Assembly: GCA_036381035.1 (NCBI GenBank)
Contig: DASVDQ010000024.1
Coordinates: 97,742-161,741, forward strand
DNA: 64,000 nucleotides
Direction: 5' to 3'
Source of the DNA: Trueperaceae bacterium
GTDB lineage: Bacteria; Deinococcota; Deinococci; Deinococcales; Trueperaceae
In this document: positions 1-64,000 of the stretch, piece by piece
Position numbering within the stretch: the stretch's first letter is position 1
Layout: each line of letters opens with the position of its first letter
Translations under genes and position numbers: made by a program
The notes under the pieces: generated by a model
What the model was told of the DNA's origin: nothing
Database searches by the model: none
Seen by the model: the letters and a program-made list of their open reading frames with translations, nothing else

Positions 1-828
1 CGGCAGGTCCCTGAGCAGCTCCCGCAGCCAGCCGGTCGGGCCGGGCTCGGCGCCGGCCTCGTGCGCGGCGGCGACGGCCTTGGCGAGGTCCTCGGCGCCC
101 TCGAGGGCGTGGAGCATGTCGCCCTCGACGCTGGCCAGGAACTCCGCCGCCGCCTCCCTCGCCTCCTCCGTGGCGGCGAGGCTCTCCCGCGCGCGCTCCA
201 CGAGGCCCGGCTGACCCAGCCGCACGCCGGGGTGGTCCGGCAGGTCGGGGGCCGAGGCCCTCACGGCGCCGAACCTGACGTTCAGCGCCCGCGACGCGAC
301 CGTGGGCAGCAGCGCCTCCGGCCCTGGCGCCACGAGCACGACGTAGGCGTGGCCGGGCGGCTCCTCCAGGGTCTTCAGGAAGGCGTTGGCGGCGTGGGCG
401 TTCATCGCGTGTGCGCCGTCTATGACCCCGACCCTGAAGCGCCCGTGCGGCCGCGCGGCCAGCCACTCGCCCAGCGGCTCGGGGTCGGCGTTCGGCAGGT
501 CCCTCCGCACGAGCTGGTCGATCGCGATCTCGGGCCGCAGCTTCGCCCGGCCCGACCGGGCCGTGGCCTTCGGCGACACCTCCTTGAGGTCGAGCGACCT
601 GCCGGCGGCGACGGCGACGCACGAGGCGCACTCGCCGCAGGGACGCGAGCCCTCGGGCGCGAGGCAGTTCAGGTAGGCGCACAGCCACGCCGCGGCGCGT
701 CGCCGACCGACGCCGTCGGGACCGGAGAACAGGAGCGTGCGCTGGGCTCCTCCCGGCGGCGCGCCCGCGAGGAGCCGGCGCAGCGACTCCTCCTGGCCCC
801 AGGCGCCAAGGGACCCGGCCGCGCTCAA
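1..828 (-). CDS. holB: DNA polymerase III delta-prime subunit (clamp loader), 3' end outside window
   Basis: The minus frame is open from the window edge to TTG at 826-828. It is missing from the ORF track because it is truncated. My translation is MSAAGSLGAWGQEESLRRLLAGAPPGGAQRTLLFSGPDGVGRRRAAAWLCAYLNCLAPEGSRPCGECASCVAV...GHAYVVLVAPGPEALLPTVASRALNVRF. It shows a degenerate P-loop box, a Cys cluster and an SRC-like motif typical of HolB. The TTG overlaps the stop of the upstream gene (TTGA). Confidence 0.75.
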   Translation of the reverse strand, partial: MSAAGSLGAWGQEESLRRLLAGAPPGGAQRTLLFSGPDGVGRRRAAAWLCAYLNCLAPEGSRPCGECASCVAVAAGRSLDLKEVSPKATARSGRAKLRPEIAIDQLVRRDLPNADPEPLGEWLAARPHGRFRVGVIDGAHAMNAHAANAFLKTLEEPPGHAYVVLVAPGPEALLPTVASRALNVRFGAVRASAPDLPDHPGVRLGQPGLVERARESLAATEEAREAAAEFLASVEGDMLHALEGAEDLAKAVAAAHEAGAEPGPTGWLRELLRDLP

Positions 829-1580
829 CGGCCCACCGCCAGCCTGGCCGCCAGCACCTCGGGGTAGCCGGCGGCCCTGACCGCCGTCTGCACCGCCATC
901 ACGTCGAACTCCACGCGGTGGAAGTCGATGGTCATGCTCGGCACGTCGAAGAGCGCGTAGGCGGCCATGGGCACCTGGTCGCGCGGCTGGCCCACGGCGC
1001 CGGGGTTCGCGATCACGCGCGCCAGCGGCGGCACGCGGTAGGTCGAGCGCTCCTCGCGGAACGTCACCGTGCGCCACAGCTCCTGGGCCCCGTGCTTCGC
1101 CTGCGCGTAGACGCGCGGGTGGTGCGTGTGGCCGACGAACAGCAGGCGCGTGCTCATCAGCCCCACGTTGGCCTGGGCGCTGGAGAGCGTGGCCAGGTAC
1201 TCCCACTGGCGCGTCAGGGCGCCGTGGGCGGCCTCCCAGGTGTGGTCGACGTGGCGGGCCTGGAAGGTCCTGAGGAAGTCGAGGCTGGCGGGGGAGAGCT
1301 GCTCGGCGTGGCGCTCCAGCACCTCGAACACCACGCTGGCGTCGCCGCGCCCACGGCCGCCGTCGACGATGTCGAGCAGCGCCGCGTCGTGGTTGCCCAT
1401 GATCCTCACGCGCGGGGAGAGCTCGGCCAGGCGCTGCACGACCTCCTCGGCATGCGGGTAGTAGCCCACGGCGTCGCCCAGGAACGCCACCTCGTCGTAG
1501 CCGCGCTGCTTGGCGTGGAGGAGGACCGCGTCGAGAGCGGGCAGGTTCGCGTGGACGTCGCTCAGGACGAGGTACCGCAT
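825..1580 (-). CDS. Calcineurin-like metallophosphoesterase
   Basis: ORF 825..1907 trimmed to ATG 1580 (MRYLVLSDVHANLPALD...FLGDAVGYYP...GNHD...GHTHHP). The metallophosphoesterase motifs are present. A TATCCT box lies 8 nt upstream of the ATG. Confidence 0.85.
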   Translation of the reverse strand: MRYLVLSDVHANLPALDAVLLHAKQRGYDEVAFLGDAVGYYPHAEEVVQRLAELSPRVRIMGNHDAALLDIVDGGRGRGDASVVFEVLERHAEQLSPASLDFLRTFQARHVDHTWEAAHGALTRQWEYLATLSSAQANVGLMSTRLLFVGHTHHPRVYAQAKHGAQELWRTVTFREERSTYRVPPLARVIANPGAVGQPRDQVPMAAYALFDVPSMTIDFHRVEFDVMAVQTAVRAAGYPEVLAARLAVGR

Positions 1581-1653
1581 CAGCGCAGAGGATATCAGCA
1601 GCCCCCGCGGGGCCGGTCGGAGCGTCGCCCGGGGTGTAGATATACTGACGCCG

Positions 1654-2790
1654 ATGGGCCCGCCCGCGAAGAGTCGCCACGCCGGGCTGCTACGCGCGGC
1701 GCTGGCGGTGGCGGCCCTCCTCGTATCCACCGCGCAGGCGCAGGTCTCGGTGCCGACGTTCGGCACGCGCGGCGACGTCGACGAGACGGTCCTGACCGCG
1801 TTCATGGCCGCGTTCCGCTCGGCCGTGGGCGCCGCGACCGGCCTCGAGGTCCGCACCGGAGAGCGGATCACGCCGGGCATCGCCGGCGCCCTCGACCCGG
1901 AGCTCACGATGCTGATCGCCGAGCTCGACGGCGCGCGCTACGCCGTCAGCGGCGAGGTGGCCCGCGTGGCCGACGCCCTCGGGCCCGAGTACACGGTCAA
2001 CCTCATCGTCGTCGACTCGCAGGTCGACCGCGCCACCGACGTGATCAGCGCCCCGCTCGACCCGGCCGACCCGGGGCCTGCCGCCGCCGGCCTGGCCGCG
2101 GACGTAGCCGAGTTCACCAGGGCGGTCCTCGAGCTGCCGCAGGGCGACGCCGGCCTGTTCGTCTCCAGCGAGCCGGGCGACGCCCAGGTGTTCGTCGACG
2201 GCGTGTCGATCGGGCACACCGGCCAGCTCGACGTGGCCATGCTGAGGCCTGGCCGCTACCAGGTGGAGCTCCGCAAGGAGGGGTTCCTGCCGGAGGTCCG
2301 CATGGTCGAGCTGCGGGCGGGCGACACGAGCTTCCTCCACGTGATCCTGACGGCGATCTCCGGCGGCAGCGTGCAGGTGACGAGCCGGCCGCAGGCCCGC
2401 GTCTCGCTGGACGGCGAGGCGGCCGGGCGCACGCCAGCGACCCTGCCGGCGCTGCCCGGCATCCACACCGTGACGCTGGAGCGCGACGGCTTCCTGCCCG
2501 AGACCGTCTACGCCAACGTCCGCAACTACCGCGTCACCCGCGTCGAGGTGACGCTGACGCCCGTCGCGCCGCTCGTCGTCTTCTGGGACGAGCAGCGCGA
2601 GGTCATCGTCTACGTGGACGGACGCCTCATGCCGGGCGGCCACGCCGAGGGGATCACGCCCGGCCTGCGCGAGTTCCAGCTCGTGAGGGGCGGCGAGGTC
2701 AGGCGCTACCTGCGCGCCGTGCCGCAGACCGGCGTCCTGCGCCTCGACCTCGGCACTGGCGAGCTCGTGCCGTTCGAGCCGGCGCGCTGA
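1654..2790 (+). CDS. Secreted PEGA-domain protein
   Basis: ORF 1510..2790 trimmed to ATG 1654, with TATACT 7 nt upstream. It has a signal peptide (MGPPAKSRHAGLLRAALAVAALLVSTAQAQ) and PEGA-like repeats (SSEPGDAQVFVDGVSIGHTG..., VTSRPQARVSLDGEAAGRTPATLP...). Confidence 0.8.
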   Translation: MGPPAKSRHAGLLRAALAVAALLVSTAQAQVSVPTFGTRGDVDETVLTAFMAAFRSAVGAATGLEVRTGERITPGIAGALDPELTMLIAELDGARYAVSGEVARVADALGPEYTVNLIVVDSQVDRATDVISAPLDPADPGPAAAGLAADVAEFTRAVLELPQGDAGLFVSSEPGDAQVFVDGVSIGHTGQLDVAMLRPGRYQVELRKEGFLPEVRMVELRAGDTSFLHVILTAISGGSVQVTSRPQARVSLDGEAAGRTPATLPALPGIHTVTLERDGFLPETVYANVRNYRVTRVEVTLTPVAPLVVFWDEQREVIVYVDGRLMPGGHAEGITPGLREFQLVRGGEVRRYLRAVPQTGVLRLDLGTGELVPFEPAR

Positions 2791-2847
2791 GGGCGCCCCC
2801 GGAGGGCGGCGCCGCGCGCCCCGCCTCCGGTTCGCGGTCGGGAGGCC

Positions 2848-3819
2848 TCAGCGGCCGAACGGCCACACCACGCTGAGGCGCCCGGCGAGCGCGTCGGGGG
2901 CCGTCGGGTGCAGGGCGCCGGCAGCGAGCTCGAGGAGGGCCGTGGGCCCGCCGAGAGGCAGCTCCACCGACGCCGCGCCGCGCAGCGGACGAGCGTCGCG
3001 CCGGTAGGGCTCGAACGACGCGCTGAGCGTCACGCCGAGCTCGCCCAGCGACTCGTCGACCTCCAGGGACGCGCCGGGCGAGGGGCCGTTCTCGCCGTAG
3101 CCCAGCCAGGCCGTGAAGCGCCAGTCGGGCGCGCGTCCGCGCGGCAGCACCAGCGCGGCGCCGAGCGCCGCGTGGTCCCCGGGACCCGGCAGCAGCGCGA
3201 AGCTCAGGCGCGCCTGCAGCTCGTTCTCGCCGAGCGCCCTGACGACGCGCAGCGTCGCGCCCCCGGTGGCGGACGCGCCCCCCGGCGCCAGGTGGAGGCT
3301 GGGGGAGACGTCGAGGACCACGCGCCTGTCCAGCCTGAAGGTGCCGCCGGCCGCCAGCGAGAGGCGCGGACCGCCGAGGAGCGGGTCCTCGGCGGCCACG
3401 GCCAGGGGGTCGAAGCGCTCGGCGTCGGCGCCCGTCGCCGCCACGGCCAGGCGGGCCGCGACGCTGGCGATCACCCCGCGCGCGCCCAGGCTGGCGCGGG
3501 CGACGGGTCCCTGGCGCAGCTCTCCGCCCAGCTCGAAGACGACGTTCCCCAGGGGGCCGAACGCCTCGGCCGCGCTCAGGGACAGGCCCAGGCCGCTCGT
3601 CGCGAGTTCGAGGCCCACGGTGGTGCCGCCGACCCTCACGCCGCGCCAGGTCACGCCCAGCGACGCCCCGCAGGTGGCGGGCGGCGCGGCGACGCAGCCG
3701 GCCGCCGTCGCCGCGACGGTCTGCGCGGAGGCGGCGCCGAGCGCCAGGCACAGGCAGGCGGCGAGCGCGGGGCGCGGCTTGGCGACGCGGCCCTGGAGCG
3801 CGCGGGGGAGGGGGCTCAT
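2848..3819 (-). CDS. Secreted hypothetical protein, possible beta-barrel outer-membrane protein
   Basis: 323-aa ORF with an N-terminal signal peptide (ALAACLCLALGAASAQ) and an alternating hydrophobic, beta-strand-like pattern rich in Gly, Ala and Leu. A TACGCT box lies 7 nt upstream of the ATG. The function is not recognised. Confidence 0.6.
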   Translation of the reverse strand: MSPLPRALQGRVAKPRPALAACLCLALGAASAQTVAATAAGCVAAPPATCGASLGVTWRGVRVGGTTVGLELATSGLGLSLSAAEAFGPLGNVVFELGGELRQGPVARASLGARGVIASVAARLAVAATGADAERFDPLAVAAEDPLLGGPRLSLAAGGTFRLDRRVVLDVSPSLHLAPGGASATGGATLRVVRALGENELQARLSFALLPGPGDHAALGAALVLPRGRAPDWRFTAWLGYGENGPSPGASLEVDESLGELGVTLSASFEPYRRDARPLRGAASVELPLGGPTALLELAAGALHPTAPDALAGRLSVVWPFGR

Positions 3820-3857
3820 CCGGGAGAGCGTAACCCGCCGCGTTAGGATGGCTCGCC

Positions 3858-6401
3858 ATGAAGGTCCTGGGCCACCTCACCGTCCAGCCGCGCCTGCCCG
3901 AGCGCATCGGCCGGCTCGGCGACCTCTCCTACGACCTCTACTGGACGTGGAAGCCCGACGCCAGGAGGCTGTTCCGCGAGCTCCACCCCGAGGCGTGGGA
4001 GCGCTCGAACCACGACCCCGTCGTCGTGCTCCGCGAGGTGGACCAGGCGCGGCTCGAGGCGGCGGCGCGGGACCCGGCCTACCTCGAGCTCTACGACCGC
4101 GTCGTCGCGCGCTGGGACGCCTACCGCGAGCGCGACACCTGGTTCCGCACCGTCGCCGCGGAGGGGGGCGTGCCGGCGCCGCGCTTCGCCTACTTCTGCG
4201 CCGAGTACGGCTGGCACGAGTCGATCTCGCTCTACTCCGGGGGGCTGGGCGTGCTGGCGGGCGACCACACGAAGGCCGCCTCCGACCTCGGCGTGCCGCT
4301 CACCGCCGTCGGGCTCTACTACCCGGAGGGCTACTTCCACCAGCGCGTCGCCGACGACGGCAGCCAGGAGGCCGTCTACGTCAGGGTGCCGCCCGAGGAC
4401 ACGCCGTTCACCCCGGTGCTAGGTCCGGGGGGCGAGCGCGCCCTCGTGACCGTGCGGCTGTTCGGGCGCGACGTCAGGGTGCAGGCCTGGCGCTGCCGCG
4501 TCGGGCTCGTGGAGGCGCTGCTGCTCGACACCGACGTCGCGGGCAACGACGAGGAGGCCAGGCGGCTCCTCGCCCGCCTCTACGGCGGCGACCAGCGCAC
4601 GCGCATCGGGCAGGAGGTCGTGCTGGGCGTGGGCGGCGTGCGGCTGCTGCGCGCCCTGGGCCTGAGCCCCACGAGCTGGCACATGAACGAGGGCCACTCC
4701 GCCTTCATGGCCCTCGAGCGCTGCCGCGAGCTCGTGGAGGAGGGCCGCACGTTCGCCGAGGCGCGCGAGGTCGTCGCCGCCAGCACCGTGTTCACGGTGC
4801 ACACGCCCGTGGCCGCCGGCAACGACGCGTTCCCCTTCGACCTGGCGCGGGAGTGCTTCGACGGCTACTGGGAGGAGCTGGGGCTGACCGCGCGGGAGTT
4901 CGAGGACCTCGCCAGGGCCGACCACGGCTGGGGCGAGGCGTTCAGCATGACGGCGCTGGCCCTGCGCTTCTCCTCCGGCCGCAACGGCGTCTCCGCGCTG
5001 CACGGCGAGACGAGCCGGCGCATCTGGGCCGACCTGTGGCCGGGCGTGCCAGAGGACGAGGTGCCCATCGGCCACGTGACGAACGGCGTGCACCTGCGCA
5101 CGTGGATGGCGCCGGCCGTCCAGGACCTCGTCGCGGAGGTGCTCGGCGAGGGCTGGCTCGACGCCGCCGACGACGAGGCGCTGTGGGAGCCCTTCCGCGG
5201 CGTGGACCCCGCCAGGCTGTGGGAGGTCAGGCGGGCGCTCAAGCGGCAGAGCCTGCGCTTCCTCAGGCGCCGCCTGGCGCGCCAGCTCGTGCGGCACGAG
5301 GCGAGCGCCGCCGCGCTCAGGGGCTCGGAGACCCTCTTCGACGCCGACAGTCTCACGATCGGCTTCGCCCGCCGCTTCGCGGCCTACAAGCGCGCCACGC
5401 TGGTGTTCCGCGACCTCGACAGGCTGCACAGGCTCCTCGCGGACCCCGACAGGCCGGTGCAGCTCGTGTTCGCCGGCAAGGCCCACCCGGCCGACCAGCA
5501 GGGCCAGGGCCTGATCGCCCACATCCACGGGCTCTCCAAGGACCCGCGCTTCGCCGGGCGCGTCCTCTTCGTCGAGGACTACGACATGGCCGTCGGCCGC
5601 GCCCTGACCCGCGGCGTCGACGTGTGGCTGAACAACCCGCGCCGGCCCCTCGAGGCGTCGGGCACCAGCGGCCAGAAGGCCGCCGTCAACGGCGTGCTGA
5701 ACCTCTCCGTGCTCGACGGCTGGTGGCCGGAGGGCTACCGCGGCGACAACGGCTGGGCCGTGGGCGGCGGCAGGGTCTACCACGACGAGGAGCGGGGCGA
5801 CGCCGCCGACGCCGACTCGCTCTACACCCTCCTGGAGCAGGAGGTCGTCCCCCTCTACTACCAGCGCGACGCCGCCGGCCCGCCCGCCGAGTGGCTGCGG
5901 CGCAGCGCCGCGGCGATCGCCACGGTGGCGCCGCGGTTCAACGCCGGCCGCATGGTCAAGGAGTACGTGCGGCGCTTCTACCTGCCGGCCAGCGCGCGCG
6001 GCCGGCGGCTCGCCGCCGGGGACGCCTCGCGGCGCCTGGCCGAGTGGCGCGCCCGCGTCGAGCGCGCCTGGCAGGGGGTCGCGGTCGAGGCCGGGCTCGC
6101 GTCGCCCGAGGTCGCGCGGGCGGGAGACCCGGTGGTGGTCACCGCGACCGTGACGGCGCCGGGCTGGTCGCAGGAGGAGCTGGCCGTCGAGGTCGTCTAC
6201 AGCCGGTCCGCCGACGGGCTGCGGCACGGCCTGCGCGCGGTGCCGATGCTCGCCGGCCCCGCTGCGGGCGAGGCGATCCCGTACCGCGCCGAGTTCGTGC
6301 CGGAGCTGTCGGGCCGTCTGGCGTACGGCGTGCGCGTCCGCCCCGTCAACGACCTGCTGGCGCACCCGCAGGACGCGCACGCGGTGACGTGGGCGGGTTA
6401 A
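3858..6401 (+). CDS. glgP: Alpha-glucan (glycogen/maltodextrin) phosphorylase, GT35 family
   Basis: 847-aa ORF. The N-terminus (LGDLSYDLYWTWKPDARRLF) is typical of the alpha-glucan phosphorylase subfamily. The PLP-lysine region is LEASGTSGQKAAVNGVLNLSVLDGWW. TAGGAT lies 8 nt upstream of the ATG. Confidence 0.9.
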   Translation: MKVLGHLTVQPRLPERIGRLGDLSYDLYWTWKPDARRLFRELHPEAWERSNHDPVVVLREVDQARLEAAARDPAYLELYDRVVARWDAYRERDTWFRTVAAEGGVPAPRFAYFCAEYGWHESISLYSGGLGVLAGDHTKAASDLGVPLTAVGLYYPEGYFHQRVADDGSQEAVYVRVPPEDTPFTPVLGPGGERALVTVRLFGRDVRVQAWRCRVGLVEALLLDTDVAGNDEEARRLLARLYGGDQRTRIGQEVVLGVGGVRLLRALGLSPTSWHMNEGHSAFMALERCRELVEEGRTFAEAREVVAASTVFTVHTPVAAGNDAFPFDLARECFDGYWEELGLTAREFEDLARADHGWGEAFSMTALALRFSSGRNGVSALHGETSRRIWADLWPGVPEDEVPIGHVTNGVHLRTWMAPAVQDLVAEVLGEGWLDAADDEALWEPFRGVDPARLWEVRRALKRQSLRFLRRRLARQLVRHEASAAALRGSETLFDADSLTIGFARRFAAYKRATLVFRDLDRLHRLLADPDRPVQLVFAGKAHPADQQGQGLIAHIHGLSKDPRFAGRVLFVEDYDMAVGRALTRGVDVWLNNPRRPLEASGTSGQKAAVNGVLNLSVLDGWWPEGYRGDNGWAVGGGRVYHDEERGDAADADSLYTLLEQEVVPLYYQRDAAGPPAEWLRRSAAAIATVAPRFNAGRMVKEYVRRFYLPASARGRRLAAGDASRRLAEWRARVERAWQGVAVEAGLASPEVARAGDPVVVTATVTAPGWSQEELAVEVVYSRSADGLRHGLRAVPMLAGPAAGEAIPYRAEFVPELSGRLAYGVRVRPVNDLLAHPQDAHAVTWAG

Positions 6402-6409
6402 GGTCTGGC

Positions 6410-7009
6410 ATGGCCGTTACCAGGGAGGAGGCCCTCGCGCTCATGGAGGAGTGGACCCAGAGCGAGAGCCTCCGCAAGCACATGCTGGCGGTGGAGGCGG
6501 CCGTGGCGGCGTACGCGCGCAAGCTCGGCGGCGACGAGGAGACGTGGTCCGTCGCGGCGCTCCTCCACGACTTCGACTACGAGCGCTACCCGATCGCCGA
6601 CGGGGGTCAGGAGGGCCACCCCTTCGTGGGCGTCGCCCACCTGCGCGAGCTCGGCTACCCGCAGGAGGTCCTCGACGCGATCCTCGGCCACGCCGACTTC
6701 TCCGGCGTGCCGCGGGAGAGCTTCCTCGCCAAGGTGCTCTACGCCTGCGACGAGATCACGGGCCTGATCACGGCCGCCGTGCTGGTGCGGCCCGACAAGG
6801 ACATCGCGAACCTCGAGCTCGCGAGCGTGAGGAAGAAGTTCAAGGACAAGGCCTTCGCCAGGGGCGTGAACCGCGACGACGTCAGGCGCGGCGCCGAGGA
6901 GCTCGGCGTCGACCTGTGGGAGCACGTGCAGTTCGTCCTCGACGCGATGAAGGCGAACGCGTCCGCGCTCGGCCTCGACGGGCGCCTCGCCTCGCCGGCG
7001 GGCGCCTAG
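6410..7009 (+). CDS. HD-domain metal-dependent phosphohydrolase
   Basis: This is the last 199 codons of track ORF 3113..7009, starting at ATG 6410 (MAVTREEALALMEEW...LLHDFDYE...ILGHADF). It carries the HD motif. TAAGGT lies 5 nt upstream and overlaps the glgP stop. Confidence 0.8.
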   Translation: MAVTREEALALMEEWTQSESLRKHMLAVEAAVAAYARKLGGDEETWSVAALLHDFDYERYPIADGGQEGHPFVGVAHLRELGYPQEVLDAILGHADFSGVPRESFLAKVLYACDEITGLITAAVLVRPDKDIANLELASVRKKFKDKAFARGVNRDDVRRGAEELGVDLWEHVQFVLDAMKANASALGLDGRLASPAGA

Positions 7010-7578
7010 GGACCCGCCCCGCCGGGGCGCCACGCGGCGACCACCCGCCCGCGCACCGCGGCGGGCGGCAGCGGTCCGTAGTCGCGCGAGTCGCGCGAGG
7101 CGAGGGGCCGCCTGTCGTCGCCGAGGACGAACAGCTCCCCCGGCCCCAGACGGGTCGGCGGCACGTCGGAGACGCCCGCGCGGACCGGGACAGGCGCCGA
7201 GGACCTCTCGCCGTCGACGAGCAGCTCGCCCCGCGCCATCGCCACGGTGGCGGGGCCCACCGCCGCCACGCGCTTCAGCGACAGGCCGCCGCCCGGCGGC
7301 GCGACCACGACGACGTCGCCCGGCCGGTAGCCCCGCCCCGGGCGGGTGAGCGCGTGGAGGGGCGGGCGCAGCACGAGCACGACGGTGCCGGGCGGGTAGC
7401 TGGGCGCCATGCTTGACCCCTCGACGCGCATCAGGGTCGCCCCCTGCGTGGCGAGCAGCAGCCCCAGGGCCACGCCCAGGGCCAGCCACAGCCAGGGGCG
7501 CCCGCCGCGCCCGGCGACCCGGCGCGCGTCGCGCGGGGCGGGCGCCTCCTGCGCCGGCGTCGGGGCGGCGACCTTCAA
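7006..7578 (-). CDS. lepB: Signal peptidase I (S26)
   Basis: This is the C-terminal part of ORF 7006..7881. It has a TM segment (PWLWLALGVALGLLLA), the catalytic Ser box (GSSMAPS), a Lys box (LSLKRVAAVGP) and GDDRRPLASRDSRDYGP. The start is assigned to TTG 7578, which overlaps the patatin stop (TTGA). The start is less certain than the call. Confidence 0.75.
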   Translation of the reverse strand: MKVAAPTPAQEAPAPRDARRVAGRGGRPWLWLALGVALGLLLATQGATLMRVEGSSMAPSYPPGTVVLVLRPPLHALTRPGRGYRPGDVVVVAPPGGGLSLKRVAAVGPATVAMARGELLVDGERSSAPVPVRAGVSDVPPTRLGPGELFVLGDDRRPLASRDSRDYGPLPPAAVRGRVVAAWRPGGAGP

Positions 7579-8471
7579 CCGCCGCCGCGCGCGAGGGCGG
7601 GCTCGTCGGCGCCCCCGGCGGCGGCGACGAAGCTCTCCCAGCCGCCGCGCTCCTCGATCGCCGCGGCGGCGGCTGCCTCGCCTATCGCCACGATGTGGTC
7701 TAGGTCCTTGAACGACTCGACGCGGTACTGGGGCATGGCCATGCGCACGCGCAGGTCGGGCGGGTTCAGGCTCGCGTGGACGTCGGCGAGGATCGACTGC
7801 ATGATGTCGCTCGAGCGCAGCAGCATCTGCACCATGGGGTTGCGCCGCTCGAGCTTCACCGTCGCCACCATCCGCTCCCACCAGTTCCCCTCCTGGTCGG
7901 GCGTGCGGTAGACGGAGCGCCGGGCCGGCGTCACGTCGGACGCCACGGTGCGGGTGGCGCCCAGGAACGTGGCGGCGGCGACCGGCAGGTTGTTCACGAT
8001 GCCGCCGTCGGCCAGCGTGCGCCCGCCGTACTGGATCGGCTCGATCGCGCCGGGGAAGCTCGACGAGGCCCTGATCGCCCGCACGAGGTCGCCCTCCTGG
8101 AGCAGGACGGCCTCGCCCGTCTCGATGTCGGTGGTCGTGACCGCGAACGGGACCGGCAGGTCGTCGAAGGACCGCGGCAGGAGCTCGGCGAGGAACGACT
8201 CGAGCTTGTCGCCCTTGATGAGGCCGGCCTGCAGCGAGATGTCGACGACGTCGCGCCAGCTCACGCCCTTGGCGATCTCGTGTATCTCGTCGGCGCTGCG
8301 CCCGGCGGCGTAAAGGGCGCCGATGATCGCGCCCATCGAGGTGCCCGCCACGACGTCGAAGCGGGCACCCACCCGCTCGAGGACGCGCAGCACGCCGATG
8401 TGCGCGAACGCCCGGGCCCCGCCCCCGGAGAGGACGAGGCCCAGGCGGCAGGCTCGGCCGGGACGCTCCAT
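7575..8471 (-). CDS. Patatin-like phospholipase
   Basis: Motifs: LVLSGGGARAFAHIGVL (oxyanion GGGxR), the GTSMG nucleophile elbow, and a DGG-containing C-terminal half. ATG 8471 is preferred over GTG 8489 because a TAGCTT box lies 8 nt upstream. Confidence 0.85.
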   Translation of the reverse strand: MERPGRACRLGLVLSGGGARAFAHIGVLRVLERVGARFDVVAGTSMGAIIGALYAAGRSADEIHEIAKGVSWRDVVDISLQAGLIKGDKLESFLAELLPRSFDDLPVPFAVTTTDIETGEAVLLQEGDLVRAIRASSSFPGAIEPIQYGGRTLADGGIVNNLPVAAATFLGATRTVASDVTPARRSVYRTPDQEGNWWERMVATVKLERRNPMVQMLLRSSDIMQSILADVHASLNPPDLRVRMAMPQYRVESFKDLDHIVAIGEAAAAAAIEERGGWESFVAAAGGADEPALARGGG

Positions 8472-8529
8472 AGCGCCAGAAGCTAGCACGGGCCCGGGCG
8501 ACCGCGCGGTCGCCCGCGCCCGGCCTTCG

Positions 8530-9825
8530 CTACTGCTGCTCGCCCTGCTGCTGGCCGCCCGAGGGCACCACCCGCAGCGTGACCTCGACCTCGCGCTCGC
8601 GGCCGTCCCGCCAGACGGTGAGCGTGACGACGTCGCCCTCCTCGCGCTCGAGCACGAGGGCCTGCAGGTCCTGGACCTCGTCGACGGGCTCGCCCTCGGC
8701 GGCCACGATCACGTCGCCGCCGGCGGGGAACTGCTGCTGGCCGATCACGGCCATGAACTGCGCGCCGACGATGCCGGCCTCGTCCGCGGGCCCGCCGGGG
8801 TCGACCGCGACCACGACCACGCCCTCATCGGGCAGGCGCAGCGCCTCGCGGGCCTCCTCGGGGTAGTCGGAGAGCGGGACGATCTGGATGCCCAGGCGCG
8901 CGCGGTCCTGGATCGTCTGGGAGGCGGCGTAGAAGCCGACGAGGCCGCCCTCGCGCAGCTCGGGCAGCGTCTCGGCCAGCAGCGAGCTGGGCACGGCGAA
9001 GCCGATGCCGATGTTCGCCGCCTGCCCCGAGGCGCTCATGCCCGGCACGATCATCGTGTTGATGCCGACGAGCCTGCCCGACGAGTCGAGCAGCGGCCCG
9101 CCCGAGTTGCCCGGGTTGATCGCCGCGTCCGTCTGGATCATGGGGATGTCGACCTGGCCGATGGACGTGAGCTCGCGGCCGATGGCCGAGACGATGCCTT
9201 GGGTGACCGTCGACTGCAGGCCGAAGGGGTTGCCGATGGCGATGACCTTCTGGCCCACCTGGACGTCGTCCGAGTCGGCGAGCTCGATGGGCTCGACGCC
9301 CGCGGGGACGGCCGAGGGGTCCTCGAGCTCGAGGAGGGCGACGTCGTAGTCGGGGTTCGCGCCCACGACCCGCGCCCTCACGGGCTCATCGCCGTCGGGG
9401 AAGGAGACCGTGATCGTGGCCCTGTCGCGCGGCTCGATCGAGTTCTCCTGCAGCGCGGCGCGCACCACGTGGTAGTTCGTGACGATGTGCCCCTCGTCGT
9501 CGATCACGAACCCGGAGCCGCTGCTCTGCTGCACGCGGGGGATGCCCTGCGGCGGGAAGAGCTGCCTGAACGGCTCGGGCAGGAACGGCAGGTTCTGGAA
9601 CGGGTTGATGACCTCGCCTCGGACCTCGACGGTGATCGCGACGACGCTGGGACCGATGGCCCTCACGACGTCGATGGTGTTCTGCTCGTCCTGGAGCCTG
9701 GCGGCCTCCGGGTCAGGCGGCCGCACCGCGCCCTGCGCGGTCACGGCGCCCGTGCTCCAGAGGGCCACGGCGCCTAGTGCCGAGGCGAAGACGATGGCTA
9801 TGACGATCGGCCTGATGCGGAACAA
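8530..9825 (-). CDS. HtrA/DegP-family serine protease with PDZ domain
   Basis: 431 aa with an N-terminal TM/signal segment. The trypsin-like core shows GSGFVIDDEGHIVTNYHVV, DVALLEL and NPGNSGGPLL, and there is a C-terminal PDZ-like region. TTG start at 9825. Confidence 0.9.
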   Translation of the reverse strand: MFRIRPIVIAIVFASALGAVALWSTGAVTAQGAVRPPDPEAARLQDEQNTIDVVRAIGPSVVAITVEVRGEVINPFQNLPFLPEPFRQLFPPQGIPRVQQSSGSGFVIDDEGHIVTNYHVVRAALQENSIEPRDRATITVSFPDGDEPVRARVVGANPDYDVALLELEDPSAVPAGVEPIELADSDDVQVGQKVIAIGNPFGLQSTVTQGIVSAIGRELTSIGQVDIPMIQTDAAINPGNSGGPLLDSSGRLVGINTMIVPGMSASGQAANIGIGFAVPSSLLAETLPELREGGLVGFYAASQTIQDRARLGIQIVPLSDYPEEAREALRLPDEGVVVVAVDPGGPADEAGIVGAQFMAVIGQQQFPAGGDVIVAAEGEPVDEVQDLQALVLEREEGDVVTLTVWRDGREREVEVTLRVVPSGGQQQGEQQ

Positions 9826-9937
9826 AATCGATCACTTCCCTTCGCTATCGCGCGTTCTCGAGTCTCGCCCCGCGGCGTTAGTCCGCCGGGAACCTTTCAT
9901 GAGTAGGATGAGAGCCTGCCTGCGGTAGGCTCGTAGC

Positions 9938-10165
9938 GTGCCTGACCTGCTCGACGAGCTCGCGTCGCACCTCCTATGGCGCATCGGCAGGGCGTCGGAG
10001 GACGGCCCCGTGACCGTGCGGGTCGGACTCGCCACGAGCGCTCCGCTGTTCAACGAGCTGCCGCGGCTGAGGAGCGCCACCGACGCCGAGGTGGAGGCCG
10101 CGCTGCGCGACTCCTCGCTGCGCGTCGAGTGGGTGGGACCCCGACCCAGACCGAGCGAGCGCTAG
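9938..10165 (+). CDS. Small conserved hypothetical protein (resembles Deinococcota-restricted DUF3248-type proteins; tentative)
   Basis: 75-aa ORF with strong third-position G+C bias. A TAGGCT box lies 6 nt upstream of the GTG. The family assignment is from memory only. Confidence 0.55.
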   Translation: MPDLLDELASHLLWRIGRASEDGPVTVRVGLATSAPLFNELPRLRSATDAEVEAALRDSSLRVEWVGPRPRPSER

Positions 10166-10167
10166 CC

Positions 10168-10677
10168 GTGGAGATACGGCACGAGGTGAGCTTCGCGCTC
10201 GCGCTCGCGATGAGCGTCGCCGAGGCGACGGACTTCGCGCGCGACGTCGCGCGCACGCTGAGGCACGCCGACTTCCTCGCCGACCTGCAGGTCGTGGCGG
10301 GCGACCCGCCCGTGGTCTCGGCCGCGATACCGGTGTCCGCCGCGATGTTCGGCCAGCGCGAGCTGCCGTTCCGCAGCGTGCTCGTCCCCACGCCCACGGG
10401 CGCGCGCCTCGAGGGCACCCCGCTGTCGGTGGACGGGCCCGGCTGGGCGCTCGTCTCCGGCGAGGCGCGCGTGAGCCCCGCCGGCCCGGGGCGCTCGCGC
10501 ATCGACTACGGCTTCGACATCACCGTCCACCTCCGGCTCCCCCGCGCCCAGCGCTGGGGCGAGCGAGCGCTGACCCGCGTGATCGAGTACACCGCGCGCA
10601 CGGTGCTGACGCAGGTCGCCGGCGAGCTCAAGCGCGCCGTGGCGCGGGCCGCCGGCGTCGCGACCGTCGTGGCGTAG
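10168..10677 (+). CDS. Hypothetical protein (DUF3809-like, tentative)
   Basis: GTG 10168 lies 2 nt after the upstream TAG and is in frame with track ORF 9976..10677. The product (VEIRHEVSFALALAMSVAEATDFARDV...) is about 169 aa. Its function is not recognised. Confidence 0.55.
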   Translation: MEIRHEVSFALALAMSVAEATDFARDVARTLRHADFLADLQVVAGDPPVVSAAIPVSAAMFGQRELPFRSVLVPTPTGARLEGTPLSVDGPGWALVSGEARVSPAGPGRSRIDYGFDITVHLRLPRAQRWGERALTRVIEYTARTVLTQVAGELKRAVARAAGVATVVA

Positions 10678-10706
10678 GGGGACCGGGCGCCGGCTGCGGC
10701 GCCGCG

Positions 10707-12113
10707 CTACTTGCCGACGCAGAAGCGGGAGAAGATGCTCGCCAGCGTCTCCTCGACCACGCCCTCGCGCCCCGTGATCGCGGCGAGGGCGGCCAGGGCG
10801 TCCTGCAGGTCGAGGGCCGCCAGCTCCTCGTCGTGCTCGAGGGCGCTCGCCACCGACGACCTGGCGCGCCGCAGCGCCTCGACGTGGCGGTCGTTGCCCA
10901 CCCACAGCTCGGCGCCGGCGGCGTCGCCCACGAGCTGGTCGGCGAGGGCGGCGCGCAGCTCCTCCAGTCCCTGCCCGGTGAGCGCCGAGACCGTCACGAC
11001 GGGCACGCCCTCGTGGAGCCCCAGGTCGGCGGGAGCCCAGGCCGCCGGGAGGTCGGCCTTGCTGGCCACGACGACCGTGTGCGCGCGGCCGCCGCCGCGC
11101 TCGGCCGGGGCGCCGGGCGCGAAGCGGCGCAGGAGCTCCCGGTCCTCGCCGTCTAGGGCCCGCGAGCGGTCGAGCACGAGCAGCCTCAGGTCGGCGCGCT
11201 CGGCGACCTCGGTGGTCAGCACCACGCCGCTGGCCTCGAGCGCGTCGGCGGCGGCGCGTATGCCGGCCGTGTCGACGAGCGTGACGGGGACGCCGGACAG
11301 CACCAGCGGCGCCTCGAGGTAGTCGCGCGTCGTGCCGGGCACGTCGCTCACGAGCGAGCGCTGGTAGCCGAGCAGCGCGTTGAGGAGGCTCGACTTGCCG
11401 GCGTTCGGACGGCCGAGCAGCGCCAGGCGCGCGCCCTCCCGCGTGAGGCGCCCCGCGTCGGCGGTGGCGAGCAGCTCGTCGATGCGCTCGAGCGCCCGCC
11501 GCAGCGGGCCCTGCAGCCGGGCCTCCGGCACGCCCTCGTCCGGGTAGTCGAAGCCGGCCTGCAGCTCGGCGTAGGCGGCGGTGACGTCGGACTGCACCTC
11601 GCCGATGCGCCGGCTCAGCGCGCCCGTGAGGCCGCCGGCGGCGTTGCGCCTGGCGGCCTCGGTGGAGGCGTTGACGAGGTCGAGCACGGCCTCGGCCTGG
11701 GCGAGGTCGAGGCGTCCGTTCAGGTAGGCGCGCAGGGTGAACTCGCCCGGCCCGGCGGCGCGAGCGCCGGCCTCGAGGCAGAGCGCGAGCACGCGCCTCA
11801 GCACCGCCGGTCCGCCGTGCGTCTGCAGCTCGATCACGTCCTGGCCGGTGTACGACGCCGGCGCCCTGAAGGTCAGCAGGAGCGCCTCGTCGACGACCTC
11901 GCCGTCCCTCGCCACGCGGCCGAACACCACGCGCCCCGGACCGAGGCCGCTGGGGCGCGCGCCGCTGGCCGGCCGGAACACGGCGTCGGCGACGGCGTAG
12001 GCGTCGGGCCCGGAGACCCTGACGATGCCCACGGCTCCGGTGCCGGGCGCGGTGGCGATGGCCGCGATCGTGTCGGTGGTGGGTGGCAGCGCCACGCCCT
12101 CAGATTCTCTCAC
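10707..12113 (-). CDS. mnmE: tRNA uridine-5-carboxymethylaminomethyl modification GTPase MnmE
   Basis: Motifs: DTIAAIATAPGTGAVGIVRVSG at the N-terminus, the G-domain GRPNAGKSSLLNAL...DTAGIR, and the C-terminal FCVGK. Track ORF 10707..12590 was trimmed to GTG 12113; GTG 12095 is an alternative start. Confidence 0.9.
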   Translation of the reverse strand: MRESEGVALPPTTDTIAAIATAPGTGAVGIVRVSGPDAYAVADAVFRPASGARPSGLGPGRVVFGRVARDGEVVDEALLLTFRAPASYTGQDVIELQTHGGPAVLRRVLALCLEAGARAAGPGEFTLRAYLNGRLDLAQAEAVLDLVNASTEAARRNAAGGLTGALSRRIGEVQSDVTAAYAELQAGFDYPDEGVPEARLQGPLRRALERIDELLATADAGRLTREGARLALLGRPNAGKSSLLNALLGYQRSLVSDVPGTTRDYLEAPLVLSGVPVTLVDTAGIRAAADALEASGVVLTTEVAERADLRLLVLDRSRALDGEDRELLRRFAPGAPAERGGGRAHTVVVASKADLPAAWAPADLGLHEGVPVVTVSALTGQGLEELRAALADQLVGDAAGAELWVGNDRHVEALRRARSSVASALEHDEELAALDLQDALAALAAITGREGVVEETLASIFSRFCVGK

Positions 12114-12170
12114 GGGGAGGCGCCCCGACCGGCGCCGGGCGCGACCGCTCCGCTGGCTATCATCTGCCTC

Positions 12171-13055
12171 ATGGGTCTCATCCACGCGCTGCAGGGCGCG
12201 GCCTCGCCGGCGCTCGACGCGATCATGCTCGGCATCACCCAGCTCGGGTCGGAGCAGGCCTACGTCGTCCTGCTCGTCGTGGCCTTCGTCGCCGTCGACG
12301 CCGAGCGCGGGCGCAGCCTCGCCCTCACGCTGCTGGCCGGCTACTACGCGAACCAGCTCCTCAAGGCCGCCTTCTTCACCCAACGGCCGTTCCAGATCGA
12401 CCCGAGCGTGGCCCGCTCCGCCGCCGCGGTCGCGACGGCGCCGGGCAGCGGCTTCCCCTCCGGCCACGCCCAGGGCACCGCGACCTTCTGGGCGCTGGCC
12501 GCCGCCTACGCGCGCCGCGGCTGGTTCACGGCGCTGGCCGTGACCGTCGTGGCCCTCGTCTCGCTGTCGCGCCTCTACCTCGGCGTGCACCTGCCCGTCG
12601 ACGTGGTCGGCGGGCTCGCCGTCGGCCTGGCCACCGTCGGCGTCTCCCTCTACCTGCAGCGGCGGGGCGTCGCGCCGGGCCGCGCCGCGACGGTCGTCCT
12701 CGGCCTGCTAACGCCGCTGGCGCTGCACCTACTCGCCCCCACGGAGGACTCCGGCCTGCTGCTCGGCTCGTTCGCCGCGTTCGCCGTCGGCCCCGAGCTC
12801 GTCAGGCACCGCACGTCGGGGCCCGTCGCCGGCAGGGCGGCGCTGGCCGCGCTGGCGCTCGCCCTGGCGTTCGGCGCGCTGCTCGGCAGCTCGGCGCTGC
12901 TGCCCGAGGCGGTGAAGCGCAGCGCGCTGGGGTCGTTCGCGAGGTACCTCGTCATCGGCGGCGTCGGCACCGTGCTGGTGCCGTGGCTCGGACGCGCGCT
13001 GCGCCTGACGCCGGCCCCTCTCGCCGCGGCGGCGCGGGGCGGGACGGCGGCTTGA
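12171..13055 (+). CDS. PAP2-family membrane phosphatase
   Basis: Starts at ATG 12171, with TATCAT 7 nt upstream. PAP2 motifs are KAAFFTQRP, PSGH and SRLYLGVHLPVDV. The protein has multiple TM segments. Confidence 0.8.
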   Translation: MGLIHALQGAASPALDAIMLGITQLGSEQAYVVLLVVAFVAVDAERGRSLALTLLAGYYANQLLKAAFFTQRPFQIDPSVARSAAAVATAPGSGFPSGHAQGTATFWALAAAYARRGWFTALAVTVVALVSLSRLYLGVHLPVDVVGGLAVGLATVGVSLYLQRRGVAPGRAATVVLGLLTPLALHLLAPTEDSGLLLGSFAAFAVGPELVRHRTSGPVAGRAALAALALALAFGALLGSSALLPEAVKRSALGSFARYLVIGGVGTVLVPWLGRALRLTPAPLAAAARGGTAA

Positions 13056-13852
13056 GCGAGGGCCGGCGCGTCAGGCTGCTCCTCGAGTACGACGGCACCG
13101 GCTTCTCCGGCTGGCAGCGCCAGCCGACGGGCGAGCGGACCGTGCAGGGCGCGGTGGAGCAGGCGTTCGCGAGGCTGCCCGGCGAGCACGGCACCGTGAT
13201 CGCGGCGGGACGCACCGACGCCGGGGTGCACGCGCTGGCGATGGTCGCGCACGTCGACACCACCACCGGCCTCCCCGACGAGCGCCTGCGCATGGCGCTG
13301 AACGCGCACCTGCCGCGCGACGTCGTCGTGCTGGCGCTCGAGACCGCGGAACCGGGCTTCGAGGCGCAGTTCTCCTGCCGCTACCGCCGCTACCTCTACC
13401 GGCTGCGCGTCGTGCGCGACGACCCGCGCCGCCTGGCGATCGACCGCCACAGGGTCCTGCCGGTGTTCCGGCGCCTCGACGTGGAGGCGATGAGGGAGGC
13501 GACGCGCCACCTCTTGGGCCGTCACGACTTCGCGGCGTTCGCGACGCAGGAGACGCGCACGACCACGCGCGAGCTCCTGCTCTGCGACCTGCGCGAGGCG
13601 GGCGCGGAGCTGCACCTGCACGTCGCCGCCGACGGCTTCCTGCGCAACATGGTGCGCACGATCGTCGGCACGCTGCTGTGGGTGGGGAAGGGCAAGTACG
13701 GGCCCGACGACGTCAGGGACGTGCTCGAGAGCCGTGACCGCCGGCGCGCCGGCCACAACGTCGGCCCGCAGGGCCTCTACTTCGTCGAGGCCGGCTACGG
13801 TCCCTGGGACCCGGAGGCGTCGGAGGCGCGCGTGGCCGCCCTGCTCGGGTAG
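13052..13852 (+). CDS. truA: tRNA pseudouridine(38-40) synthase
   Basis: Motifs: RVRLLLEYDGTGFSGWQRQP, GRTDAGVHA (catalytic Asp) and FLRNMVRTIVG. TTG 13052 overlaps the upstream stop (TTGA). Confidence 0.9.
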   Translation: MSEGRRVRLLLEYDGTGFSGWQRQPTGERTVQGAVEQAFARLPGEHGTVIAAGRTDAGVHALAMVAHVDTTTGLPDERLRMALNAHLPRDVVVLALETAEPGFEAQFSCRYRRYLYRLRVVRDDPRRLAIDRHRVLPVFRRLDVEAMREATRHLLGRHDFAAFATQETRTTTRELLLCDLREAGAELHLHVAADGFLRNMVRTIVGTLLWVGKGKYGPDDVRDVLESRDRRRAGHNVGPQGLYFVEAGYGPWDPEASEARVAALLG

Positions 13853-13961
13853 GCGGTCCGCTCATAGGCTCGGACGGGGCGCGGGCCGGCGCCGTTCCAC
13901 ACGTATACTCGGGCATGGCCGCCGGTCGTGAGCGGGACGCCGTCCCGGGGAGGCAGAGCGC

Positions 13962-14396
13962 TTGTCGCCGCGCGTGAGGCCCGTCACGGCGGACGACCTC
14001 GCGGCGCTGGCGCCCCTCGACGGCGAGTACGCGGCGCGGCTGGGCCTGGAGCCCTGCGTGAACCTCGGCAGCCTCCACTACTTCGGGCGCAGCGGCCACT
14101 CGTTCGTGGCCGAGGAGGGGGGAGCCGCTCTGGGCTTCGCCCTCGCGCACTCGACCTGGGCGGGCGGCGACGCGGCGCTGAGGCTCGAGCGCCTGGTTGG
14201 CGCGCCCGCGGCGGCCGGCGCGCTCGCCGCCGCCGTGGTGAAGAGCGCCTACGACGCCGGGGTCTACAGGCTGGTGGCGGAGCTGCCGCGCGGCGACGCC
14301 ACGGGCCGCGCCGCGGTCGAGGCCGCCGGCTTCACGCCGCGGGAGACCGTCAGCTACGCGCGCCGGCTCGGCTCCGCCGGCGCCGGGAGGGCCTAG
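13962..14396 (+). CDS. Small GNAT-fold protein (DUF1999-like, tentative)
   Basis: 144-aa ORF. TTG start 8 nt after GGGGAGG. The size and the C-terminal GFTP.E motif fit a GNAT fold. The family name is from memory of a Thermus structural-genomics protein. Confidence 0.6.
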   Translation: MSPRVRPVTADDLAALAPLDGEYAARLGLEPCVNLGSLHYFGRSGHSFVAEEGGAALGFALAHSTWAGGDAALRLERLVGAPAAAGALAAAVVKSAYDAGVYRLVAELPRGDATGRAAVEAAGFTPRETVSYARRLGSAGAGRA

Positions 14397-14620
14397 TGAG
14401 CGAGGCACCGACGAGCCGCGCCGTCGTCGGCGTCAGGGGCATGGACACGCCGGAGGCGAGGCAGCGGGTGAGGGCGGCGCTCGCCGCGGTGCCCGGGGTG
14501 AAGGACGTGCAGGAGGGCGACGGCGCGAAGATGGTCGTCGACTACGACCCCACGGAGGCGACGGTCATGGACCTGATAAGGGCGCTGCGGCGCATCGGGT
14601 TCCTGGCCGGCATGGAGTGA
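14396..14620 (+). CDS. Heavy-metal-associated (HMA)-like ferredoxin-fold domain protein lacking the CxxC metal site
   Basis: GTG 14396 overlaps the upstream TAG by 1 nt, and GGGAGG lies 5 nt upstream. The sequence VVGVRGMDTPEARQRVRAALAAVPGVKDV aligns with the HMA pattern GMxCxxC...AL..V.GV, but both cysteines are replaced. Confidence 0.55.
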   Translation: MSEAPTSRAVVGVRGMDTPEARQRVRAALAAVPGVKDVQEGDGAKMVVDYDPTEATVMDLIRALRRIGFLAGME

Positions 14621-14633
14621 CCTGGAGGACGTC

Positions 14634-15104
14634 TTGGAGGGCGAGGACGAGGTGGACGACGCGGGCCGGCGGGGGCAGACCGCCGGGCGCGCGGCCCGGT
14701 CGGGGGAGAGGGCCAGGCCGCCGGCCAAGGGCGGGGGCGGCGGGTCGCCGCGGACGCCGGCCGGGGGCGCCGACAGGGTGCGCGTCACCGACAGGGCGCT
14801 GGCGAAGATCGTCGGGCTCTCGGCCCACGAGGTCCCCGGCGTCGTCGGCATGGCGCCGGCCAGCCTCGGCGAGGGCATCAGGCGCATCCTGGGCGCCCGG
14901 CAGGTCGACGAGGGCGTCGTCGTCACCAGGCACGAGGACCCGTCCTCCGCCGACGTCGACATCCACGTCGTGGTGGCCTACGGCGTGAACATCCCCGCCG
15001 TCGCCGACTCGATCCGCGAGCGGGTGCGCTACGCCGCCGGCACCTACGCCGGCGTGGAGCTGGGCGCGGTGCGCGTCCACGTCGCCGGGGTCAGCCGTGC
15101 CTGA
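14634..15104 (+). CDS. Asp23/Gls24-family alkaline shock protein (YloU-like) with Gly/Arg-rich N-terminal extension
   Basis: TTG start 5 nt after GGAGG. The core is RVRVTDRALAKIVGLSAHEVPGVVGM...DVDIHVVVAYGVNIPAVADSIRERV. It lies immediately upstream of, and overlaps, a DAK2/YloV gene. Confidence 0.8.
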   Translation: MEGEDEVDDAGRRGQTAGRAARSGERARPPAKGGGGGSPRTPAGGADRVRVTDRALAKIVGLSAHEVPGVVGMAPASLGEGIRRILGARQVDEGVVVTRHEDPSSADVDIHVVVAYGVNIPAVADSIRERVRYAAGTYAGVELGAVRVHVAGVSRA

Positions 15105-16707
15105 GGCGGTGCTGGAGCGGACGACGAGCGGCCGCGTCGACGCTCGCGAGCTCTCGCACGCCTTCATCTACGCCACCCAGTGGCTCGGCGTCTTCGTCGA
15201 CGAGGTCAACGCGCTCAACGTCTACCCGGTCCCCGACGGCGACACCGGCACGAACATGCACCTCACGATGCAGTCGGTGCGCCGCCAGCTCTCGGAGCTG
15301 AGGAGCGTGACGATGCCCGCCGTGGCCCACGCCCTGGCCTACGGCTCGCTGCTGGGCGCCCGCGGCAACTCCGGCGTGATCCTCTCGCAGGTGCTCAAGG
15401 GCTTCGCCGAGTCCGTGAGGGAGCACAGGACGCTCGGCGGCGCGGAGGTCGCCCGCGCCCTGCGGGCCGGCTCGGACAGCGCCTACGCCGCCGTGATGCG
15501 GCCCGTCGAGGGCACGATCCTCACGGTCGTGCGCGAGGCGGCCGCGGCCGCGGAGGCGTCCGCCGGCGCCACGGCGATCGAGGTCCTGCGCGCCGCGCAC
15601 GACGCCGGCCGGGAGGCGTTGGCGCGCACCCCGGACCTGCTGCCGATCCTGAAGCAGGCCGGCGTGGTCGACGCCGGCGGGCTCGGGGCGCTGCGGGTGC
15701 TCGAGGGGCTGATCGCCTACTTCGAGAAGCGCGACCTGCCGCCCCCGCCCAAGGTCGAGAGGCGCGCCCAGCAGCAGTTCGAGGAGGAGGAGTTCGGCTT
15801 CTGCACCGAGTTCCTGCTGGCCGACGTGAAGGTGCCGACGGCCGAGATACAGGAGCTCGTGGCGCCCTTCGGCGACTCGCTGCTCGTGGTCGGGGCCGAG
15901 GGCTTCGTGAAGGGCCACATACACACGCAGGAGCCGGAGCGCCTCCTGGCCGCCGTCGGGCGCTACGGGCGCATGGTCCGCTCGAAGGTCGAGGACATGA
16001 GCGAGCAGCACTCCGAGATCCTCGCCGACGTCGACCTCCACGACGGCGCCGGACCGCGCCTGGCGGCCGTGGCGGTGGCGAGCGGCTACGGCCTGACGCG
16101 CGTGCTGAGGAGCCTGGGCGTGCGGGTCGTCGGCGGGGGGCAGACGGAGAACCCGTCGGTCGAGGACCTCGCCGACGCGGTGCGCAGCGTGGGCGCGGAC
16201 ACCGTCATCGTCATGCCCAACAACAAGAACGTGGTCATGGCCGCCGAGCGCGTGCAGGAGGTCGTGAAGGACAAGCGCGTGCTGGTCCTGCCGACGCGCA
16301 CGCTGGGCCAGGGCCTCGCCGCCTCGGTGGCGTTCAGCGAGGACGGCGACCCCGAAGACGTGCTCGAGGAGATGAGGAGCGCGGCCGAGGGCGCGACCAC
16401 GCTGGAGGTCACGAGCGCGAGCCGCGACGCGAACCTGGGTGGCGTGGACGTCCAGGAGGGTCAGGCGATCGGGCTCGTCGACGGCGTGCTGGAGACGGCC
16501 GCCGCGGACCACGACGCGGCGCTCCTCGACCTGGTCTTGAGGCACGGCGCCGGGCACGACGTCGCCACCCTGTTCCACAGCACGGCGGTGACTCCCGAGC
16601 GGGTCGCGGCGGTCGTCGAGCGCATCGGCGCGGCGCTCCCCGACCTCGAGGTCGAGGTGCACCAGGGCGGGCCGGACCTCTACCCCTACCTGATGCTCCT
16701 GGAGTGA
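15097..16707 (+). CDS. DAK2 domain fusion protein YloV
   Basis: 536 aa. The N-terminal DAK2 motif is NVYPVPDGDTGTNMHLTM, and there is a C-terminal DegV-like half. The conserved pairing with Asp23 resembles B. subtilis yloU-yloV. Confidence 0.9.
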   Translation: MPEAVLERTTSGRVDARELSHAFIYATQWLGVFVDEVNALNVYPVPDGDTGTNMHLTMQSVRRQLSELRSVTMPAVAHALAYGSLLGARGNSGVILSQVLKGFAESVREHRTLGGAEVARALRAGSDSAYAAVMRPVEGTILTVVREAAAAAEASAGATAIEVLRAAHDAGREALARTPDLLPILKQAGVVDAGGLGALRVLEGLIAYFEKRDLPPPPKVERRAQQQFEEEEFGFCTEFLLADVKVPTAEIQELVAPFGDSLLVVGAEGFVKGHIHTQEPERLLAAVGRYGRMVRSKVEDMSEQHSEILADVDLHDGAGPRLAAVAVASGYGLTRVLRSLGVRVVGGGQTENPSVEDLADAVRSVGADTVIVMPNNKNVVMAAERVQEVVKDKRVLVLPTRTLGQGLAASVAFSEDGDPEDVLEEMRSAAEGATTLEVTSASRDANLGGVDVQEGQAIGLVDGVLETAAADHDAALLDLVLRHGAGHDVATLFHSTAVTPERVAAVVERIGAALPDLEVEVHQGGPDLYPYLMLLE

Positions 16708-16720
16708 GCGCGCGGGGCGT

Positions 16721-16743
16721 CGCGGCCCGAGGCACCGGCCGCG
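16721..16743 (+). terminator. GC-rich hairpin downstream of yloV (no U-tract)
   Basis: CGCGGCC-9 nt-GGCCGCG, located 14 nt after the yloV stop. Confidence 0.3.
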
Positions 16744-16852
16744 CGGCTCGGAGCGCGTGGGGCGCCGCGGTCACGCGCGTCCAGCACGGCGTTCCCCGGC
16801 GGCCCGGAGCATGGGCCGGCGAGCGCGGCCGGAGCGCCGCGGGGCCGGAGTG

Positions 16853-16880
16853 TTACGTGTCGGTTAAGGTCCTCACGTAA
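16853..16880. promoter_or_regulatory. Inverted repeat TTACGTG-N14-CACGTAA upstream of the lipoprotein operon
   Basis: A perfect 7-bp inverted repeat in an AT-richer island about 110 nt upstream of ATG 16992. Confidence 0.35.
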
Positions 16881-16991
16881 GCGCCCTGACATCTCAACGC
16901 CGCTGCGGAGACAGTGATAGAGGACGGCGGAACGTGGCGCCGGTCTCAGTTCGGGGCCGGCCCCGTGAGCCCGCGTTCGTTTGGAGGTCCC

Positions 16992-17873
16992 ATGAGACGC
17001 CTCGCACTGCCCGCCATCGGCGCCCTGTGCGCGCTAGCCCTCGCGGCCTGCAACACCGGCGGACCCGGCGGGCCAGGCGGACCGCCGGGTAACACGATCT
17101 TCGTGACCGCGGGCCTTGACCCCGACGCGGCGCTGGAGACCGTGAGCCTGGACAGCCTCGAGTCCCAGGCGTTCGCCGTCGAGGTGCCCCAGGAGGTGGT
17201 CGACGCCGGCCTGCTCTACGTCGAGCTCGACCGCCTCGTCGACCTCGAGGTCATGACCTCCGGGTGGGGCACCGTGACCTTCAGCTCCTCGTCCTTCGAC
17301 TACTTCGGCTCGGGGACGCAGGGCCTGAGCCCGACCGGCGCGGGCGCGCCGGCGCCGCAGAGCATCGTGTCCACCGTGACCTGCGACGGCTCCTGCGTGC
17401 TGCTCGAGCCGGCGAACGCGGGGACCGTCTACGTGCGCGTGACCAACAGGGGACCGGTCGCGAACGTGAGCCTCTTCGCCTACGGCGACCAGCACATGGA
17501 CGAGTACGAGCCCGAGAACGACGAGACTGCCACGGCGCCCACGTTCGGCGCCATAGACAGCGACAGCGGGGCGATCGAGACCGTGGGGGACGTCGACTAC
17601 TGGTACTTCCCAGACGGCGGCACCGTGTCGTTCGACGTCGTCGACGAGGGCATCGGCGTCGAGGCCGACATCGTCGACGCCGGCGGCCAGGTCGTGCAGG
17701 ACAGCGGCGGACCCTATCATGACGGCGAGGAGGTCCTGCTCTTCGCCGGCGAGTACCTGAGGGTCTGGGCCCAGGAGCCCTGGCAGGCCGCCAGCTCGGC
17801 GCGGAGCGCCTACTACCTGGACATCACCGAGCTACCCAGCTCGCGCACGGAGGAGGCAGCGAGGAGAAGATGA
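16992..17873 (+). CDS. Lipoprotein with one beta-domain + PPC (pre-peptidase C-terminal)-like module
   Basis: ATG 16992 lies after GGAGG. The lipobox is LALAAC. The module ends with EPENDETATAPTFGAIDSDSGAIETVGDVDYWYF, matching the EPND...G.I....D.DWY.F pattern of PPC domains. Confidence 0.75.
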   Translation: MRRLALPAIGALCALALAACNTGGPGGPGGPPGNTIFVTAGLDPDAALETVSLDSLESQAFAVEVPQEVVDAGLLYVELDRLVDLEVMTSGWGTVTFSSSSFDYFGSGTQGLSPTGAGAPAPQSIVSTVTCDGSCVLLEPANAGTVYVRVTNRGPVANVSLFAYGDQHMDEYEPENDETATAPTFGAIDSDSGAIETVGDVDYWYFPDGGTVSFDVVDEGIGVEADIVDAGGQVVQDSGGPYHDGEEVLLFAGEYLRVWAQEPWQAASSARSAYYLDITELPSSRTEEAARRR

Positions 17874-19501
17874 GGAAGACGAAGGAGACCGTGCGGCTCG
17901 CCGCCGGCGAGCCGCCGGCGCGCTCCGCCGCCGCCGTGAGGACGCTGGGAGCGTTCGCGCTCCTGGCGCTCCTGTTGGCGGCCTGCCTGCAGCCACCGCC
18001 CCCGCCCCCGCCCGCCGACCCGCTCGTGGCCCGGACCGACGAGGGCGCGACGCCCTCGGCGACGGTCGACCTGGCGCCGGGCGAGTGGGCAGACTTCGAG
18101 CTGGTGCTCGACGCGGTGAGGGGGTTCGACCTCGCCTACGCCGAGCTCGACACCCTGCAGCCGGCCGTCGTCGAGCTGCGCAACTCCGCCTACTGGGGCG
18201 TGCTGGCCAGCAGCGCGACGCCGGACTACTTCGTCCGCGGGGCGATCTCCGGCGTGCCGCAGCCCCCGCTCCCCGCGTCGGTGGCCGAGGCGCGTCCCAG
18301 CGCGATCACGCCGGACTACGTCTGCCTCGGGCCCTGCGTGATCTTCGACCCGGGCGCCGGTCGCTTCTACCTGCGCGTCGTGAACACGGGGAACACCGGC
18401 CTCGTCGCCGACCTCTACCTCTACGGCGCGAGCTTCGCCCACCCGCACGAGCCCGCCAACGACCTCAGGGGCGGCGCGGCGCCCCTCGTGGACGGCGCGA
18501 GCGGCGCCCTCGAGCTCCTCGGCGACGTCGACTACTGGCTCGCCTCGGCCGACGCGAACGTGACCGTGGAGGCCATCGGCGGCCTCCCCGTCGAGGCGAC
18601 CGTCTACGACACCTGCGGCCTGCCCGTCACCGAGCCCTACTCCGCCGGCGAGACGTTCCGCGTCTACGCCGGGGAGGCCGTGCGGGTGCGTTCGTCGCAG
18701 GGCCGCGCGGGCGCGCCGGGGGTCAGCGCCTACCAGATGACGGTGGGCGCGCCGAGCGGCGGCACGCCGCCGCGGGACCCCGGCTGCACGGCGGTGGAGG
18801 CGGGCACGAACCCGAACGTCCCCGTCTCCAGCGTGTTCCTCGCCGGCGGCGCCTCCACCACGTTCGTCGTCAGCGTGCCGTCCACGGTGCGGGCGCACGA
18901 CGTGATCCAGTTCGAGGTGGAGGGCGCGGCCCTGCTCGAGGTGCTGGGCTCCCCCGGCGGCTCGACCCTCTACTCTAGCAGCTCGCCCGACGTCTTCTAC
19001 GCCGGCGGCGGCGCCTCCGAGGCGGCGCCCGAGCTGGCTCCGGCGGCCGTCGAGGTCGACCGCAGCTGCGCTGGGCCGTGCGTGATCGACCCGGCGCCGG
19101 CCGACGGCTACCTCGTCAGGGTCACGAACCTGAGCACGTCGCGCTTCGTGCAGTTCTACGCCTTCGGCCGCGCCTTCGACGACACCACGGAGCCGGCGAA
19201 CGACTCCCTGGGGACCTCGCCGACCGTGGTCGAGGACGCCAGCGGCGCGATCGAGACCGTCGGCGACGAGGACCTGTGGTACGCGCCGTTCGGCGGCGTC
19301 GTCAGCTTCGACGGCGTCTCCGGCGGCCTGCCGCTCGTCGTCGACGTGCTGGACGGGTCGGGGTCCGTGATCTTCGGCGGCCTGCCCCCTGGCGACATCT
19401 CCGTCGGTCCCGGCGAGTACCTGAGGGTGCGCGCGGCGAACGGGAACACGGCGGCGGTATCCGGGAGGAGCTCCTACTTCCTGGACCTCGACAACCAGTA
19501 G
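17870..19501 (+). CDS. Lipoprotein with two copies of the same beta-domain + PPC-like module (paralog of 16992..17873)
   Basis: ATGA overlap with the upstream gene. The lipobox is LLLAAC, followed by a poly-Pro linker. The two repeats each contain C.GPCVI, Y(L)RV.N, EPAND....SGA.E..GD.D.W and GE..RV. Confidence 0.75.
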   Translation: MRKTKETVRLAAGEPPARSAAAVRTLGAFALLALLLAACLQPPPPPPPADPLVARTDEGATPSATVDLAPGEWADFELVLDAVRGFDLAYAELDTLQPAVVELRNSAYWGVLASSATPDYFVRGAISGVPQPPLPASVAEARPSAITPDYVCLGPCVIFDPGAGRFYLRVVNTGNTGLVADLYLYGASFAHPHEPANDLRGGAAPLVDGASGALELLGDVDYWLASADANVTVEAIGGLPVEATVYDTCGLPVTEPYSAGETFRVYAGEAVRVRSSQGRAGAPGVSAYQMTVGAPSGGTPPRDPGCTAVEAGTNPNVPVSSVFLAGGASTTFVVSVPSTVRAHDVIQFEVEGAALLEVLGSPGGSTLYSSSSPDVFYAGGGASEAAPELAPAAVEVDRSCAGPCVIDPAPADGYLVRVTNLSTSRFVQFYAFGRAFDDTTEPANDSLGTSPTVVEDASGAIETVGDEDLWYAPFGGVVSFDGVSGGLPLVVDVLDGSGSVIFGGLPPGDISVGPGEYLRVRAANGNTAAVSGRSSYFLDLDNQ

Positions 19502-19511
19502 ACTCGGCGCC

Positions 19512-20444
19512 ATGTCCATAGCCGCAGCGCGCCCGAGGCGCCTCGCCGCCGCCGTGCTACTGCTCCTGCTGGCGCCCCTGGCCGCCGCGCAGGCCTGCCG
19601 CGAGGAGCTCGCGGGCGCGCTGGAGGGCGGCGTCTCGGATCGCCCGGCGACGGGCGTGGACGCCGCCCTCGTCCTGCGGCGCGCGGTGCAGCTCGTCGAG
19701 CCGGCGCTGCCGGCGCTGACGCGGACCGGCGAGGTCGGTCTGGACCGGGAGCACCCGGCCTACGGCGCGGTCAGGTACCTGAAGGCGCGCGGCCTGCTGC
19801 CGCCGTCGTGGGGCCCGGAGGAGCTGAGCGCCGACGCGTGGCGCGAGATGAACGCCCGCTTCCTGGCCTGGTACAGGCTCGAAGGGCCGCTCCCCGACGC
19901 CCCGGCGACGGTCGGCGACCTCGTCGACGACATGGCCGCGACCCTGGAGAGGGTGGGCGAGGCCGTGCGGCCGGCGGCGCTGCTGGCCTGGGACCCGGCG
20001 GACGACGACAGGCTGTCGTTCTGGGCGATCATCTGGAACTGGACCGTCTACCCGCGCCTGCTCGTCTACAGGCCCGACCCGGGCGTCGACCTCCGCGGCT
20101 CGCCTCGCGACGTCCTGCCGCACCTCAGCAACTGCGCGGTGAGCGTGTCGGCCTACGTCACGGCGCCGGAGGACACGGCGAAGAGCCTCTTCCTCGCGCA
20201 CAACGAGTCGCGGATGTACGTGGTGGCCTCCCAGCCCGAGTCGGGCGGCTGGCCGCTCGAGGTGCCGCAGGGCGAGGAGCTCGACGCGTTCGCCTTCGCG
20301 CTACCCGAGCTCGAGGGCGCGCAGGTCTACGCCGCCGTCTTCGACGGGCCCGAGGTCGGCTTCGGGACGATCCTGGGGCTGATGGCCCGCGTGCGCACGA
20401 ACCTGTCGCCGGCGGGCTTCCTCAGCCACATGCAGACGCCCTAG
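19512..20444 (+). CDS. Secreted hypothetical protein
   Basis: 310 aa with a signal peptide (LAAAVLLLLLAPLAAAQA). TAGACT, which overlaps the upstream stop, lies 7 nt before the ATG. No family recognised. Confidence 0.65.
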   Translation: MSIAAARPRRLAAAVLLLLLAPLAAAQACREELAGALEGGVSDRPATGVDAALVLRRAVQLVEPALPALTRTGEVGLDREHPAYGAVRYLKARGLLPPSWGPEELSADAWREMNARFLAWYRLEGPLPDAPATVGDLVDDMAATLERVGEAVRPAALLAWDPADDDRLSFWAIIWNWTVYPRLLVYRPDPGVDLRGSPRDVLPHLSNCAVSVSAYVTAPEDTAKSLFLAHNESRMYVVASQPESGGWPLEVPQGEELDAFAFALPELEGAQVYAAVFDGPEVGFGTILGLMARVRTNLSPAGFLSHMQTP

Positions 20445-21391
20445 CCGCCGCCGCGTCCGCCCGCCGCCCGCGCCGCGAGGGCGGCCTCGATGTCCCCTCT
20501 CATCGCCGCGGCCGAAGACCTGGCCATGGCGGCGACCTCGTCCAGGGAGACCGCGGTCTCGAAGCCGCTTCCGTTGGTGAGGCTGCGGCTGGCGCTGACG
20601 AGGGCGCCGTGGCCGCGGGCGTCGAAGGCGTCGACGACGTCGGCGCCGCGGGCGCCCTGCGCCCCGTAGCCGGGCACCAGCAGGGGGGAGCGCGGCAGCG
20701 CCGCGCGCAGCTCGGCCAGGTCCTCAGGCGCGGCGGCCACGGCGCCCAGGGCCGTGTAGCCGTCCTCGTCGGCGTCCATCCCCGCGGCCATGTCGGCCAG
20801 GCGCGCCGCCAGACGCGACGCCACCGTGCCGCCACCCGCCAGCGCGAGGCCCTGCAGGTCGCGGCTGCCGGGGTTCGACGTGCGCACGAGCACGTAGAGG
20901 CCGCGTCCGCCCCGCACCGCTGCCGCCAGGAACGGCTCCAGCGTGTCGAGGCCCAGGTAGGGGCTCACGGTGAGGGCGTCGGCGGCGAGGGGCCCGTCGC
21001 CCAGGTAGGCCTCGGCGTAGGCCTCGGCCGTGGTGCCGATGTCGCCGCGCTTGGCGTCGAGCACCACCGGCACGCCCAGGTCGCGCGCCAGCGCCACGAC
21101 CTCGGCCAGCAGCCCGCTGCCGGCGGGTCCCAGGGCCTCGAAGAACGCCGCCTGCGGCTTGCAGGCGGCGATGAGGTCGGCGGTGGCCTCGAGCACGGCC
21201 GCGAGGTAGCGCCCCACCGCCGTGACGACGCGGGGGTCGCGCGGCGACGACGCCCCGAGGCGCGCCGGGTCGGTGAGCGGGTGCGCGGCCGGCCTGGGGT
21301 CGAGGCCGAGGCAGACGCGCGTGCCGAGGCGCGCCTGGCGCTCGGTCACGCGCCGCGAGTAGGGCTCGCCGGGGCTCGCCACCGCGCTCAC
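20441..21391 (-). CDS. pyrF: Orotidine-5'-phosphate decarboxylase, type 2
   Basis: Motifs: VCLGLDP, VLDAKRGDIGTTAEAY and VLVRTSNPG. GTG start. Confidence 0.9.
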   Translation of the reverse strand: MSAVASPGEPYSRRVTERQARLGTRVCLGLDPRPAAHPLTDPARLGASSPRDPRVVTAVGRYLAAVLEATADLIAACKPQAAFFEALGPAGSGLLAEVVALARDLGVPVVLDAKRGDIGTTAEAYAEAYLGDGPLAADALTVSPYLGLDTLEPFLAAAVRGGRGLYVLVRTSNPGSRDLQGLALAGGGTVASRLAARLADMAAGMDADEDGYTALGAVAAAPEDLAELRAALPRSPLLVPGYGAQGARGADVVDAFDARGHGALVSASRSLTNGSGFETAVSLDEVAAMARSSAAAMRGDIEAALAARAAGGRGGG

Positions 21392-21407
21392 GCCGCCGCG
21401 GCCCGCC

Positions 21408-24245
<2,838 letters not shown>

Positions 24246-24425
24246 CAGTCCCTCTCGGCGGGCGCCTGCGGGCGTGCCCGTGCGGGGGCCGGCGCGGGTC
24301 GGCCCGGGCGGCGCGGGCATGTGCTCTCGCGGCCGTCAGACAGCCTAACACCTGACCGCCGGCCGCCCGTGTCGGGGGCGGCCCGGGTGGCGTTGGGACC
24401 GGTTCGCGGGCGGCCCGGGCGGCGG

Positions 24426-24439
24426 GCGGACCGGTCCGC
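24426..24439 (-). terminator. Palindromic hairpin GCGGACCGGTCCGC downstream of rsmD
   Basis: A perfect 14-nt palindrome 24 nt after the rsmD stop. There is no U-tract. Confidence 0.3.
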
Positions 24440-24462
24440 GGGCGGGCTGGGCGGCGGGCGCC

Positions 24463-25005
24463 CTAGCGCGCGGGCACCCTCACGACCGTGAGCGCGTTCG
24501 AGCCGTAGCGGTGGAGCCGCGCCGGCGCGCCCTCCAGGCCGGGCGGCAGCGCGGGCGCGAAGCCGGTCGGGTGCTGCAGCACGTAGACGCCGCCCGGCCT
24601 GGCGGCGCCGGAGGCCAGCACGCCGAGGAAGGCCTCGCGCAGGTCGAGGGGGTAGGGGGGAGCCGCGAACACGACGTCGAACTGGCCAGGGTGCTCGGCG
24701 GCGTAGGCCAGGGCGTCGCCGCGCACGACCCGCACGGGCAGCCCCAGGCTGCGGGCGTTGCGCGCGATCACCGCCGCGGCCTCCTTGGCGAGCTCGACGC
24801 AGACGACGTCGAAGCCGCGGCTGGCGGCCTCGAGGCCGACGGCGCCGGAGCCCGCGTAGAGGTCTAGGAACCGCCCCCTGGGCTCGAAGGCGACGATGTC
24901 GAAGAGTGCCTCGCGGAGGCGCGCCGGGCTGGGACGCGTCCCCCGGCGCGGCGTCTCGATGGCGCGTCCCTTGGCGCTGCCGCCGATGATGCGAGGCCTG
25001 GACAT
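24463..25005 (-). CDS. rsmD: 16S rRNA (guanine966-N2)-methyltransferase RsmD
   Basis: Trimmed to ATG 25005 (MSRPRIIGGSAKGRAIETP...RPSPARLREALFDI...LDLYAGSGAVGLEAASRG...VFAAPPY). TACCCT lies 6 nt upstream. Confidence 0.85.
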   Translation of the reverse strand: MSRPRIIGGSAKGRAIETPRRGTRPSPARLREALFDIVAFEPRGRFLDLYAGSGAVGLEAASRGFDVVCVELAKEAAAVIARNARSLGLPVRVVRGDALAYAAEHPGQFDVVFAAPPYPLDLREAFLGVLASGAARPGGVYVLQHPTGFAPALPPGLEGAPARLHRYGSNALTVVRVPAR

Positions 25006-25177
25006 GCGCGCAGGGTAACCGCGGCGAGCTTCGTCCGCCGGCGCAACGGGGCCGCTGCGTCGCACGGTCCGCTGGCGCGGGCCCCTCCACGGCACCGGCG
25101 AGGGCCGCCCGCCGCGTGCGCGCGGAGGACACGGCCCGGCCCGGCCGGCTCGGGGCGCCGGGGTAGAGTGGGGGACC

Positions 25178-26068
25178 GTGATCCGCAGCCTAGCGGCCGA
25201 CGAGCTGCCGTGGTTCGTGGGCCGCGCGCTCGCCTTCCTCGGCCACTCCGACCCGCAGGGGCTGGCGCTCAGGCTCGCCGCGCGCTTCGGGGACCCGCGG
25301 GCCGACGCGCGCGGCTGCCGCGTGCTGGCGCGAGCCGGCACCGCGCCGTGCGCCGGCGTCCACGTCCTGGCGCCGCACCCGGACGACGACGCCAGGCGCG
25401 TCGAGCTCTCGAGCCCCTGGCACGACGACGACCCCGAGGCGTTCGCCGAGCTGGTGGCCCACGTGCTGGCCGGCCACGACCACGACTCGGCGCTGCTGCG
25501 CCTCGACGCGGTGCCGCGGCGCAGGCGCGACGAGCTGGCCGCGCGCCTGGCGACCCTCGGCTTCCGGCCCGAGGAGGTCACGCTGATGAGCTTCGACCTC
25601 TCGCAGGTGCCGCCGCTGGGGAGCCCCCTGCTGCTCGAGGCCTGGTCGGAGGAGGCCGACAGGCGCTTCCGGTCCTTCTACGCCGGCGCCGAGGACCGGC
25701 CCGTCACCGACGCCGGCTGGGCCTACCTGAAGCGCAGGCACGGGCCGTTCCAGCCCGACCTGTGGTTCCTGGCCCGCGAGACCCTCGACCAGGAGCCGGT
25801 CGGTTACGCCTTCTGCGGGCTCGTGGCCAGGCGCGTCGACGGGCGGTACACGCTCGACGCCGTGGGCGTCGCGCGGGAGCTGCGCGCCGACTCGGCGATG
25901 CTCAGGCGCCTCGTGATCTCGGTCCTGCAGGAGCTGGCCTCGTTCTCGCCGGTCGGCGCCGTCGACGCCGAGGTGTCCCTGAGCGACGGGAAGCTCGGCG
26001 ACATCCTCAGGCTCGTGGGCTTCGCCCCCGTGATGCGCTCGCCGGTGCTGGTGAAGCGCCCGGCCTAG
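25178..26068 (+). CDS. Hypothetical protein, possibly tandem GNAT-fold acetyltransferase
   Basis: 296-aa ORF with good coding bias. TAGAGT lies 8 nt upstream of the GTG. The C-terminal half (VGYAFCGL...LDAVGVARELR...) weakly resembles GNAT motifs. Confidence 0.55.
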   Translation: MIRSLAADELPWFVGRALAFLGHSDPQGLALRLAARFGDPRADARGCRVLARAGTAPCAGVHVLAPHPDDDARRVELSSPWHDDDPEAFAELVAHVLAGHDHDSALLRLDAVPRRRRDELAARLATLGFRPEEVTLMSFDLSQVPPLGSPLLLEAWSEEADRRFRSFYAGAEDRPVTDAGWAYLKRRHGPFQPDLWFLARETLDQEPVGYAFCGLVARRVDGRYTLDAVGVARELRADSAMLRRLVISVLQELASFSPVGAVDAEVSLSDGKLGDILRLVGFAPVMRSPVLVKRPA

Positions 26069-26112
26069 GCGCCGTTGGGGCGGACCGCCCGGCCGCCGGG
26101 GGAGGGGCCCGC

Positions 26113-26544
26113 CTAGCGGCCGTGCCGGGGCAGGTACTTCTCCCAGATCGGGTCGATGTCCGGCATGACGCCGTAGGCGCTCGTGAACATGAAGCGCGGC
26201 GCGTACGGCTGACGCCGCAGGCGCATGCGGGCCTCCTCCGGGGTGCGGTCGCGCTTGCGGGCGTTGCACGCCTTGCAGCAGGCGACGACGTTCTCCCACG
26301 TCGTCGGCCCGCCGCGGCTGCGGGGCACGACGTGGTCGAGCGTGAGGTCGTGGGTGCGCCTGCCGCAGTACTGGCAGACGTGGTCGTCGCGGCGGAAGAC
26401 GTTCTTGCGGTTGAAGGCCACGCGCTGGCGGAACGGCGTGCGCACGAAGCGCTTCAGCCTGATCACGCTGGGGACGGGGAAGACGGCGCTGGGCGACCTC
26501 AGCACCTTGCCCGACTCCTCGACGCGCTCGGCGACCTCGTGCAT
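26113..26544 (-). CDS. HNH endonuclease (minimal ORF; conserved N-terminus continues upstream without a canonical start)
   Basis: The HNH/zinc-ribbon core is CQYCGRRTHDLTLDHVVPRSRGGPTTWENVVACCKACNARK. The frame stays open upstream and encodes RVLILNASYEPLHVCSVKRAVSLL, which belongs to this family. There is no in-frame ATG, GTG or TTG until the ddl stop codon. Confidence 0.8.
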   Translation of the reverse strand: MHEVAERVEESGKVLRSPSAVFPVPSVIRLKRFVRTPFRQRVAFNRKNVFRRDDHVCQYCGRRTHDLTLDHVVPRSRGGPTTWENVVACCKACNARKRDRTPEEARMRLRRQPYAPRFMFTSAYGVMPDIDPIWEKYLPRHGR

Positions 26545-26886
26545 GAGCAGCGATACGGCGCGCTTGACCGAGCAGACGTGCAGCGGCTCGTAGCTGGCGT
26601 TGAGGATCAGGACGCGGCCGGAGTTGAGGTTCGACAGGGGCGTGCCGAGGGAGGCGCCCGCGAGGGCCGCACCGCCACCTGGCGAGCCGTCGACGACGTC
26701 GTCCTCGGGCTCGGCGAGCAGGCGTTCCAGGTCTAGGTCAGCGTGGTGGTCGGCCGCGCACCTCCGGTCACGCCGCGCATCATAACCGCGTCGGAGCGGC
26801 GGACGCGTGGCCGAGCGGGCCGAGCGCCCGGGCGGGCGCCGAGGTCGCGCGCGCCTGCTGGGCGCGCGGGCCAGCCGCGCGGGGGC

Positions 26887-28131
26887 CTAGCGACGCTCCA
26901 GGGCCAGCTCGACGAGGCGCTCGATGAGCTCCGGGTAGGAGACGCCGGCCGCCTGCCAGAGGAGCGGGTACATGCTGTGCCGCGTGAAGCCGGGGATCGT
27001 GTTGATCTCGTTGACGAGCAGCCGACCGTCGGGCAGGTAGAAGAGGTCGACGCGGGCGAGCCCGGCGGCGTCGACGGCGGCGAACGCGCGCAGCGCCATG
27101 GCGCGGGCGCTGCGGGCGACCTCCTCGGGCACGTCCGCCGGGACGATGAGGTCGGCCAGGCCGTCGGTGTACTTGGCCTCGTAGTCGTAGAAGGCGGCGG
27201 CGCCGTCGCGCACGCGGACCTCGCCCACGCCGCTCGCTACGGGCCTGTCGTTGCCCAGCACCGCGACCTCGAGCTCCCTCGCCCCCACCGCGGCGGCCTC
27301 TACGATCGCCCGCCTGTCGAAGCCGAGCGCGGCGGCCACGGAGGCCCGCAGGTCGGCGGGGTCGTCGACGCGCGAGACCCCGATCGACGAGCCGAGGTTC
27401 GCCGGCTTCACGAACACGGGCGTGCCGAGCTCGCGCGCCGGCGCCAGGGCGGCCTCGGGGTCGCTCGCGAAGGCGTGGCGCGTCACGCCGCGGTGCTCGA
27501 CCTGCGGCAGGCCGGCCGCGGCGAACACGGCCTTCATCGCCAGCTTGTCCATCGACACGGCGCTGCCCAGCACGTCGCTGCCGACGAAGGGCAGGCCCAT
27601 GAGCTTGAGGAGACCCTGCACGCTGCCGTCCTCGCCGAAGGGCCCGTGGAGGAGCGGGAAGACGACGTCGAACGAGCCGCCGGCGTCGGTGAGGCTGCGC
27701 GCCAGGGCGGCGGTCCGCGCGGGCTCGGCGTCGCCGGCGGCGCCGGCGGTCCTCGGCGCTTCCGCGTCCGCGTCGCGGTCGCCCGGGGCGCCGCGGGTCG
27801 GCCGTCCCGGACAGGCCCCGCCTCCTTCCGCCGGGTCCCCGACGGGCCGCCCGCCCCTCGCCTCGCCGTTCGGCAGGGGCGGGGGAGCCGCGCCCAGGAG
27901 GCGAGCCGACGCCTCGAGCCCCAGCGCGGCGCCGTCGCGGCCGATGACCAGGGGCACGACCTCGAGCCGCGGCGAGGCGCTCACGGCCTCGAGGACCGAG
28001 CGCGCCGAGGCGAGCGAGACCTCGTGCTCCTCGGAGCGCCCGCCGCAGAGGAGCAGGACCCGCCGGGCGCTCACCGGCGGGACCCGTCCGGAGCGGCCGG
28101 CCAGGCGGTGGGGTCGATGTGCATGTTGCAC
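26887..28131 (-). CDS. ddl: D-alanine--D-alanine ligase with a ~60-aa low-complexity insertion
   Basis: Motifs: LLLCGGRSEEHEVSL, FPLLHGPFGEDGSVQGLL, SMDKLAMK and EINTIPGFT. The start is GTG 28131 (inside the AT-rich island, leaderless-like) or GTG 28074. Confidence 0.85.
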   Translation of the reverse strand: MQHAHRPHRLAGRSGRVPPVSARRVLLLCGGRSEEHEVSLASARSVLEAVSASPRLEVVPLVIGRDGAALGLEASARLLGAAPPPLPNGEARGGRPVGDPAEGGGACPGRPTRGAPGDRDADAEAPRTAGAAGDAEPARTAALARSLTDAGGSFDVVFPLLHGPFGEDGSVQGLLKLMGLPFVGSDVLGSAVSMDKLAMKAVFAAAGLPQVEHRGVTRHAFASDPEAALAPARELGTPVFVKPANLGSSIGVSRVDDPADLRASVAAALGFDRRAIVEAAAVGARELEVAVLGNDRPVASGVGEVRVRDGAAAFYDYEAKYTDGLADLIVPADVPEEVARSARAMALRAFAAVDAAGLARVDLFYLPDGRLLVNEINTIPGFTRHSMYPLLWQAAGVSYPELIERLVELALERR

Positions 28132-28147
28132 ATGATGTGCATGTTAT
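28117..28147 (-). promoter_or_regulatory. AT-rich nested palindrome/direct repeat (candidate ddl promoter-operator)
   Basis: The sequence is ATGTGCA-tgt-TGCACAT-g-ATGTGCA-tgttat. The 11-mer ATGTGCATGTT is repeated with an 18-bp period. The element overlaps the GTG 28131 start and a TAACAT box on the minus strand. Confidence 0.5.
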
Positions 28148-28183
28148 GGCCGGTGCCCACGCGGGTCAAGGGCGCGCCCCGGC

Positions 28184-28960
28184 TCACGCCCGCCACGACG
28201 GCTCGCGCTTCTCGAGGAAGGCGCGGACGCCCTCGCGGATCTCGTCGCCCGCGCGGATGGCCACGTTGACCTCGACGGCGGCCGCCAGGCCCTCCTCGAA
28301 GGTCAGGCCGGGCAGCCTAGCGAGCAGGCCCTTCGTCGCCGCCAGGGAGCCGGGGGCGTTCCGCGCCAGGCGCCGCGCCAGCGCCACCGCGGCCTCCAGG
28401 ACCGGCGTCTCCTCGACCACGCGGTTCACGAGGCCGATCTCGGCCGCCCGGCTCGCGTCGACCAGGTGCGCGCCCAGCAGCAGCTCGCGGGCGTGCTTCT
28501 CGCCGACCTGGCGCAGCAGCAGCACGGCGACGAGCGCGGGCACGAAGCCGATGCGGGTCTCCGTGTAGCCGAGCCGCGCCTCGGGGGCGGCCAGGGCCAC
28601 GTCGCAGGCCGTGACGATGCCCGCCCCGCCGGCCACCGCCGGACCGTTCACGGCCGCGACCACCGGCTTGGGGCAGCTGTGGATGGCGGTCAGGAGCCCG
28701 GCGAGCTGGAGCGTGTCCTCCCGGTGCTGCTCGCGCGTGAGGGCGGCCGTCGCCTCCAGCTCGCGCAGGTCGAGCCCGGCGCAGAACGCCTCGCCGGCGC
28801 CGGTGATGACCACGGACCGCACGGCGTCGTCCGCCTCGGCGTCCGCCAGCGCCGCGCGCAGCTCCTCGCGCAGCGCGCGCGAGAGGGCGTTCCTGACCGC
28901 CGGGCGGTCGAGGGTCAGCACGCGCACGGGCCCGTCGTCGTGGATGGTCACGTCAGGCAT
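28184..28960 (-). CDS. Enoyl-CoA hydratase/isomerase (crotonase family)
   Basis: Trimmed to ATG 28960 (MPDVTIHDDGPVRVLTLDRPAVRNAL...ITGAGEAFCAGLDL...VAAVNGPAVAGG). TACGAT lies 6 nt upstream. Confidence 0.85.
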   Translation of the reverse strand: MPDVTIHDDGPVRVLTLDRPAVRNALSRALREELRAALADAEADDAVRSVVITGAGEAFCAGLDLRELEATAALTREQHREDTLQLAGLLTAIHSCPKPVVAAVNGPAVAGGAGIVTACDVALAAPEARLGYTETRIGFVPALVAVLLLRQVGEKHARELLLGAHLVDASRAAEIGLVNRVVEETPVLEAAVALARRLARNAPGSLAATKGLLARLPGLTFEEGLAAAVEVNVAIRAGDEIREGVRAFLEKREPSWRA

Positions 28961-29105
28961 GGGGCGATCGTACGCGCGCCGAGAGGGCGAGGGACGCGGG
29001 AAAGCTCGCCGACCTAGCCCGTGCGAAGCTTCCGACGGCCGCGCGCCGGCCCGGCGGCATACGCTCCTGGCACGGCCCTCCCGGGCCCGTGATGCGGAGG
29101 TGAAG

Positions 29106-30002
29106 GTGACCCCGAAGCGTCTCAGCCTCGTCGCCCTGGCGGCGGTCGCCGCCCTGGTCCTGTCGTCGTGCGCCCCGGGCGCGCGCATGCTCTCGGCCCC
29201 CACGTTCGCGCTCGACGCGCGCGGCTCCGGCTTCGTGCGCATCGACCCGCCAGGCGTGGGCGACGGCTCCGCCCTCTTCCGCCTCTCCCTCGTCGCCCAG
29301 AACCCGAACCCCTTCGCGCTGCGCCTCTCCGCGCTCGAGGGCGACCTGTTCCTCCAGGACGTGCGCGCCGCCGCCGTCAGCTTCCGCGGCGGGCTCGAGC
29401 TGCCGGCCAGCGGCTCCTCGCGCGTCGTCGTCGACGTGCGCGTGCCGCTCGCGGCCGCGCCGGCCCTGCTCGAGTCGCTGGCGAACGTTCTGGGCGGGGG
29501 GAGGGCGCGCTACCGCGTCGACGCCTCCGTGGCCGTGGAGGTGCTCGGCACCACGCAGCGCTTCCCGCGCTTCACGCTCGTCGAGGGCTCCCTCGAGACC
29601 GGCCTCGCCCTCGTGGCGCCGAGCGTCGCCCTCGGCTCCGCCAGCCTGCGCGTCGAGGGCCTGAACCGCGTCGCCGTCGACATGGAGCTGAACGTCACGA
29701 ACCCCGGCCCGATCGGCTACCTGCTCTCCTCGCCACAGCTCGTGCTGCAGGTCGGCGGGCAGGACGCCGCCGTCGCCCGCCTCGAGCCGGTGCCCGTGCC
29801 GGCGAACGGCAGCGCCGTCGCCACGCTGTCCTTCGCGTTCGACCCGTTCCGCCTCGGCTCGGCGCTGGCCGATCAGGTGCGCGCCGCCGCCGCCGGAGGC
29901 GGCCTGGCCGTCACGCTGCGGGGCGGCTGGGGCCTCGACGCCGCTGGCATCGCCACGCTCGACCTCAGCCCGACCCGCCTCCTCGAGGCCGTCGTGCGCT
30001 AG
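29106..30002 (+). CDS. Lipoprotein with two LEA_2 (WHy-like) domains
   Basis: GTG 29106 lies 5 nt after GGAGG; GTG 29100 is also possible. The lipobox is LVLSSC. There are two repeats of the LEA_2 pattern (LVAQNPNPFALRLSALEGDLFL..., LNVTNPGPIGYLLSSPQLVLQV...). Confidence 0.7.
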   Translation: MTPKRLSLVALAAVAALVLSSCAPGARMLSAPTFALDARGSGFVRIDPPGVGDGSALFRLSLVAQNPNPFALRLSALEGDLFLQDVRAAAVSFRGGLELPASGSSRVVVDVRVPLAAAPALLESLANVLGGGRARYRVDASVAVEVLGTTQRFPRFTLVEGSLETGLALVAPSVALGSASLRVEGLNRVAVDMELNVTNPGPIGYLLSSPQLVLQVGGQDAAVARLEPVPVPANGSAVATLSFAFDPFRLGSALADQVRAAAAGGGLAVTLRGGWGLDAAGIATLDLSPTRLLEAVVR

Positions 30003-32205
30003 GGGCGCCGCGCCGCCCCGGCAACCACCAGTTCCAGCGGCCGGCGAGCAGCATCAGCGAGGGCACGAGGGCGAGACGCACCAGCGTGGCGTCGAGGACG
30101 ATGGCCACGGTGAGCCCGAGGCCGAGCGCCTTGATCAGCTCGACGTGGCTGAACATCAGGATCGCGAACACCGTGACCATGACGGCCGCGGCGCTGGTGA
30201 TCACGCCGCCCGTCGCCGCCACGGCGTGCACCACGGCGTCGCGGTCCGACAGGCCGCGCTCGTGGCCCTCGCGTATGCGCGACACCAGGAACACCTCGTA
30301 GTCCATCGACAGGCCGAACACCATCGCGAAGACGAAGAGCGGGGCCGACGTGTCGACGAAGCCCAGCGTGGCGTCGCCGACGAGGCCCGCCAGGGCGCCG
30401 TCCTGGAAGGTCAGCACCAGCACGCCGAAGGCGGCGGCCACCGTCAGCGCGTTGAGCAGCACGGCCTTCAGGGGGATCAGCAGCGAGCGGAACGCCCGGC
30501 CCAGCAGCAGGGTCGTGGCCAGCCCCACCACGGCCAGGGCCAGCGGGAAGCGCCCGTAGACGGCCCGCGCCGACTCGAGGTGCTCGACGTACCGGCCGCC
30601 CACCAGGCCCGTGAGGCCGGTCGACGCCAGGGACGCCCGCAGGCGCTCCAGCAGCTCGGCGCCCGCCGCCGGCGTCAGGGCGGCGTCCGGCAGCACCCTG
30701 AGCAGGGCGTAGCGTCCCGTCTCGCTCACCGTGGCCTCCACCAGCGGGGCGACCTCGCTGCGCCGCGCGGTCTCGGCCGAGGCGTAGAACTGGTAGAGGA
30801 GCAGCCGCGGCACGCTGCGCAGGGCGAACGGCGAGACGACGGTCTTGACCCCGGGCAGGCCCGTGAGCGCGCGGTCGAGCAGCGACACCGACCGCACGCC
30901 AGCGGGAGAGAAGAAGCCGGCGTCGCCCAGGTCGACGACGACGTCGAAGGGCGCCAGCAGCCCGGCCAGGCCCTCGTCGGCGAGCGCCTCGACCACCCGG
31001 CGCGCCTCGGTCTCGGGCGACATGCCGCGCGCGCCCGGCTCGCCCACCTGCAGCCGCAGCGCCGGCAGGGCCAGGGCGACGAGCACGACCACCCCGGCCA
31101 CCGCCCACAGGGCGGGGCGCCCGAGGATCCTGTCGGCCTGGCGGCGCCAGAAGCGGCGGCTGCGGGTGCCCGGCCGCCGGCGCGACACGCGCAGCCTGTC
31201 GACGTTCTCCCCCAGGAGGGCCAGCGTCGCCGGCACGGCCGTGATCGCCACCAGCACGGCGACCACGAGCACCACGGTCGTCGCCACGCCTATCGAGCGG
31301 ATGAACCCCACCGGCGGCACCAGCAGCGAGAGCAGCGCCAGGACGACGGTGAGGCCGCTGAAGGCCACGGCCTTGCCCGCCTCCCTCGTCGTGCGCTCGG
31401 CGGCGTCGCGCGCCCCCAGGCCGGCGGCCAGCTCCTCGCGGAAGCGGGTCACCATCAGGAGCGCGTAGTCGATGCCCGTGGCGAGGCCGAGCATCGTGAC
31501 CACGGTGCGCGTGAAGACCGCGAACTCCAGCGCCTGGCCGACCGCGAACAGCAGGGCGGAGGAGACGACGACGGTCGTCACCGCGGAGACCAGCGGCAGC
31601 CCGGCCGCCACGACCGCGCCGAACGCCAGCAGCAGGATCGCCAGCGACAGCGGGAGGCCGTAGAGCTCGGCGCGCCTGGCGTCGCGCTGGCTCACCTCCT
31701 CGACCTCCATGAGCGTGGCCACGCCGCCGGCGAGCTCGAAGGTCGCCGCCGGCGCGTCCGCGAACGCCCGCCGCACCGCGTCCACGGTCGCGCGGGCGTC
31801 GTCCTGCGACTGGGGCTCGAGGCCGACGACGAAGAGGGCCCGCCCGGCGGCGTCGCCGCCCGCGCCCAGGCCCGCGGCGCCGCTCCCGTCCCGCACGTAG
31901 GCGACGCCGGGGAGCGCGGCCACCGCCTCCGCGGTCCGCCCCGCCGCCTCGCGGAACGCGGCCCCGCCCGCGCCAGCGGCCGGCGTGGCGACGGCGACGA
32001 GCACCTCGCCCTGAGGGAGAGCGAACTCGCTGCCGAGGAGGTCGGCGACGCGGCGGGCGACGCCCGTCGCCGGCGGCTCCGGCTCGGCCGTCAGCACCTC
32101 GCCCACGCGCGCCGCGAAAGGCGCCGCGGCCAGGGCGAGCAGCAGCCAGGCGGCCAGGACGCGGCGCGGGTGGCGCGCTACGGTGCGGGCCAGGGGCGCG
32201 AACAC
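29965..32205 (-). CDS. MMPL/RND-superfamily membrane transporter
   Basis: 746 aa with two blocks of TM helices separated by soluble loops. The motifs GIDYALLMVTRFREE and GLSMDYEVFLVSRIRE are typical of MMPL-family proteins. GTG start 9 nt after the ABC ATPase stop. Confidence 0.85.
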   Translation of the reverse strand: MFAPLARTVARHPRRVLAAWLLLALAAAPFAARVGEVLTAEPEPPATGVARRVADLLGSEFALPQGEVLVAVATPAAGAGGAAFREAAGRTAEAVAALPGVAYVRDGSGAAGLGAGGDAAGRALFVVGLEPQSQDDARATVDAVRRAFADAPAATFELAGGVATLMEVEEVSQRDARRAELYGLPLSLAILLLAFGAVVAAGLPLVSAVTTVVVSSALLFAVGQALEFAVFTRTVVTMLGLATGIDYALLMVTRFREELAAGLGARDAAERTTREAGKAVAFSGLTVVLALLSLLVPPVGFIRSIGVATTVVLVVAVLVAITAVPATLALLGENVDRLRVSRRRPGTRSRRFWRRQADRILGRPALWAVAGVVVLVALALPALRLQVGEPGARGMSPETEARRVVEALADEGLAGLLAPFDVVVDLGDAGFFSPAGVRSVSLLDRALTGLPGVKTVVSPFALRSVPRLLLYQFYASAETARRSEVAPLVEATVSETGRYALLRVLPDAALTPAAGAELLERLRASLASTGLTGLVGGRYVEHLESARAVYGRFPLALAVVGLATTLLLGRAFRSLLIPLKAVLLNALTVAAAFGVLVLTFQDGALAGLVGDATLGFVDTSAPLFVFAMVFGLSMDYEVFLVSRIREGHERGLSDRDAVVHAVAATGGVITSAAAVMVTVFAILMFSHVELIKALGLGLTVAIVLDATLVRLALVPSLMLLAGRWNWWLPGRRGAPSARRPRGGGSG

Positions 32206-32214
32206 CGTCGGCGG

Positions 32215-32976
32215 TCAGACGCTGAGGAAGCGCTCGATGTCGGCCTTGACCTGCGGTCCCGCCGTCTCGCCGGCCACGCGCCCGTCGCGCAGGAACACCA
32301 CGCGGTCCGCGGCCTGCGCCGCGACGGGGTCGTGCGTGACCATGACGACGGTCCAGCCGTGGGAGTCGACCCCGTCGCGCAGCAGGGAGAGCACCTCGGC
32401 GCCGGTCCTGCTGTCGAGGTTGCCCGTCGGCTCGTCGGCGAGGACGACGGCGGGGTCGTTGATCAGCGCCCGCGCCAGGGCCACCCGCTGCCGCTGGCCG
32501 CCCGAGAGCTGGCGCGGACGGTGCTCGAGCCGGTCGGCGATCCCCAGGCGCGCCGCCAGCTCCTCGAGCCTGGCGGCGGCCTCCTCGCTCCTGCCGGCCA
32601 CCTCGGCCGGCAGGAGGACGTTCTCCCTGGCCGTGAGGTTGGGGATCAGCTCGAAGGACTGGAAGAGGAACCCGAGCCTGTCGCGGCGGAGCGCCGTCAG
32701 CTCGTCGTCCGACATGCCGGCGGTGGACCTCCCCTCGATGGCCACGCTGCCCGAGTCGGGCGCGTCGAGCAGGCCGATGAGGTGGAGCAGCGTCGACTTG
32801 CCGCTCCCGCTCGGGCCCATCACGGCGACGAACTGGCCGCGCGGGACGAGCAGCGTCACGCCCTGCAGCGCCGCGATGCGCTCGTCGCCGAGGGCGTAGG
32901 TCTTGTGGAGGTCGGTGGCGGCGAGGGCGAAGCGCCCGGCGGGCTGCGGGCCGGGCGAGGCGGGCGTGTCAGGCAT
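32215..32976 (-). CDS. ABC transporter ATP-binding protein, MacB/LolD-like
   Basis: Motifs: Walker A GPSGSGKST, FQSFELIPNLTARENV, signature LSGGQRQRVALARAL and Walker B VVLADEPTGNLD. Confidence 0.9.
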   Translation of the reverse strand: MPDTPASPGPQPAGRFALAATDLHKTYALGDERIAALQGVTLLVPRGQFVAVMGPSGSGKSTLLHLIGLLDAPDSGSVAIEGRSTAGMSDDELTALRRDRLGFLFQSFELIPNLTARENVLLPAEVAGRSEEAAARLEELAARLGIADRLEHRPRQLSGGQRQRVALARALINDPAVVLADEPTGNLDSRTGAEVLSLLRDGVDSHGWTVVMVTHDPVAAQAADRVVFLRDGRVAGETAGPQVKADIERFLSV

Positions 32977-35536
32977 GTTGGCTCCAGTTCGCCAGCGCCC
33001 TGGCGGGCGCGAGCTGTCCGGCGCGCCGCGCCGGCAGCAGGGAGGCTACCAGCCCCACCAGCGGCGAGGCCAGCAGCGCCAGCAGCGCCAGGGACGCGGG
33101 GAACACGGGCTCGAGTCGGAAGCCCGTCACGGCGCCGGCGCCGGTGGTGACGACGCGGGCCAGCAGCAGCCCGAAGGCCGCGCCGACGGCGCCGCCTATC
33201 GCGGTGATGACGATGCCCTCGGCGACGACGAGCCGCCTGAGCCCGGCCCTCGTGAGGCCGATCGTGCGCAGCACGGCGATCTCGTGGCCGCGGCTGACCA
33301 GGTTCATGCCCAGGGTGTTCGCGACGCCGAGCACGGCCACGATCAGGGCGATCACCAGCAGGACGCGCGTCGTCGCGAACGCCTGGTCGGTGATGCGCAG
33401 GACGTTGCGGCGGTAGTCGACGTTGAGCGTCGCGTCGAGGTAGAGGTCGGGGAACTCCTCGAGCAGGCGCTCGCGCACCGCCGCGGGGTCTTCGCCGGGG
33501 TCGACGGTGAGGATGAAGAGGTCGGGCGTGCCGCCCCCGAAGTCGGGCAGCCGCTCGATGCTCGCCAGCACCGACTCGCCGCCGCCCGTGAAGTCGACGA
33601 TCACGCCGGCGACAGGGAACTCCTCGAACCCGCGGGAGGTGCGCAGGGCGATGGTGTCGCCGACGTCGAAGCCGTGGCGGTCGAGCATCGTGTTCGAGAC
33701 GAGGACGGCGTCGCCGCGCTCCAGGGCCGCGTGCCCGCTCACCGGGTCGCCGTGGCCGGGGATGTACTGCAGGCTGCCGAAGCCCGACTCGGGGTCGAAG
33801 CGCTCGGGGTCGGCCAGGACCACCGCGATCGACCGGCCCCGCGGCTGCTCCTCGCTCCTGAACCGCACGAGGCGTATGCCGACGCCGCTGGCGACGTCGA
33901 CGCCGGGCACGGCCTCGGCCCGGGCGGCGAAGTCCGCCGGGAAGCTCACCGGCGTCGTGACGTAGAGGTCGCCGACGACGGTCGTGTCCATCCACGAGGC
34001 GATGGCGTCGTTGATGCTCGCGACCATCGAGCCCACGCCGATCACGAGGCCGGTCCCCACGACCACGGTGCCGATGGCCACGCCGTTGCGCGGCGCGTTG
34101 CGCTCGGCGAAGCTCACGGCCAGGCGGCCGGGCGCGCCGAAGAGGCGCAGCAGGGCGGGCCTCAGCAGGCGCAGCACCGGCCCGAGCAGGCCCGGGGCGG
34201 CCAGGGAGACGCCGGCGAAGAACAGGGCCAGCGCCACGCACACGGCCACCAGGGCAGCGAACGGGGAGAAGGGCACGAGCGCCAGCCCGGCGCCCACGAG
34301 CATCAGCGCCGCGCCGAGCCAGACGAGGCGCCTGTCCGGCGCCGGCTCCGGGCGCTGCACCGCGGCCATGGGCGCGGTACGCGAGGCGCTCCAGGCCGGC
34401 AGCACGCCGGCCACCAGCGCGGCGAAGACGCCGAGCACGCTGGCCAGGAGCACGCTGCGCACCGGCACCACCAGCGTGCGGAACTCGAAGCCCAGCGTGG
34501 CGGCGTTCAGCGCGGTCACGACGTAGGAGAGCAGCAGGCCCAGCAGCACGCCGGCGACGATGCCGAGCGCCGCGAGCGCCAGGGCCTCGTAGAGCGCCAG
34601 CCGCATCACGGCCCGCCTCGTCAGGGCGATCGTGCGGAGCAGCGCGTGCTCGCGCGTGCGCTCGACGACCGAGGCCATGAACGTGTTGTAGGCGAGGAAG
34701 GCGCCGAGGGCGAGCAGGGTGGCCGCCAGCACCGACAGACCCGACTGCAGCGTCTCGGTGAAGCCGGCCGCGAAGTCGCCGGTGACGGCGGGGAGAGTGA
34801 CGGCGAGGTCGTCGCCCACCAGGGCCTGCAGGCCCTCCCTCACCTCGTCGACCTGCCCGGCCTCGGCCACGAGCACCTCGATCAGGGAGACGCGCCCCCG
34901 CAGGTTCACGAGCTCCTGGACGTCGCTGATGTGCATGACGCCGACGCGTCCGCCGTTCGTGCTGGCGGCGCCGACGCCGTCGTCGAGGAGGCCCGTGACC
35001 GTCAGCTCGGCGCGCCCGGCGGCGAACAGGAAGGGGACCACGTCCCCCACCTCGATGCCGCGCAGCGCGGCGAAGCCGTCGGCGACGGCGATGCCGTTCG
35101 TCCCGGCCCGCGGCAGGCTGCCGGCGGACAGCTCGACTGGCAGGTCCTCGGCGGCCTCGGTGACGCGTCCCTGCACCTGGAAGCCGCTGTCGACGCCGGG
35201 GATCGCCGACCGCTCGAACTCCTCCACGGCGCGCTCCGGCTCGGCGCGCGTGTTCAGCACGGGGTAGGCGGCCGCCACGCCGGGGTAGGAGGCGACCTCG
35301 CCGAGCACCGGCTCGGCGGGGAAGACGAGGCGTCCCGAGGCGCCCGGCGTGACCACGAGGTCGGCCTTGCCGGCCGCGGCCTGCAGGGTGCTGCGGAGGT
35401 TCGCCTCGACGTTGTCGCCCACCGACAGCGTCGTGAGGACGGCGGCGATCCCGAGGCCGATGCCGAGCACCGTGGCCAGGGAGCGCCAGGGGTGCCTGAG
35501 CAGGTTGCGCCAAGCGAGCCTCGACAGCGTGCTCAC
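32969..35536 (-). CDS. ABC transporter permease with two FtsX/MacB-type domains
   Basis: 855 aa. The N-terminus (LAWRNLLRHPWRSLATVLGIGLGIAAV) is followed by a large extracytoplasmic domain and an FtsX 4-TM bundle, and the same arrangement is repeated in the C-terminal half. TACACT lies 6 nt upstream of the GTG. Confidence 0.85.
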   Translation of the reverse strand: MSTLSRLAWRNLLRHPWRSLATVLGIGLGIAAVLTTLSVGDNVEANLRSTLQAAAGKADLVVTPGASGRLVFPAEPVLGEVASYPGVAAAYPVLNTRAEPERAVEEFERSAIPGVDSGFQVQGRVTEAAEDLPVELSAGSLPRAGTNGIAVADGFAALRGIEVGDVVPFLFAAGRAELTVTGLLDDGVGAASTNGGRVGVMHISDVQELVNLRGRVSLIEVLVAEAGQVDEVREGLQALVGDDLAVTLPAVTGDFAAGFTETLQSGLSVLAATLLALGAFLAYNTFMASVVERTREHALLRTIALTRRAVMRLALYEALALAALGIVAGVLLGLLLSYVVTALNAATLGFEFRTLVVPVRSVLLASVLGVFAALVAGVLPAWSASRTAPMAAVQRPEPAPDRRLVWLGAALMLVGAGLALVPFSPFAALVAVCVALALFFAGVSLAAPGLLGPVLRLLRPALLRLFGAPGRLAVSFAERNAPRNGVAIGTVVVGTGLVIGVGSMVASINDAIASWMDTTVVGDLYVTTPVSFPADFAARAEAVPGVDVASGVGIRLVRFRSEEQPRGRSIAVVLADPERFDPESGFGSLQYIPGHGDPVSGHAALERGDAVLVSNTMLDRHGFDVGDTIALRTSRGFEEFPVAGVIVDFTGGGESVLASIERLPDFGGGTPDLFILTVDPGEDPAAVRERLLEEFPDLYLDATLNVDYRRNVLRITDQAFATTRVLLVIALIVAVLGVANTLGMNLVSRGHEIAVLRTIGLTRAGLRRLVVAEGIVITAIGGAVGAAFGLLLARVVTTGAGAVTGFRLEPVFPASLALLALLASPLVGLVASLLPARRAGQLAPARALANWSQHA

Positions 35537-35706
35537 CGCGCCAGTGTACCGGCGCGCTGCACGCCGGGCGTCCCCGCTCTCGCGGAGACCTAACCGTGGC
35601 GTGTTACCTTCGCCTCGCGACGGGGCCGCAGCCAGCGGCCCGACAGGCTGCCGGCGAGGACGGCCCGGCCGGGCCCCGCCGCGCCAGGGAAGGCGAGCTG
35701 CCTGCG

Positions 35707-36945
35707 GTGAACATCCTCTTCGTAGCCGACGACCTCTACCCCGGCTTCGGCGGCCAGGCCAAGGCCACCGAGGGGCACATCGAGGCCCTGCTGGCGCGCG
35801 GCCACGCGGTGAGGGTGATCGCCGGCGCCGAGCCGCGGCCCAGCCGCCCGCCTCCCGGGGTGCTCGTCGAGAGGCTGCCGTCGTGGCGCCTGGGCGCCGC
35901 TCAGACGCGCTTCGCGCACCCGCTGGTGAGCCGCATCGCCCCGCACGTCAGGTGGGCCGACGTCGTCCACGCCAACACCCCGGCCGCCCTCACGGCCGTG
36001 GTGGCGCACCTCGCGCGCCGCCGCGGCGTGCCCGTGGTGATGGGCGTGCACGCGCAGCTCGAGACCTCCACGCTGCAGGCGCCGCTAGTGGGGCCGCTCG
36101 TGGAGAGGTTCCTCACCGGCTGGTACCGCTACCTCTTCGGCCTCGCCGACCTGCTCGTGACGCCCACCCCCTACGCCGCACGGCTCGTCACCCACTTCAC
36201 CGACAGGGAGCCGGTGCCGGTGTCCAACGGCATCGACCTCGGCGCCTGGGAGGGGCTGGCCCCGCGAGCCGCCGGCGACGGGACCCGCCGCCTGGCGTTC
36301 GTCGGCCGGCTGTCGCCCGAGAAGCGCCCCCTCGACCTGCTGCCCCTGATGCACGAGCTGCCCGCGAGCTACCGCCTCACCGTCGCGGGCCACGGTCCCC
36401 TGGAGCCGGAGATGCGCCAGGCCGTGGCGCGGCGGGGCCTCTCCTCCCGCGTCGACCTGCTCGGCTTCGTCGGGGAGCGGGAGAAGCTCGAGCTCCTGTG
36501 CGCGACCGAGGCGTTCCTGATGCCGTCTCCCGCCGAGCTGCAGAGCATAGCCACGCTCGAGGCCATGGCCTCCGGCGCCGCCGTGGTCGCCTGGGGCTAC
36601 GCCAGCAGCGCCGTGCCCTCGCTGGTGCAGGAGGCGGGCGGCGGCGTTGTCGTGCCGCCCGGCGACCCCCGCCGCCAGGCCGCGGCGATCGTCGCGCTCA
36701 TGGAGGACGAGCGCGCGCTGGCCGAGGCGCGGGCGAACGCCAGGGCCTACGCCCGCACGCACGACGTAGCGCTGAGCGCGGCGCGGCTCGAGGAGCTCTA
36801 CGGCGGCCTGGTCGCGGCGGCGCGGCGGCGCGGCGGCCACCGCGCGGCGGCGCGCGCCGCGGACGCCCGCCTCGCGCGGGCCGCCGGCGCCGAGGCCCGC
36901 GGCGCCAGGGGGCGCCTGCCGCAGGGCGAGGGCGCCAGGACGTGA
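35707..36945 (+). CDS. GT4-family glycosyltransferase
   Basis: VNILFVADDLYPGFGGQAKATEGHIEALLARGHAV is a typical GT4 N-terminus. The C-terminal E..G....EA...G motif is present (LMPSPAELQSIATLEAMASGAAVV). Track ORF 35596.. was trimmed to GTG 35707. Confidence 0.8.
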   Translation: MNILFVADDLYPGFGGQAKATEGHIEALLARGHAVRVIAGAEPRPSRPPPGVLVERLPSWRLGAAQTRFAHPLVSRIAPHVRWADVVHANTPAALTAVVAHLARRRGVPVVMGVHAQLETSTLQAPLVGPLVERFLTGWYRYLFGLADLLVTPTPYAARLVTHFTDREPVPVSNGIDLGAWEGLAPRAAGDGTRRLAFVGRLSPEKRPLDLLPLMHELPASYRLTVAGHGPLEPEMRQAVARRGLSSRVDLLGFVGEREKLELLCATEAFLMPSPAELQSIATLEAMASGAAVVAWGYASSAVPSLVQEAGGGVVVPPGDPRRQAAAIVALMEDERALAEARANARAYARTHDVALSAARLEELYGGLVAAARRRGGHRAAARAADARLARAAGAEARGARGRLPQGEGART

Positions 36946-38771
36946 TCGTCGCCGTCACCGGCGCCACCGGCGGGCTCGGCCGGGCGTTGGTGCGGCTCCT
37001 CACGTCCGCCGGGCACAGGGTGAGGGCGGCGGTGCGCACGCCCGCGCAGGCCGAGCTGGCCGCGGCGCTCGGCGCCGAGCCCGTGCAGGTCGACCTCACG
37101 AGGCCGGAGACGCTGCCCGGTCTGGTGGCCGGGGCAGCCGTCGTGCACCACCTCGCCGCCTGGATGGGCCGTCCGCCCGGCCTCGCGCGCGCCGTGAACG
37201 TCGACGGCACCCGCGCCGTGGCGCGGGCCGCCGCGGAGGCGGGCGCCCGCCGGCTCGTGCTGGCCAGCAGCATCGCCGTCTACGGGCCCGTCGCGGGGGG
37301 CGTCGTCACCGAGAGCACGCCCCTGCGCACCGTCGGCGACCCCTACGGCGACTCGAAGGTCGCCGGCGAGGCGGCGGCGAGGGAGGCCCTGGCGGGCAGC
37401 GGCACCGAGCTCGTGGTCCTCAGGCCGACGATGATCTACGGCCCCGCCTCGGGCTCGTGGACGCTGGCGCCCGTCGCCGCGCTGCGGCGGGGCCTGCCGG
37501 TGCTCCTCGGCGACGGCTCCGGCCTCCTCGACGTCGTCTACGTCGACGACGTGGCCGCGGCGTTCGCCGCGGCGGGCGAGGCGCCCGGCGCCGGCGGGCT
37601 GGCGCTGAACGTCGGCGGCGAGAGCGTGACGGCCAGGGAGTTCTTCGGGGCCTACGCGCGCATGCTCGGGGTGCCCCTGCGCGGCGTGCCGGCCTGGCTG
37701 GCGCGCGCCGGCGCGGCCGCAGCCGGCCGCGTCACGGCGCTGCTCCCCGGCGTCGACGCGTTCGCGCCGGAGACCATCGGCACGCTGCTGAGCCGCGCCA
37801 CGTTCGACCACGGCGCCGCCGCGCGCGTCCTCGGCTACCGCCCGCGGGTGGGGCTGCACGAGGGGATGAGCCGCACCGCCGCCTGGCTGCGCGAGGCGGG
37901 TCTGGCGCCGGGGCCGCGCTCGGCGCTCGTGGTGGGCGCCTCCTCCGGCCTGGGCCGCGCGGTCGCCGACGAGCTGGCCCGCCGCTACGTGCGCGTCTAC
38001 GCCGCCGACATGGCGCCGGCCTCGCCGGTGGCCCGCGACGCGGGTCCCGCCCCAGTGGACCACCTCGCCGTCGACGCCACCTCGCAGGAGGACCTCGCCC
38101 GCGCCGTCGGCGAGGTGGAGGCGCGCGAGGGCCACCTCGACCTGCTCGTGACGACGGTCGGGTCGCTGAGGCCCGGCTCGCTGGAGTCGCAGCCGTGGGA
38201 GGACGTCACGGCGCAGCTCGAGCTCAACGCGCTCGCGCCCGTCCTGGCGGCGCGGGCGGCCGCGCCCGGCATGAGGGCGCGCGGGCGGGGGCGCATCGTG
38301 AACGTCAGCTCGACGAACGCGCTCCTCGCCACGCCGTTCATGGGTGCGTACTCGGCGGGGAAGGCCGCGCTGGAGAGCTTCACCGACGCTCTGCGCCTGG
38401 AGCTGAGGCCGTTCGGCGTCGACGTCGTGCTGGTACAGCCCGGCGCGATGCGCACGGGCTTCGCCGAGCGGGCCAAGGAGCTGCTCGACGCCGAGGCGGG
38501 CCGGTCCGGGGAGCCGTGGGCGGCCTACCTCAGGCGGCTGAAGGACTCGGGGCTGTGGGGCGAGGCCCGCGCCGCGGACCCCGCCGAGGTGGCGCGCGTC
38601 GTCGCCCGCGTGGCCCTGTCCAGGCGCCCGCCCGCCCGCGTGGCCGGCACCAGGGAGGTGCCGCTGCTGCGCGCGTTCGCCGCGCTGCCCGACGCCCTCA
38701 AGGACGAGGTGTTCGTGAGACCGCTGGGTCTGCGCCGTCCCCGCGCACGGCGCGCCGGGCGGGGCGCCTGA
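36942..38771 (+). CDS. Fusion protein: NAD-dependent epimerase/3beta-HSD-type reductase (N) + classical short-chain dehydrogenase (C)
   Basis: GTGA overlap with GT4. The N-domain shows VIVAVTGATGGLGRAL...YGDSK. The C-domain, from about 37918, shows ALVVGASSGLGRAV...NVSSTNA...YSAGKAALE (TGxxxGxG, NxSS, YxxxK). Confidence 0.8.
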   Translation: MIVAVTGATGGLGRALVRLLTSAGHRVRAAVRTPAQAELAAALGAEPVQVDLTRPETLPGLVAGAAVVHHLAAWMGRPPGLARAVNVDGTRAVARAAAEAGARRLVLASSIAVYGPVAGGVVTESTPLRTVGDPYGDSKVAGEAAAREALAGSGTELVVLRPTMIYGPASGSWTLAPVAALRRGLPVLLGDGSGLLDVVYVDDVAAAFAAAGEAPGAGGLALNVGGESVTAREFFGAYARMLGVPLRGVPAWLARAGAAAAGRVTALLPGVDAFAPETIGTLLSRATFDHGAAARVLGYRPRVGLHEGMSRTAAWLREAGLAPGPRSALVVGASSGLGRAVADELARRYVRVYAADMAPASPVARDAGPAPVDHLAVDATSQEDLARAVGEVEAREGHLDLLVTTVGSLRPGSLESQPWEDVTAQLELNALAPVLAARAAAPGMRARGRGRIVNVSSTNALLATPFMGAYSAGKAALESFTDALRLELRPFGVDVVLVQPGAMRTGFAERAKELLDAEAGRSGEPWAAYLRRLKDSGLWGEARAADPAEVARVVARVALSRRPPARVAGTREVPLLRAFAALPDALKDEVFVRPLGLRRPRARRAGRGA

Positions 38772-39756
38772 GCCACCGCGGCGGCCGGCGGGAGAGCAGC
38801 AGCCAGGCGCACAGCGGCCCGAGCAGGTAGGCGACGTAGAACGTGCCGGCGCGCCACAGCGCGACGGGCGCGGCGATCGAGGCCGCGTCGGCGCTCGAGT
38901 CGACGACGAGGCCGACCATCAGCTCGGTGAAGCCGGAGGCGCCAGGCGTGGGGACGAAGAAGCCGACGAGCGAGATGATCGAGAGCACGGAGAGGACGTC
39001 GAGGAGCCGCGCCTGCGCCCCGTAGGTCGCCAGCAGGGCCCACAGCAGGATGAAGTTCGCCAGCCAGCCGACGATGTTCACGCCGTGCAGGTAGGCGAAC
39101 CTCGTCAGGGGCAGGTCCCTGAACGCGACGGCGCTCACGTAGTACTCGCGCCCCATGCGCGCGAGCCGGTCGCGGAAGCGGCGCAGCGGACGCCACCTCG
39201 TCGCGCGCCGCATGACGCCGTAGAGCGCGCCGGGGAAGCGCGCCAGGACGATGGCGCCGACGAGCGCTAGGGCCGCGGCGGCGATCGCGAGCGCGGTGAC
39301 GAAGGGCGGCAGGGCCAGGGGGCTCACCGCCACGATGTACACGAGGCCCACGGGGATCAGCACGCCGAGGGCCGCCAGGTCGAGCACGAAGAGCTGCACG
39401 GCGACGCCGACGCTGGTGCCGAGGGGCACCCCGGAGCGCTCGAGGGCCAGGACCAGACCGGGCGCCCCGCCGGTGCCCGACGGGGTCATCGCCGAGCCGA
39501 ACACCTGACCCACGTGGGCCGTGAAGGCCTCCCAGGGCCCGAGCCTGTGCCCCTGCGCCCCGACGAGCGCCTGGATCTTGGCCACGGGCGCGATCCACAG
39601 CAGGACCAGGCTCAACACGCTGACGACGGCGAGGTCCGTGCGCAGCTCGGCGGCGGCGTAGGTGGCCGGCGAGAAGATCGACTCGCGGGTCGCCAGGTAG
39701 AGCCCGCCGCAGCCCAGGAGCAGCGAGAGCGCGAACAGGCCGACGAGCCGCTTCAC
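38698..39756 (-). CDS. LPG_synthase_TM / UPF0104 flippase-like integral membrane protein
   Basis: 352 aa and polytopic. The motifs MTPSGTGGAPGLVLAL and FVPTPGASGFTE resemble the MprF flippase-domain family. GTGA overlap with the upstream GT gene. The 3' end overlaps the convergent gene by 74 nt. Confidence 0.7.
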   Translation of the reverse strand: MKRLVGLFALSLLLGCGGLYLATRESIFSPATYAAAELRTDLAVVSVLSLVLLWIAPVAKIQALVGAQGHRLGPWEAFTAHVGQVFGSAMTPSGTGGAPGLVLALERSGVPLGTSVGVAVQLFVLDLAALGVLIPVGLVYIVAVSPLALPPFVTALAIAAAALALVGAIVLARFPGALYGVMRRATRWRPLRRFRDRLARMGREYYVSAVAFRDLPLTRFAYLHGVNIVGWLANFILLWALLATYGAQARLLDVLSVLSIISLVGFFVPTPGASGFTELMVGLVVDSSADAASIAAPVALWRAGTFYVAYLLGPLCAWLLLSRRPPRWLRRPARRAVRGDGADPAVSRTPRP

Positions 39757-40979
39757 GACGCCGCCCTCGCGCCCGCGGCGGCGAGGCTCGCCGCGTCGAC
39801 GCCGGCGAAGGCCCCGGGCGCCAGCAGCGCGGGGTCGACCTCGCCGGAGAGCGCCAGCCGCGCCAGGAACCGACCCACCCCCTGTGACATGCCGCCGAAG
39901 TCTAGCGCGGCGGCGGACGCTCGCGCCGCGGCGAGGCGCGCCGGGTCGTCCCGCCAGGCGGCGACGACCGCCGGCAGCGCGGCGAACGAGCCGGCGTGCT
40001 CGCCCAGGCCCCGCGAGGCCAGGAACCTGACGACGGCCCGCTCGTTGAGGCCGGCGTAGCTCGCGGTCACCACGGGCCTGCCCACCGCCAGCGCCTCCAT
40101 CGTCGAGGCGGGGCCGGCCTTGCCCACCATCAGGTCGCAGGCCGCGAGGGGCACCTCCATGCGCTCGACGAACCCCAGGACCCTCACGCGCTCCGTCAGG
40201 CCCGCCGCGTCGGCCGCCGACCGCAGGCGCGCGGCCAAGGCCCCGTTGCGGCCCGTGGCGCAGAGGACGGCGGCGCCGCCCCGCGCCATGGCCAGGACCG
40301 CCTCCGCCACCTCGTCGCCGGCCACGCCCTCCGCGCCCAGGCTCACGAGCACCACGAAGCCGTCACCCAGGCCCAGCTCGCGCCGCGCCGCCTCGCGGTC
40401 GGGGGGCTCGTGGAAGCGGCGCGCGACGGGGTAGCCGGCGACGTGCACCGCGGCCGGGGGCACCCCGAGCCTGACGAGGTCCCCCTTGGCCGCCGCCGAG
40501 GGCGCGAGCACCGTCTCCGCGCCCGGTGCCGACCAGAGCGCGCTGGCGTCGAAGGGCTCGGTGGCGAACACGACCACGCGGCTCCGCAGGCCGTGCCTCA
40601 GCCTCGCCTCGGTGAAGGCGGTGGCGAGCCAGCCGTGGTTCACGACCACGAGCGCCGGCGGCGCCGCGTCGAGGGCCGCCGTGACCCGCCGCGTGAAGCC
40701 GCGCAGCACGGCGCCCTGCACGGCGCGGCTGACGGCCGGGGCGGCGTCCAGCGCCGCCTGCGCCGCCCGCACCAGCCGGGGACGGGCCAGCATGGCGCGC
40801 CAGCCCGCCTTGTGGCGCGCGTCGAGGCGCGGGGCGTGCTCGGCCATGACGTCGACGACGCGGGGCGCGAGGGCGCCGCCCGCCGCCGCGGCCACGGCCT
40901 CGGCCATCGCCCTGGCCGTGGCCACGTGCCCGCCGCCGGCGGCGATCGTCGCCAGCAGGACCTCGCGCGGACCGCCCAT
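39753..40979 (-). CDS. MGDG-synthase/GT28-type lipid glycosyltransferase
   Basis: Trimmed to ATG 40979. The N-terminus (VLLATIAAGGGHVATARAMAEAV) is an MGDG_synth-like GGGH box. The C-terminal GT-B half shows MVGKAGPASTMEALAVGRPVV. Confidence 0.75.
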   Translation of the reverse strand: MGGPREVLLATIAAGGGHVATARAMAEAVAAAAGGALAPRVVDVMAEHAPRLDARHKAGWRAMLARPRLVRAAQAALDAAPAVSRAVQGAVLRGFTRRVTAALDAAPPALVVVNHGWLATAFTEARLRHGLRSRVVVFATEPFDASALWSAPGAETVLAPSAAAKGDLVRLGVPPAAVHVAGYPVARRFHEPPDREAARRELGLGDGFVVLVSLGAEGVAGDEVAEAVLAMARGGAAVLCATGRNGALAARLRSAADAAGLTERVRVLGFVERMEVPLAACDLMVGKAGPASTMEALAVGRPVVTASYAGLNERAVVRFLASRGLGEHAGSFAALPAVVAAWRDDPARLAAARASAAALDFGGMSQGVGRFLARLALSGEVDPALLAPGAFAGVDAASLAAAGARAAS

Positions 40980-41971
40980 CAGTCCTTCCCGGCGTGCAGA
41001 GCCTCCACGGCCAGCCGGAGGCCCTCCCGCCAGCTGACCCGCGGGCGGTAGCCGAGCTCCCTGACCGCGTGCTCGATCGAGAAGTGGACGTCGTGGGCCA
41101 TCAGCCCGGCGCGGTACCTGGTCATCGGCGGCTCGGTGGCCGGGAACAGGGCTCGCCACGTGGCCTCGACGCCCGTCGCGATCGCCCTGACGGGCCGGCG
41201 CGGCACGTTGAGGCGCGGCGGCGCGCTGCCGACGAGACGGGCCAGCTCCTCGAACAGCTCGCGCCAGCTCGGCGCTCCCTCGTCGGCGATCAGGTAGACG
41301 CGCCCGGCGGCGGACGAGGCGGACACGGCGAGGGCCACGCCGTCGGCGAAGTTCGTGGCGTAGGTCGTGTTCAGCACGCTCTCGCCGCGCTTCATCAGCG
41401 GCATGACCCCGCGGGCCACGGCGCGCTCGACGCGCTGGAACGTCGCGTCGCGGGCGCCGAACGGCCACAGGCCGGGCCTGACGATCACGCCCTCGATGCC
41501 GGCCTTCGTCATGACCACGTTCTCGGCCAGGATCTTCGAGTAGGCGTAGGGGTTCGAGACGTTGTCGCGCGGCAGGGTGCGGGGGTCGGCGTCCCTGAAG
41601 CCCCGGTAGGTGTGCACGGCCACGCTGGAGACGAGGACGAAGCGGCGCGCGCCCGCCCTGACGGCGGCGTCGATCAGGCGCTGGGTGCCGAGGACGTTGG
41701 TGCGGTAGAAGGCGTCCCACGGGCCCCAGTCCGACACGCGCGCGGCGGCGTGCACGACGGCGTCGACGCCCTCGAGCGCCCAGGCGAGGTCGCCCGGCTT
41801 CGACAGGTCGGCGCGCACGACCTCGACGTCTCCGCTCTCGAGCGCGCCGCGCAGGTTGTGCAGCTCGCCCCAGGGCGAGACGAGGGCGCGCACGGCGTCG
41901 CCGCCGCCCACGAGGCGCTCGGTGATGTGGCTGCCGAGGAAGCCGTGGGCGCCGGTGACGAGGACCCTCAC
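40979..41971 (-). CDS. NAD-dependent epimerase/dehydratase-family reductase
   Basis: GTG 41971 (GTGA overlap). Motifs: VRVLVTGAHGFLGSHI and NPYAYSKILAE (YxxxK). Confidence 0.8.
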   Translation of the reverse strand: MRVLVTGAHGFLGSHITERLVGGGDAVRALVSPWGELHNLRGALESGDVEVVRADLSKPGDLAWALEGVDAVVHAAARVSDWGPWDAFYRTNVLGTQRLIDAAVRAGARRFVLVSSVAVHTYRGFRDADPRTLPRDNVSNPYAYSKILAENVVMTKAGIEGVIVRPGLWPFGARDATFQRVERAVARGVMPLMKRGESVLNTTYATNFADGVALAVSASSAAGRVYLIADEGAPSWRELFEELARLVGSAPPRLNVPRRPVRAIATGVEATWRALFPATEPPMTRYRAGLMAHDVHFSIEHAVRELGYRPRVSWREGLRLAVEALHAGKD

Positions 41972-42702
41972 GGGAGCAGTGCGCCGGCCCGCGCCAGCGC
42001 GGCCACGTCGAGGGTCAGGCCGATGACGAGGTGCGTGACGGCGGGGTAGAGGACGGAGCGCGTGCGCACCGCCATGACCCCGAACACCAGGCTGGCGGGC
42101 AGCGCCGCCAGCACCTCGGGGAGCGGCTTGCCCACGTGCACGAGCGTGGCCGCGAAAGCCTGCAGCCACACCGCCGTCGCGGCGCCGAAGGGCCTCTCCA
42201 GGGCCCCGAGCAGGAAGCCGCGGTAGAACGCCTCGAAGGCCACGTAGTAGAGCGCGTAGAGCGCGGCCCAGCCCAGCAGCGCCGGCACCGAGCGACCCAC
42301 CGCCTCGCCCGCCCACGGGTAAGCCGCGGTCAGCGCGGGGGCGCCGCCCGCCCCCACCGCCACGACGGGCACGGCGACGAGGGAGCTCACCAGGGCGAGC
42401 CTCCAGCCGGCGCGGGCGTCCCCGCGCGAGAGGCGCATCTCGCGCAGGGTCCCCCCGCTGGCCGTGAAGAGCAGCGCGGGCACGGCCAGCAGCGTGACGA
42501 GGCTCCAGGCGATGCCCACGGCCGCGGTGGCCGGCGTGCGCGGCGCGAAGCCGAGGAGCGCCGGTCCCGGCGTGGCCAGGTACCAGAACGCCACCTGGAG
42601 CAGCGTGCCGGAGCCCAGCAGGAACCATACGCGGGCTCCCTCGTCGTCGAACAGGGCCGCGAGGTCGCCCAGGAGCGCCCTCAGCGCCGCGCCCAGGCTC
42701 AT
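41968..42702 (-). CDS. CPBP-family intramembrane glutamic endopeptidase homolog
   Basis: ATG 42702 (ATGA overlap). The protein has multiple TM segments. The motif VAFEAFYRGFLLG is an E..x.RG box, and a later LVHVGKP motif supplies the His. Confidence 0.7.
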   Translation of the reverse strand: MSLGAALRALLGDLAALFDDEGARVWFLLGSGTLLQVAFWYLATPGPALLGFAPRTPATAAVGIAWSLVTLLAVPALLFTASGGTLREMRLSRGDARAGWRLALVSSLVAVPVVAVGAGGAPALTAAYPWAGEAVGRSVPALLGWAALYALYYVAFEAFYRGFLLGALERPFGAATAVWLQAFAATLVHVGKPLPEVLAALPASLVFGVMAVRTRSVLYPAVTHLVIGLTLDVAALARAGALLP

Positions 42703-43814
42703 AGACCCTTCTGGTAGATCCTGTAGGTCTTGCTGTGGACCCCGCCGGCGGCCTCGATGGCCCTGTTGATGCGGGTGTTGTCCTCCAGCGTCCAGCCGCA
42801 CTCTCCCTCCACGATGCCGCGCACCTTCGCGCGCTTGACGACCTCGTGGATCAGGAGGAGGTCGAAGCCCTTGTGCCGGTGCTCGGGCAGGACGCCGAGC
42901 ATGACGAGCCGGGCCCTGTCGATGATGCTCTTGCGCCGCAGCAGGTGGAAGATGCCGAAGGGCAACAGCCGCCCGTCGAACCGCGCCAGCACCTGGTTCA
43001 GGTCGGGCACGACCACGGCCAGGGCGACGGGCTCGCCCTTGTGCTCGAGGAACAGGACGAGCTCCGGGTCGATGATCAGCTTGAGGTCGTTCGCGAGGTA
43101 CTCGACCTCGGCGTCCGAGAGCGGCACGTTGCCCCAGTTGTGCTCCCACGCCGCCGTGTGTATGCGCTTGAGGATGTCGACCTCGCGGTCGAACCGCCTC
43201 ATGTCGGCCGGGCGGACCCTGACGTCGTAGCGTGACGCCGTGCGCTCGGCCAGCCGGGCCACCCGCTCGGAGAAGGGGCGGCGGTTGTCGAAGTGGAACG
43301 CGTAGAGGTCCTTGACCTTCGCGTAGCCGAGCCGCTCCACCCAGCGCGGGTACTCCTTGGGGTTCTGCGGCATGAGCACGTAGGGCCGCTCGTCGAAGGC
43401 GTCGACCTGGAAGCCGGCGCCGTCGTTCATGGACCCGTTGATCGGCCCGCGGACGGCGGAGAGGCCCTCCGCGGACGCGTGGGCCTCGACGACCTCCAGG
43501 AGCGCGGACGCGACCTGCTCGTCCTCGGCCTCGAAGAACCCGAAGAACGCGATGCGCTCGTCGTGGACGCGCATGTGCTCGTCGTCCTCGACGTACGCCA
43601 CGCGCCCCACGACCCTGCCGTCCTTCTTGGCCAGGTAGAGCGTCCGCCTGGCGTGGCGCCACAGCGGGTTCTTGCGCTCGTCGAGGAGGTCGAGCTGCGA
43701 GATGCGCAGCGGCGGGACCCACACCGGGTCGCCCCTGTACTTGCGGTACGGGTAGTCGACGAACGACCTCACGCCCTCGCGGCCCTCGACCGCCTCGACA
43801 GTCAGCTGCCCCAC
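42699..43814 (-). CDS. Large (371 aa) GNAT-like N-acyltransferase of unknown specificity
   Basis: The C-terminal region (VLPEHRHKGFDLLLIHEVVKRAKVRG) resembles GNAT motif A. The N-terminal half is also GNAT-sized. The gene starts 8 nt downstream of the SPT-like gene. Confidence 0.65.
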   Translation of the reverse strand: MGQLTVEAVEGREGVRSFVDYPYRKYRGDPVWVPPLRISQLDLLDERKNPLWRHARRTLYLAKKDGRVVGRVAYVEDDEHMRVHDERIAFFGFFEAEDEQVASALLEVVEAHASAEGLSAVRGPINGSMNDGAGFQVDAFDERPYVLMPQNPKEYPRWVERLGYAKVKDLYAFHFDNRRPFSERVARLAERTASRYDVRVRPADMRRFDREVDILKRIHTAAWEHNWGNVPLSDAEVEYLANDLKLIIDPELVLFLEHKGEPVALAVVVPDLNQVLARFDGRLLPFGIFHLLRRKSIIDRARLVMLGVLPEHRHKGFDLLLIHEVVKRAKVRGIVEGECGWTLEDNTRINRAIEAAGGVHSKTYRIYQKGL

Positions 43815-43822
43815 GGCTGGGT

Positions 43823-45058
43823 TCAGATGACGCCGAGGCGCCGGCCCACGACGGAGAAGGCCGAGAGCAGCCTGTCGAGCTGCTCGCTAGTGTGGTTCGC
43901 GTTCACGCTGGTGCGGATTATCGCCTGCCCGTTCGGCACGCCGGGAGGGAGGGCGGGGGTCGTGAACACACCTTCCTCCCACAGGCCCTTCCAGAACGCC
44001 ATGGCCAGCTCGTCGGGGCCCACCAGCACCGGCACGATGGGCGTCTGGGACCCGAGGGTGTCGAACCCCAGGGCGTCCATGCCCTCGCGCAGCTGGCGCA
44101 CGTTGTCCCATAGCTGCGCGCGCAGCTCCGGCTCCGACTCCATGATCCGCAGCGCCTCCAGGGCCGCCGCCATCTGCATGGCGGGCAGCGCGGCCGTGAA
44201 GATGAACGGCCGCGCGGCGTGCTTGACGAAGTTCACGACAGCGCGGTCGCCGGCCATGAAGCCGCCCACGCTGGCGAACGACTTCGAGAACGTGCCGATG
44301 ATCACGTCGATCTCGTCTGTCAGCCCGAAGTGGTCGCCGGTGCCGCGTCCGTCTGGGCCGAGCACGCCGGTGGCGTGGGCGTCGTCGACGATCAGCCTGG
44401 CGCCGAAGCGGCGCTTGATCTCGACGAGCTCCGGCAGCTTCGCGATGTGGCCGCTCATCGAGAACACGCCGTCGGTGACGATGATGCGGCCGCCCGGCTT
44501 GCCCACGTCCTGCTCGAGCAGGCGCACCAGGCCGTCCAGGTCGTTGTGCTCGAACTTGCGCAGTGACGCGAACGACAGCTTGGCGGCGTCGTAGAGCGAG
44601 GCGTGGTTCTCGCGGTCGTAGTAGAGGATGTCGTGCCGCCCCGCCAGCGCCGAGATCACCGAGAGGCAGCCTAGGTAGCCGGCGCTGAAGGTCAGCGCCG
44701 CCTCCTTGCCCAGGAACTCGGCGAGCCGGCGCTCGAGCTCCTCGTGCAGCGTCAGGGTCCCCGTGAGGAACCGCGAGCCGGTGCACGAGGTGCCGAAGTC
44801 GTTGAGCGCGGCCCTCGCCGCCTCCTTGAGGCGCGGGTCCTGCGTCAGCCCGAGGTAGTCGTTCGAGCCGGTGATGACCATCTCCTTGCCGTTCACCGTC
44901 ACGGTGCCGCCGTGCTGCGAGGCGATCGGCTTGAAGTAGGGGTGCATGCCGGCGGCCGCCGCCTCGTCGGCCCGGCGGAAGGCGTAGGCCTTGGCGAACG
45001 CGTCGTCGGCCCTCTGGCTCATCGCGCTCTGCGCTTCGGGGGGCGCTACCTCGGACAA
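43823..45058 (-). CDS. Serine palmitoyltransferase-like alpha-oxoamine synthase (PLP-dependent)
   Basis: TTG start 5 nt after GGAGG. Motifs: SNDYLGL, GSRFLTGT, DDAHATG and the PLP-lysine box GTFSKSFASVGGF. In my recollection these match bacterial SPT rather than BioF or Kbl. Confidence 0.8.
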   Translation of the reverse strand: MSEVAPPEAQSAMSQRADDAFAKAYAFRRADEAAAAGMHPYFKPIASQHGGTVTVNGKEMVITGSNDYLGLTQDPRLKEAARAALNDFGTSCTGSRFLTGTLTLHEELERRLAEFLGKEAALTFSAGYLGCLSVISALAGRHDILYYDRENHASLYDAAKLSFASLRKFEHNDLDGLVRLLEQDVGKPGGRIIVTDGVFSMSGHIAKLPELVEIKRRFGARLIVDDAHATGVLGPDGRGTGDHFGLTDEIDVIIGTFSKSFASVGGFMAGDRAVVNFVKHAARPFIFTAALPAMQMAAALEALRIMESEPELRAQLWDNVRQLREGMDALGFDTLGSQTPIVPVLVGPDELAMAFWKGLWEEGVFTTPALPPGVPNGQAIIRTSVNANHTSEQLDRLLSAFSVVGRRLGVI

Positions 45059-45185
45059 GGTTTCCTCCAGTGGGGAAGGCGCCGCGCGCCGCGGTCCGCA
45101 GGGACGGCGTCCGTGCCGCAGGCGTTAGCCGGCGCCAGCATGAGTAACCCTACGGCACCGCGGCGCCTCTGAGCAAGGAGTTCTC

Positions 45186-45308
45186 ATGGTCTTTGCGCCT
45201 TCCGCCACTCGGGCGCTCATGGGCCGCTGGTATCATCCGGGCACGACCACGACGCGGGCCTCAGCGGGCCCGGCAACCCTCTCCGACACCGCGCGGGAGA
45301 TGACCTGA
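45186..45308 (+). CDS. Candidate small protein (40 aa)
   Basis: The ATG lies 5 nt after a perfect AAGGAG. The open frame MVFAPSATRALMGRWYHPGTTTTRASAGPATLSDTAREMT ends 1 nt before the GTG of the next gene. It is too short for the ORF track and has no homology evidence. Confidence 0.3.
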   Translation: MVFAPSATRALMGRWYHPGTTTTRASAGPATLSDTAREMT

Positions 45309-45309
45309 C

Positions 45310-45858
45310 GTGTTGCTCGCTTCGCCGCCCGACGACGCCCAGACCGCAGCAGTAACCACCAGGGAGGCACGGCCGGAGGACGCCCCACTCGTCCACAGGA
45401 TCTACCTCTCGACCCCGGGCTACTTCGACATCATCTCGATCCCCATCCCCACCCTCGCCGAGGTCTCCACCGACCTGGAGACGGCGGCGGAGGACCAGCG
45501 GCGCCACGCCGAGCTCGTGCTGGTGGAGCGCGAGGCGGCCGGCGAGGTGGACCCCGCGATCGTCGACCCCGTGACGGACAGGCTGGTCGTGGGCTACCTC
45601 GACTACAAGCTCGACTACCCCGAGCCGGGCGACGCCACCGTGAACCTGCTGCTCGTGCTGCCCTCGGTGCAGAGCCGCGGCATCGGCGGCGCGTGCGCGC
45701 GCGACCTCGAGCGGCGTCTCGCCGGGCGCTCGCGGCGCATGCTCGCCAGCATCTTCGGCGACAACCCGCGCGCCCGCAGGTTCTGGGAGCGGCTGGGCTT
45801 CAGCTTCGCGATCGACGCCAAGCCGCACCTCGACTGGTACGCGAAGAACCTGGCCTGA
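45310..45858 (+). CDS. GNAT-family N-acetyltransferase
   Basis: 182 aa with GNAT motif A (LLLVLPSVQSRGIGGACARDLE) and the C-terminal NPRARRFWERLGF. Confidence 0.8.
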   Translation: MLLASPPDDAQTAAVTTREARPEDAPLVHRIYLSTPGYFDIISIPIPTLAEVSTDLETAAEDQRRHAELVLVEREAAGEVDPAIVDPVTDRLVVGYLDYKLDYPEPGDATVNLLLVLPSVQSRGIGGACARDLERRLAGRSRRMLASIFGDNPRARRFWERLGFSFAIDAKPHLDWYAKNLA

Positions 45859-45904
45859 GGTACCGCGCCCCGCGCCGCGGCGCACTGCGGTAACCTGGCC
45901 TGCC

Positions 45905-46813
45905 GTGCCGGGAAGACCCGACAAGACCGTCGTGAGCGTCTCCTTGGGCTCGCCGCGTCGCGACGCCGACGTCGAGGTCGAGCTGCTCGGGCACCGGGTC
46001 AGGATGGTGCGCCGCGGCGTGGGCAGCGACGTCGCGGCGGCGCGCTCCCTGGTGGCCGAGCTCGACGGGCAGGTCGACGCCATCGGCATCGGCGGCGCCG
46101 ACATCTACCTCCGCGTCGGCGGGCGGCGCTACCGCATCAGGGACGCCGCCTTCGTCGCGTCGGCCGCCCGGCGCACGCCCGTGGTGTGCGGCGCCGGGCT
46201 CAAGGACAGCCTGGAGCGCAGCGCCGTGGACGCCCTCGAACCGGTCGTGGGTTGGCGGGGGAGGCGCGTGCTGATGGTCAGCTCGGTGGACAGGTTCGGC
46301 ATGGCCGAGGCCCTCGTCCGCCACGGCGCCGACGTGACCTTCGGCGACCTGGTCTTCGGCCTGGGGCTGGACGTGCCCCTGCGGTCGCTGGCCGCGGTGG
46401 AGCGCCTGGCGAGCGTCGCGCTGCCCGTGATCACGCGGCTGCCCTTCAGGTGGTTCTACCCGACGGGCGACGCCCAGGACGCCGCGCCCAAGCCGCGGCA
46501 CCAGCGCCACTACCGCTGGGCCGAGGTGCTGGCGGGCGACTGGCACTACATCAGGGCCAACGCGGGGCCGGACCTCACGGGCAAGGACGTGCTCACGAAC
46601 ACGACGACAGCCGAGGACGTCGCCTTCCTGCGCTCCGCCGGCGCGCGCCGGCTCGCGACGACGACGCCGCGGGTCGGCGGGCGCAGCGTCGGGACGAACC
46701 TGCTCGAGGCCGCGTTCGTGGCCGTGGAGGGCGCGCCCGGCGAGCTGACGCGCGGCCGCTACGACGAGCTCGTGGCGGCGGCGGGCCTCGGCCCGACCGT
46801 GCTCGAGCTCTGA
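45905..46813 (+). CDS. Conserved hypothetical protein
   Basis: 302-aa ORF with good coding bias. TAACCT lies 8 nt upstream of the GTG. I vaguely recall homologs labelled quinate 5-dehydrogenase in databases, but I cannot support a function. Confidence 0.6.
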   Translation: MPGRPDKTVVSVSLGSPRRDADVEVELLGHRVRMVRRGVGSDVAAARSLVAELDGQVDAIGIGGADIYLRVGGRRYRIRDAAFVASAARRTPVVCGAGLKDSLERSAVDALEPVVGWRGRRVLMVSSVDRFGMAEALVRHGADVTFGDLVFGLGLDVPLRSLAAVERLASVALPVITRLPFRWFYPTGDAQDAAPKPRHQRHYRWAEVLAGDWHYIRANAGPDLTGKDVLTNTTTAEDVAFLRSAGARRLATTTPRVGGRSVGTNLLEAAFVAVEGAPGELTRGRYDELVAAAGLGPTVLEL

Positions 46814-46950
46814 GGCCTGCGGCGGGCGCGTCCTCGCGCGGGCGCCGCTCCGGCCTGCGGCCGCGCGGGGCGGGCGTCGGCGCCCGGGTGCGGCGGGGCC
46901 CCGGGCGTGCGCAGCGGCCAGGGTGCCGTCCCGTCGGGGGCTTCCCGCGG

Positions 46951-46959
46951 TGATACACT
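46951..46959 (+). promoter_or_regulatory. Extended -10 element TGaTACACT upstream of efp
   Basis: TG-n-TACACT lies in an otherwise GC-rich intergenic region about 110 nt upstream of the efp ATG. Confidence 0.4.
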
Positions 46960-47069
46960 GGCCCGTCTCAAGACCCTGCTGCCCAGCGCGCGCAGCGGGC
47001 TCTAGCCGCCCGCCGGGGTCGACCCGGCCTGGAGGCGCGGCACTCAGCCAGTCGGAGGACGGGACCAAG

Positions 47070-47627
47070 ATGATCAGCGTCACAGACCTGCGCAGCGGCA
47101 CCAAGGTCGAGATGGACGGCGGCCTCTGGGAGGTCATCGACTACCAGCACCAGAAGATCGGCCGCGGCGGCGCGAAGATGGTCGCCAAGTTCAGGAACCT
47201 CGAGACGGGCGCGATCGTGGAGCGCTCGTTCAACGCCACCGAGAAGGTGCAGGACATCTTCATCGAGTACCGCACGATGACGTTCCTTTACGCCAACGGC
47301 GACCAGTACACGTTCATGGACAACGAGACCTACGAGCAGCCCACGCTCACGCGCGACCAGATCGGCGACGCCGCGCGGTTCTTGAAGGAGAACGTCGAGG
47401 TGACCGTCGACTACTACCAGGGGCGCCCGCTGAAGGTCACGCTGCCGAACGTCGTCGAGCTGCGCATCACCCAGACCGACCCGGGCGTGCGCGGCGACAC
47501 CGTCTCGGGGGGGTCGAAGCCGGCCGTGCTCGAGACGGGGGCGACCGTGAACGTCCCCCTGTTCATCGAGCAGGGCGAGGTCGTCAGGGTCGACACGCGC
47601 TCCGGCGAGTACCTGGGCAGGGCCTGA
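47070..47627 (+). CDS. efp: Elongation factor P
   Basis: MISVTDLRSGTKVEMDGGLWEVIDYQHQKIGRGGAKMVAKFRNLETG...DPGVRGDTVSGGSKPAVLETGATVNVPLF. This is close to the Thermus and Deinococcus EF-P sequences as I recall them. Confidence 0.95.
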   Translation: MISVTDLRSGTKVEMDGGLWEVIDYQHQKIGRGGAKMVAKFRNLETGAIVERSFNATEKVQDIFIEYRTMTFLYANGDQYTFMDNETYEQPTLTRDQIGDAARFLKENVEVTVDYYQGRPLKVTLPNVVELRITQTDPGVRGDTVSGGSKPAVLETGATVNVPLFIEQGEVVRVDTRSGEYLGRA

Positions 47628-47633
47628 GGCGGC

Positions 47634-48110
47634 ATGCAGACGAGGGAGCTCAAGCGCCTGCTCGACGTCCTCAAGGACACCGACGTCAGCGAGCTGACGC
47701 TGGAGACCGGTGAGTACAAGCTCACGCTCAAGCGCGGTCTCGGCGACGCGAGCGCGGCGCACGCGCCCGGCCCCCAGGCCCCGCGGTCGGACGCCGCGGC
47801 GCCTGCCCCGGAGGAGCGGCCCGCGACGCAGCCGGGCCAGCAGGCGGCCGAGGACGCCGCCGGCGAGCGCCTCGTCGACGTCGTCGCGCCCATCGTCGGC
47901 ACCTTCTACGCCGCGCCGTCCCCCGACGCGCCGCCGTTCGTGAGGGTCGGCGACCGCGTGAAGCCCGGCACCGTCCTCTGCATCATCGAGGCCATGAAGC
48001 TGATGAACGAGATCGAGGCGGAGACGTCCGGCGTCGTCCGCGAGGTCCTCGTGGACAACGGCCAGCCCGTCGAGTACGGGCAGACCCTCTTCCGCATCGA
48101 GCCGGACTGA
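47634..48110 (+). CDS. accB: Acetyl-CoA carboxylase biotin carboxyl carrier protein
   Basis: The biotinyl-lysine motif is CIIEAMKLMNEIEAE, preceded by a Pro/Ala-rich linker. Confidence 0.95.
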   Translation: MQTRELKRLLDVLKDTDVSELTLETGEYKLTLKRGLGDASAAHAPGPQAPRSDAAAPAPEERPATQPGQQAAEDAAGERLVDVVAPIVGTFYAAPSPDAPPFVRVGDRVKPGTVLCIIEAMKLMNEIEAETSGVVREVLVDNGQPVEYGQTLFRIEPD

Positions 48111-48117
48111 GACCCAG

Positions 48118-49455
48118 GTGTTCCGCAAGATCCTCATCGCCAACCGGGGCGAGATCGCCCTCCGCGTCGTGAGGGCCGCCAGGGAGCTGGGCGTGCAGTC
48201 GGTCGTCGTCTACTCGCAGGCCGACGAGAACTCCCTGCCCGTGCTCCTCGCCGACGAGGCCGTGTGCATCGGGCCGCCGCCGGCGGCCAGCAGCTACCTC
48301 AACGTGAGGAACATCCTCGCCGCCGCGCTCGTGACGGGCGCCGAGGCCATACACCCCGGCTACGGCTTCCTGGCCGAGAACGCCGAGTTCGCCGCGAAGT
48401 GTGAGGAGCACAACCTCGTCTTCATCGGCCCGCGTCCGGACAACATCGCCCGCATCGGCGACAAGTCGTCGGCGCGGGCGCTGGCGCAGGAGGCCGGCGT
48501 GCCCGTGACGCCCGGCAGCGGGGCCCTCGCGGACCTCGCCGAGGCCAGGGCGTTCGCCGACCAGGTCGGCTTCCCCCTGATCCTCAAGGCCTCCGCCGGC
48601 GGCGGCGGGCGCGGGATGCGCGTGGTGCAGAGCCAGGCGGACCTCGAGCGGCAGTTCGTCAACGCCCAAGAGGAGGCGAGGGCCGCTTTCGGCAACCCCG
48701 AGCTCTACGTCGAGAAGTACATCGAGGAGCCCAAGCACATCGAGGTCCAGGTCTTCGGCGACGGACGGGGCGAGGTCGTCCAGCTCTTCGAGCGCGACTG
48801 CTCCATCCAGCGGCGCTACCAGAAGCTCCTCGAGGAGGGCCCGTCGCTCCTCGACGACGACCTCAGGGCCCGCATCGCCGAGGCCGCCGTGAGGCTGGCC
48901 AGGCACATCTCCTACCGCGGCGCCGGCACCTGCGAGTTCTTGGTGGACAAGGCCGGCGACTTCTACTTCTCCGAGATGAACACGCGCATCCAGGTGGAGC
49001 ACCCGGTCACCGAGATGATCACGGGCACCGACCTGGTCCAGGAGCAGATCAGGGTGGCCGCCGGCGAGCCCCTGTCGTGGCGCCAGGAGGACCTGCGCGT
49101 GAGCGGGCACGCCATCGAGGTGCGCATCAACGCCGAGGACCCCGAGCACGACTTCAGGCCGATGGCCGGCACGATCACCGACGTCCACTGGCCCGGCGGG
49201 CCGGGCGTGAGGGTCGACTCGCACGTCTACGCCGGCTACCGCATACCGCCGAACTACGACAGCCTGCTCGCCAAGGTCATCGCCTGGGCGCCCACGCGCG
49301 AGCAGGCGCTGAGGCGCATGGAGCGCTGCCTGCGGGAGACCGTGATCGAGGGCGTGAAGACCACGATCCCGTTCCACCTGCGCGTCCTCGACAACGCCTT
49401 CTTCCGTCGCGGGCAGGTGTACACGAACTTCGTCGCGCGTAGGATGAGCTCATGA
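48118..49455 (+). CDS. accC: Acetyl-CoA carboxylase biotin carboxylase subunit
   Basis: FRKILIANRGEIALRVVRA, ATP-grasp motifs (GGGGRGMRVV) and EMNTRIQVEHPVTE. Confidence 0.95.
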   Translation: MFRKILIANRGEIALRVVRAARELGVQSVVVYSQADENSLPVLLADEAVCIGPPPAASSYLNVRNILAAALVTGAEAIHPGYGFLAENAEFAAKCEEHNLVFIGPRPDNIARIGDKSSARALAQEAGVPVTPGSGALADLAEARAFADQVGFPLILKASAGGGGRGMRVVQSQADLERQFVNAQEEARAAFGNPELYVEKYIEEPKHIEVQVFGDGRGEVVQLFERDCSIQRRYQKLLEEGPSLLDDDLRARIAEAAVRLARHISYRGAGTCEFLVDKAGDFYFSEMNTRIQVEHPVTEMITGTDLVQEQIRVAAGEPLSWRQEDLRVSGHAIEVRINAEDPEHDFRPMAGTITDVHWPGGPGVRVDSHVYAGYRIPPNYDSLLAKVIAWAPTREQALRRMERCLRETVIEGVKTTIPFHLRVLDNAFFRRGQVYTNFVARRMSS

Positions 49456-49793
49456 CGGCCGGTGACGGGCTCGACATCTCCACCGACGTCCTCTACGGGA
49501 TCGCCCAGCTCGCGATCGACCAGGTCGAGGGCATCAGGACCGTGCAGCCGCCGGCCAAGGTGGGCGAGATCCTCACGGGCCGCCGGGCCAAGGGCATCGA
49601 GATCGAGCGCGGCGAGGACGGCCTGCGGGCGTCGCTGACGGTGTGCGTCGACTACGGCGTCGAGGTGCCGAAGGTGGCCTCGCAGGCGCAGCGGGCCGTG
49701 CGCGAGGCCGTGGCGTCGATGACGGGCATGAACGTCGTGAGCGTCGACGTGACCGTCGAGGACGTCGAGCTCGCCCCACAGCATGGGGGCTGA
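49452..49793 (+). CDS. Asp23/Gls24-family protein
   Basis: ATGA overlap with accC. The sequence is ISTDVLYGIAQLAIDQVEGI...SLTVCVDYGVEVPKVASQAQRAVREAV. The position between accC and nusB matches the arrangement in Firmicutes. Confidence 0.85.
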   Translation: MTAGDGLDISTDVLYGIAQLAIDQVEGIRTVQPPAKVGEILTGRRAKGIEIERGEDGLRASLTVCVDYGVEVPKVASQAQRAVREAVASMTGMNVVSVDVTVEDVELAPQHGG

Positions 49794-50379
49794 GGCGCCG
49801 CGGGGCTCGCGTCGCGCGCGCGAGCTGGCGTTCCGCACGCTCTTCCAGGCCGAGCGCGGCGCCGACGACCTGCTCGCCGTCTGGTCGGGGGTGCGCGCCG
49901 ACATCGCCGAGGAGCCGGAGGACGCCGGCGACGACCCGTACGGCGACCCCCTCGACAGGGACGCGCTCGAGCTCGCCGACGTACTGCTCAGGTCCTACGC
50001 CGCGGACAGGCCCCGCGTCGACGCCCTGCTGGCCGAGAACATCACGGGCTGGACGTTCGCGCAGATGTCCCAGACGGACCTCAACGTCCTGCGCGTCGCC
50101 GTGACCGAGCTGCTGCACCTCGACACGCCGGCGCCGGTCGTCATCGAGATGGCCGTGAGGGTAGCGAAGCGCTACGGCGGCGACGACTCCGGCCGCTTCG
50201 TCAACGGGGTCCTGGCCAAGGTCGTGCGCTCCCTGCGCGGGTCCCAGGCGGACGACGGCGCACCGGCGGGCGGCGGGCCCGAGCGAGGCGGCGGGGAGGG
50301 CGGCGGTCCGCGGCGTGGCGTCTCCGAGGTTGGGGGCGACGCGGACCCCGAGCCGGAGCCGGGGGGCGGGGCGCGGTGA
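49783..50379 (+). CDS. nusB: Transcription antitermination factor NusB with Gly/Pro/Glu-rich C-terminal tail
   Basis: Motifs: RARELAFRTLFQAE, NVLRVAVTELL and AKRYGGDDSGRFVNGVLAKV. Confidence 0.9.
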   Translation: MGAEAPRGSRRARELAFRTLFQAERGADDLLAVWSGVRADIAEEPEDAGDDPYGDPLDRDALELADVLLRSYAADRPRVDALLAENITGWTFAQMSQTDLNVLRVAVTELLHLDTPAPVVIEMAVRVAKRYGGDDSGRFVNGVLAKVVRSLRGSQADDGAPAGGGPERGGGEGGGPRRGVSEVGGDADPEPEPGGGAR

Positions 50380-51218
50380 GCGCGACGCTGATGGACGGCA
50401 AGGCGGCCTCCGAGGAGGTCGTGGGCGCACTGCAGGTGCGCGTGTCCGCGCTGCCCTTCACGCCGCGCCTCACCTTCGTCCGCGTGGGCGACGACCCGGC
50501 CAGCGCCTACTACGTGCGCTCGAAGGAGCGGCTGGCGCGCCGCGTCGGCATCGCTTCGGACACGCGCGTGCTGCCCGAGGGCACGTCGCAGGGCGAGCTC
50601 CTCGCGCTGGTGGCCGAGCTGAACGAGGACCCAGAGGTCGACGGCGTGCTGGTGCAGCTGCCGGCGCCGGGCGTCGACGAGGCGGCGGTGCTCGCCGCCA
50701 TCGACCCCGCCAAGGACGTCGACGGCCTCCACCCCCTGAACGTGGGGCGTCTGTGGACGGGCCGGCCCGGCCTGCGCCCCGCGACGCCGCTCGGCGTCAT
50801 GGCCCTCGCCGACCGCTACGGTGTGCGGCTGGAGGGGGCGCGCGCCGTGGTCGTCGGCCGGTCGAACCTCGTCGGCAAGCCGCTGGCCGCGATGCTGCTG
50901 GAGCGGCACGCCACGGTGACGCTGGCCCACTCGCGCACCCGCGACCTCGCCTCGCTCTGCCGCGAGGCCGACGTGCTGGTGGCAGCCGTCGGAAGGCCGG
51001 GCCTCGTCACGCCCGAGATGGTCAAGCCGGGCGCCGCCGTCTTCGACGTCGGCCTGAGCCGCGTCGACGGCAGGGTCGTGGGCGACGTCAGCCCCGAGGT
51101 CGCCGACGTGGCCGGCTGGCTCACGCCCATGCCGGGCGGCACCGGGCTGATGACCGTGGCGATGGTCGTGTCCAACACCGTCGAGGCGGCGGTGAGCCGC
51201 CGGGGGCAGGCGGCGTGA
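50376..51218 (+). CDS. folD: Bifunctional 5,10-methylenetetrahydrofolate dehydrogenase/cyclohydrolase
   Basis: Motifs: LMDGKAAS, ASAYYVRSKER, VDGVLVQLP, VVGRSNLVGKPLAAML and TPMPGGTGLMTVAM. GTGA overlap with nusB. Confidence 0.95.
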   Translation: MSATLMDGKAASEEVVGALQVRVSALPFTPRLTFVRVGDDPASAYYVRSKERLARRVGIASDTRVLPEGTSQGELLALVAELNEDPEVDGVLVQLPAPGVDEAAVLAAIDPAKDVDGLHPLNVGRLWTGRPGLRPATPLGVMALADRYGVRLEGARAVVVGRSNLVGKPLAAMLLERHATVTLAHSRTRDLASLCREADVLVAAVGRPGLVTPEMVKPGAAVFDVGLSRVDGRVVGDVSPEVADVAGWLTPMPGGTGLMTVAMVVSNTVEAAVSRRGQAA

Positions 51219-51261
51219 GCCGGCCGGGGGCGGGGGGCGCCGCCGGGGAAGGGCGGCGCGC

Positions 51262-51705
51262 GTGAGCGAGCTCGTGCTCAACGGCCCCCTCATGGCCGCG
51301 CTGCTGGCGACGGTGCTGGCGCAGGTTCTCAAGCTCGTGATCGTGCTCCTCACCGAGCGCCGCCTGCTGCTCTCGCGGCTCCTGGAGACGGGCGGCATGC
51401 CCTCCTCGCACAGCGCCGCGGTGGCGGCGCTGGCCGTGGCGCTGGGGATGGCCTACGGCTGGAACAGCCCCCAGTTCGCCATCGCCGCCGTCTTCGGGTC
51501 GATAGTCATGTACGACGCCACCGGCATCAGGCGCGCCGCCGGCCTCCAGGCCGAGCTGATCAACGAGCTCGTCAGCGAGCTCGCCCACCTCTTCGACGAG
51601 GGCTTCAAGCCGCAGGCGCTGCGGACGCTGCTGGGGCACACCTACCCTCAGGTGCTGGTGGGCGCGCTGCTCGGGGTGGCCGTCGCCGTGGCGTTCGGCG
51701 TCTGA
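51262..51705 (+). CDS. Divergent PAP2-family membrane protein (DUF212/YuiD-like)
   Basis: 147 aa with motifs GGMPSSHSA, YDATGIR and LGHTYPQVLVG. Confidence 0.8.
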   Translation: MSELVLNGPLMAALLATVLAQVLKLVIVLLTERRLLLSRLLETGGMPSSHSAAVAALAVALGMAYGWNSPQFAIAAVFGSIVMYDATGIRRAAGLQAELINELVSELAHLFDEGFKPQALRTLLGHTYPQVLVGALLGVAVAVAFGV

Positions 51706-51759
51706 GGTCCGGGCCCCGCCGCGGTCCCCGGGCGCGGGGTCGTGCGCCCCCCGAGCCCC

Positions 51760-52431
51760 TCACCAAGGCCCCCGCGGCGCGGGAGCGCCCCGGACCGCGC
51801 GCGCCACGACCGCGACCCTGACCTCCGCGGCGCCCGCCGACGCCAGCGCCGCGGCGCAGGACCTGGCGGTGGCGCCCGTCGTGAGGACGTCGTCGACGAG
51901 GAGGACCCTGCCCCGCACCGGGCCCGTCGCCCCGAAGGCGCCGCCGGCGTTCACGGCCCGCGACGCCCGCGACAGGCGCTGCTGGCTGCGCGAGGCCGGC
52001 GAGCGCGCGAGCGCGGGACGGTAGGGGAGGCCCCTCACCCCGGCCACCTCCGCGGCGAGCAGCGCCGCCTGGTCGAAGCCGCGTTCGGCCAGCCGCCGCG
52101 GGGACGCCGGGACGGCCGTCACGAGGTCGGGGGCGAACCCCCAGGCGCCGGTGCGGAGCGCGAGGAGGCCGCCGAGGAGCCGCGCCAGGCGTCTGGCGCC
52201 CGCGTGCTTGAACGCCGTCACGAGACGTTCCCACGGGCCGGCGTAGGGCCCGAGCCAGCAGGTCGCGCCGAGCGGGGGAGGCGACGCCGCCACGGCGTCC
52301 GCGAGCCACGCGCGGCACGGCTCGCAGACCCCGGCGGGTCCGGCCGCGGCGGCCAGGCAGGCGGGGCAGGCCGCGAGCGCGCCCAGCGCCCCTGACGCCG
52401 CGGAGGCGAGGAGCTCGGTGCCGCGGGCCAT
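51760..52431 (-). CDS. ComF-family phosphoribosyltransferase-domain protein
   Basis: Trimmed to ATG 52431, with TAGCCT 7 nt upstream. It has an N-terminal CPAC...CEPC zinc finger and the PRTase motif VLLVDDVLTTGAT. Confidence 0.8.
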   Translation of the reverse strand: MARGTELLASAASGALGALAACPACLAAAAGPAGVCEPCRAWLADAVAASPPPLGATCWLGPYAGPWERLVTAFKHAGARRLARLLGGLLALRTGAWGFAPDLVTAVPASPRRLAERGFDQAALLAAEVAGVRGLPYRPALARSPASRSQQRLSRASRAVNAGGAFGATGPVRGRVLLVDDVLTTGATARSCAAALASAGAAEVRVAVVARAVRGAPAPRGPW

Positions 52432-52616
52432 GGACCGCAGGCTAGCGCCGTCCGCGGGACGGCCGAGCCCCCGGCCGGGCGGCGGACGAGGCGTTCTCGT
52501 CCCGCGCCCCGCCCGTCCCGGCACGGGCCGCGGGCGCCCCGGCCGCGGCGCGGGCGGTGACGGCGGCGGACGACGCCCTCCCGCCGCGAGCCGCGAGAGG
52601 GGCCCCCTCGGGGCCC

Positions 52617-53672
52617 TCAGCGCGAGCGCTCGGCGACCGCGGCCAGCTCGCGGCGCAGCGCGGCGGACGCGCGGGGAGACGGCGCGCCCGCCAGGGCCTC
52701 GTCGAGAGCCGCCAGGCCGGAGGCGGCCAGCCTGCGCGCCACGGCCTGCGCGTGGGCGAGCGAGCCGTGGGCCCGCATCAGCTCGAGCACGCGCAGCGCC
52801 CCCTCGCGCGTGCGCTCCGCGCGCGGACCGGACAGCAGGCGCACCACCTCATCGGCGACCGCGGGCGGCGCCGCGCCCAGCAGGTGCGCGAGCATCAGCG
52901 TGCGCTTGGCCTCGTAGAGGTCGCCCAGCTCCTCCTTGCCGTAGCCCGCCTCGGCCGCGCCGCTCTGCAGGTTCAGCACGTCGTCGCGCACCTGGAAGGC
53001 GGCCCCCAGGTCGAGGCCGGCGCGCGTGAGGTGCGCCGAGGGCTCCCGCCCCGCCAGGATCGCGCCCAGCCGCAGGGGCGACGCGACCGTGTACCAGGCG
53101 GTCTTCAGCGTGACCATGCGCAGGTACTCGTCCTCGCCCACGTCGAAGCGGCCGGTCTCGACCCAGGCGAGGTCGAGGTGCTGGCCGGCCGCGGTGCGGC
53201 TGACCATCGTCCCGAACTCGTCGAGGACCCGCGGGGCCACCCCCGCCCGCGACCCCTCCTCCGGACCCTGTCCCAGGAGGCCGTGGAGCAGCCGCCACAT
53301 GTGCGCGTGCATCGCGTCGCCGACGTTGATGGCCACGGGCACGCCCGCGAGGCGGTGGAGGGTCGGCGCGCCGCGGCGCTCCTCAGAGCCGTCCTCGATG
53401 TCGTCGTGCACGAGGACCCAGGCCTGGAAGAGCTCGACGGCGGCGGCGACCGTGAGCGCGGCGTCCCAGTCGGTCGCGCCGTGCGCGGCCGCCGAGAGGA
53501 CGACCACGCGCCCGCGCAGCGCCTTGCCGGGGCGGCGGGGGTAGTCGCGCTGCAGCGCCGCGAAGCGGTCGAGCTCGGGATGGGGGTCGCCGGAGGGCAG
53601 GGCGGCGAGCATCCGCTCCCTGATCGCGGCCAGGACCGCCTCGCCGTCGAGCGCGTCGAAGCCGGCTGACAT
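52617..53672 (-). CDS. Polyprenyl (geranylgeranyl-type) diphosphate synthase
   Basis: The first Asp-rich motif is LVHDDIEDGSEERRG and the second is FQVRDDVLNL. Confidence 0.85.
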   Translation of the reverse strand: MSAGFDALDGEAVLAAIRERMLAALPSGDPHPELDRFAALQRDYPRRPGKALRGRVVVLSAAAHGATDWDAALTVAAAVELFQAWVLVHDDIEDGSEERRGAPTLHRLAGVPVAINVGDAMHAHMWRLLHGLLGQGPEEGSRAGVAPRVLDEFGTMVSRTAAGQHLDLAWVETGRFDVGEDEYLRMVTLKTAWYTVASPLRLGAILAGREPSAHLTRAGLDLGAAFQVRDDVLNLQSGAAEAGYGKEELGDLYEAKRTLMLAHLLGAAPPAVADEVVRLLSGPRAERTREGALRVLELMRAHGSLAHAQAVARRLAASGLAALDEALAGAPSPRASAALRRELAAVAERSR

Positions 53673-53678
53673 CGCGGT

Positions 53679-53849
53679 TCAGTAGAAGACCGACGTCACG
53701 ACCCAGGTCGCGACGAGGAGCAGGAGCAGGAACACGAGCAGGTACGGGAAAGAGGCGCGGTACGCCTGCCAGATCAGCGCCCTGATGTCCTTCGGCGAGA
53801 GCTGGGGGCGCTCCCCGGACGGCTCCTCGCCTCGGCTCCTCTCGTCCAC
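53679..53849 (-). CDS. Small single-pass membrane protein (56 aa)
   Basis: GTG 53849 has TATCAT 6 nt upstream. The C-terminal TM segment is FPYLLVFLLLLLVATWVVTSVFY. The stop lies 6 nt before the polyprenyl synthase ATG. Confidence 0.5.
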   Translation of the reverse strand: MDERSRGEEPSGERPQLSPKDIRALIWQAYRASFPYLLVFLLLLLVATWVVTSVFY

Positions 53850-53944
53850 GCCGCGATGATAAGGCGCGGCCCGGCCGCCGGGTGCCGGGCCGCGCGTCGG
53901 GGGGTGGGGGAGACGCGTCCGCGGGCCGCGCCGGGCAGCGCCCG

Positions 53945-54948
<1,004 letters not shown>

Positions 54949-54952
<4 letters not shown>

Positions 54953-55962
54953 GCCCTGATCTCCGACTTCAGGTCGAGCTCGTTCCACCTGACGCACCTC
55001 ACCTGATGCCCGTTGCCCGCGTCCTCGAGGGGCGGGATCGCCTCCTTGCAGCGCTCCTGGGCGAAGCGGCAGCGCGGGTGGAACGCGCAGCCCTCGGGCA
55101 GGTCGAGCGGGTTGGGCACGTTGCCCGGGATCGCCTGCAGGCGCTCCTGGTGCTCCGACGCCCTGTCCACGCGGGGGATCGAGTTCATGAGGCCGAGCGT
55201 GTAGGGCATCAGCGGCTCGGCGAAGATCGCGTTCACGTCCGCCTCCTCGACCGCGCGGCCGGCGTACATGACGACGGCGCGGTCGGCGATCTCGGCCACG
55301 ACGCCGAGGTCGTGCGTGATGAACAGGATCGACATGCCGATCTCGTCCTGGAGCTTGCGCATCAGGTCGAGGATCTGCGCCTGGATCGTCACGTCGAGGG
55401 CCGTCGTCGGCTCGTCGGCGATGAGGAGCTTCGGCCCGCAGGAGAGCGCCATCGCGATCATCACGCGCTGGCGCATGCCGCCAGACATCTGGTGCGGGTA
55501 GTTCTTGACGCGCTTGCCCGGCTCGGGGATGCCGACGAGGTCGAGCATCTCCGCGGCCATGCGCATCGCCTCGCGGTAGGTCTTGCCCTGGTGGAGGACG
55601 ATGGCCTCGGCGATCTGGTCGCCGACGGTGTAGACGGGGTTCAGGCTCGTCATCGGCTCCTGGAAGATCATCGAGATGTCGTTCCCGCGGATCTTCCGCA
55701 TCTCGCGTTCCGACTTCTTGACGAGGTCCTGGCCCTCGAACAGGATCTGGCCGCCGGCGATGCGCCCGGGCGGCGTGGGGATCAGCCTCATGACCGACAG
55801 GCTCGTCACCGACTTGCCCGAGCCCGACTCGCCCACGACCGCCAGGGTCTCCCCGCGGTCCAGGTGGAAGCTGACGCCGTCGACGGCCTTGACCGTGCCC
55901 TCGTCGGTGTCGAAGTACGTCTTGAGGTCTATGACCTCCAACAGCCTCTCGCTTCTCGCCAT
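54949..55962 (-). CDS. Oligopeptide/dipeptide ABC transporter ATP-binding protein (OppD/DppD type)
   Basis: Motifs: [25 protein letters not shown] and ADEPTTALD, plus a C-terminal Cys-containing extension. Confidence 0.9.
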
Positions 55963-56124
55963 CTACGCGTACACTCCTCGTCGCGAGACCGCACAGGCCC
56001 TGGCGGCGTCGGCGGCTCGAAAGGGTCGGCTAGAGCGCGCCGGTGGCACCGCGCACGCTACGAGCAAGATAGCCTCGTGGCCGGGATGGAGATACGCCGA
56101 CTCGACCCGGGTGGTAGGAGCGTG

Positions 56125-57351
56125 CTACCTGCGCTTCTTCGGGTCGAAGGCATCGCGTAGACCGTCGCCTACTAGGTTCCAACATAACACGGCCAGGAAG
56201 ATGGGTATGCCGGGGATCAGCAGCCACGGCACGAACTGGATGCTCACGCCGCGCGCCGTGGCGTCCCGCAGCAGCAGGCCCCAGCTCGACGTGTCCACCT
56301 CGCTCGGACCCAGGCCCAGGAACGACAGGCCCGTCTCGGCGAGGATGAAGCCGGGGATCGATAGCGTGAGGTCGACGATCACGTAGCTGGCCGTGGAGGG
56401 GATGAGGTGGCGCCACAGTATGCGCGTCTCGCTGGCGCCGAGCGCCTTGGCGGCGGCGGCGTAGTCGAGCTCGCGGGCGGAGAGGATCAGGCCGCGGATG
56501 ATGCGCGCCAGGCCGCCCCAGCCGACGAGCCCCAGCACCACGACGGTGAGCAGGAACGTCTCGGCCGACGTCATCCTCAGCCCGATGGCCTCGGCCACCG
56601 GGTTGCGCGGGTCGCGCAGCAGCGACGCCAGCACGATCAGCAGGAACAGGCCGGGTATGGCCGCTATCACCTCGACGAGGCGCATGATCAGGTCGTCGAC
56701 GAAGCCCCCGTAGAACCCGGCCAGGCCGCCCATGAGGAGCCCCAGGAACAGCGCGACCCACACCGCGAGGATGCCGATGGTGAGCGACACCTGCCCGCCG
56801 TAGAGCACCCTGGAGAAGACGTCCTTGCCGAGGTTGTTGGTCCCCCACAGGAAGATGCGCGCCGGGTCGTCGACGCCGAAGAGCCTGAGGTCCGACTCCC
56901 AGATGCCGAGGATCTTGTACGGCTGCTCGGGGCGGTGGACGAAGAACCTGATCGGGTACTTGACCGAGGTGTCCTCGACGTAGGTGCGCTGCCGCGTCCG
57001 CGGGTCGCGCTCCTCCTTGACGTCGTACACGAACGGCCGCGTGAGCCGGCCGGTCTCCGGGTCGATCCAGTGGATCTTCGTCGGGGGCCTGAACGCCGCC
57101 ACGGGGGAGCGCCTGTACTCGTTGATCCCGTAGGGCGCCAGGAAGCCGGCGAACACGGCGGTCAGGTACATGACGATGAGCACGCCGCCGCCGATGACCG
57201 CGGCCTTGTGCTTCCTGAACTGCTCCCAGACGATGCGGGCCTGCGACTTGCTGACGCGCTGCGTGGTCTCGCCCGCGTAGCGCTCGTCGACCTGGCCGAG
57301 GGGCTCGGCGCGCGCCGCGTCGATCCGCCGGGTGTCGGGTGCGTCGCTCAT
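56125..57351 (-). CDS. Peptide ABC transporter permease (OppC/DppC type)
   Basis: 408 aa with an N-terminal TM segment followed by an extended loop. The EAA-like region is AAAKALGASETRILWRHLIP. Confidence 0.9.
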   Translation of the reverse strand: MSDAPDTRRIDAARAEPLGQVDERYAGETTQRVSKSQARIVWEQFRKHKAAVIGGGVLIVMYLTAVFAGFLAPYGINEYRRSPVAAFRPPTKIHWIDPETGRLTRPFVYDVKEERDPRTRQRTYVEDTSVKYPIRFFVHRPEQPYKILGIWESDLRLFGVDDPARIFLWGTNNLGKDVFSRVLYGGQVSLTIGILAVWVALFLGLLMGGLAGFYGGFVDDLIMRLVEVIAAIPGLFLLIVLASLLRDPRNPVAEAIGLRMTSAETFLLTVVVLGLVGWGGLARIIRGLILSARELDYAAAAKALGASETRILWRHLIPSTASYVIVDLTLSIPGFILAETGLSFLGLGPSEVDTSSWGLLLRDATARGVSIQFVPWLLIPGIPIFLAVLCWNLVGDGLRDAFDPKKRR

Positions 57352-57358
57352 GGCGCCC

Positions 57359-58360
57359 TCAGCCGTACCTGATCCGCGGGTCCACCGCGGCCAGGAGCAG
57401 GTCGGAGATGAGGTTGCCGATCATCAGCAGGATCGTCGTGATCACCAAGAGCCCGAGCACGACGTAGATGTCCTGGTTGTTGAGGGCGTCGAGGAACGTC
57501 GGCGTGATGCCGGGGTAGGACATCACGACCTCGACGAGGCCGGCGCCGCCGACGAGGCTGGGCAGCAGGCCGCCGATGCCGGCGACGAACGGGATGATGG
57601 AGGGCCGCAGCGCGTGCTTGTAGGTCACGCCGCGCTGCCCGATGCCCTTGGCGCGCGCGGTGCGGATGAAGTCGGACCCCAGGTACTCGATCATCTGGGC
57701 CCTGAGCACGCGCGTGAAGCCCGCCATGCCCGACGTGGCCACGACGAACGACGGCAGGATCAGGTGCCAGGCCACGTCCTTGAGCTGCTGCCAGGCGTTC
57801 AGCCTGTCGAAGTTCGAAGACGTCATGCCGGCGACGGGCAGGAGCATCTCGTTGTAGCCGAAGTTGTCGCGGGTGAACGCCCTGATCAGGAAGAGGCCGA
57901 GGATCAGCACCTGCGCGAAGAAGAAGTTCGGGATCGCCAGGCCGAAGTAGGCGAAGACGCTGACGACCTGGTCGCCCAGGGAGTACTGGCGCACGGCCGA
58001 GTAGACGCCCATGGGGATGCTCACGACCCAGAGCATGAGGATCGCGACGATGGCCAGGTACATCGAGTTGCGCATGGGCCGCGCGATCCTGTCCATCACC
58101 GGCTGGTTGGACACGAAGCTCTGGCCGAGGTTCCCCTTCACGAGGTTCGACATCCAGCGCACGTACTGCACGTGGATGGGCTTGTCGAGGCCGAACTGCG
58201 AGCGCATGCGCTCGATCGTCTCCGGCCTCACGTTCGGCTCCAGCTCCTTGCGGGCCAGGAAGTCCCCCGGCACCAGCTGGCTGATGAGGAACGCCAGCAT
58301 CGTGGCCCCGATGAAGGTGGGGACCATCTGGATGAACCGGCGGACGATGAAGATAAACAC
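57359..58360 (-). CDS. Peptide ABC transporter permease (OppB/DppB type)
   Basis: MFIFIVRRFIQMVPTFIGATMLAFL is a typical N-terminus. The EAA-like region is IRTARAKGIGQRGVTYKHALR. Confidence 0.9.
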   Translation of the reverse strand: MFIFIVRRFIQMVPTFIGATMLAFLISQLVPGDFLARKELEPNVRPETIERMRSQFGLDKPIHVQYVRWMSNLVKGNLGQSFVSNQPVMDRIARPMRNSMYLAIVAILMLWVVSIPMGVYSAVRQYSLGDQVVSVFAYFGLAIPNFFFAQVLILGLFLIRAFTRDNFGYNEMLLPVAGMTSSNFDRLNAWQQLKDVAWHLILPSFVVATSGMAGFTRVLRAQMIEYLGSDFIRTARAKGIGQRGVTYKHALRPSIIPFVAGIGGLLPSLVGGAGLVEVVMSYPGITPTFLDALNNQDIYVVLGLLVITTILLMIGNLISDLLLAAVDPRIRYG

Positions 58361-58467
58361 TGTTCAGGCTCCTGCGGTCTCCGCGGCGGCCATCGGCCGA
58401 TCCGGGCCGAGATAGCTGGGGACGTCGCCCGTCCGCGGTCGCTCGAAGATAGGCACCTTCGTCGCGG

Positions 58468-58505
58468 CGGTCGGCGGGCGACCCGTGCGAGCCGCCCGCC
58501 GACCG
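58468..58505 (-). other. Intercistronic stem-loop between the binding-protein and permease genes
   Basis: A 13-bp perfect stem (CGGTCGGCGGGCG / CGCCCGCCGACCG) with a 12-nt loop, 16 nt downstream of the SBP stop. There is no U-tract. Confidence 0.5.
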
Positions 58506-58520
58506 ACCGTCACCTCGCTA

Positions 58521-60269
58521 TCAGTCCCCGAAGAACGTCAGTGGCAGCTCGCGGGAGCCGACGAGGGCGTTGATCTGGCCCTCGCGGTGCTCGCCGCGGA
58601 GGCTGGCGTTCCAGGCGTAGTTGCTCATCTGGTTGGCCGTGTAGAGGATCGGCACCAGCTCGGCCTCGACGCGCTGGATCTCGAGGCCGATCTCGCGGGC
58701 GGCCTCGGTGTCGAGCTCGGAGCGGCCCCTGTAGAACAGCTCGGTCATCAGCGTCTCCTGCGGGGAGAGGCATCCGCCCGAGGTGTTGTACATGTGCAGG
58801 TTCGTCCCGCAGGGCACGACGTTCACGCCGAACGGCCAGTCGCGCGAGCCGCCGGTGAGGCCGATGAGGATGGCCTGCCAGGGGCGGTCGTCGCCCTCGG
58901 AGGTGAGCTGCTCGACGAGCAGGTTGAAGTCGATGGGCGTGAGCTGGACGTCGACGCCGATCTGGCGGGCGCTGTCCGCGAAGATCTGGATCATCTGCTC
59001 GCGCGTGGTGTTGCCGGCGTTGGTGGCCAGCGTGAAGCTGAGCGGGAAGCCCTCGTCGTTCACGAGGACGCCGTCGGCGTTCTTCTGGTCGAAGCCGATC
59101 TCGGCGAGCAGCTGGGCCGCGCGCTCGGGGTCGTACGGGTACTTCTCGACGTCGTCGTTCACCCAGTACGTGTTGATCGGGTAGACGCTCGTGTACTGGG
59201 GCGTGCCGACGCCGTTGAAGATCAGCTCGATCATCGTCTCGCGGTCGAGGAGGTGGGCCATGGCGCGGCGGAAGTTCACGTTGCGGAACACCGCCTCGAG
59301 CTGCGGGTTGGACGCCATGTTCCAGTTGAAGACGATGAACTGGCTGGACGCGACGGGCGCGACGGCCTCGAGGACGACGGCGTCGATGTCACCGTTGTCG
59401 ATCGCCACGTTGATCACGCCGATGTCGTCGAGGTTGCGCGGGGAGTAGACGTCGAGCTCGCCCGCCAGGAACAGGTTGAGGGCCGCGTCCTGGTCGGCGA
59501 TCGTCAGCGTGTAGCCGTCGAGGTAGGGCAGCGGGTTGCCGGCCTCGTCGACGTTCCACTCGCCGAACGTCGGGTTGGCCTCGAGGACGACGCGCTCACC
59601 GGGGGTGTAGCTCACGGGGATGAACGGGCTGGTCCAGATGGTCGTCGAGAGGTCGACGTCGGTGCCCCACAGCGCCTGCACGGCCTCGGCGCCGCCGGTG
59701 CGGTAGGCCTCGCCGAAGATCTTGTCGGGCGTGGGCGCCATCGCCACGACGGGCAGCGCCAGGCGGTCGGGGCGCGGGAAGTGGAAGCGCAGCGACTTCT
59801 CGCCCGTGATCTCCAGCGTGATCTGGTCGTCGCCGATGAACCAGCTGTCGTAGCCGTTCGAGCCGACATCGGGGTCGCTCTCCAGCAGGTAGGTCGTGTA
59901 GTAGTCCTGGACGGTGACCGGCGTGCCGTCGGACCACAGGATGCCGTCGCGCAGCGTCACGTCGACGGTCCTGCCGTCCTCGCTGATCGTGAACGACTCG
60001 GCGGCGTAGGGGACCCACTCGTCGGAGTCGGGCCCGCGCGTGATGAGCAGCGCGCTGCTGTCGAAGATCACGGTGGTCAGGGACGTGGACTCGGCCGACG
60101 TGATGGGGTTGAACGTGCGCGGGTCGCCGATCATGTAGTCGCGCAAGGTGCCGCCACGGACCGCTTCCTCGGGCGTCGCGCTTGACCACGCGCTCGGCCA
60201 GACGAACGGCTGGGCGTACGCGGACGCCGCGAAGATCAGCGCGGCTAGGGCGAGTACCAGCTTCTTCAT
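58521..60269 (-). CDS. ABC transporter substrate-binding protein, family 5 (peptide/nickel type)
   Basis: 582 aa with a signal peptide (MKKLVLALAALIFAASAYAQ). The ATG lies 5 nt after GGAGG. It is the first gene of the five-gene importer operon. Confidence 0.9.
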   Translation of the reverse strand: MKKLVLALAALIFAASAYAQPFVWPSAWSSATPEEAVRGGTLRDYMIGDPRTFNPITSAESTSLTTVIFDSSALLITRGPDSDEWVPYAAESFTISEDGRTVDVTLRDGILWSDGTPVTVQDYYTTYLLESDPDVGSNGYDSWFIGDDQITLEITGEKSLRFHFPRPDRLALPVVAMAPTPDKIFGEAYRTGGAEAVQALWGTDVDLSTTIWTSPFIPVSYTPGERVVLEANPTFGEWNVDEAGNPLPYLDGYTLTIADQDAALNLFLAGELDVYSPRNLDDIGVINVAIDNGDIDAVVLEAVAPVASSQFIVFNWNMASNPQLEAVFRNVNFRRAMAHLLDRETMIELIFNGVGTPQYTSVYPINTYWVNDDVEKYPYDPERAAQLLAEIGFDQKNADGVLVNDEGFPLSFTLATNAGNTTREQMIQIFADSARQIGVDVQLTPIDFNLLVEQLTSEGDDRPWQAILIGLTGGSRDWPFGVNVVPCGTNLHMYNTSGGCLSPQETLMTELFYRGRSELDTEAAREIGLEIQRVEAELVPILYTANQMSNYAWNASLRGEHREGQINALVGSRELPLTFFGD

Positions 60270-60482
60270 GCTACCTCCAGGAGTGGCGGACGCTTCAGGT
60301 TCCTCCTACCGTTCACATCCACCGATGTCGTAGCGACGGCCTAAGGTACCCGTTCGTCGCCGCGCCCGCAAGGCTTGCCGCACGGCCGTCCGCCGGCGGC
60401 GCCGTTACGGCGCCTCGACGAGGCGGTGAGCTCGACGCCGCCACCTCGTGGGTGCACGCTGTCCCGGTTACCCACTGCGGCG

Positions 60483-60511
60483 AATCTATCACCGGGGTAA
60501 AACAGCGTCAA
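60483..60511 (-). promoter_or_regulatory. Sigma-70-type promoter TTGACG-17 nt-TAGATT for the peptide ABC operon
   Basis: On the minus strand, the -35 element TTGACG (60506-60511) and the -10 element TAGATT (60483-60488) are separated by exactly 17 nt. This predicts a 5' leader of about 200 nt. Confidence 0.55.
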
Positions 60512-60614
60512 CGCGATGTGGTCGGTACTTAAGCGGGTCTGAAGGGGTCCTGAGGCCGCCCCGCGGCCGTCCCCGTCCCCACGGCGCGCGGCGCGGCAGG
60601 GCGCGCCACGAGGA

Positions 60615-60640
60615 GCGGCCGGCCCCGCGGGGCCGGCCGC
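60615..60640 (-). terminator. GC-rich hairpin downstream of secG
   Basis: GCGGCCGGCCCC-gc-GGGGCCGGCCGC lies about 28 nt after the secG stop. There is no clear U-tract. Confidence 0.4.
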
Positions 60641-60667
60641 GCGCTTCCCCCGTCCGCCCGGACGCGG

Positions 60668-60892
60668 TCAGCGGGGGATCACCTGCATGAGGATGGCCAG
60701 CGCGGCCCAGATGCACGCCAGGTAGATGGTGATGCGGTGCAGGCCGCCGGCCGTGCCGCCCAGCGTGCCGAACTCGGCGCCCCCGCCGCCGAGGGCGTCG
60801 CCCAGCCCGGACTGCTTCGGCTCCTGCATGAGGACGACGACGGTCAGCATGGCCGACACGATCACGAAGACTACGAGCACGATCCAGAACAT
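60668..60892 (-). CDS. secG: Preprotein translocase subunit SecG
   Basis: 74 aa with two TM segments flanking a Gly-rich loop (MQEPKQSGLGDALGGGGAEFGTLGG). GGAGG lies 4 nt upstream of the ATG. Confidence 0.85.
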   Translation of the reverse strand: MFWIVLVVFVIVSAMLTVVVLMQEPKQSGLGDALGGGGAEFGTLGGTAGGLHRITIYLACIWAALAILMQVIPR

Positions 60893-60980
60893 CTCGCCTC
60901 CAGCGGCGTCGGCCTGATCCCTCGCGGCAGGCCGCGCTCGGGCTCTCGCGGACGGGCACCGGGCGACGCGGCCGGCAGGA

Positions 60981-61064
60981 TGGTGCCGAGAGCGGGACTC
61001 GAACCCGCACGGGTCTCCCCGGTTGATTTTGAGTCAACTGCGTCTACCGTTCCGCCATCTCGGC
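60981..61064 (-). tRNA. tRNA-Leu (anticodon CAA), CCA encoded
   Basis: The reverse complement reads GCCGAGATGGCGGAACGGTAGACGCAGTTGACTCAAAATCAACCGGGGAGACCCGTGCGGGTTCGAGTCCCGCTCTCGGCACCA. It has a 7-bp acceptor stem, the anticodon loop CTCAAAA, a long variable arm and a GTTCGAGTC T-loop. Confidence 0.95.
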
Positions 61065-61155
61065 AGGCCCGTCCCGCATGTTAGCCTCTGGGCAGCGGGC
61101 GTGCCAAGCGCGCCCGACCCTAGTCGGCGGCACGCCGCAGCGTTGGGAACGGCAC

Positions 61156-61863
61156 TTGAGCGAGGCCATAGCTGTCGTCAGCTTCCCCGGCAGCAACTGC
61201 GACGCCGACGCCCACCACGCCATCAAGGAGGTGCTGGGCGCGCCCTGCCGCGTCGTGTGGCACGACGAGACCGACCTGTCCGGCTACCTGGCCGTGGTCC
61301 TGCCCGGCGGCTTCAGCTTCGGCGACTACCTGAGGGGCGGCGCGCTGGCCGCCCACAGCCCCGTGATGCGCGCCGTGGCCGGCTTCGCCCGCCGCGGCGG
61401 GCCCGTCCTCGGCATCTGCAACGGCTTCCAGGTCCTGACCGAGGCCGGGCTGCTCCCCGGCCAGCTCGCGCGCAACCGCTCGCTGGGGTTCGAGTGCCGC
61501 GACGTCCACCTCCGCGTCGAGCGCGCGTCCGCGCCGTTCACGAGCCGCCTCGCCCCGGGGCAGGTGCTGCGCCTGCCCATCGCGCACGGAGAGGGGGCCT
61601 ACTACGCCGACGACGAGACCCTCGACCGGCTCGAGGGCGAGGGGCGGGTCGCCTTCCGCTACTGCGACGCCGGCGGCGCCGTGACGCCGGAGGCGAACGT
61701 GAACGGCTCGTCCCGGTCGATAGCCGGCGTCGTCAACGAGGCGGGGAACGTCATGGGCATGATGCCGCACCCCGAGCGCGCGGTCGAGCCGCTCCTCGGC
61801 TACGAGGACGGCAGGCTCGTGCTCGGCTCGCTCCTCGACGCGGTGCTGGCGGCGGCGGCGTGA
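61156..61863 (+). CDS. purQ: Phosphoribosylformylglycinamidine synthase, glutamine amidotransferase subunit
   Basis: TTG 61156 gives [22 protein letters not shown]. Other motifs are [21 protein letters not shown] (catalytic Cys) and MMPHPER. Track ORF 61078.. was trimmed. Confidence 0.9.
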
Positions 61864-64000
61864 CGGCCTCCTCGACGCGGGCCTCGCTGCGCGACAGGTC
61901 CGCCGAGTTCGGCCTGACGCCAGAGGAGTACGACCGCGTCGTCGCCGCGCTGGGGCGCGAGCCCAACGTCACGGAGGCGGGCGTCTTCGGCGCCCTGTGG
62001 AGCGAGCACTGCGGCTACAAGAACTCGCGGCCGCTGCTCGGGCGCCTGCCCACGGTGGGCGAGCGCGTGGTCCAGGGGCCGGGGGAGAACGCCGGCGTCG
62101 TCGACATCGGCGAGGGCTGGGCCGTCGCCTTCAAGATGGAGAGCCACAACCACCCCTCCGCCGTCGAGCCGGTGCAGGGGGCGGCGACGGGCGTGGGTGG
62201 GATCCTGCGCGACATCTTCGCCATGGGCGCCCGCCCGGTGGCCGTCCTCGACTCGCTGCGCTTCGGCGAGCTCACCTCGCCGCGCAGCCGCCACCTGCTC
62301 GCCGGCGTGGTGGCCGGCATCTCCTCCTACGGCAACGCCGTGGGGGTGCCGACCGTGGGCGGCGAGCTCGAGGTCAACCCCTGCTACGAGGAGAACCCCC
62401 TCGTCAACGTCATGGCCGTGGGCCTGCTGCGCCGCGACGCGCTGAGGCGCGGCACCGTCGGCGAGGTCGGCAACAGGCTCTACTACGTCGGCTCCAAGAC
62501 GGGGCGCGACGGGCTCGGCGGGGCCGTGTTCGCCTCCGCCGACCTCTCCGAGGCCTCTGAGGCCGACAGGCCCGCCGTGCAGGTGGGCGACCCGTTCCTC
62601 GAGAAGCTGCTGCTCGAGGCCTGCCTCGAGGCGATGGAGCGGGACCTGGTGGCCGGCGTGCAGGACATGGGCGCCGCCGGCCTGTCCTCGAGCGTCGCCG
62701 AGATGGCGCACCGGTCCGGCCGCGGCGTGGACCTCCACGTCGACCGCGTGCCGCGCCGCGAGGAGGGCATGACCCCGCTCGAGGTCATGCTCTCCGAGTC
62801 GCAGGAGCGGATGATGCTCGCCGCCCGCCCCGGGCGCGAGGAGGAGCTGAGGGAGCTGTTCGCCCGCTACGGCCTCGACGCCGTGGAGGTGGGCGTCGTG
62901 CGGGACCACGGCGAGCTGCGCGTGATCGACGACGGACGCGTCGTCGCCGCGCTGCCGGTCAGGGCACTGAACGAGCCGCCCACCTACGTGCGCGAGGGCG
63001 TCGAGGACCCGGCGGTGCGGGCGGCGCGCGAGCGCGACCTCACGGGCCTCGCGCCCGTCGCCGACCCCGGCGCCGCGCTGCTCGCGCTGCTCGCCGCCCC
63101 GGCGATCGCCAGCAAGGAGCCCGTCTTCCGCCGCTACGACCACCAGGTCATGACGAACACGGTGGTGCTGCCGGGGCGGGCCGACGCCGCCGTGCTGCGC
63201 GTCAAGGGCACCACGCTCGGCGTCGCCGCCACCGTCGACTGCGACTCGCGCTACACCCGCCTCGACCCCCGCCTGGGGGCCGCGCACGCCGTGGCCGAGG
63301 CCGCGCGCAACCTGAGCTGCGTCGGCGCCGAGCCCGTGGGCGTGACCGACAACCTGAACTTCGGCAACCCCACGGACCCGCACGTCTACTTCCAGCTCGA
63401 GCGATCCGTGGAGGGCATCCGCGAGGCGTGCCTCGCCCTGGGCACTCCCGTCACCGGCGGCAACGTCAGCCTCTACAACCAGTACGTCGAGGACGGGAGG
63501 GTGCGCGCCGTGCACCCCACGCCCACGATCGGCATGGTCGGCGTCCTGCGCGACGTCACGAGGCGCGCCACCCAGGAGCTCAAGCGCGACGGCGACGCCC
63601 TGCTGCTGCTCGGCGCCGGACGACCGAGCGTCGGCGCCAGCGAGTACCTCTACCGCCTCCACGGCCTCGAGGCCGGCGCGCCGCCCCACCTCGACCTGGA
63701 GGGCGAGGCCGCCCTGCAGTCCGTGGTGCGAGCGCTCGTCGCGGACGGCGTCGTCGACACCGCCCACGACGTCTCGACGGGAGGCCTGGCCGTGTGCCTC
63801 GCCGAGATGGCCGTGACGGGCGGGCGCGGCCTCTCCGCCGAGGTGCCGGACGCGGGAACGGGGGCGCTCGCGCGCGACGTCGCTCTCTTCGGCGAGTCGT
63901 CCGCCCGCGTGGTCGTGGCCGTGGAGCCGGGGCGGGTCGCCGCCGTCGAGTCCGCCTGCGCCGCGGCGGGCGTGCCGTCCGCGCGGCTGGGGCACGCGGG
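61860..64000 (+). CDS. purL: Phosphoribosylformylglycinamidine synthase subunit PurL, 3' end outside window
   Basis: GTG 61860 (GTGA overlap with purQ). My translation is ...[43 protein letters not shown]...[46 protein letters not shown]. It is missing from the track because it is truncated. Confidence 0.9.

Follow-up and report, generated by a model that had tools for sequence, protein, structure and literature searches.

The three minus-strand genes described here encode, with a probability of about one half, two inner-membrane lipid-handling machines, an ABC system and an MmpL3-like RND transporter, which have separable fates and are served by one start-proximal, probably leaderless, promoter. 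The operon lies beside a putative lipid-synthesis locus in the window (the whole stretch of 64,000 nucleotides that was analysed). It is of interest because bacterial sphingolipids still have no known flippase or transporter (PMC11087976).

Operon structure and promoter

The operon comprises exactly three genes on the minus strand, which encode, in order, a YbbP-like double-FtsX permease, a MacB/LolD-type ATPase and an MmpL3-like RND protein (Table 1). The permease and ATPase genes overlap by 8 nt, read as ATGCCTGA, and a gap of 9 nt separates the ATPase stop codon from the GTG of the MMPL gene. The permease start reads TACACT-GGCGCG-GTG on the minus strand (plus-strand coordinates 35548..35534), and a divergent spacer of 170 nt lies between this start and the GTG of the GT4 gene (35707) on the opposite strand. 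The gene features given in the earlier note (an 855-aa dual-FtsX protein, the overlap, the gap and a single minus-strand operon) were all confirmed in the sequence, as was its reading of the start as TACACT, 6 nt and GTG at 170 bp from the GT4 gene.

Of 21 orthologous loci, with protein identities as low as 52%, 20 carry a TA(C/G)ACT box 6-9 nt upstream of the start codon. The box is kept in both the head-to-head and the co-directional layouts described below. Because the box is kept in these loci while the remainder of the spacer diverges among them, its presence before the permease GTG is beyond chance. TACACT is a candidate promoter of a leaderless mRNA, and a 37-nt conserved block in the same spacer is a possible operator.

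The source organism is a soil member of the Trueperaceae, phylum Deinococcota.

Table 1. Positions of the transporter operon, its promoter region and neighbouring genes in the window
Feature	Position	Strand	Remarks and basis
Convergent lipoprotein, LEA_2 x2	29106..30002	+	lipobox LVLSSC; translation, Pfam
MmpL3-like RND (MMPL) transporter	29965..32205	-	746 aa; PF03176
ABC ATPase, MacB/LolD/DarD type	32215..32976	-	253 aa; PF00005 and NCBIfam matches
Double-FtsX (YbbP-like) type VII ABC permease	32969..35536	-	855 aa; Pfam FtsX x2, MacB_PCD x2
-10-like hexamer TACACT	35543..35548	-	6 nt upstream of permease GTG; sequence and conservation
37-nt conserved block	35576..35612	unassigned	imperfect palindrome TAAC-N8-GTTA; alignment of same-genus spacers
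GT4 glycosyltransferase	35707..36945	+	lineage-specific divergent part of lipid locus; Pfam
Fused epimerase and SDR protein	36942..38771	+	lineage-specific divergent part of lipid locus; Pfam
Flippase-like LPG_synthase_TM protein	38698..39756	-	Pfam, NCBIfam
GT28/UgtP-like glycosyltransferase	39753..40979	-	Pfam, NCBIfam
NAD reductase/epimerase	40979..41971	-	Pfam, NCBIfam
CPBP/Rce1-like protein	41968..42693	-	Pfam, NCBIfam
Double-GNAT acyltransferase (GNAT2)	42699..43814	-	Pfam, NCBIfam
SPT-like alpha-oxoamine synthase	43823..45058	-	Pfam, NCBIfam

Lipid locus and surroundings

The core lipid locus spans 38698..45058 on the minus strand, with the SPT-like gene first in order and the flippase-like gene last. 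The SPT-like protein scores under every NCBIfam SPT cut-off, and the double-GNAT protein matched no curated family. The predicted product is a putative sphingolipid-like lipid, that is, a glycosylated N-acylated long-chain amino-alcohol of unproven chemistry.

On the other side of the operon, the 3' ends of the convergent lipoprotein and MMPL genes overlap by 38 nt. In 27 of 35 triad loci a tandem-LEA_2 lipoprotein gene occupies this position, and it still abuts the ATPase gene in loci from which MMPL has been deleted. The whole region is bounded by constant flanks, with the lipoprotein, ECH and ddl genes on one side and GNAT, efp and accBC on the other, and its content differs between genomes by insertion and deletion. 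At 25-28 kb, the long ORFs of the plus strand are antisense shadows, cast by ddl and the genes next to it. The operon itself encodes no periplasmic carrier or outer-membrane component, and its neighbours include no SGNH/TesA-like gene.

Permease and ATPase

Hydropathy analysis indicated a 4+2+4 arrangement of TM helices in the permease, with two periplasmic MacB-type core domains, and its two Pfam FtsX and two MacB_PCD matches exceed their cut-offs. The best-ranked full-length fold match of its AlphaFold model (pLDDT 79) was E. coli YbbP (9ge6_A; E 4e-22, TM 0.61/0.65, 17% identity); fold matches to LolE and MacB were also obtained, and the model, taken half by half, superposes on LolE and LolC. 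With the NCBIfam YbbP equivalog (NF041854) the permease reached 20 bits (cut-off 999), below membership at the sequence level; it resembles YbbP in architecture and fold only. The N-terminal half ranked NCBIfam lolCE first (103 bits, cut-off 362; LolE 49, cut-off 439), and the C-terminal FtsX module matches MacB.

The ATPase matched PF00005 (118 bits), and its top NCBIfam matches were MacB NBD, DarD (darobactin exporter) and LolD (209 bits, cut-off 308), all under their cut-offs, with further scores against bacteriocin ABC families. Its motifs are intact in the DNA: Walker A GPSGSGKST, signature LSGGQRQR, Walker B VVLADEPTGNLD and H-loop VTHD. The pair has both hallmarks of type VII (MacB/FtsX) systems, namely a 4-TM FtsX module with a large MacB-like periplasmic core between TM1 and TM2, which the secondary structure of the model also supports, and an accompanying nucleotide-binding protein of MacB/LolD type whose catalytic motifs are intact. 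The ATPase gene comes after the permease gene in nearly all loci. Permease orthologs at 40% identity or more are present in 119 of 128 Trueperaceae genomes (120 by an E-value threshold); they were not found in eight Trueperaceae genomes, nor in the large Deinococcus-like and Thermus-like groups of the phylum.

MMPL transporter

The third protein matched PF03176 in two stretches (240 bits, E 3e-71), has 12 TM helices by hydropathy and retrieved MmpL3 (7nvh_A) in a phmmer search with E 2e-71. Both Asp-Tyr proton-relay pairs are retained (D246-Y247 and D635-Y636), and GIDYALLMVTRFREE and SMDYEVFLVSRIRE align with the MmpL3 motifs of TM4 and TM10. The domain pair, the 12 helices and the proton relay place it in the MMPL family of the RND superfamily. 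It stays below the MmpL3 equivalog level (NCBIfam NF052608, 265 against a cut-off of 1400) and ends after TM12, the MmpL3-type C-terminal cytoplasmic domain being missing; the HpnN model TIGR03480 gave 59 bits against a cut-off of 752. Its NCBIfam and PDB matches assign it to the lipid transporters of MmpL3 type and not to the HAE1 drug pumps. The gene is present in 92 of the 128 family genomes. Because MmpL3-like homologs of about 40% identity also occur in Deinococcus and Meiothermus genomes without GNAT2, the MmpL3-like family is not tied to the locus lipid. The Deinococcota are not known to make mycolic acids.

Conservation of the neighbourhood

The comparison set consisted of 128 Trueperaceae genomes, of which 101 were lipid-positive and 27 lipid-negative, and 81 were of high quality. 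In 55 of the 60 genomes with both genes on the same contig, the permease gene (FtsX2) was adjacent to GNAT2, no more than 15 kb away; the corresponding same-contig counts were 47 of 56 for MMPL and GNAT2 and 67 of 70 for FtsX2 and MMPL. Conservation of the triad, with upstream lipid genes, extends to 49% identity, and in distant genera the triad is co-directional with those genes. The order in other genera is SPT, GNAT2, reductase, GT28 and the flippase-like gene, then the transporter genes, all on one strand. The GT4 and epimerase-SDR genes are absent from loci L011, L033 and L024-L026, where the operon trails the lipid genes co-directionally, and the head-to-head layout is a lineage-specific outcome of their insertion. 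The transporter and lipid genes are unlinked in some cases (genus g13, G025, G054), and in Gemmatimonadota the SPT-GNAT2-reductase trio also forms an operon, with no linked or adjacent transporter.

Distribution of the two modules

The MMPL gene was present in 86/101 lipid-positive and 6/27 lipid-negative genomes, and its association with the lipid genes gave a Fisher p of 4e-5 in the 81 high-quality genomes when kinship was ignored. Phylogeny-aware support for the association is weak: the genus-level Fisher test gave p = 0.088, and of eight independent contrasts in a poorly resolved AccC tree about three show MMPL and the lipid genes varying together, while none shows the opposite (sign test p ~0.25). 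Four of the six lipid-negative genomes that have MMPL (g25) carry a divergent GNAT2-like and a GT28-like gene beside it.

The ABC genes were present in 93/101 lipid-positive and 26/27 lipid-negative genomes and are thus not tied to the lipid genes. They are free of internal stops in those 26 lipid-negative genomes, including 15/15 of the high-quality ones, and in at least 20 genomes the pair is intact in the absence of the SPT, GNAT2, GT28 and MMPL genes. ABC without MMPL was found in 33 genomes and MMPL without ABC in 6, while the lipid locus lacks ABC in 8 genomes and MMPL in 15. Some of these 15 are incomplete; G003, G020 and G127 are clean cases with lipid genes and ABC only. The lipid could therefore be made, or at least its genes be kept, without MMPL. 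Conversely, SPT-GNAT2-...-MMPL is retained in G055 and G100 with ABC cleanly missing, and in G029 MMPL adjoins GT28, flippase-like and GT4 genes, with SPT elsewhere. In lipid-negative genomes the lipid genes and MMPL (in 21 of the 27) were both lost, and because these lost genes flank the retained ABC, two separate deletions were required. Since deletion variants retain either module alone, the three genes are not indivisible; ABC and MMPL are separable modules, not one indivisible exporter.

The proposals of the earlier note fare differently for the two modules. It had placed the operon head-to-head with the lipid locus; the adjacency holds family-wide, but the head-to-head form is confined to a lineage. 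It had named occurrence of the operon without the SPT-like locus, or the reverse, as counting against its reading, and this was borne out in part: ABC does stand alone, and the lipid locus occurs in some genomes without ABC or without MMPL, while MMPL presence follows the locus. The proposed dedicated exporter may hold for MMPL, which tracks the lipid genes, but not for an ABC pair that is intact in nearly every lipid-negative genome.

Alternative explanations

The alternative that survives best, although doubtful, is that the neighbourhood reflects history only: the operon would be a general envelope-maintenance or efflux unit between ddl/ECH and efp-accBC, and neither pump would carry the lipid product. 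Constant flanks enclosing a variable region, the operon's own conserved promoter box, the persistence of ABC alone, the unlinked loci in g13, the Gemmatimonadota trio and the non-significant phylogeny-aware tests are all consistent with this explanation. It accounts poorly for the MMPL gene, which remains beside lipid genes after rearrangements that removed ABC or moved SPT (G055, G100, G029, G085) and was lost from most lipid-negative genomes though the retained ABC separates it from the lipid genes. The contrasts that vary, moreover, all point one way.

An unlikely explanation is that ABC and MMPL form one obligatorily coupled exporter dedicated to carrying the product of the lipid locus to the outer membrane. 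The free parting of the modules in both directions, with lipid genes accompanied by MMPL only in two genomes and by ABC only in three, argues against obligatory coupling, as do the intact ABC genes in genomes without the lipid locus and an operon that has neither carrier nor outer-membrane part in a genome without a LolA family match. These observations have to be set against the tight gene junctions, the frequent adjacency of FtsX2 and MMPL, the family-wide position beside the lipid locus and the precedent of PDIM, for which MmpL7, DrrABC and a lipoprotein are needed (PMC11539658); a conserved lipoprotein gene abuts the operon here too.

It is improbable that the ABC genes encode a fused lipoprotein-release system of the LolCE/LolD kind, with the adjoining lipoprotein as client or partner and MMPL as machinery for unrelated cargo. 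The lolCE and LolD matches, the superposition on LolE and LolC, the constancy of the lipoprotein gene at the ATPase end and the retention of ABC in nearly all family genomes point in that direction, but all Lol models scored far under their cut-offs and the best full-length fold match is to YbbP, not LolCDE. LolA (PF03548) had no match at E <= 0.01 in this 96%-complete genome, whereas controls including D. radiodurans, which has one, did match; and the absence of permease orthologs from other groups of the phylum and from eight Trueperaceae genomes would be odd for an essential pathway. Least probable of all is a resistance operon combining a MacB-type drug, peptide or bacteriocin efflux pump with an RND drug pump, because, despite the ATPase matches (MacB NBD, DarD, bacteriocin ABC families) and the MacB-like C-terminal module of the permease, neither the operon nor its flanks contain a MacA/HlyD membrane-fusion or TolC gene, in this genome or at the related loci examined, no peptide or biosynthetic gene of the drug or bacteriocin kind lies near it, the RND partner is of the lipid-transporter type and the constant neighbours are lipid-synthesis genes.

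Proposed function

For the preferred reading, two lipid-handling machines with separable fates, we infer the cargo, the order of action, the direction of transport and a hand-over to the LEA_2 lipoprotein or the outer membrane from the gene content, motif integrity, fold, synteny and presence/absence pattern observed here. The MmpL3-like protein would most likely be driven by the proton gradient, by way of its intact Asp-Tyr relay, and move the locus lipid out of the cytoplasmic membrane; it would be the dedicated exporter of the locus. The YbbP-like permease and its ATPase may form a mechanotransmission machine that pulls hydrophobic cargo from the outer leaflet and may assist the pump. Because ABC is kept in relatives without any lipid gene, its cargo range or role would be broader than the locus lipid; here its cargo probably includes the product of the locus as well, or a by-product, taken over after the flippase-like protein and MMPL have acted. 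Delivery of the product to the outer membrane is purely conjectural.

A more speculative and rather doubtful extension is a two-engine relay without Lol, Lpt or Mla. The SPT-like enzyme, double-GNAT N-acyltransferase, reductase and glycosyltransferases would build the lipid, the flippase-like protein and MmpL3-like pump would expel it, and the YbbP-like ABC system would pull it from the outer leaflet to the tandem-LEA_2 lipoprotein, toward an LPS-free outer membrane. If true, this relay would be the first export route of a bacterial sphingolipid-like glycolipid to be defined genetically.

Comparison with known systems

E. coli YbbAP(-TesA) (PDB 9ge6; PMC12646458) resembles the ABC module in its permease, one polypeptide that contains paired FtsX modules, paired periplasmic core domains and two additional linking helices (4+2+4 TM), and in the separate MacB-type ATPase encoded alongside. 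It differs in the low sequence identity of the permeases (17%) and in gene order, which in the Trueperaceae operon is permease then ATPase; instead of a TesA-like hydrolase, the neighbours here are MMPL, the LEA_2 lipoprotein and lipid-synthesis genes. Mycobacterial MmpL3, the trehalose monomycolate exporter (PDB 7nvh, 6ajf), shares with the Trueperaceae protein 12 TM helices, two small periplasmic domains, both Asp-Tyr pairs and a gene adjoining those for the lipid proposed as cargo, whereas the Trueperaceae protein (746 aa) has no C-terminal cytoplasmic domain and is co-operonic with an ABC system.

LolCDE has the same FtsX and periplasmic core-domain fold and a similar ATPase, but the Trueperaceae permease is a fused double, its genome has no LolA and the ABC system is not phylum-wide. 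HpnN, an RND-superfamily transporter encoded in the hopanoid biosynthetic locus, carries hopanoid to the outer membrane; it is likewise a lipid transporter within the biosynthetic locus of its lipid, but its RND family is another one (HAE3-like), and the Trueperaceae locus has no hopanoid genes.

In M. tuberculosis, MmpL7, DrrABC and LppX are jointly implicated in the outward movement of PDIM (PMC11539658, PMC8427324), again an RND/MMPL pump, an ABC system and a lipoprotein at a lipid-biosynthesis locus. DrrABC, however, is an ABC-2 type exporter, not of MacB/FtsX type VII, and the pump is of another MMPL subfamily; the Trueperaceae lipoprotein is LEA_2-type rather than LppX/LolA-like, and the Trueperaceae engines are evolutionarily separable. 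The TetR-ABC-ABC-MMPL-LolA-like operons of Bacteroidota (PG1175-81 and PIOMA14 loci; PMC10434189), set beside the present one by description and not by sequence, likewise unite ABC with MMPL genes and have a companion of lipoprotein type. They differ in their TetR regulator, LolA-like protein and iron regulation, their named ABC genes encode ATP-binding proteins, and a link to an SPT-like locus is not reported there. The combination of ABC and MMPL in one operon, which the earlier note had called unusual, is uncommon yet has these precedents (PMC11539658, PMC10434189), and by this comparison the Trueperaceae operon appears to be a variant on an already known theme of ABC-plus-MMPL pairing.

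Gene content of the transporter operon

The earlier note had described three minus-strand genes with an 8-nt overlap, a 9-nt gap, a TACACT box and a 170-nt spacer, and all of these features are present in the sequence. The operon encodes a double-FtsX permease, an ABC ATPase (the permease and ATPase together are referred to as the ABC) and, as its last gene, an MMPL protein. The permease and ATPase genes overlap at ATGCCTGA, the operon start reads TACACT-GGCGCG-GTG, and the spacer separates it from the GT4 gene. The G+C content of the window is ~75%, and the nearest relatives of its genes are found in Trueperaceae and Deinococcaceae MAGs, within the phylum Deinococcota. An enoyl-CoA hydratase gene and ddl lie beyond the LEA_2 lipoprotein gene. 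Two plus-strand ORFs (26743..28269 and 25168..26736) were rejected as flanking genes, since each is only a shadow on the strand opposite ddl and the genes next to it; in this DNA of 75% G+C, shadow ORFs of the kind give even 40–60% tblastn matches in relatives.

Features of the transporter operon and its surroundings (window positions)
Feature	Position	Strand	Description
Double-FtsX permease, 855 aa	32969..35536	-	two MacB-type periplasmic core domains and two FtsX modules
ABC ATPase, 253 aa	32215..32976	-	best curated matches MacB nucleotide-binding domain, DarD and LolD
MMPL protein, 746 aa	29965..32205	-	PF03176, E 3e-71
LEA_2 lipoprotein	29106..30002	+	two LEA_2 domains, lipobox LVLSSC; convergent, overlaps the MMPL 3' end by 38 nt
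Conserved 37-nt block	35576..35612		divergent GT4/permease spacer; GCTCTCGCGGAGACCTAACCGTGGCGTGTTACCTTCG; imperfect palindrome TAAC-N8-GTTA
ddl	26887..28131	-	real gene under the shadow ORFs (25168..28269)
HNH	26113..26544	-	real gene under the shadow ORFs
Methyltransferase	24463..25581	-	real gene under the shadow ORFs

The Walker A, signature, Walker B and H-loop motifs of the ATPase are intact, and its scores against its three best curated matches all fall under the cut-offs. The permease has a 4+2+4 arrangement of transmembrane (TM) segments. An AlphaFold model of it built from 31 orthologs (pLDDT 79, pTM 0.69) had E. coli YbbP (9ge6_A) as its best full-length fold match (E 4e-22, TM-score 0.61/0.65, 17% identity), while LolE, LolC, MacB, BceB and HrtB each matched a single half of the model. 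Because of this TM layout and the full-length match to YbbP, the permease and ATPase are, as judged from the predicted fold, a type VII (mechanotransmission) ABC system of YbbP-like architecture; curated family scores rule out the permease as an ortholog of YbbP, LolCE or MacB.

By phmmer, the nearest match of the MMPL protein is MmpL3 (7nvh_A, E 2e-71). It has 12 TM segments and two small periplasmic domains and retains both Asp-Tyr proton-relay pairs (D246-Y247 in GIDYALLMVTRFREE and D635-Y636 in SMDYEVFLVSRIRE), but the C-terminal domain of MmpL3 is absent from it. It scored under every equivalog cut-off, including those for MmpL3 (265 versus 1400) and HpnN (59 versus 752), and an HpnN-like identity was rejected on the latter score.

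Promoter box and intergenic spacer

Of 21 orthologous loci, with protein identities as low as 52%, 20 have the sequence TA(C/G)ACT 6–9 nt ahead of the start codon. It was kept also in loci with a co-directional upstream gene, while the remaining spacer diverged. Leaderless, -10-adjacent starts are common in Deinococcus, as de Groot and co-workers reportedly described in 2014, and the conserved box fits a start of this kind. Since the box is conserved even behind co-directional upstream genes, the transporter operon looks like its own transcription unit. Scans of 29000..36200 with sigma-70 and terminator consensus sequences returned nothing useful in this 75% G+C DNA. The 37-nt block in the divergent spacer is retained among same-genus relatives although its flanks diverge, for which reason it may be an operator, and no regulator gene was found near it.

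Synteny and a deletion series at one site

Across 35 Trueperaceae loci, in which MMPL identity falls to as low as 49%, the permease-ATPase-MMPL triad was conserved and was always preceded by genes of the lipid locus. In several genera (loci L011, L033 and L024–L026) the genes for the SPT-like protein, double GNAT (GNAT2), reductase, GT28, in some cases a flippase-like protein, permease, ATPase and MMPL follow one another on one strand, and the full adjacent arrangement is also found in a complete genome of the family (G121, a single contig of 3,260,398 bp). On sequence comparison, the head-to-head layout in the window is the product of a lineage-specific addition of the GT4 and epimerase-SDR genes. 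The LEA_2 lipoprotein gene adjoins the operon end in 27 of the 35 triad loci, and adjoins the ATPase gene where MMPL is gone.

Comparison of 35 fetched regions by tblastn identified one syntenic site of variable content. Its borders are efp-accBC with a small GNAT gene and an unknown gene at one end, and the LEA_2 lipoprotein gene with ECH and ddl at the other. Most genomes carry the full set at this site. Lipid genes and the ABC without MMPL were found in G003, G020 and G127, lipid genes and MMPL without the ABC in G055 and G100, and the ABC alone in G062, G064, G109, G033, G111, G116 and G115. The ABC genes of the ABC-alone genomes have no internal stops, and GT28 was not found in these genomes; a tRNA-dihydrouridine synthase gene adjoins the site in G062, and in G116 the same gene is followed by efp. 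Because MMPL and the lipid genes flank the retained ABC on opposite sides, their joint absence needs two deletions.

In genus g22, at the site in G056 (L086) and G065 (L120), divergent reductase-like and GT28-like genes (42–44% identity) precede the ABC without SPT or GNAT2, and G065 has a second contig with the full SPT-GNAT2-reductase-GT28-flippase-like set. Rearranged loci were found as well: MMPL adjoins GT28, flippase-like and GT4 genes in G029, where SPT and GNAT2 lie elsewhere, and on contig C4 of G024 (L114, L113) the ATPase, MMPL and lipoprotein genes stand together beside flippase-like and GT4 genes, ~350 kb from a permease gene that has no adjacent ATPase gene. MMPL and the ABC are two separable engines.

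Co-occurrence with the lipid locus

In the co-occurrence check that the earlier note had suggested, all 128 available Trueperaceae species genomes were searched for the permease (F), MMPL (M), double GNAT, SPT-like gene and GT28, with either the double GNAT or the SPT-like gene counted as the lipid locus (L). F, M and L occurred together in 80 genomes, F alone in 20, F with L in 13, F with M in six, M with L in six and L alone in two, and one genome had none of the three. MMPL was present in 86/101 L-positive versus 6/27 L-negative genomes; restricted to the 81 genomes with a completeness of 90% or more, kinship ignored, the odds ratio was 14.5 (p = 4e-5). The permease was present in 93/101 versus 26/27 genomes, and among the same 81 genomes (p = 0.34) it was retained in all 15 that were L-negative. 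Among genomes with both genes of a pair on one contig, the distance was no more than 3 kb for permease and MMPL (67 of 70), and no more than 15 kb for permease and GNAT2 (55 of 60) and for MMPL and GNAT2 (47 of 56). Of the exporter that the earlier note had proposed as dedicated to the lipid-locus product, MMPL tracks the lipid locus but the ABC is kept without it.

Because related genomes share history, the association of MMPL with the lipid locus is weaker than the raw counts suggest. With genera as units, the odds ratio was 6.25 (p = 0.088), and p was 1 for the permease. For phylogenetic correction an AccC tree of 92 genomes was used, which recovered GTDB genera poorly, so that its change counts (6 for F, 13 for M and 16 for L) are upper bounds and its independent-pairs test is noisy and underpowered: in eight independent pairs differing in L, M changed the same way in ~3, the opposite way in ~0 and not at all in five (sign test p ~0.25), and F did not track L. 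The association between MMPL and the lipid locus is consistent in direction and does not reach significance phylogenetically.

Four of the six genomes with MMPL and without the lipid locus belong to genus g25 and have a divergent GNAT2-like gene adjoining a divergent MMPL gene (40–45%), as at L104 on contig C13 of G088. A GT28-like gene is present in two of the four, lying in G085 between the GNAT2-like and MMPL genes on the same contig (C310:3992-11781), and was not detected in G087 and G088; no SPT ortholog was found in the genus. This gene content suggests that a different N-acyl lipid may be served by the same pump type. Separately, the GNAT2 homolog of G101 (C8:2887-3960) is a pseudogene interrupted by 10 in-frame stop codons, and other contigs of this genome still carry genes for SPT, MMPL and the permease.

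Distribution outside the family

Among 251 sampled Deinococcota genomes, permease orthologs were limited to Trueperaceae and six sister-family genomes (38–46% identity), and the possibility that the ABC is a phylum-wide housekeeping Lol system was rejected for this reason; no LolA family match was found in the source genome. In the six sister-family regions compared (L106–L111), no counterpart of the window's ATPase, MMPL or lipid genes was found beside the permease, the sole ATPase-like match there (31%, in L111) lying 2.7 kb off on the opposite strand.

MMPL homologs of 36–44% identity were found in Meiothermus, Deinococcus, Gemmatimonadota and one Chloroflexota genome, none with ABC or lipid genes beside them, and GNAT2 was absent from the Deinococcus and Meiothermus genomes with these homologs. 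All 17 Gemmatimonadota genomes examined had an SPT-GNAT2-reductase operon (38–53% identity) with no transporter gene beside it, forming a tight three-gene operon at loci L127–L134 (G336, G323, G321, G331, G333, G325, G319 and G334). A single-sequence GNAT2 scan had given close relatives only, and the Gemmatimonadota were reached via the genomes behind the MMPL loci. The conservation points to an ancient core pathway that would resemble Spt-CerS-CerR logic.

A possible export route and its relation to known systems

Two machines of known mechanistic class, both intact and conserved, are encoded in the window behind a single conserved start-proximal promoter box, in a lipid-synthesis neighbourhood. 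The SPT-like gene is closest to SPT models, under their cut-offs, the GT28 gene is UgtP-like, and the LPG_synthase_TM protein matches the 'flippase-like domain' family. The product of the locus, made at the cytoplasmic face, would be a glycosylated, N-acylated long-chain amino-alcohol. MmpL3 moves trehalose monomycolate, and the MmpL3-like pump would remove the lipid from the inner membrane by using the proton gradient. Extraction of hydrophobic cargo from the outer leaflet has been proposed for YbbAP (PMC12646458); the YbbP-like ABC might do likewise, possibly with this lipid too, in a wider role. That cargo is then passed on to the LEA_2 lipoprotein or the outer membrane is speculative. The proposal of a dedicated exporter is thus partly supported: a lipid link is plausible for MMPL; the ABC as a dedicated part of lipid export is not supported, being kept in genomes without lipid genes.

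These results bear on the outward transport of bacterial sphingolipids and similar envelope lipids from the inner membrane, and on how LPS-free diderms such as Deinococcota fill the outer membrane. The locus offers concrete conserved candidates, and the deletion series in 128 genomes separates a lipid-linked MmpL3-like pump from a more general YbbP-like ABC. Should the lipid link fail, one bacterial family would still have a YbbP-like type VII ABC in nearly all its genomes, independently of the lipid locus. According to work on Caulobacter, bacterial sphingolipids have no identified flippase or transporter (PMC11087976), and the MMPL candidate gains some value from this; a literature search on Truepera and sphingolipid returned nothing relevant.

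In mechanism, YbbAP-TesA and MmpL3 are the nearest relatives; for the system as a whole, the nearest analogue is the export of PDIM by MmpL7, DrrABC and LppX (PMC11539658). Operons with ABC, MMPL and LolA-like genes also exist in Bacteroidota (PMC10434189), and the pairing of an ABC with MMPL is therefore uncommon rather than new. The novelty lies in the ABC class and the phylum, in the linkage to an SPT-like locus and in the evidence that the engines are separable.

Follow-up and report, generated by a model that had tools for sequence, protein, structure and literature searches.

The published enzyme set for bacterial ceramide synthesis comprises Spt, bCerS and CerR; by inference, as many as 40 phyla may contain producers (PMC11334938). 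In Caulobacter crescentus these are CC_1162, CC_1154 and CC_1164; the E. coli BL21(DE3) genes are spt, yghO and epi. E. coli YghO is the counterpart of CC_1154/bCerS, and both are listed as the acyl-CoA N-acyltransferase needed for dihydroceramide synthesis (PMC9386255). The sphingolipid loci of Caulobacter and E. coli BL21 also hold ABC exporter genes of their own, paralogous to LptF/G. In sphingomonads, glycosphingolipids replace LPS in the outer membrane (PMC11087976).

Here, we describe a locus from a Trueperaceae bacterium (Deinococcota), found in a window of 64,000 nucleotides (the whole stretch of DNA analyzed). Like the Caulobacter and E. coli BL21 pathways, it clusters Spt and bCerS homologues with an NAD-dependent extended short-chain dehydrogenase/reductase (SDR) and with transporter genes. 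However, neither a dedicated ACP nor an acyl-ACP synthetase (AcpR/AasR) gene was found near the locus; the SDR is divergent, is not a CerR orthologue and comes with a CPBP-like membrane protein; the exporter genes are of LolCE/MacB and MmpL types, as opposed to LptF/G/C paralogues; and the host belongs to the LPS-less Deinococcota. While the downstream genes are dispersed in Bacteroidota (PMC11334938), they are translationally coupled in Trueperaceae. The likeness to sphingomonads is one of concept, an LPS-free diderm in which a glycosylated ceramide could serve as envelope lipid: the Trueperaceae case is predicted from its genes, and its glycosyltransferases are GT28 (MGDG-synthase-like) and GT4 enzymes.

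We consider it likely that the locus specifies a ceramide-type pathway of the bacterial kind, to which glycosylation and export steps have been added. Because genes A and B are relatives of ceramide-pathway genes and are accompanied by lipid glycosyltransferases, a flippase-like protein and transporters of lipid-exporter type, the cluster probably makes a glycosphingolipid-like envelope lipid in an outer-membrane bacterium without LPS.

Organization and taxonomic spread of the locus

The GC3 phase profile and direct translation reproduced the eight genes (A to H), reading frames, start/stop overlaps and 74-nt convergent overlap of the original prediction (Table 1), and Pfam and NCBIfam bore out its domain labels for all eight. 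The convergent overlap lies between the 3' ends of F and H. The TTG start proposed for A was also reproduced by translation, but the NCBI gene call for an identical protein starts at Met13 (45022; 399 aa), while JGI calls of close relatives have the longer form.

Table 1. Genes of the Trueperaceae locus, with positions in the window
Gene	Assignment	Position	Strand	Start or junction
A	SPT-like alpha-oxoamine synthase (AOS)	43823-45058	-	TTG start, GGAGG 5 nt upstream
B	bCerS/YghO-family tandem-GNAT N-acyltransferase, 371 aa; candidate ceramide synthase	42699-43814	-	8-nt gap after A
C	CPBP/Rce1-like polytopic membrane protein	41968-42702	-	ATGA overlap with B
D	Extended SDR (OleD/HpnA-like); candidate 3-keto reductase	40979-41971	-	GTGA overlap with C
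E	GT28-type lipid glycosyltransferase (MGDG synthase/UgtP-like)	39753-40979	-	TGATG, 1-nt overlap with D
F	MprF-type flippase-like membrane protein (LPG_synthase_TM)	38698-39756	-	GTGA overlap with E
G	PimA-like GT4 glycosyltransferase of the lipid-glycosylating type; candidate for a second glycosylation step	35707-36945	+	
H	Extended SDR + classical SDR fusion	36942-38771	+	GTGA overlap with G
Permease	Duplicated MacB_PCD/FtsX permease (LolC/E-like); candidate lipid extractor	32969-35536	-	
ATPase	ABC ATPase, MacB/LolD type; permease partner	32215-33045	-	
MMPL	MMPL-family RND transporter (MmpL3-like); possible lipid exporter	29965-32214	-	
Small GNAT	Single-domain GNAT (FR47-like)	45310-45858	+	Divergent from A

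The layout is not due to chance, since a relative with 88% identity (L089) has the same layout, including the 74-nt overlap, and the cultured type species Truepera radiovictrix has the order A-B-C-D-E-(glf)-F. The operon is real and conserved in Trueperaceae; synteny in relatives, on which the original prediction depended, holds throughout the family, type species included. The order A-B-SDR-E-F is common to Trueperaceae and Rubrobacteria at 40-57% identity, and the convergent G-H pair also occurs in L089 (84%) and in a Rubrobacteraceae locus (L013, 46%). The smallest cluster (L090) has neither an SDR nor a glycosyltransferase gene. The eight predicted genes stand, but the functional locus is larger, extending over about 29965-45858, since the small GNAT, permease, ATPase and MMPL genes co-occur with the cluster in other Trueperaceae.

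All named close orthologues are from Trueperaceae or unclassified Deinococcota, and neither Deinococcus nor Thermus was seen among them. Thus, the predicted phylum was correct, but the distribution within it is narrow. The claim that such a pathway was new needed a similar adjustment: its core is already published, in up to 40 phyla (PMC11334938), and occurs in about 15 phyla among our own reference loci, so what is new is its occurrence in this phylum. As read from the genes, the core adds a phylum to a pathway already known, and the accessory genes form a new version of it. The polar lipids of T. radiovictrix have been reported only as uncharacterized glycolipids and phospholipids.

Condensing enzyme and N-acyltransferase

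Gene product A belongs to Pfam Aminotran_1_2 (213 bits) and falls below every curated SPT cutoff in NCBIfam (435 bits against 640 for NF047600, its best match, SPT-CFB; 396 against 500 for NF047599; 313 against 670 for NF047603), where the equivalog models are lineage-specific, as their names (CFB, Beta- and Alphaproteobacteria) indicate. The closest solved structure is the Sphingobacterium multivorum SPT (PDB 3A2B, 8GUH; 347 bits), ahead of Kbl (254 bits) and BioF (about 205 bits), and A is 40% identical to E. coli BL21 Spt. Though its identity to the Sphingobacterium enzyme is moderate and its score is below the equivalog cutoff, A resembles this Bacteroidota-Myxococcota-type SPT in being a soluble enzyme with no ACP partner gene nearby and in keeping 18 of 20 active-site residues. 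The PLP lysine K259, together with H152, D225 and H228, aligns with K244, H138, D210 and H213 of the Sphingobacterium SPT. M271, which supplies only a main-chain carbonyl, is replaced by Ile in A, as in most members of the SPT clade. Both motifs picked out in the original prediction, GSRFLTGT and GTFSKSFASVGGF, are found in A.

In a simple neighbor-joining (NJ) tree with 100 bootstraps, A groups with SPTs and bCerS-adjacent AOSs; a bootstrap value of 86% separates it from Kbl, BioF and the Thermus AOS, and one of 61% from cysteate acyltransferase. The inner SPT nodes reach only 54-61%, with 54-56% for the node joining A and the Sphingobacterium SPT. The placement away from BioF and Kbl was anticipated by the original prediction, and the SPT active-site signature agrees with it: G94-S95, S258 and A289 of A are SPT-type, at positions that differ in cysteate acyltransferase, the Thermus AOS, Kbl and BioF.

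That A might be an ordinary BioF or Kbl in a neighborhood without functional meaning is suggested by database names, as the T. radiovictrix orthologue is called "Glycine C-acetyltransferase" in UniProt and JGI labels relatives "8-amino-7-oxononanoate synthase," and by a TIGR00858 bioF score of 384 bits, not far short of the cutoff. However, this score is below the cutoff of 426, the tree and signature set A apart from both families, no tdh or bio genes were found in the neighborhood of the locus, and about 15 phyla pair an AOS with a bCerS homologue. We therefore regard a BioF or Kbl identity as scarcely credible.

A second question is the amino acid used by A. The use of glycine, alanine or another residue would give an N-acyl amino-lipid of non-canonical type, for example a 1-deoxy-ceramide analogue, and cysteate would give a sulfonolipid. 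Scores under the SPT cutoffs are compatible with such a substrate, as is the distinctness of the Trueperaceae/Rubrobacteria AOS clade (100% support in the NJ tree), and bacterial SPTs are described as taking Ala and Gly at low efficiency (PMC10196870). Yet A retains every residue in contact with the serine carboxylate and hydroxyl network: the Sphingobacterium serine-binding network Asn52, Gly80, Ser81, His138 and Ser243 corresponds to N66, G94, S95, H152 and S258 in A, all identical, and these positions differ in Kbl, the Thermus AOS and cysteate acyltransferase. Cysteate is further opposed by A81, G185, A243 and K274, the four positions at which cysteate acyltransferase departs from SPT, since A matches SPT at all of them. 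A non-serine substrate is thus quite improbable. Altogether, A has clear relatives among the SPTs and is predicted to condense serine: this PLP-dependent enzyme would join an amino acid, most likely L-serine, to a long-chain acyl thioester, giving a 3-keto long-chain base.

For the next step, homology of B to bCerS was measured against E. coli YghO, standing for Caulobacter CC_1154. The two proteins align end to end (residues 4-371 with 8-380) at 31% identity (E 1e-62). Pfam finds two weak GNAT matches in B; the AF2 model (pLDDT 91.9) has tandem-repeat GNATs as its top Foldseek matches (E 3e-14, TM 0.63-0.68), and the CoA motif reads R313-H-K-G-F-D. With these clear relatives, B is a bCerS-like candidate ceramide synthase of tandem-GNAT fold, which would N-acylate the 3-keto long-chain base using acyl-CoA.

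The pairing of the two genes is widespread. Among the 80 reference loci, 50, which span about 15 phyla, have an AOS gene directly upstream of a bCerS-type gene on the same strand; six more have an AOS gene at another place in the locus. An extended SDR usually accompanies the pair (AOS and SDR are both present in 44/80), and co-location of this kind has been used to define "Spt-like" enzymes (PMC11334938).

Candidate reductases and the CPBP-like protein

The likeness of B to bCerS and of D to CerR, both proposed in the original prediction, fared differently: B is a full-length YghO homologue, but D is only a distant relative of CerR. Pfam places D in Epimerase/3Beta_HSD, and the best NCBIfam neighbors of both D and the N-terminal half of H (H-N) are HpnA and OleD (for D, OleD 165 and HpnA 148 bits, both under cutoff). 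OleD reduces long-chain 3-oxo lipids. D is 26% identical to the E. coli CerR homologue and scores 68 bits with it, compared with 86-138 bits for CerR-type bCerS neighbors in other phyla. D-type sequences fall into a clade of their own (100% support), with H-N as its sister (81%). Together, these scores and the separate clade rule out D as a CerR orthologue; because the clade of bCerS-neighbor SDRs does not include the E. coli homologue either, the score gap is the main evidence. Since D and H-N lie in a clade apart from the CerR-type SDRs, "CerR-like" holds for enzyme class and not for orthology. D represents a divergent sister subfamily, one that comes with the CPBP-like gene; some Trueperaceae (L012, L015) have a CerR-type gene in its position.

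Reduction of the 3-keto group to yield dihydroceramide would fall to an NAD(P)H-dependent extended SDR, for which D, being translationally coupled within the operon, is the strongest candidate. Its cofactor motif G7xxGxxG (G7AHGFLG) and Y142xxxK (Y142AYSK) are intact, and H encodes two further SDR domains with intact cofactor and YxxxK motif sets. Pfam recognizes Epimerase (127 bits) and adh_short (158 bits) in H: residues 1 to about 320 are an HpnA-like extended SDR (H-N; HpnA 125 bits; motifs G7ATGGLG and Y135GDSK), and about 326-609 are a classical SDR (H-C), which scores 141 bits with KdsR, far under the cutoff of 400 and among many generic SDR matches. With 68.6 bits against the E. coli CerR homologue, H-N is as CerR-like as D. 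Candidate roles for H are an alternative keto-reductase and/or sugar-nucleotide modification.

The membrane protein C matches Pfam Rce1-like/CPBP (42 bits, above cutoff) and has at least four hydrophobic segments. Compared with the CPBP motifs EExxxR, FxxxH and HxxxN, Phe replaces the first Glu and Gly replaces the Asn, while the other Glu, the Arg and the two His residues are kept; six of six full-length homologues and the window protein read F-E-x-F-Y-R in motif 1 and H-x-x-x-G in motif 3. The catalytic motifs thus appear partly degenerate. C was seen only in those Trueperaceae loci that also hold a D-type SDR.

Predicted glycosylation, flipping and export

The GT28-type enzyme E (Pfam Glyco_tran_28_C) aligns almost full length with Arabidopsis MGD1 in the PDB (73.8 bits), followed by the processive DAG beta-glucosyltransferase (45.9 bits). 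It also matches UgtP-type models, though far under equivalog cutoffs (NCBIfam diglucosyl-DAG synthase, 64.5 bits), and the acceptor proposed here is ceramide rather than diacylglycerol. Its position after the SDR is kept in Trueperaceae and Rubrobacteria loci. E would transfer a hexose onto the C1 hydroxyl. Galactofuranose is the probable sugar in T. radiovictrix, given that a genuine UDP-galactopyranose mutase (Glf) gene is inserted beside E. G combines Glyco_transf_4 and Glycos_transf_1 (Pfam), matches PimA in the PDB (43 bits) and may attach a second sugar. Enzymes of known function related to E and G use diacylglycerol or phosphatidylinositol as acceptors rather than ceramide. F matches LPG_synthase_TM end to end (PF03706, 79 bits against a cutoff of 33.4; TIGR00374, 60.2 against 43.2) and has about eight hydrophobic segments; it shares this domain with MprF but is stand-alone, without the aminoacyl-PG synthase domain. 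In the minimal locus L090, it directly follows the bCerS-like gene. F would carry the lipid to the other side of the cytoplasmic membrane. As originally predicted, we infer two glycosylations and flipping, on the basis of family resemblance and gene linkage.

These genes could also be divided between two products, with A and B making a plain or otherwise decorated ceramide-type lipid while E, F, G and H form a separate glycoglycerolipid pathway in the same operon, yielding a glycosyl-diacylglycerol or glycosylated phospholipid. The nearest characterized relatives of E, MGDG synthase and the processive DAG glucosyltransferase, point this way, as do the likeness of G to PimA and DAG/PG glycosyltransferases and weak matches of F and G to GlcN-PG flippase and synthase models. 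L090, moreover, joins A-B to F and MacB with no glycosyltransferase. Such a division is unlikely, however: D/E and E/F are linked by start/stop overlaps, the A-B-SDR-E-F order is kept in Trueperaceae and Rubrobacteria despite 40-57% identity, and the ceramide C1 hydroxyl is chemically analogous to the DAG sn-3 hydroxyl.

For a glycosylated ceramide made by one pathway, extraction for delivery to the LPS-free outer membrane would be the task of the neighboring ABC system of LolCE/MacB type, and possibly also of the MmpL3-like RND protein. LolC/E, MacB/LolD and MmpL3 take their lipid or lipoprotein cargo out of the cytoplasmic membrane. The type VII ABC transporters LolCDE/MacB and the lipid exporter MmpL3 are the best matches of the neighboring proteins, but every score lies under its curated cutoff, the permease consists of two fused copies, and the link to the lipid of this cluster is drawn from adjacency. 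The permease (855 aa; duplicated MacB_PCD/FtsX in Pfam) scores 103 bits with NCBIfam lolCE, the ATPase (Pfam ABC_tran) 231 with MacB and 208 with LolD, and the MMPL protein 240 with Pfam MMPL and 265 with NCBIfam MmpL3.

MacB/ABC genes adjoin the cluster in five Trueperaceae loci, in L090 directly after A-B-F. Permease orthologues (51-87% identity) do so in L015, L083, L089 and L090, the ATPase is co-located in L015, L089 and L090, and an MMPL gene also follows MacB-ABC in L015, so that the cluster carries an MmpL3-like transporter in two loci. Since the MacB/ABC/MMPL adjacency is limited to one bacterial family, it could reflect inherited gene order as opposed to functional coupling, and the genes may simply serve the cell as its standard Lol-like lipoprotein system. 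At the other end of the locus, the small GNAT (Pfam Acetyltransf_1/FR47) is also found divergently upstream of the AOS gene in L001, L002, L004, L015, L089 and L090.

Gene layout and composition of the locus

The window has a GC content of ~75%, at which long spurious ORFs are common, so gene calls rest on the codon-position periodicity of GC content. The profile shows two plus-strand genes (~35600-36900 and ~36900-38700), then six minus-strand genes with frame changes at ~39750, 40980, 41970, 42700, and 43815. The original prediction had placed eight genes here; its coordinates translate directly to uninterrupted proteins for all eight, and Pfam and NCBIfam bore out the domain labels of every gene, so the layout stands with its frames and junctions. 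The TTG start of the alpha-oxoamine synthase (AOS) gene A is preceded by GGAGG 5 nt upstream; the identical protein in NCBI has its start called at Met13, not at this TTG.

Features of the locus and of the surrounding window
Feature	Coordinates	Strand	Reading	Junction
	7575-8708	-	patatin-like phospholipase	
	14989-16707	+	FakA-type fatty acid kinase subunit	
	26113-26886	-	stand-alone HNH endonuclease	
	28184-29509	-	enoyl-CoA hydratase	
	28569-30002	+	LEA_2 (late embryogenesis abundant) domain protein	
	29965-32214	-	MMPL transporter	
	32215-33045	-	ABC ATPase	
	32969-35536	-	fused double MacB_PCD/FtsX permease	
G	35707-36945	+	GT4 glycosyltransferase	G/H, GTGA
H	36942-38771	+	SDR fusion (halves H-N and H-C)	convergent with F, 74-nt overlap
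F	38698-39756	-	flippase-like protein	
E	39753-40979	-	GT28 glycosyltransferase	E/F, GTGA
D	40979-41971	-	extended SDR	D/E, TGATG, 1-nt overlap
C	41968-42702	-	CPBP-like protein	C/D, GTGA
B	42699-43814	-	bCerS/YghO-like candidate N-acyltransferase	B/C, ATGA
A	43823-45058	-	SPT-like AOS	A/B, 8-nt gap
	45310-45858	+	small GNAT	
	45905-46813	+	302-aa ORF	
	54000-60000		low-GC stretch	

An Rfam search over the whole window yielded a tRNA as its sole match; neither a riboswitch nor a leader turned up by the operon, and no ACP or acyl-ACP synthetase gene was found near the cluster. The rest of the window consists of housekeeping genes. The 302-aa ORF has a strong coding GC3 signal and no Pfam or NCBIfam match, and it is kept beside the small GNAT gene in the relative loci L001, L002, and L089 (56-83% identity). 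Farther along, GC falls to 0.67-0.68 (~0.75 elsewhere in the window) over an oligopeptide-type ABC operon (SBP_bac_5, a pair of BPD_transp_1 permeases, and an oligo_HPY-domain ATPase), which may reflect acquisition by transfer or a different compositional constraint. The HNH endonuclease gene is flanked by a D-Ala-D-Ala ligase gene and a gene of unknown function.

Predicted condensing enzyme, N-acyltransferase, and reductase

The condensing enzyme A passes no curated NCBIfam cutoff (SPT-CFB, 435 with cutoff 640; SPT-BetaP, 396 with cutoff 500; bioF, 384 with cutoff 426), and its family assignment therefore needed further tests. Its closest PDB sequence is the serine palmitoyltransferase (SPT) of Sphingobacterium multivorum (347 bits), followed by Thermus AOS (292), cysteate acyltransferase (282), Sphingomonas SPT (276), Kbl (254), and BioF (~205). 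We built a neighbor-joining tree of 59 sequences (100 bootstraps) with Spt, BioF, and Kbl of E. coli BL21(DE3) as reference enzymes and three PDB sequences transcribed from alignments. Here, A falls in a Trueperaceae and Rubrobacteria clade with 100% support, inside a group of AOSs that adjoin B homologs and that also includes the Sphingobacterium SPT. This SPT assemblage leaves out Kbl, BioF, and Thermus AOS (86%) as well as cysteate acyltransferase (61%), with weak inner nodes (54-56%). Based on the active-site residue set from the Sphingobacterium SPT structures (PMC10196870), 18 of 20 residues are identical in A and the other two are conservative changes. The positions Gly80-Ser81, Ser243, and Ala274 (Sphingobacterium numbering), which vary in non-SPT enzymes, are SPT-type in A. 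Together, these results support serine as the predicted substrate, or at any rate a small amino acid.

Public databases name these enzymes otherwise. The AOS of Truepera radiovictrix (ADI14675, L083:8551-9876) is a “Glycine C-acetyltransferase” in UniProt, JGI names close relatives of A “8-amino-7-oxononanoate synthase” (BioF), and generic names are also used. Naming an SPT-clade enzyme after Kbl or BioF is probably a systematic misannotation across Trueperaceae; the SPT assignment corrects it for A, in annotations where the pathway goes unrecognized.

For B, Pfam gives weak GNAT matches at two places, and NCBIfam has no model for either B or YghO, though the family has >3,300 detected homologs. 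In E. coli BL21(DE3), yghO (ECD_02850) is the counterpart of Caulobacter CC_1154, an acyl-CoA N-acyltransferase required for dihydroceramide synthesis, while ECD_02852 and ECD_02854 correspond to the epimerase-type reductase and to spt, respectively (PMC9386255). These E. coli homologs, as identified in that study, served as our bCerS and CerR references. B aligns end to end with YghO (31% identity, E 1e-62). Searching PDB sequences with a B-family profile gave nothing significant (best E 0.24), and, because no bCerS structure is available, we compared B at the fold level only. An AlphaFold2 model built from 53 sequences (pLDDT 91.9, pTM 0.89) best matches the tandem-repeat GNATs MAB_4324, glucosamine N-acetyltransferase, and MshD, with N-myristoyltransferase lower in the list; of the two GNAT repeats in B, the second carries the CoA-binding motif. 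By sequence and predicted fold, B is a member of the bCerS/YghO family and a candidate N-acyltransferase.

The identity of the ketone reductase is less direct. D and H-N each score 68 bits against the E. coli CerR homolog, whereas SDRs adjoining B in other phyla score 86-138 bits. An SDR tree with GalE as its root, to which RfaD was added as another unrelated extended SDR, groups the D-type proteins (those of the window, L001, L004, L008, L010, and T. radiovictrix) in a clade with 100% support that is sister to H-N (81%) and lies outside the main CerR-type group. The E. coli CerR homolog likewise branches outside that group, so the bit-score gap carries most of the weight. The nearest curated families of D, H-N, and the neighboring SDRs are HpnA and OleD; D leans toward OleD, which reduces long-chain 3-oxo lipids. 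Among the loci listed, D-type SDRs occur only with the CPBP-like gene C, and in the other Trueperaceae loci L012 and L015 C is missing and B is followed directly by a CerR-type SDR. Thus, C and D seem to have taken the place of CerR, as a module, in one subclade of Trueperaceae. C itself is a polytopic CPBP-family protein in which Phe replaces the first glutamate of EExxxR and Gly the Asn of HxxxN, both in the window protein and in six of six full-length homologs, making protease activity doubtful.

Cofactor and YxxxK motifs are intact in D, H-N, and H-C, among which sequence alone cannot choose; we favor D as the putative ketone reductase because it is translationally coupled. A reading of H-C as a Bacteroides-type 3-ketosphinganine reductase (KdsR) was rejected: the KdsR model gives 141 bits (cutoff 400), and several generic SDR models rank higher.

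Altogether, the original reading of this locus as a candidate ceramide-type pathway is essentially right, with an adjusted reductase. An SPT-like rather than BioF/Kbl-like synthase agrees with the PDB ranking, tree, and active-site residues, and the relation of the GNAT-like protein to bCerS holds in the YghO alignment and the tandem-GNAT model. For the reductase, likeness to CerR extends to enzyme class: it is an extended SDR with intact motifs, but bit scores and tree both place it apart from the CerR-type group.

Distribution and gene order

A scan for B homologs with one genome per species listed 80 loci, from Trueperaceae, Rubrobacteria, other Actinomycetota, Acidobacteriota, Myxococcota, Gemmatimonadota, Ignavibacteria, Planctomycetota, Bdellovibrionia, Elusimicrobiota, Bacteroidota, and others. 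In 50 of these, the gene directly upstream of the B homolog on the same strand encodes an AOS, and six more have an AOS elsewhere in the locus; 44 of the 80 encode both an AOS and an extended SDR. “Spt-like” enzymes have been defined by co-location with bCerS and CerR (PMC11334938), and A is Spt-like in this sense as to bCerS. No AOS was found in 16 of the 80, although their flanks extend 3 kb or more to either side. Such AOS-less loci (L026, L028-L030, L037-L039, and others) include many from Ignavibacteria. They reflect either a second function of the bCerS/YghO family or dispersed pathway genes as in Bacteroidota, a known arrangement (PMC11334938) with which the 16 loci agree. The Myxococcota listed include cultured Myxococcus and Pyxidicoccus; Myxococcota SPT-like proteins encoded upstream of a bCerS homolog (L056, L065, and other loci) are 511-543 aa long, with a conserved C-terminal extension of ~110 aa (e.g., ...LTWRAANLQPEDL...) absent in other lineages.

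The named closest homologs of A and B are from Trueperaceae MAGs, and named sequences 72-100% identical to A come only from Trueperaceae or unclassified Deinococcota, which bears out Deinococcota as the phylum originally guessed. The locus is also present in a cultured, sequenced type strain, T. radiovictrix DSM 17093 (ADI14675 and ADI14677-ADI14679, with ADI14681 as another, near-identical call for the flippase-like gene), whose B ortholog shares 54% identity. The order A-B-SDR-E-F is common to Trueperaceae and Rubrobacteria, which are radiation- and desiccation-tolerant lineages of different phyla, and the convergent G-H pair recurs in Rubrobacteraceae L013 and in L089. The AOSs of Trueperaceae and of L009, L011, and L013 (Rubrobacteraceae/Actinomycetota) form one clade (100% support, 69-72% identity). 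Because the AOS forms one clade and the gene order matches, this suggests lateral transfer between the two lineages, in either direction. Exporter genes are not part of the Rubrobacteria copies: MacB, ABC, and MMPL transporters are absent from the Rubrobacteria loci listed.

Predicted glycosylation and export of a proposed envelope lipid

Over nearly its whole length, the glycosyltransferase E aligns with Arabidopsis MGDG synthase (73.8 bits); it also matches a processive DAG beta-glucosyltransferase. G is similar to PimA and further GT4 enzymes of the lipid-directed kind. F scores above the TIGR00374 flippase-like cutoff and has ~8 hydrophobic segments. In T. radiovictrix, a genuine UDP-galactopyranose mutase gene (379 bits, cutoff 304) sits between E and F, which points to galactofuranose as the sugar in that species. 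The conserved linkage of E, F, G, and H supports a glycosylated product, with a presumed lipid acceptor.

Beyond G lie the permease, ABC ATPase, and MMPL genes, whose curated best matches are LolC/E, MacB/LolD, and MmpL3, respectively, all below cutoff. Orthologs next to the cluster occur for the permease in L015, T. radiovictrix, L089, and L090, for the ATPase in L015, L089, and L090, and for the MMPL in L015. L090 has a reduced cluster of a small GNAT, then AOS, bCerS-like, flippase-like, MacB, and ABC genes. In the Caulobacter sphingolipid locus, LptF/G/C paralogs (the LptF2/G2/C2 system) export the lipids, and in E. coli BL21 lptF and lptG adjoin spt, whereas the Trueperaceae locus has Lol/MacB- and MmpL-type transporters. 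By analogy, and from adjacency within this one bacterial family, the latter are candidate exporters in a lineage without LPS. To our knowledge, bacterial sphingolipid export is only beginning to be understood, so far in Proteobacteria only; the locus offers candidate flipping and export proteins for bacteria without Lpt machinery.

Deinococcota have an outer membrane without LPS, and we know of few gene assignments for their envelope lipids. One candidate link, to the N-glyceroyl-alkylamine phosphoglycolipids of Deinococcus and Thermus, was rejected: AOS/bCerS chemistry gives an N-acylated 2-amino-1,3-diol where those lipids have an N-glyceroyl alkylamine, and no Deinococcus or Thermus ortholog of A is among the close named homologs. 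The polar lipids of T. radiovictrix are uncharacterized glycolipids and phospholipids, and its chemotaxonomy reports two “acyl compounds,” assigned by equivalent chain length alone as iso-C18:0 and iso-C15:0 1,2-diols (PMC3072082). Derivation of these peaks from long-chain bases is speculative. A further reading, which we consider rather unlikely, is that glycosphingolipids make up the outer leaflet of the LPS-free Trueperaceae outer membrane and are exported independently of Lpt by locus-encoded proteins. The T. radiovictrix lipid would then be a galactofuranosyl-ceramide, moved outward by the MprF-like flippase, a LolCDE/MacB-type ABC extractor, and an MmpL3-like RND transporter. If true, sphingolipid export would have been solved a second time, by means unrelated to Caulobacter LptF2/G2/C2. 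On this reading, the locus seems to have passed between Trueperaceae and the monoderm Rubrobacteria.

The Spt/bCerS/CerR pathway is established, with potential producers inferred in up to 40 phyla (PMC11334938). The core chemistry is expected, and its broad distribution had already been inferred bioinformatically. Our literature search, with key phylum lists outside its reach, tied Deinococcota, Truepera, or Rubrobacter to SPT, sphingolipids, or ceramide only through microbiome-correlation papers; in the ISME J 2024 survey, the supplements covered name none of the three taxa and the main text gives no list of the 40 phyla. The locus adds a further phylum to a known pathway, and its accessory set is distinct: a non-orthologous reductase with a CPBP-like protein, a GT28, a flippase-like protein, and Lol/MacB- and MmpL-type transporters. 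It provides a concrete gene set for a candidate ceramide-based glycolipid in Deinococcota, which is relevant to how diderms lacking LPS make and supply their outer membrane.

Other lipid-related genes of the window, not linked to the cluster, encode the patatin-like phospholipase, the FakA-type kinase subunit, and the enoyl-CoA hydratase. The gene adjoining the MMPL gene encodes a LEA_2 domain protein, of a family associated with desiccation tolerance.
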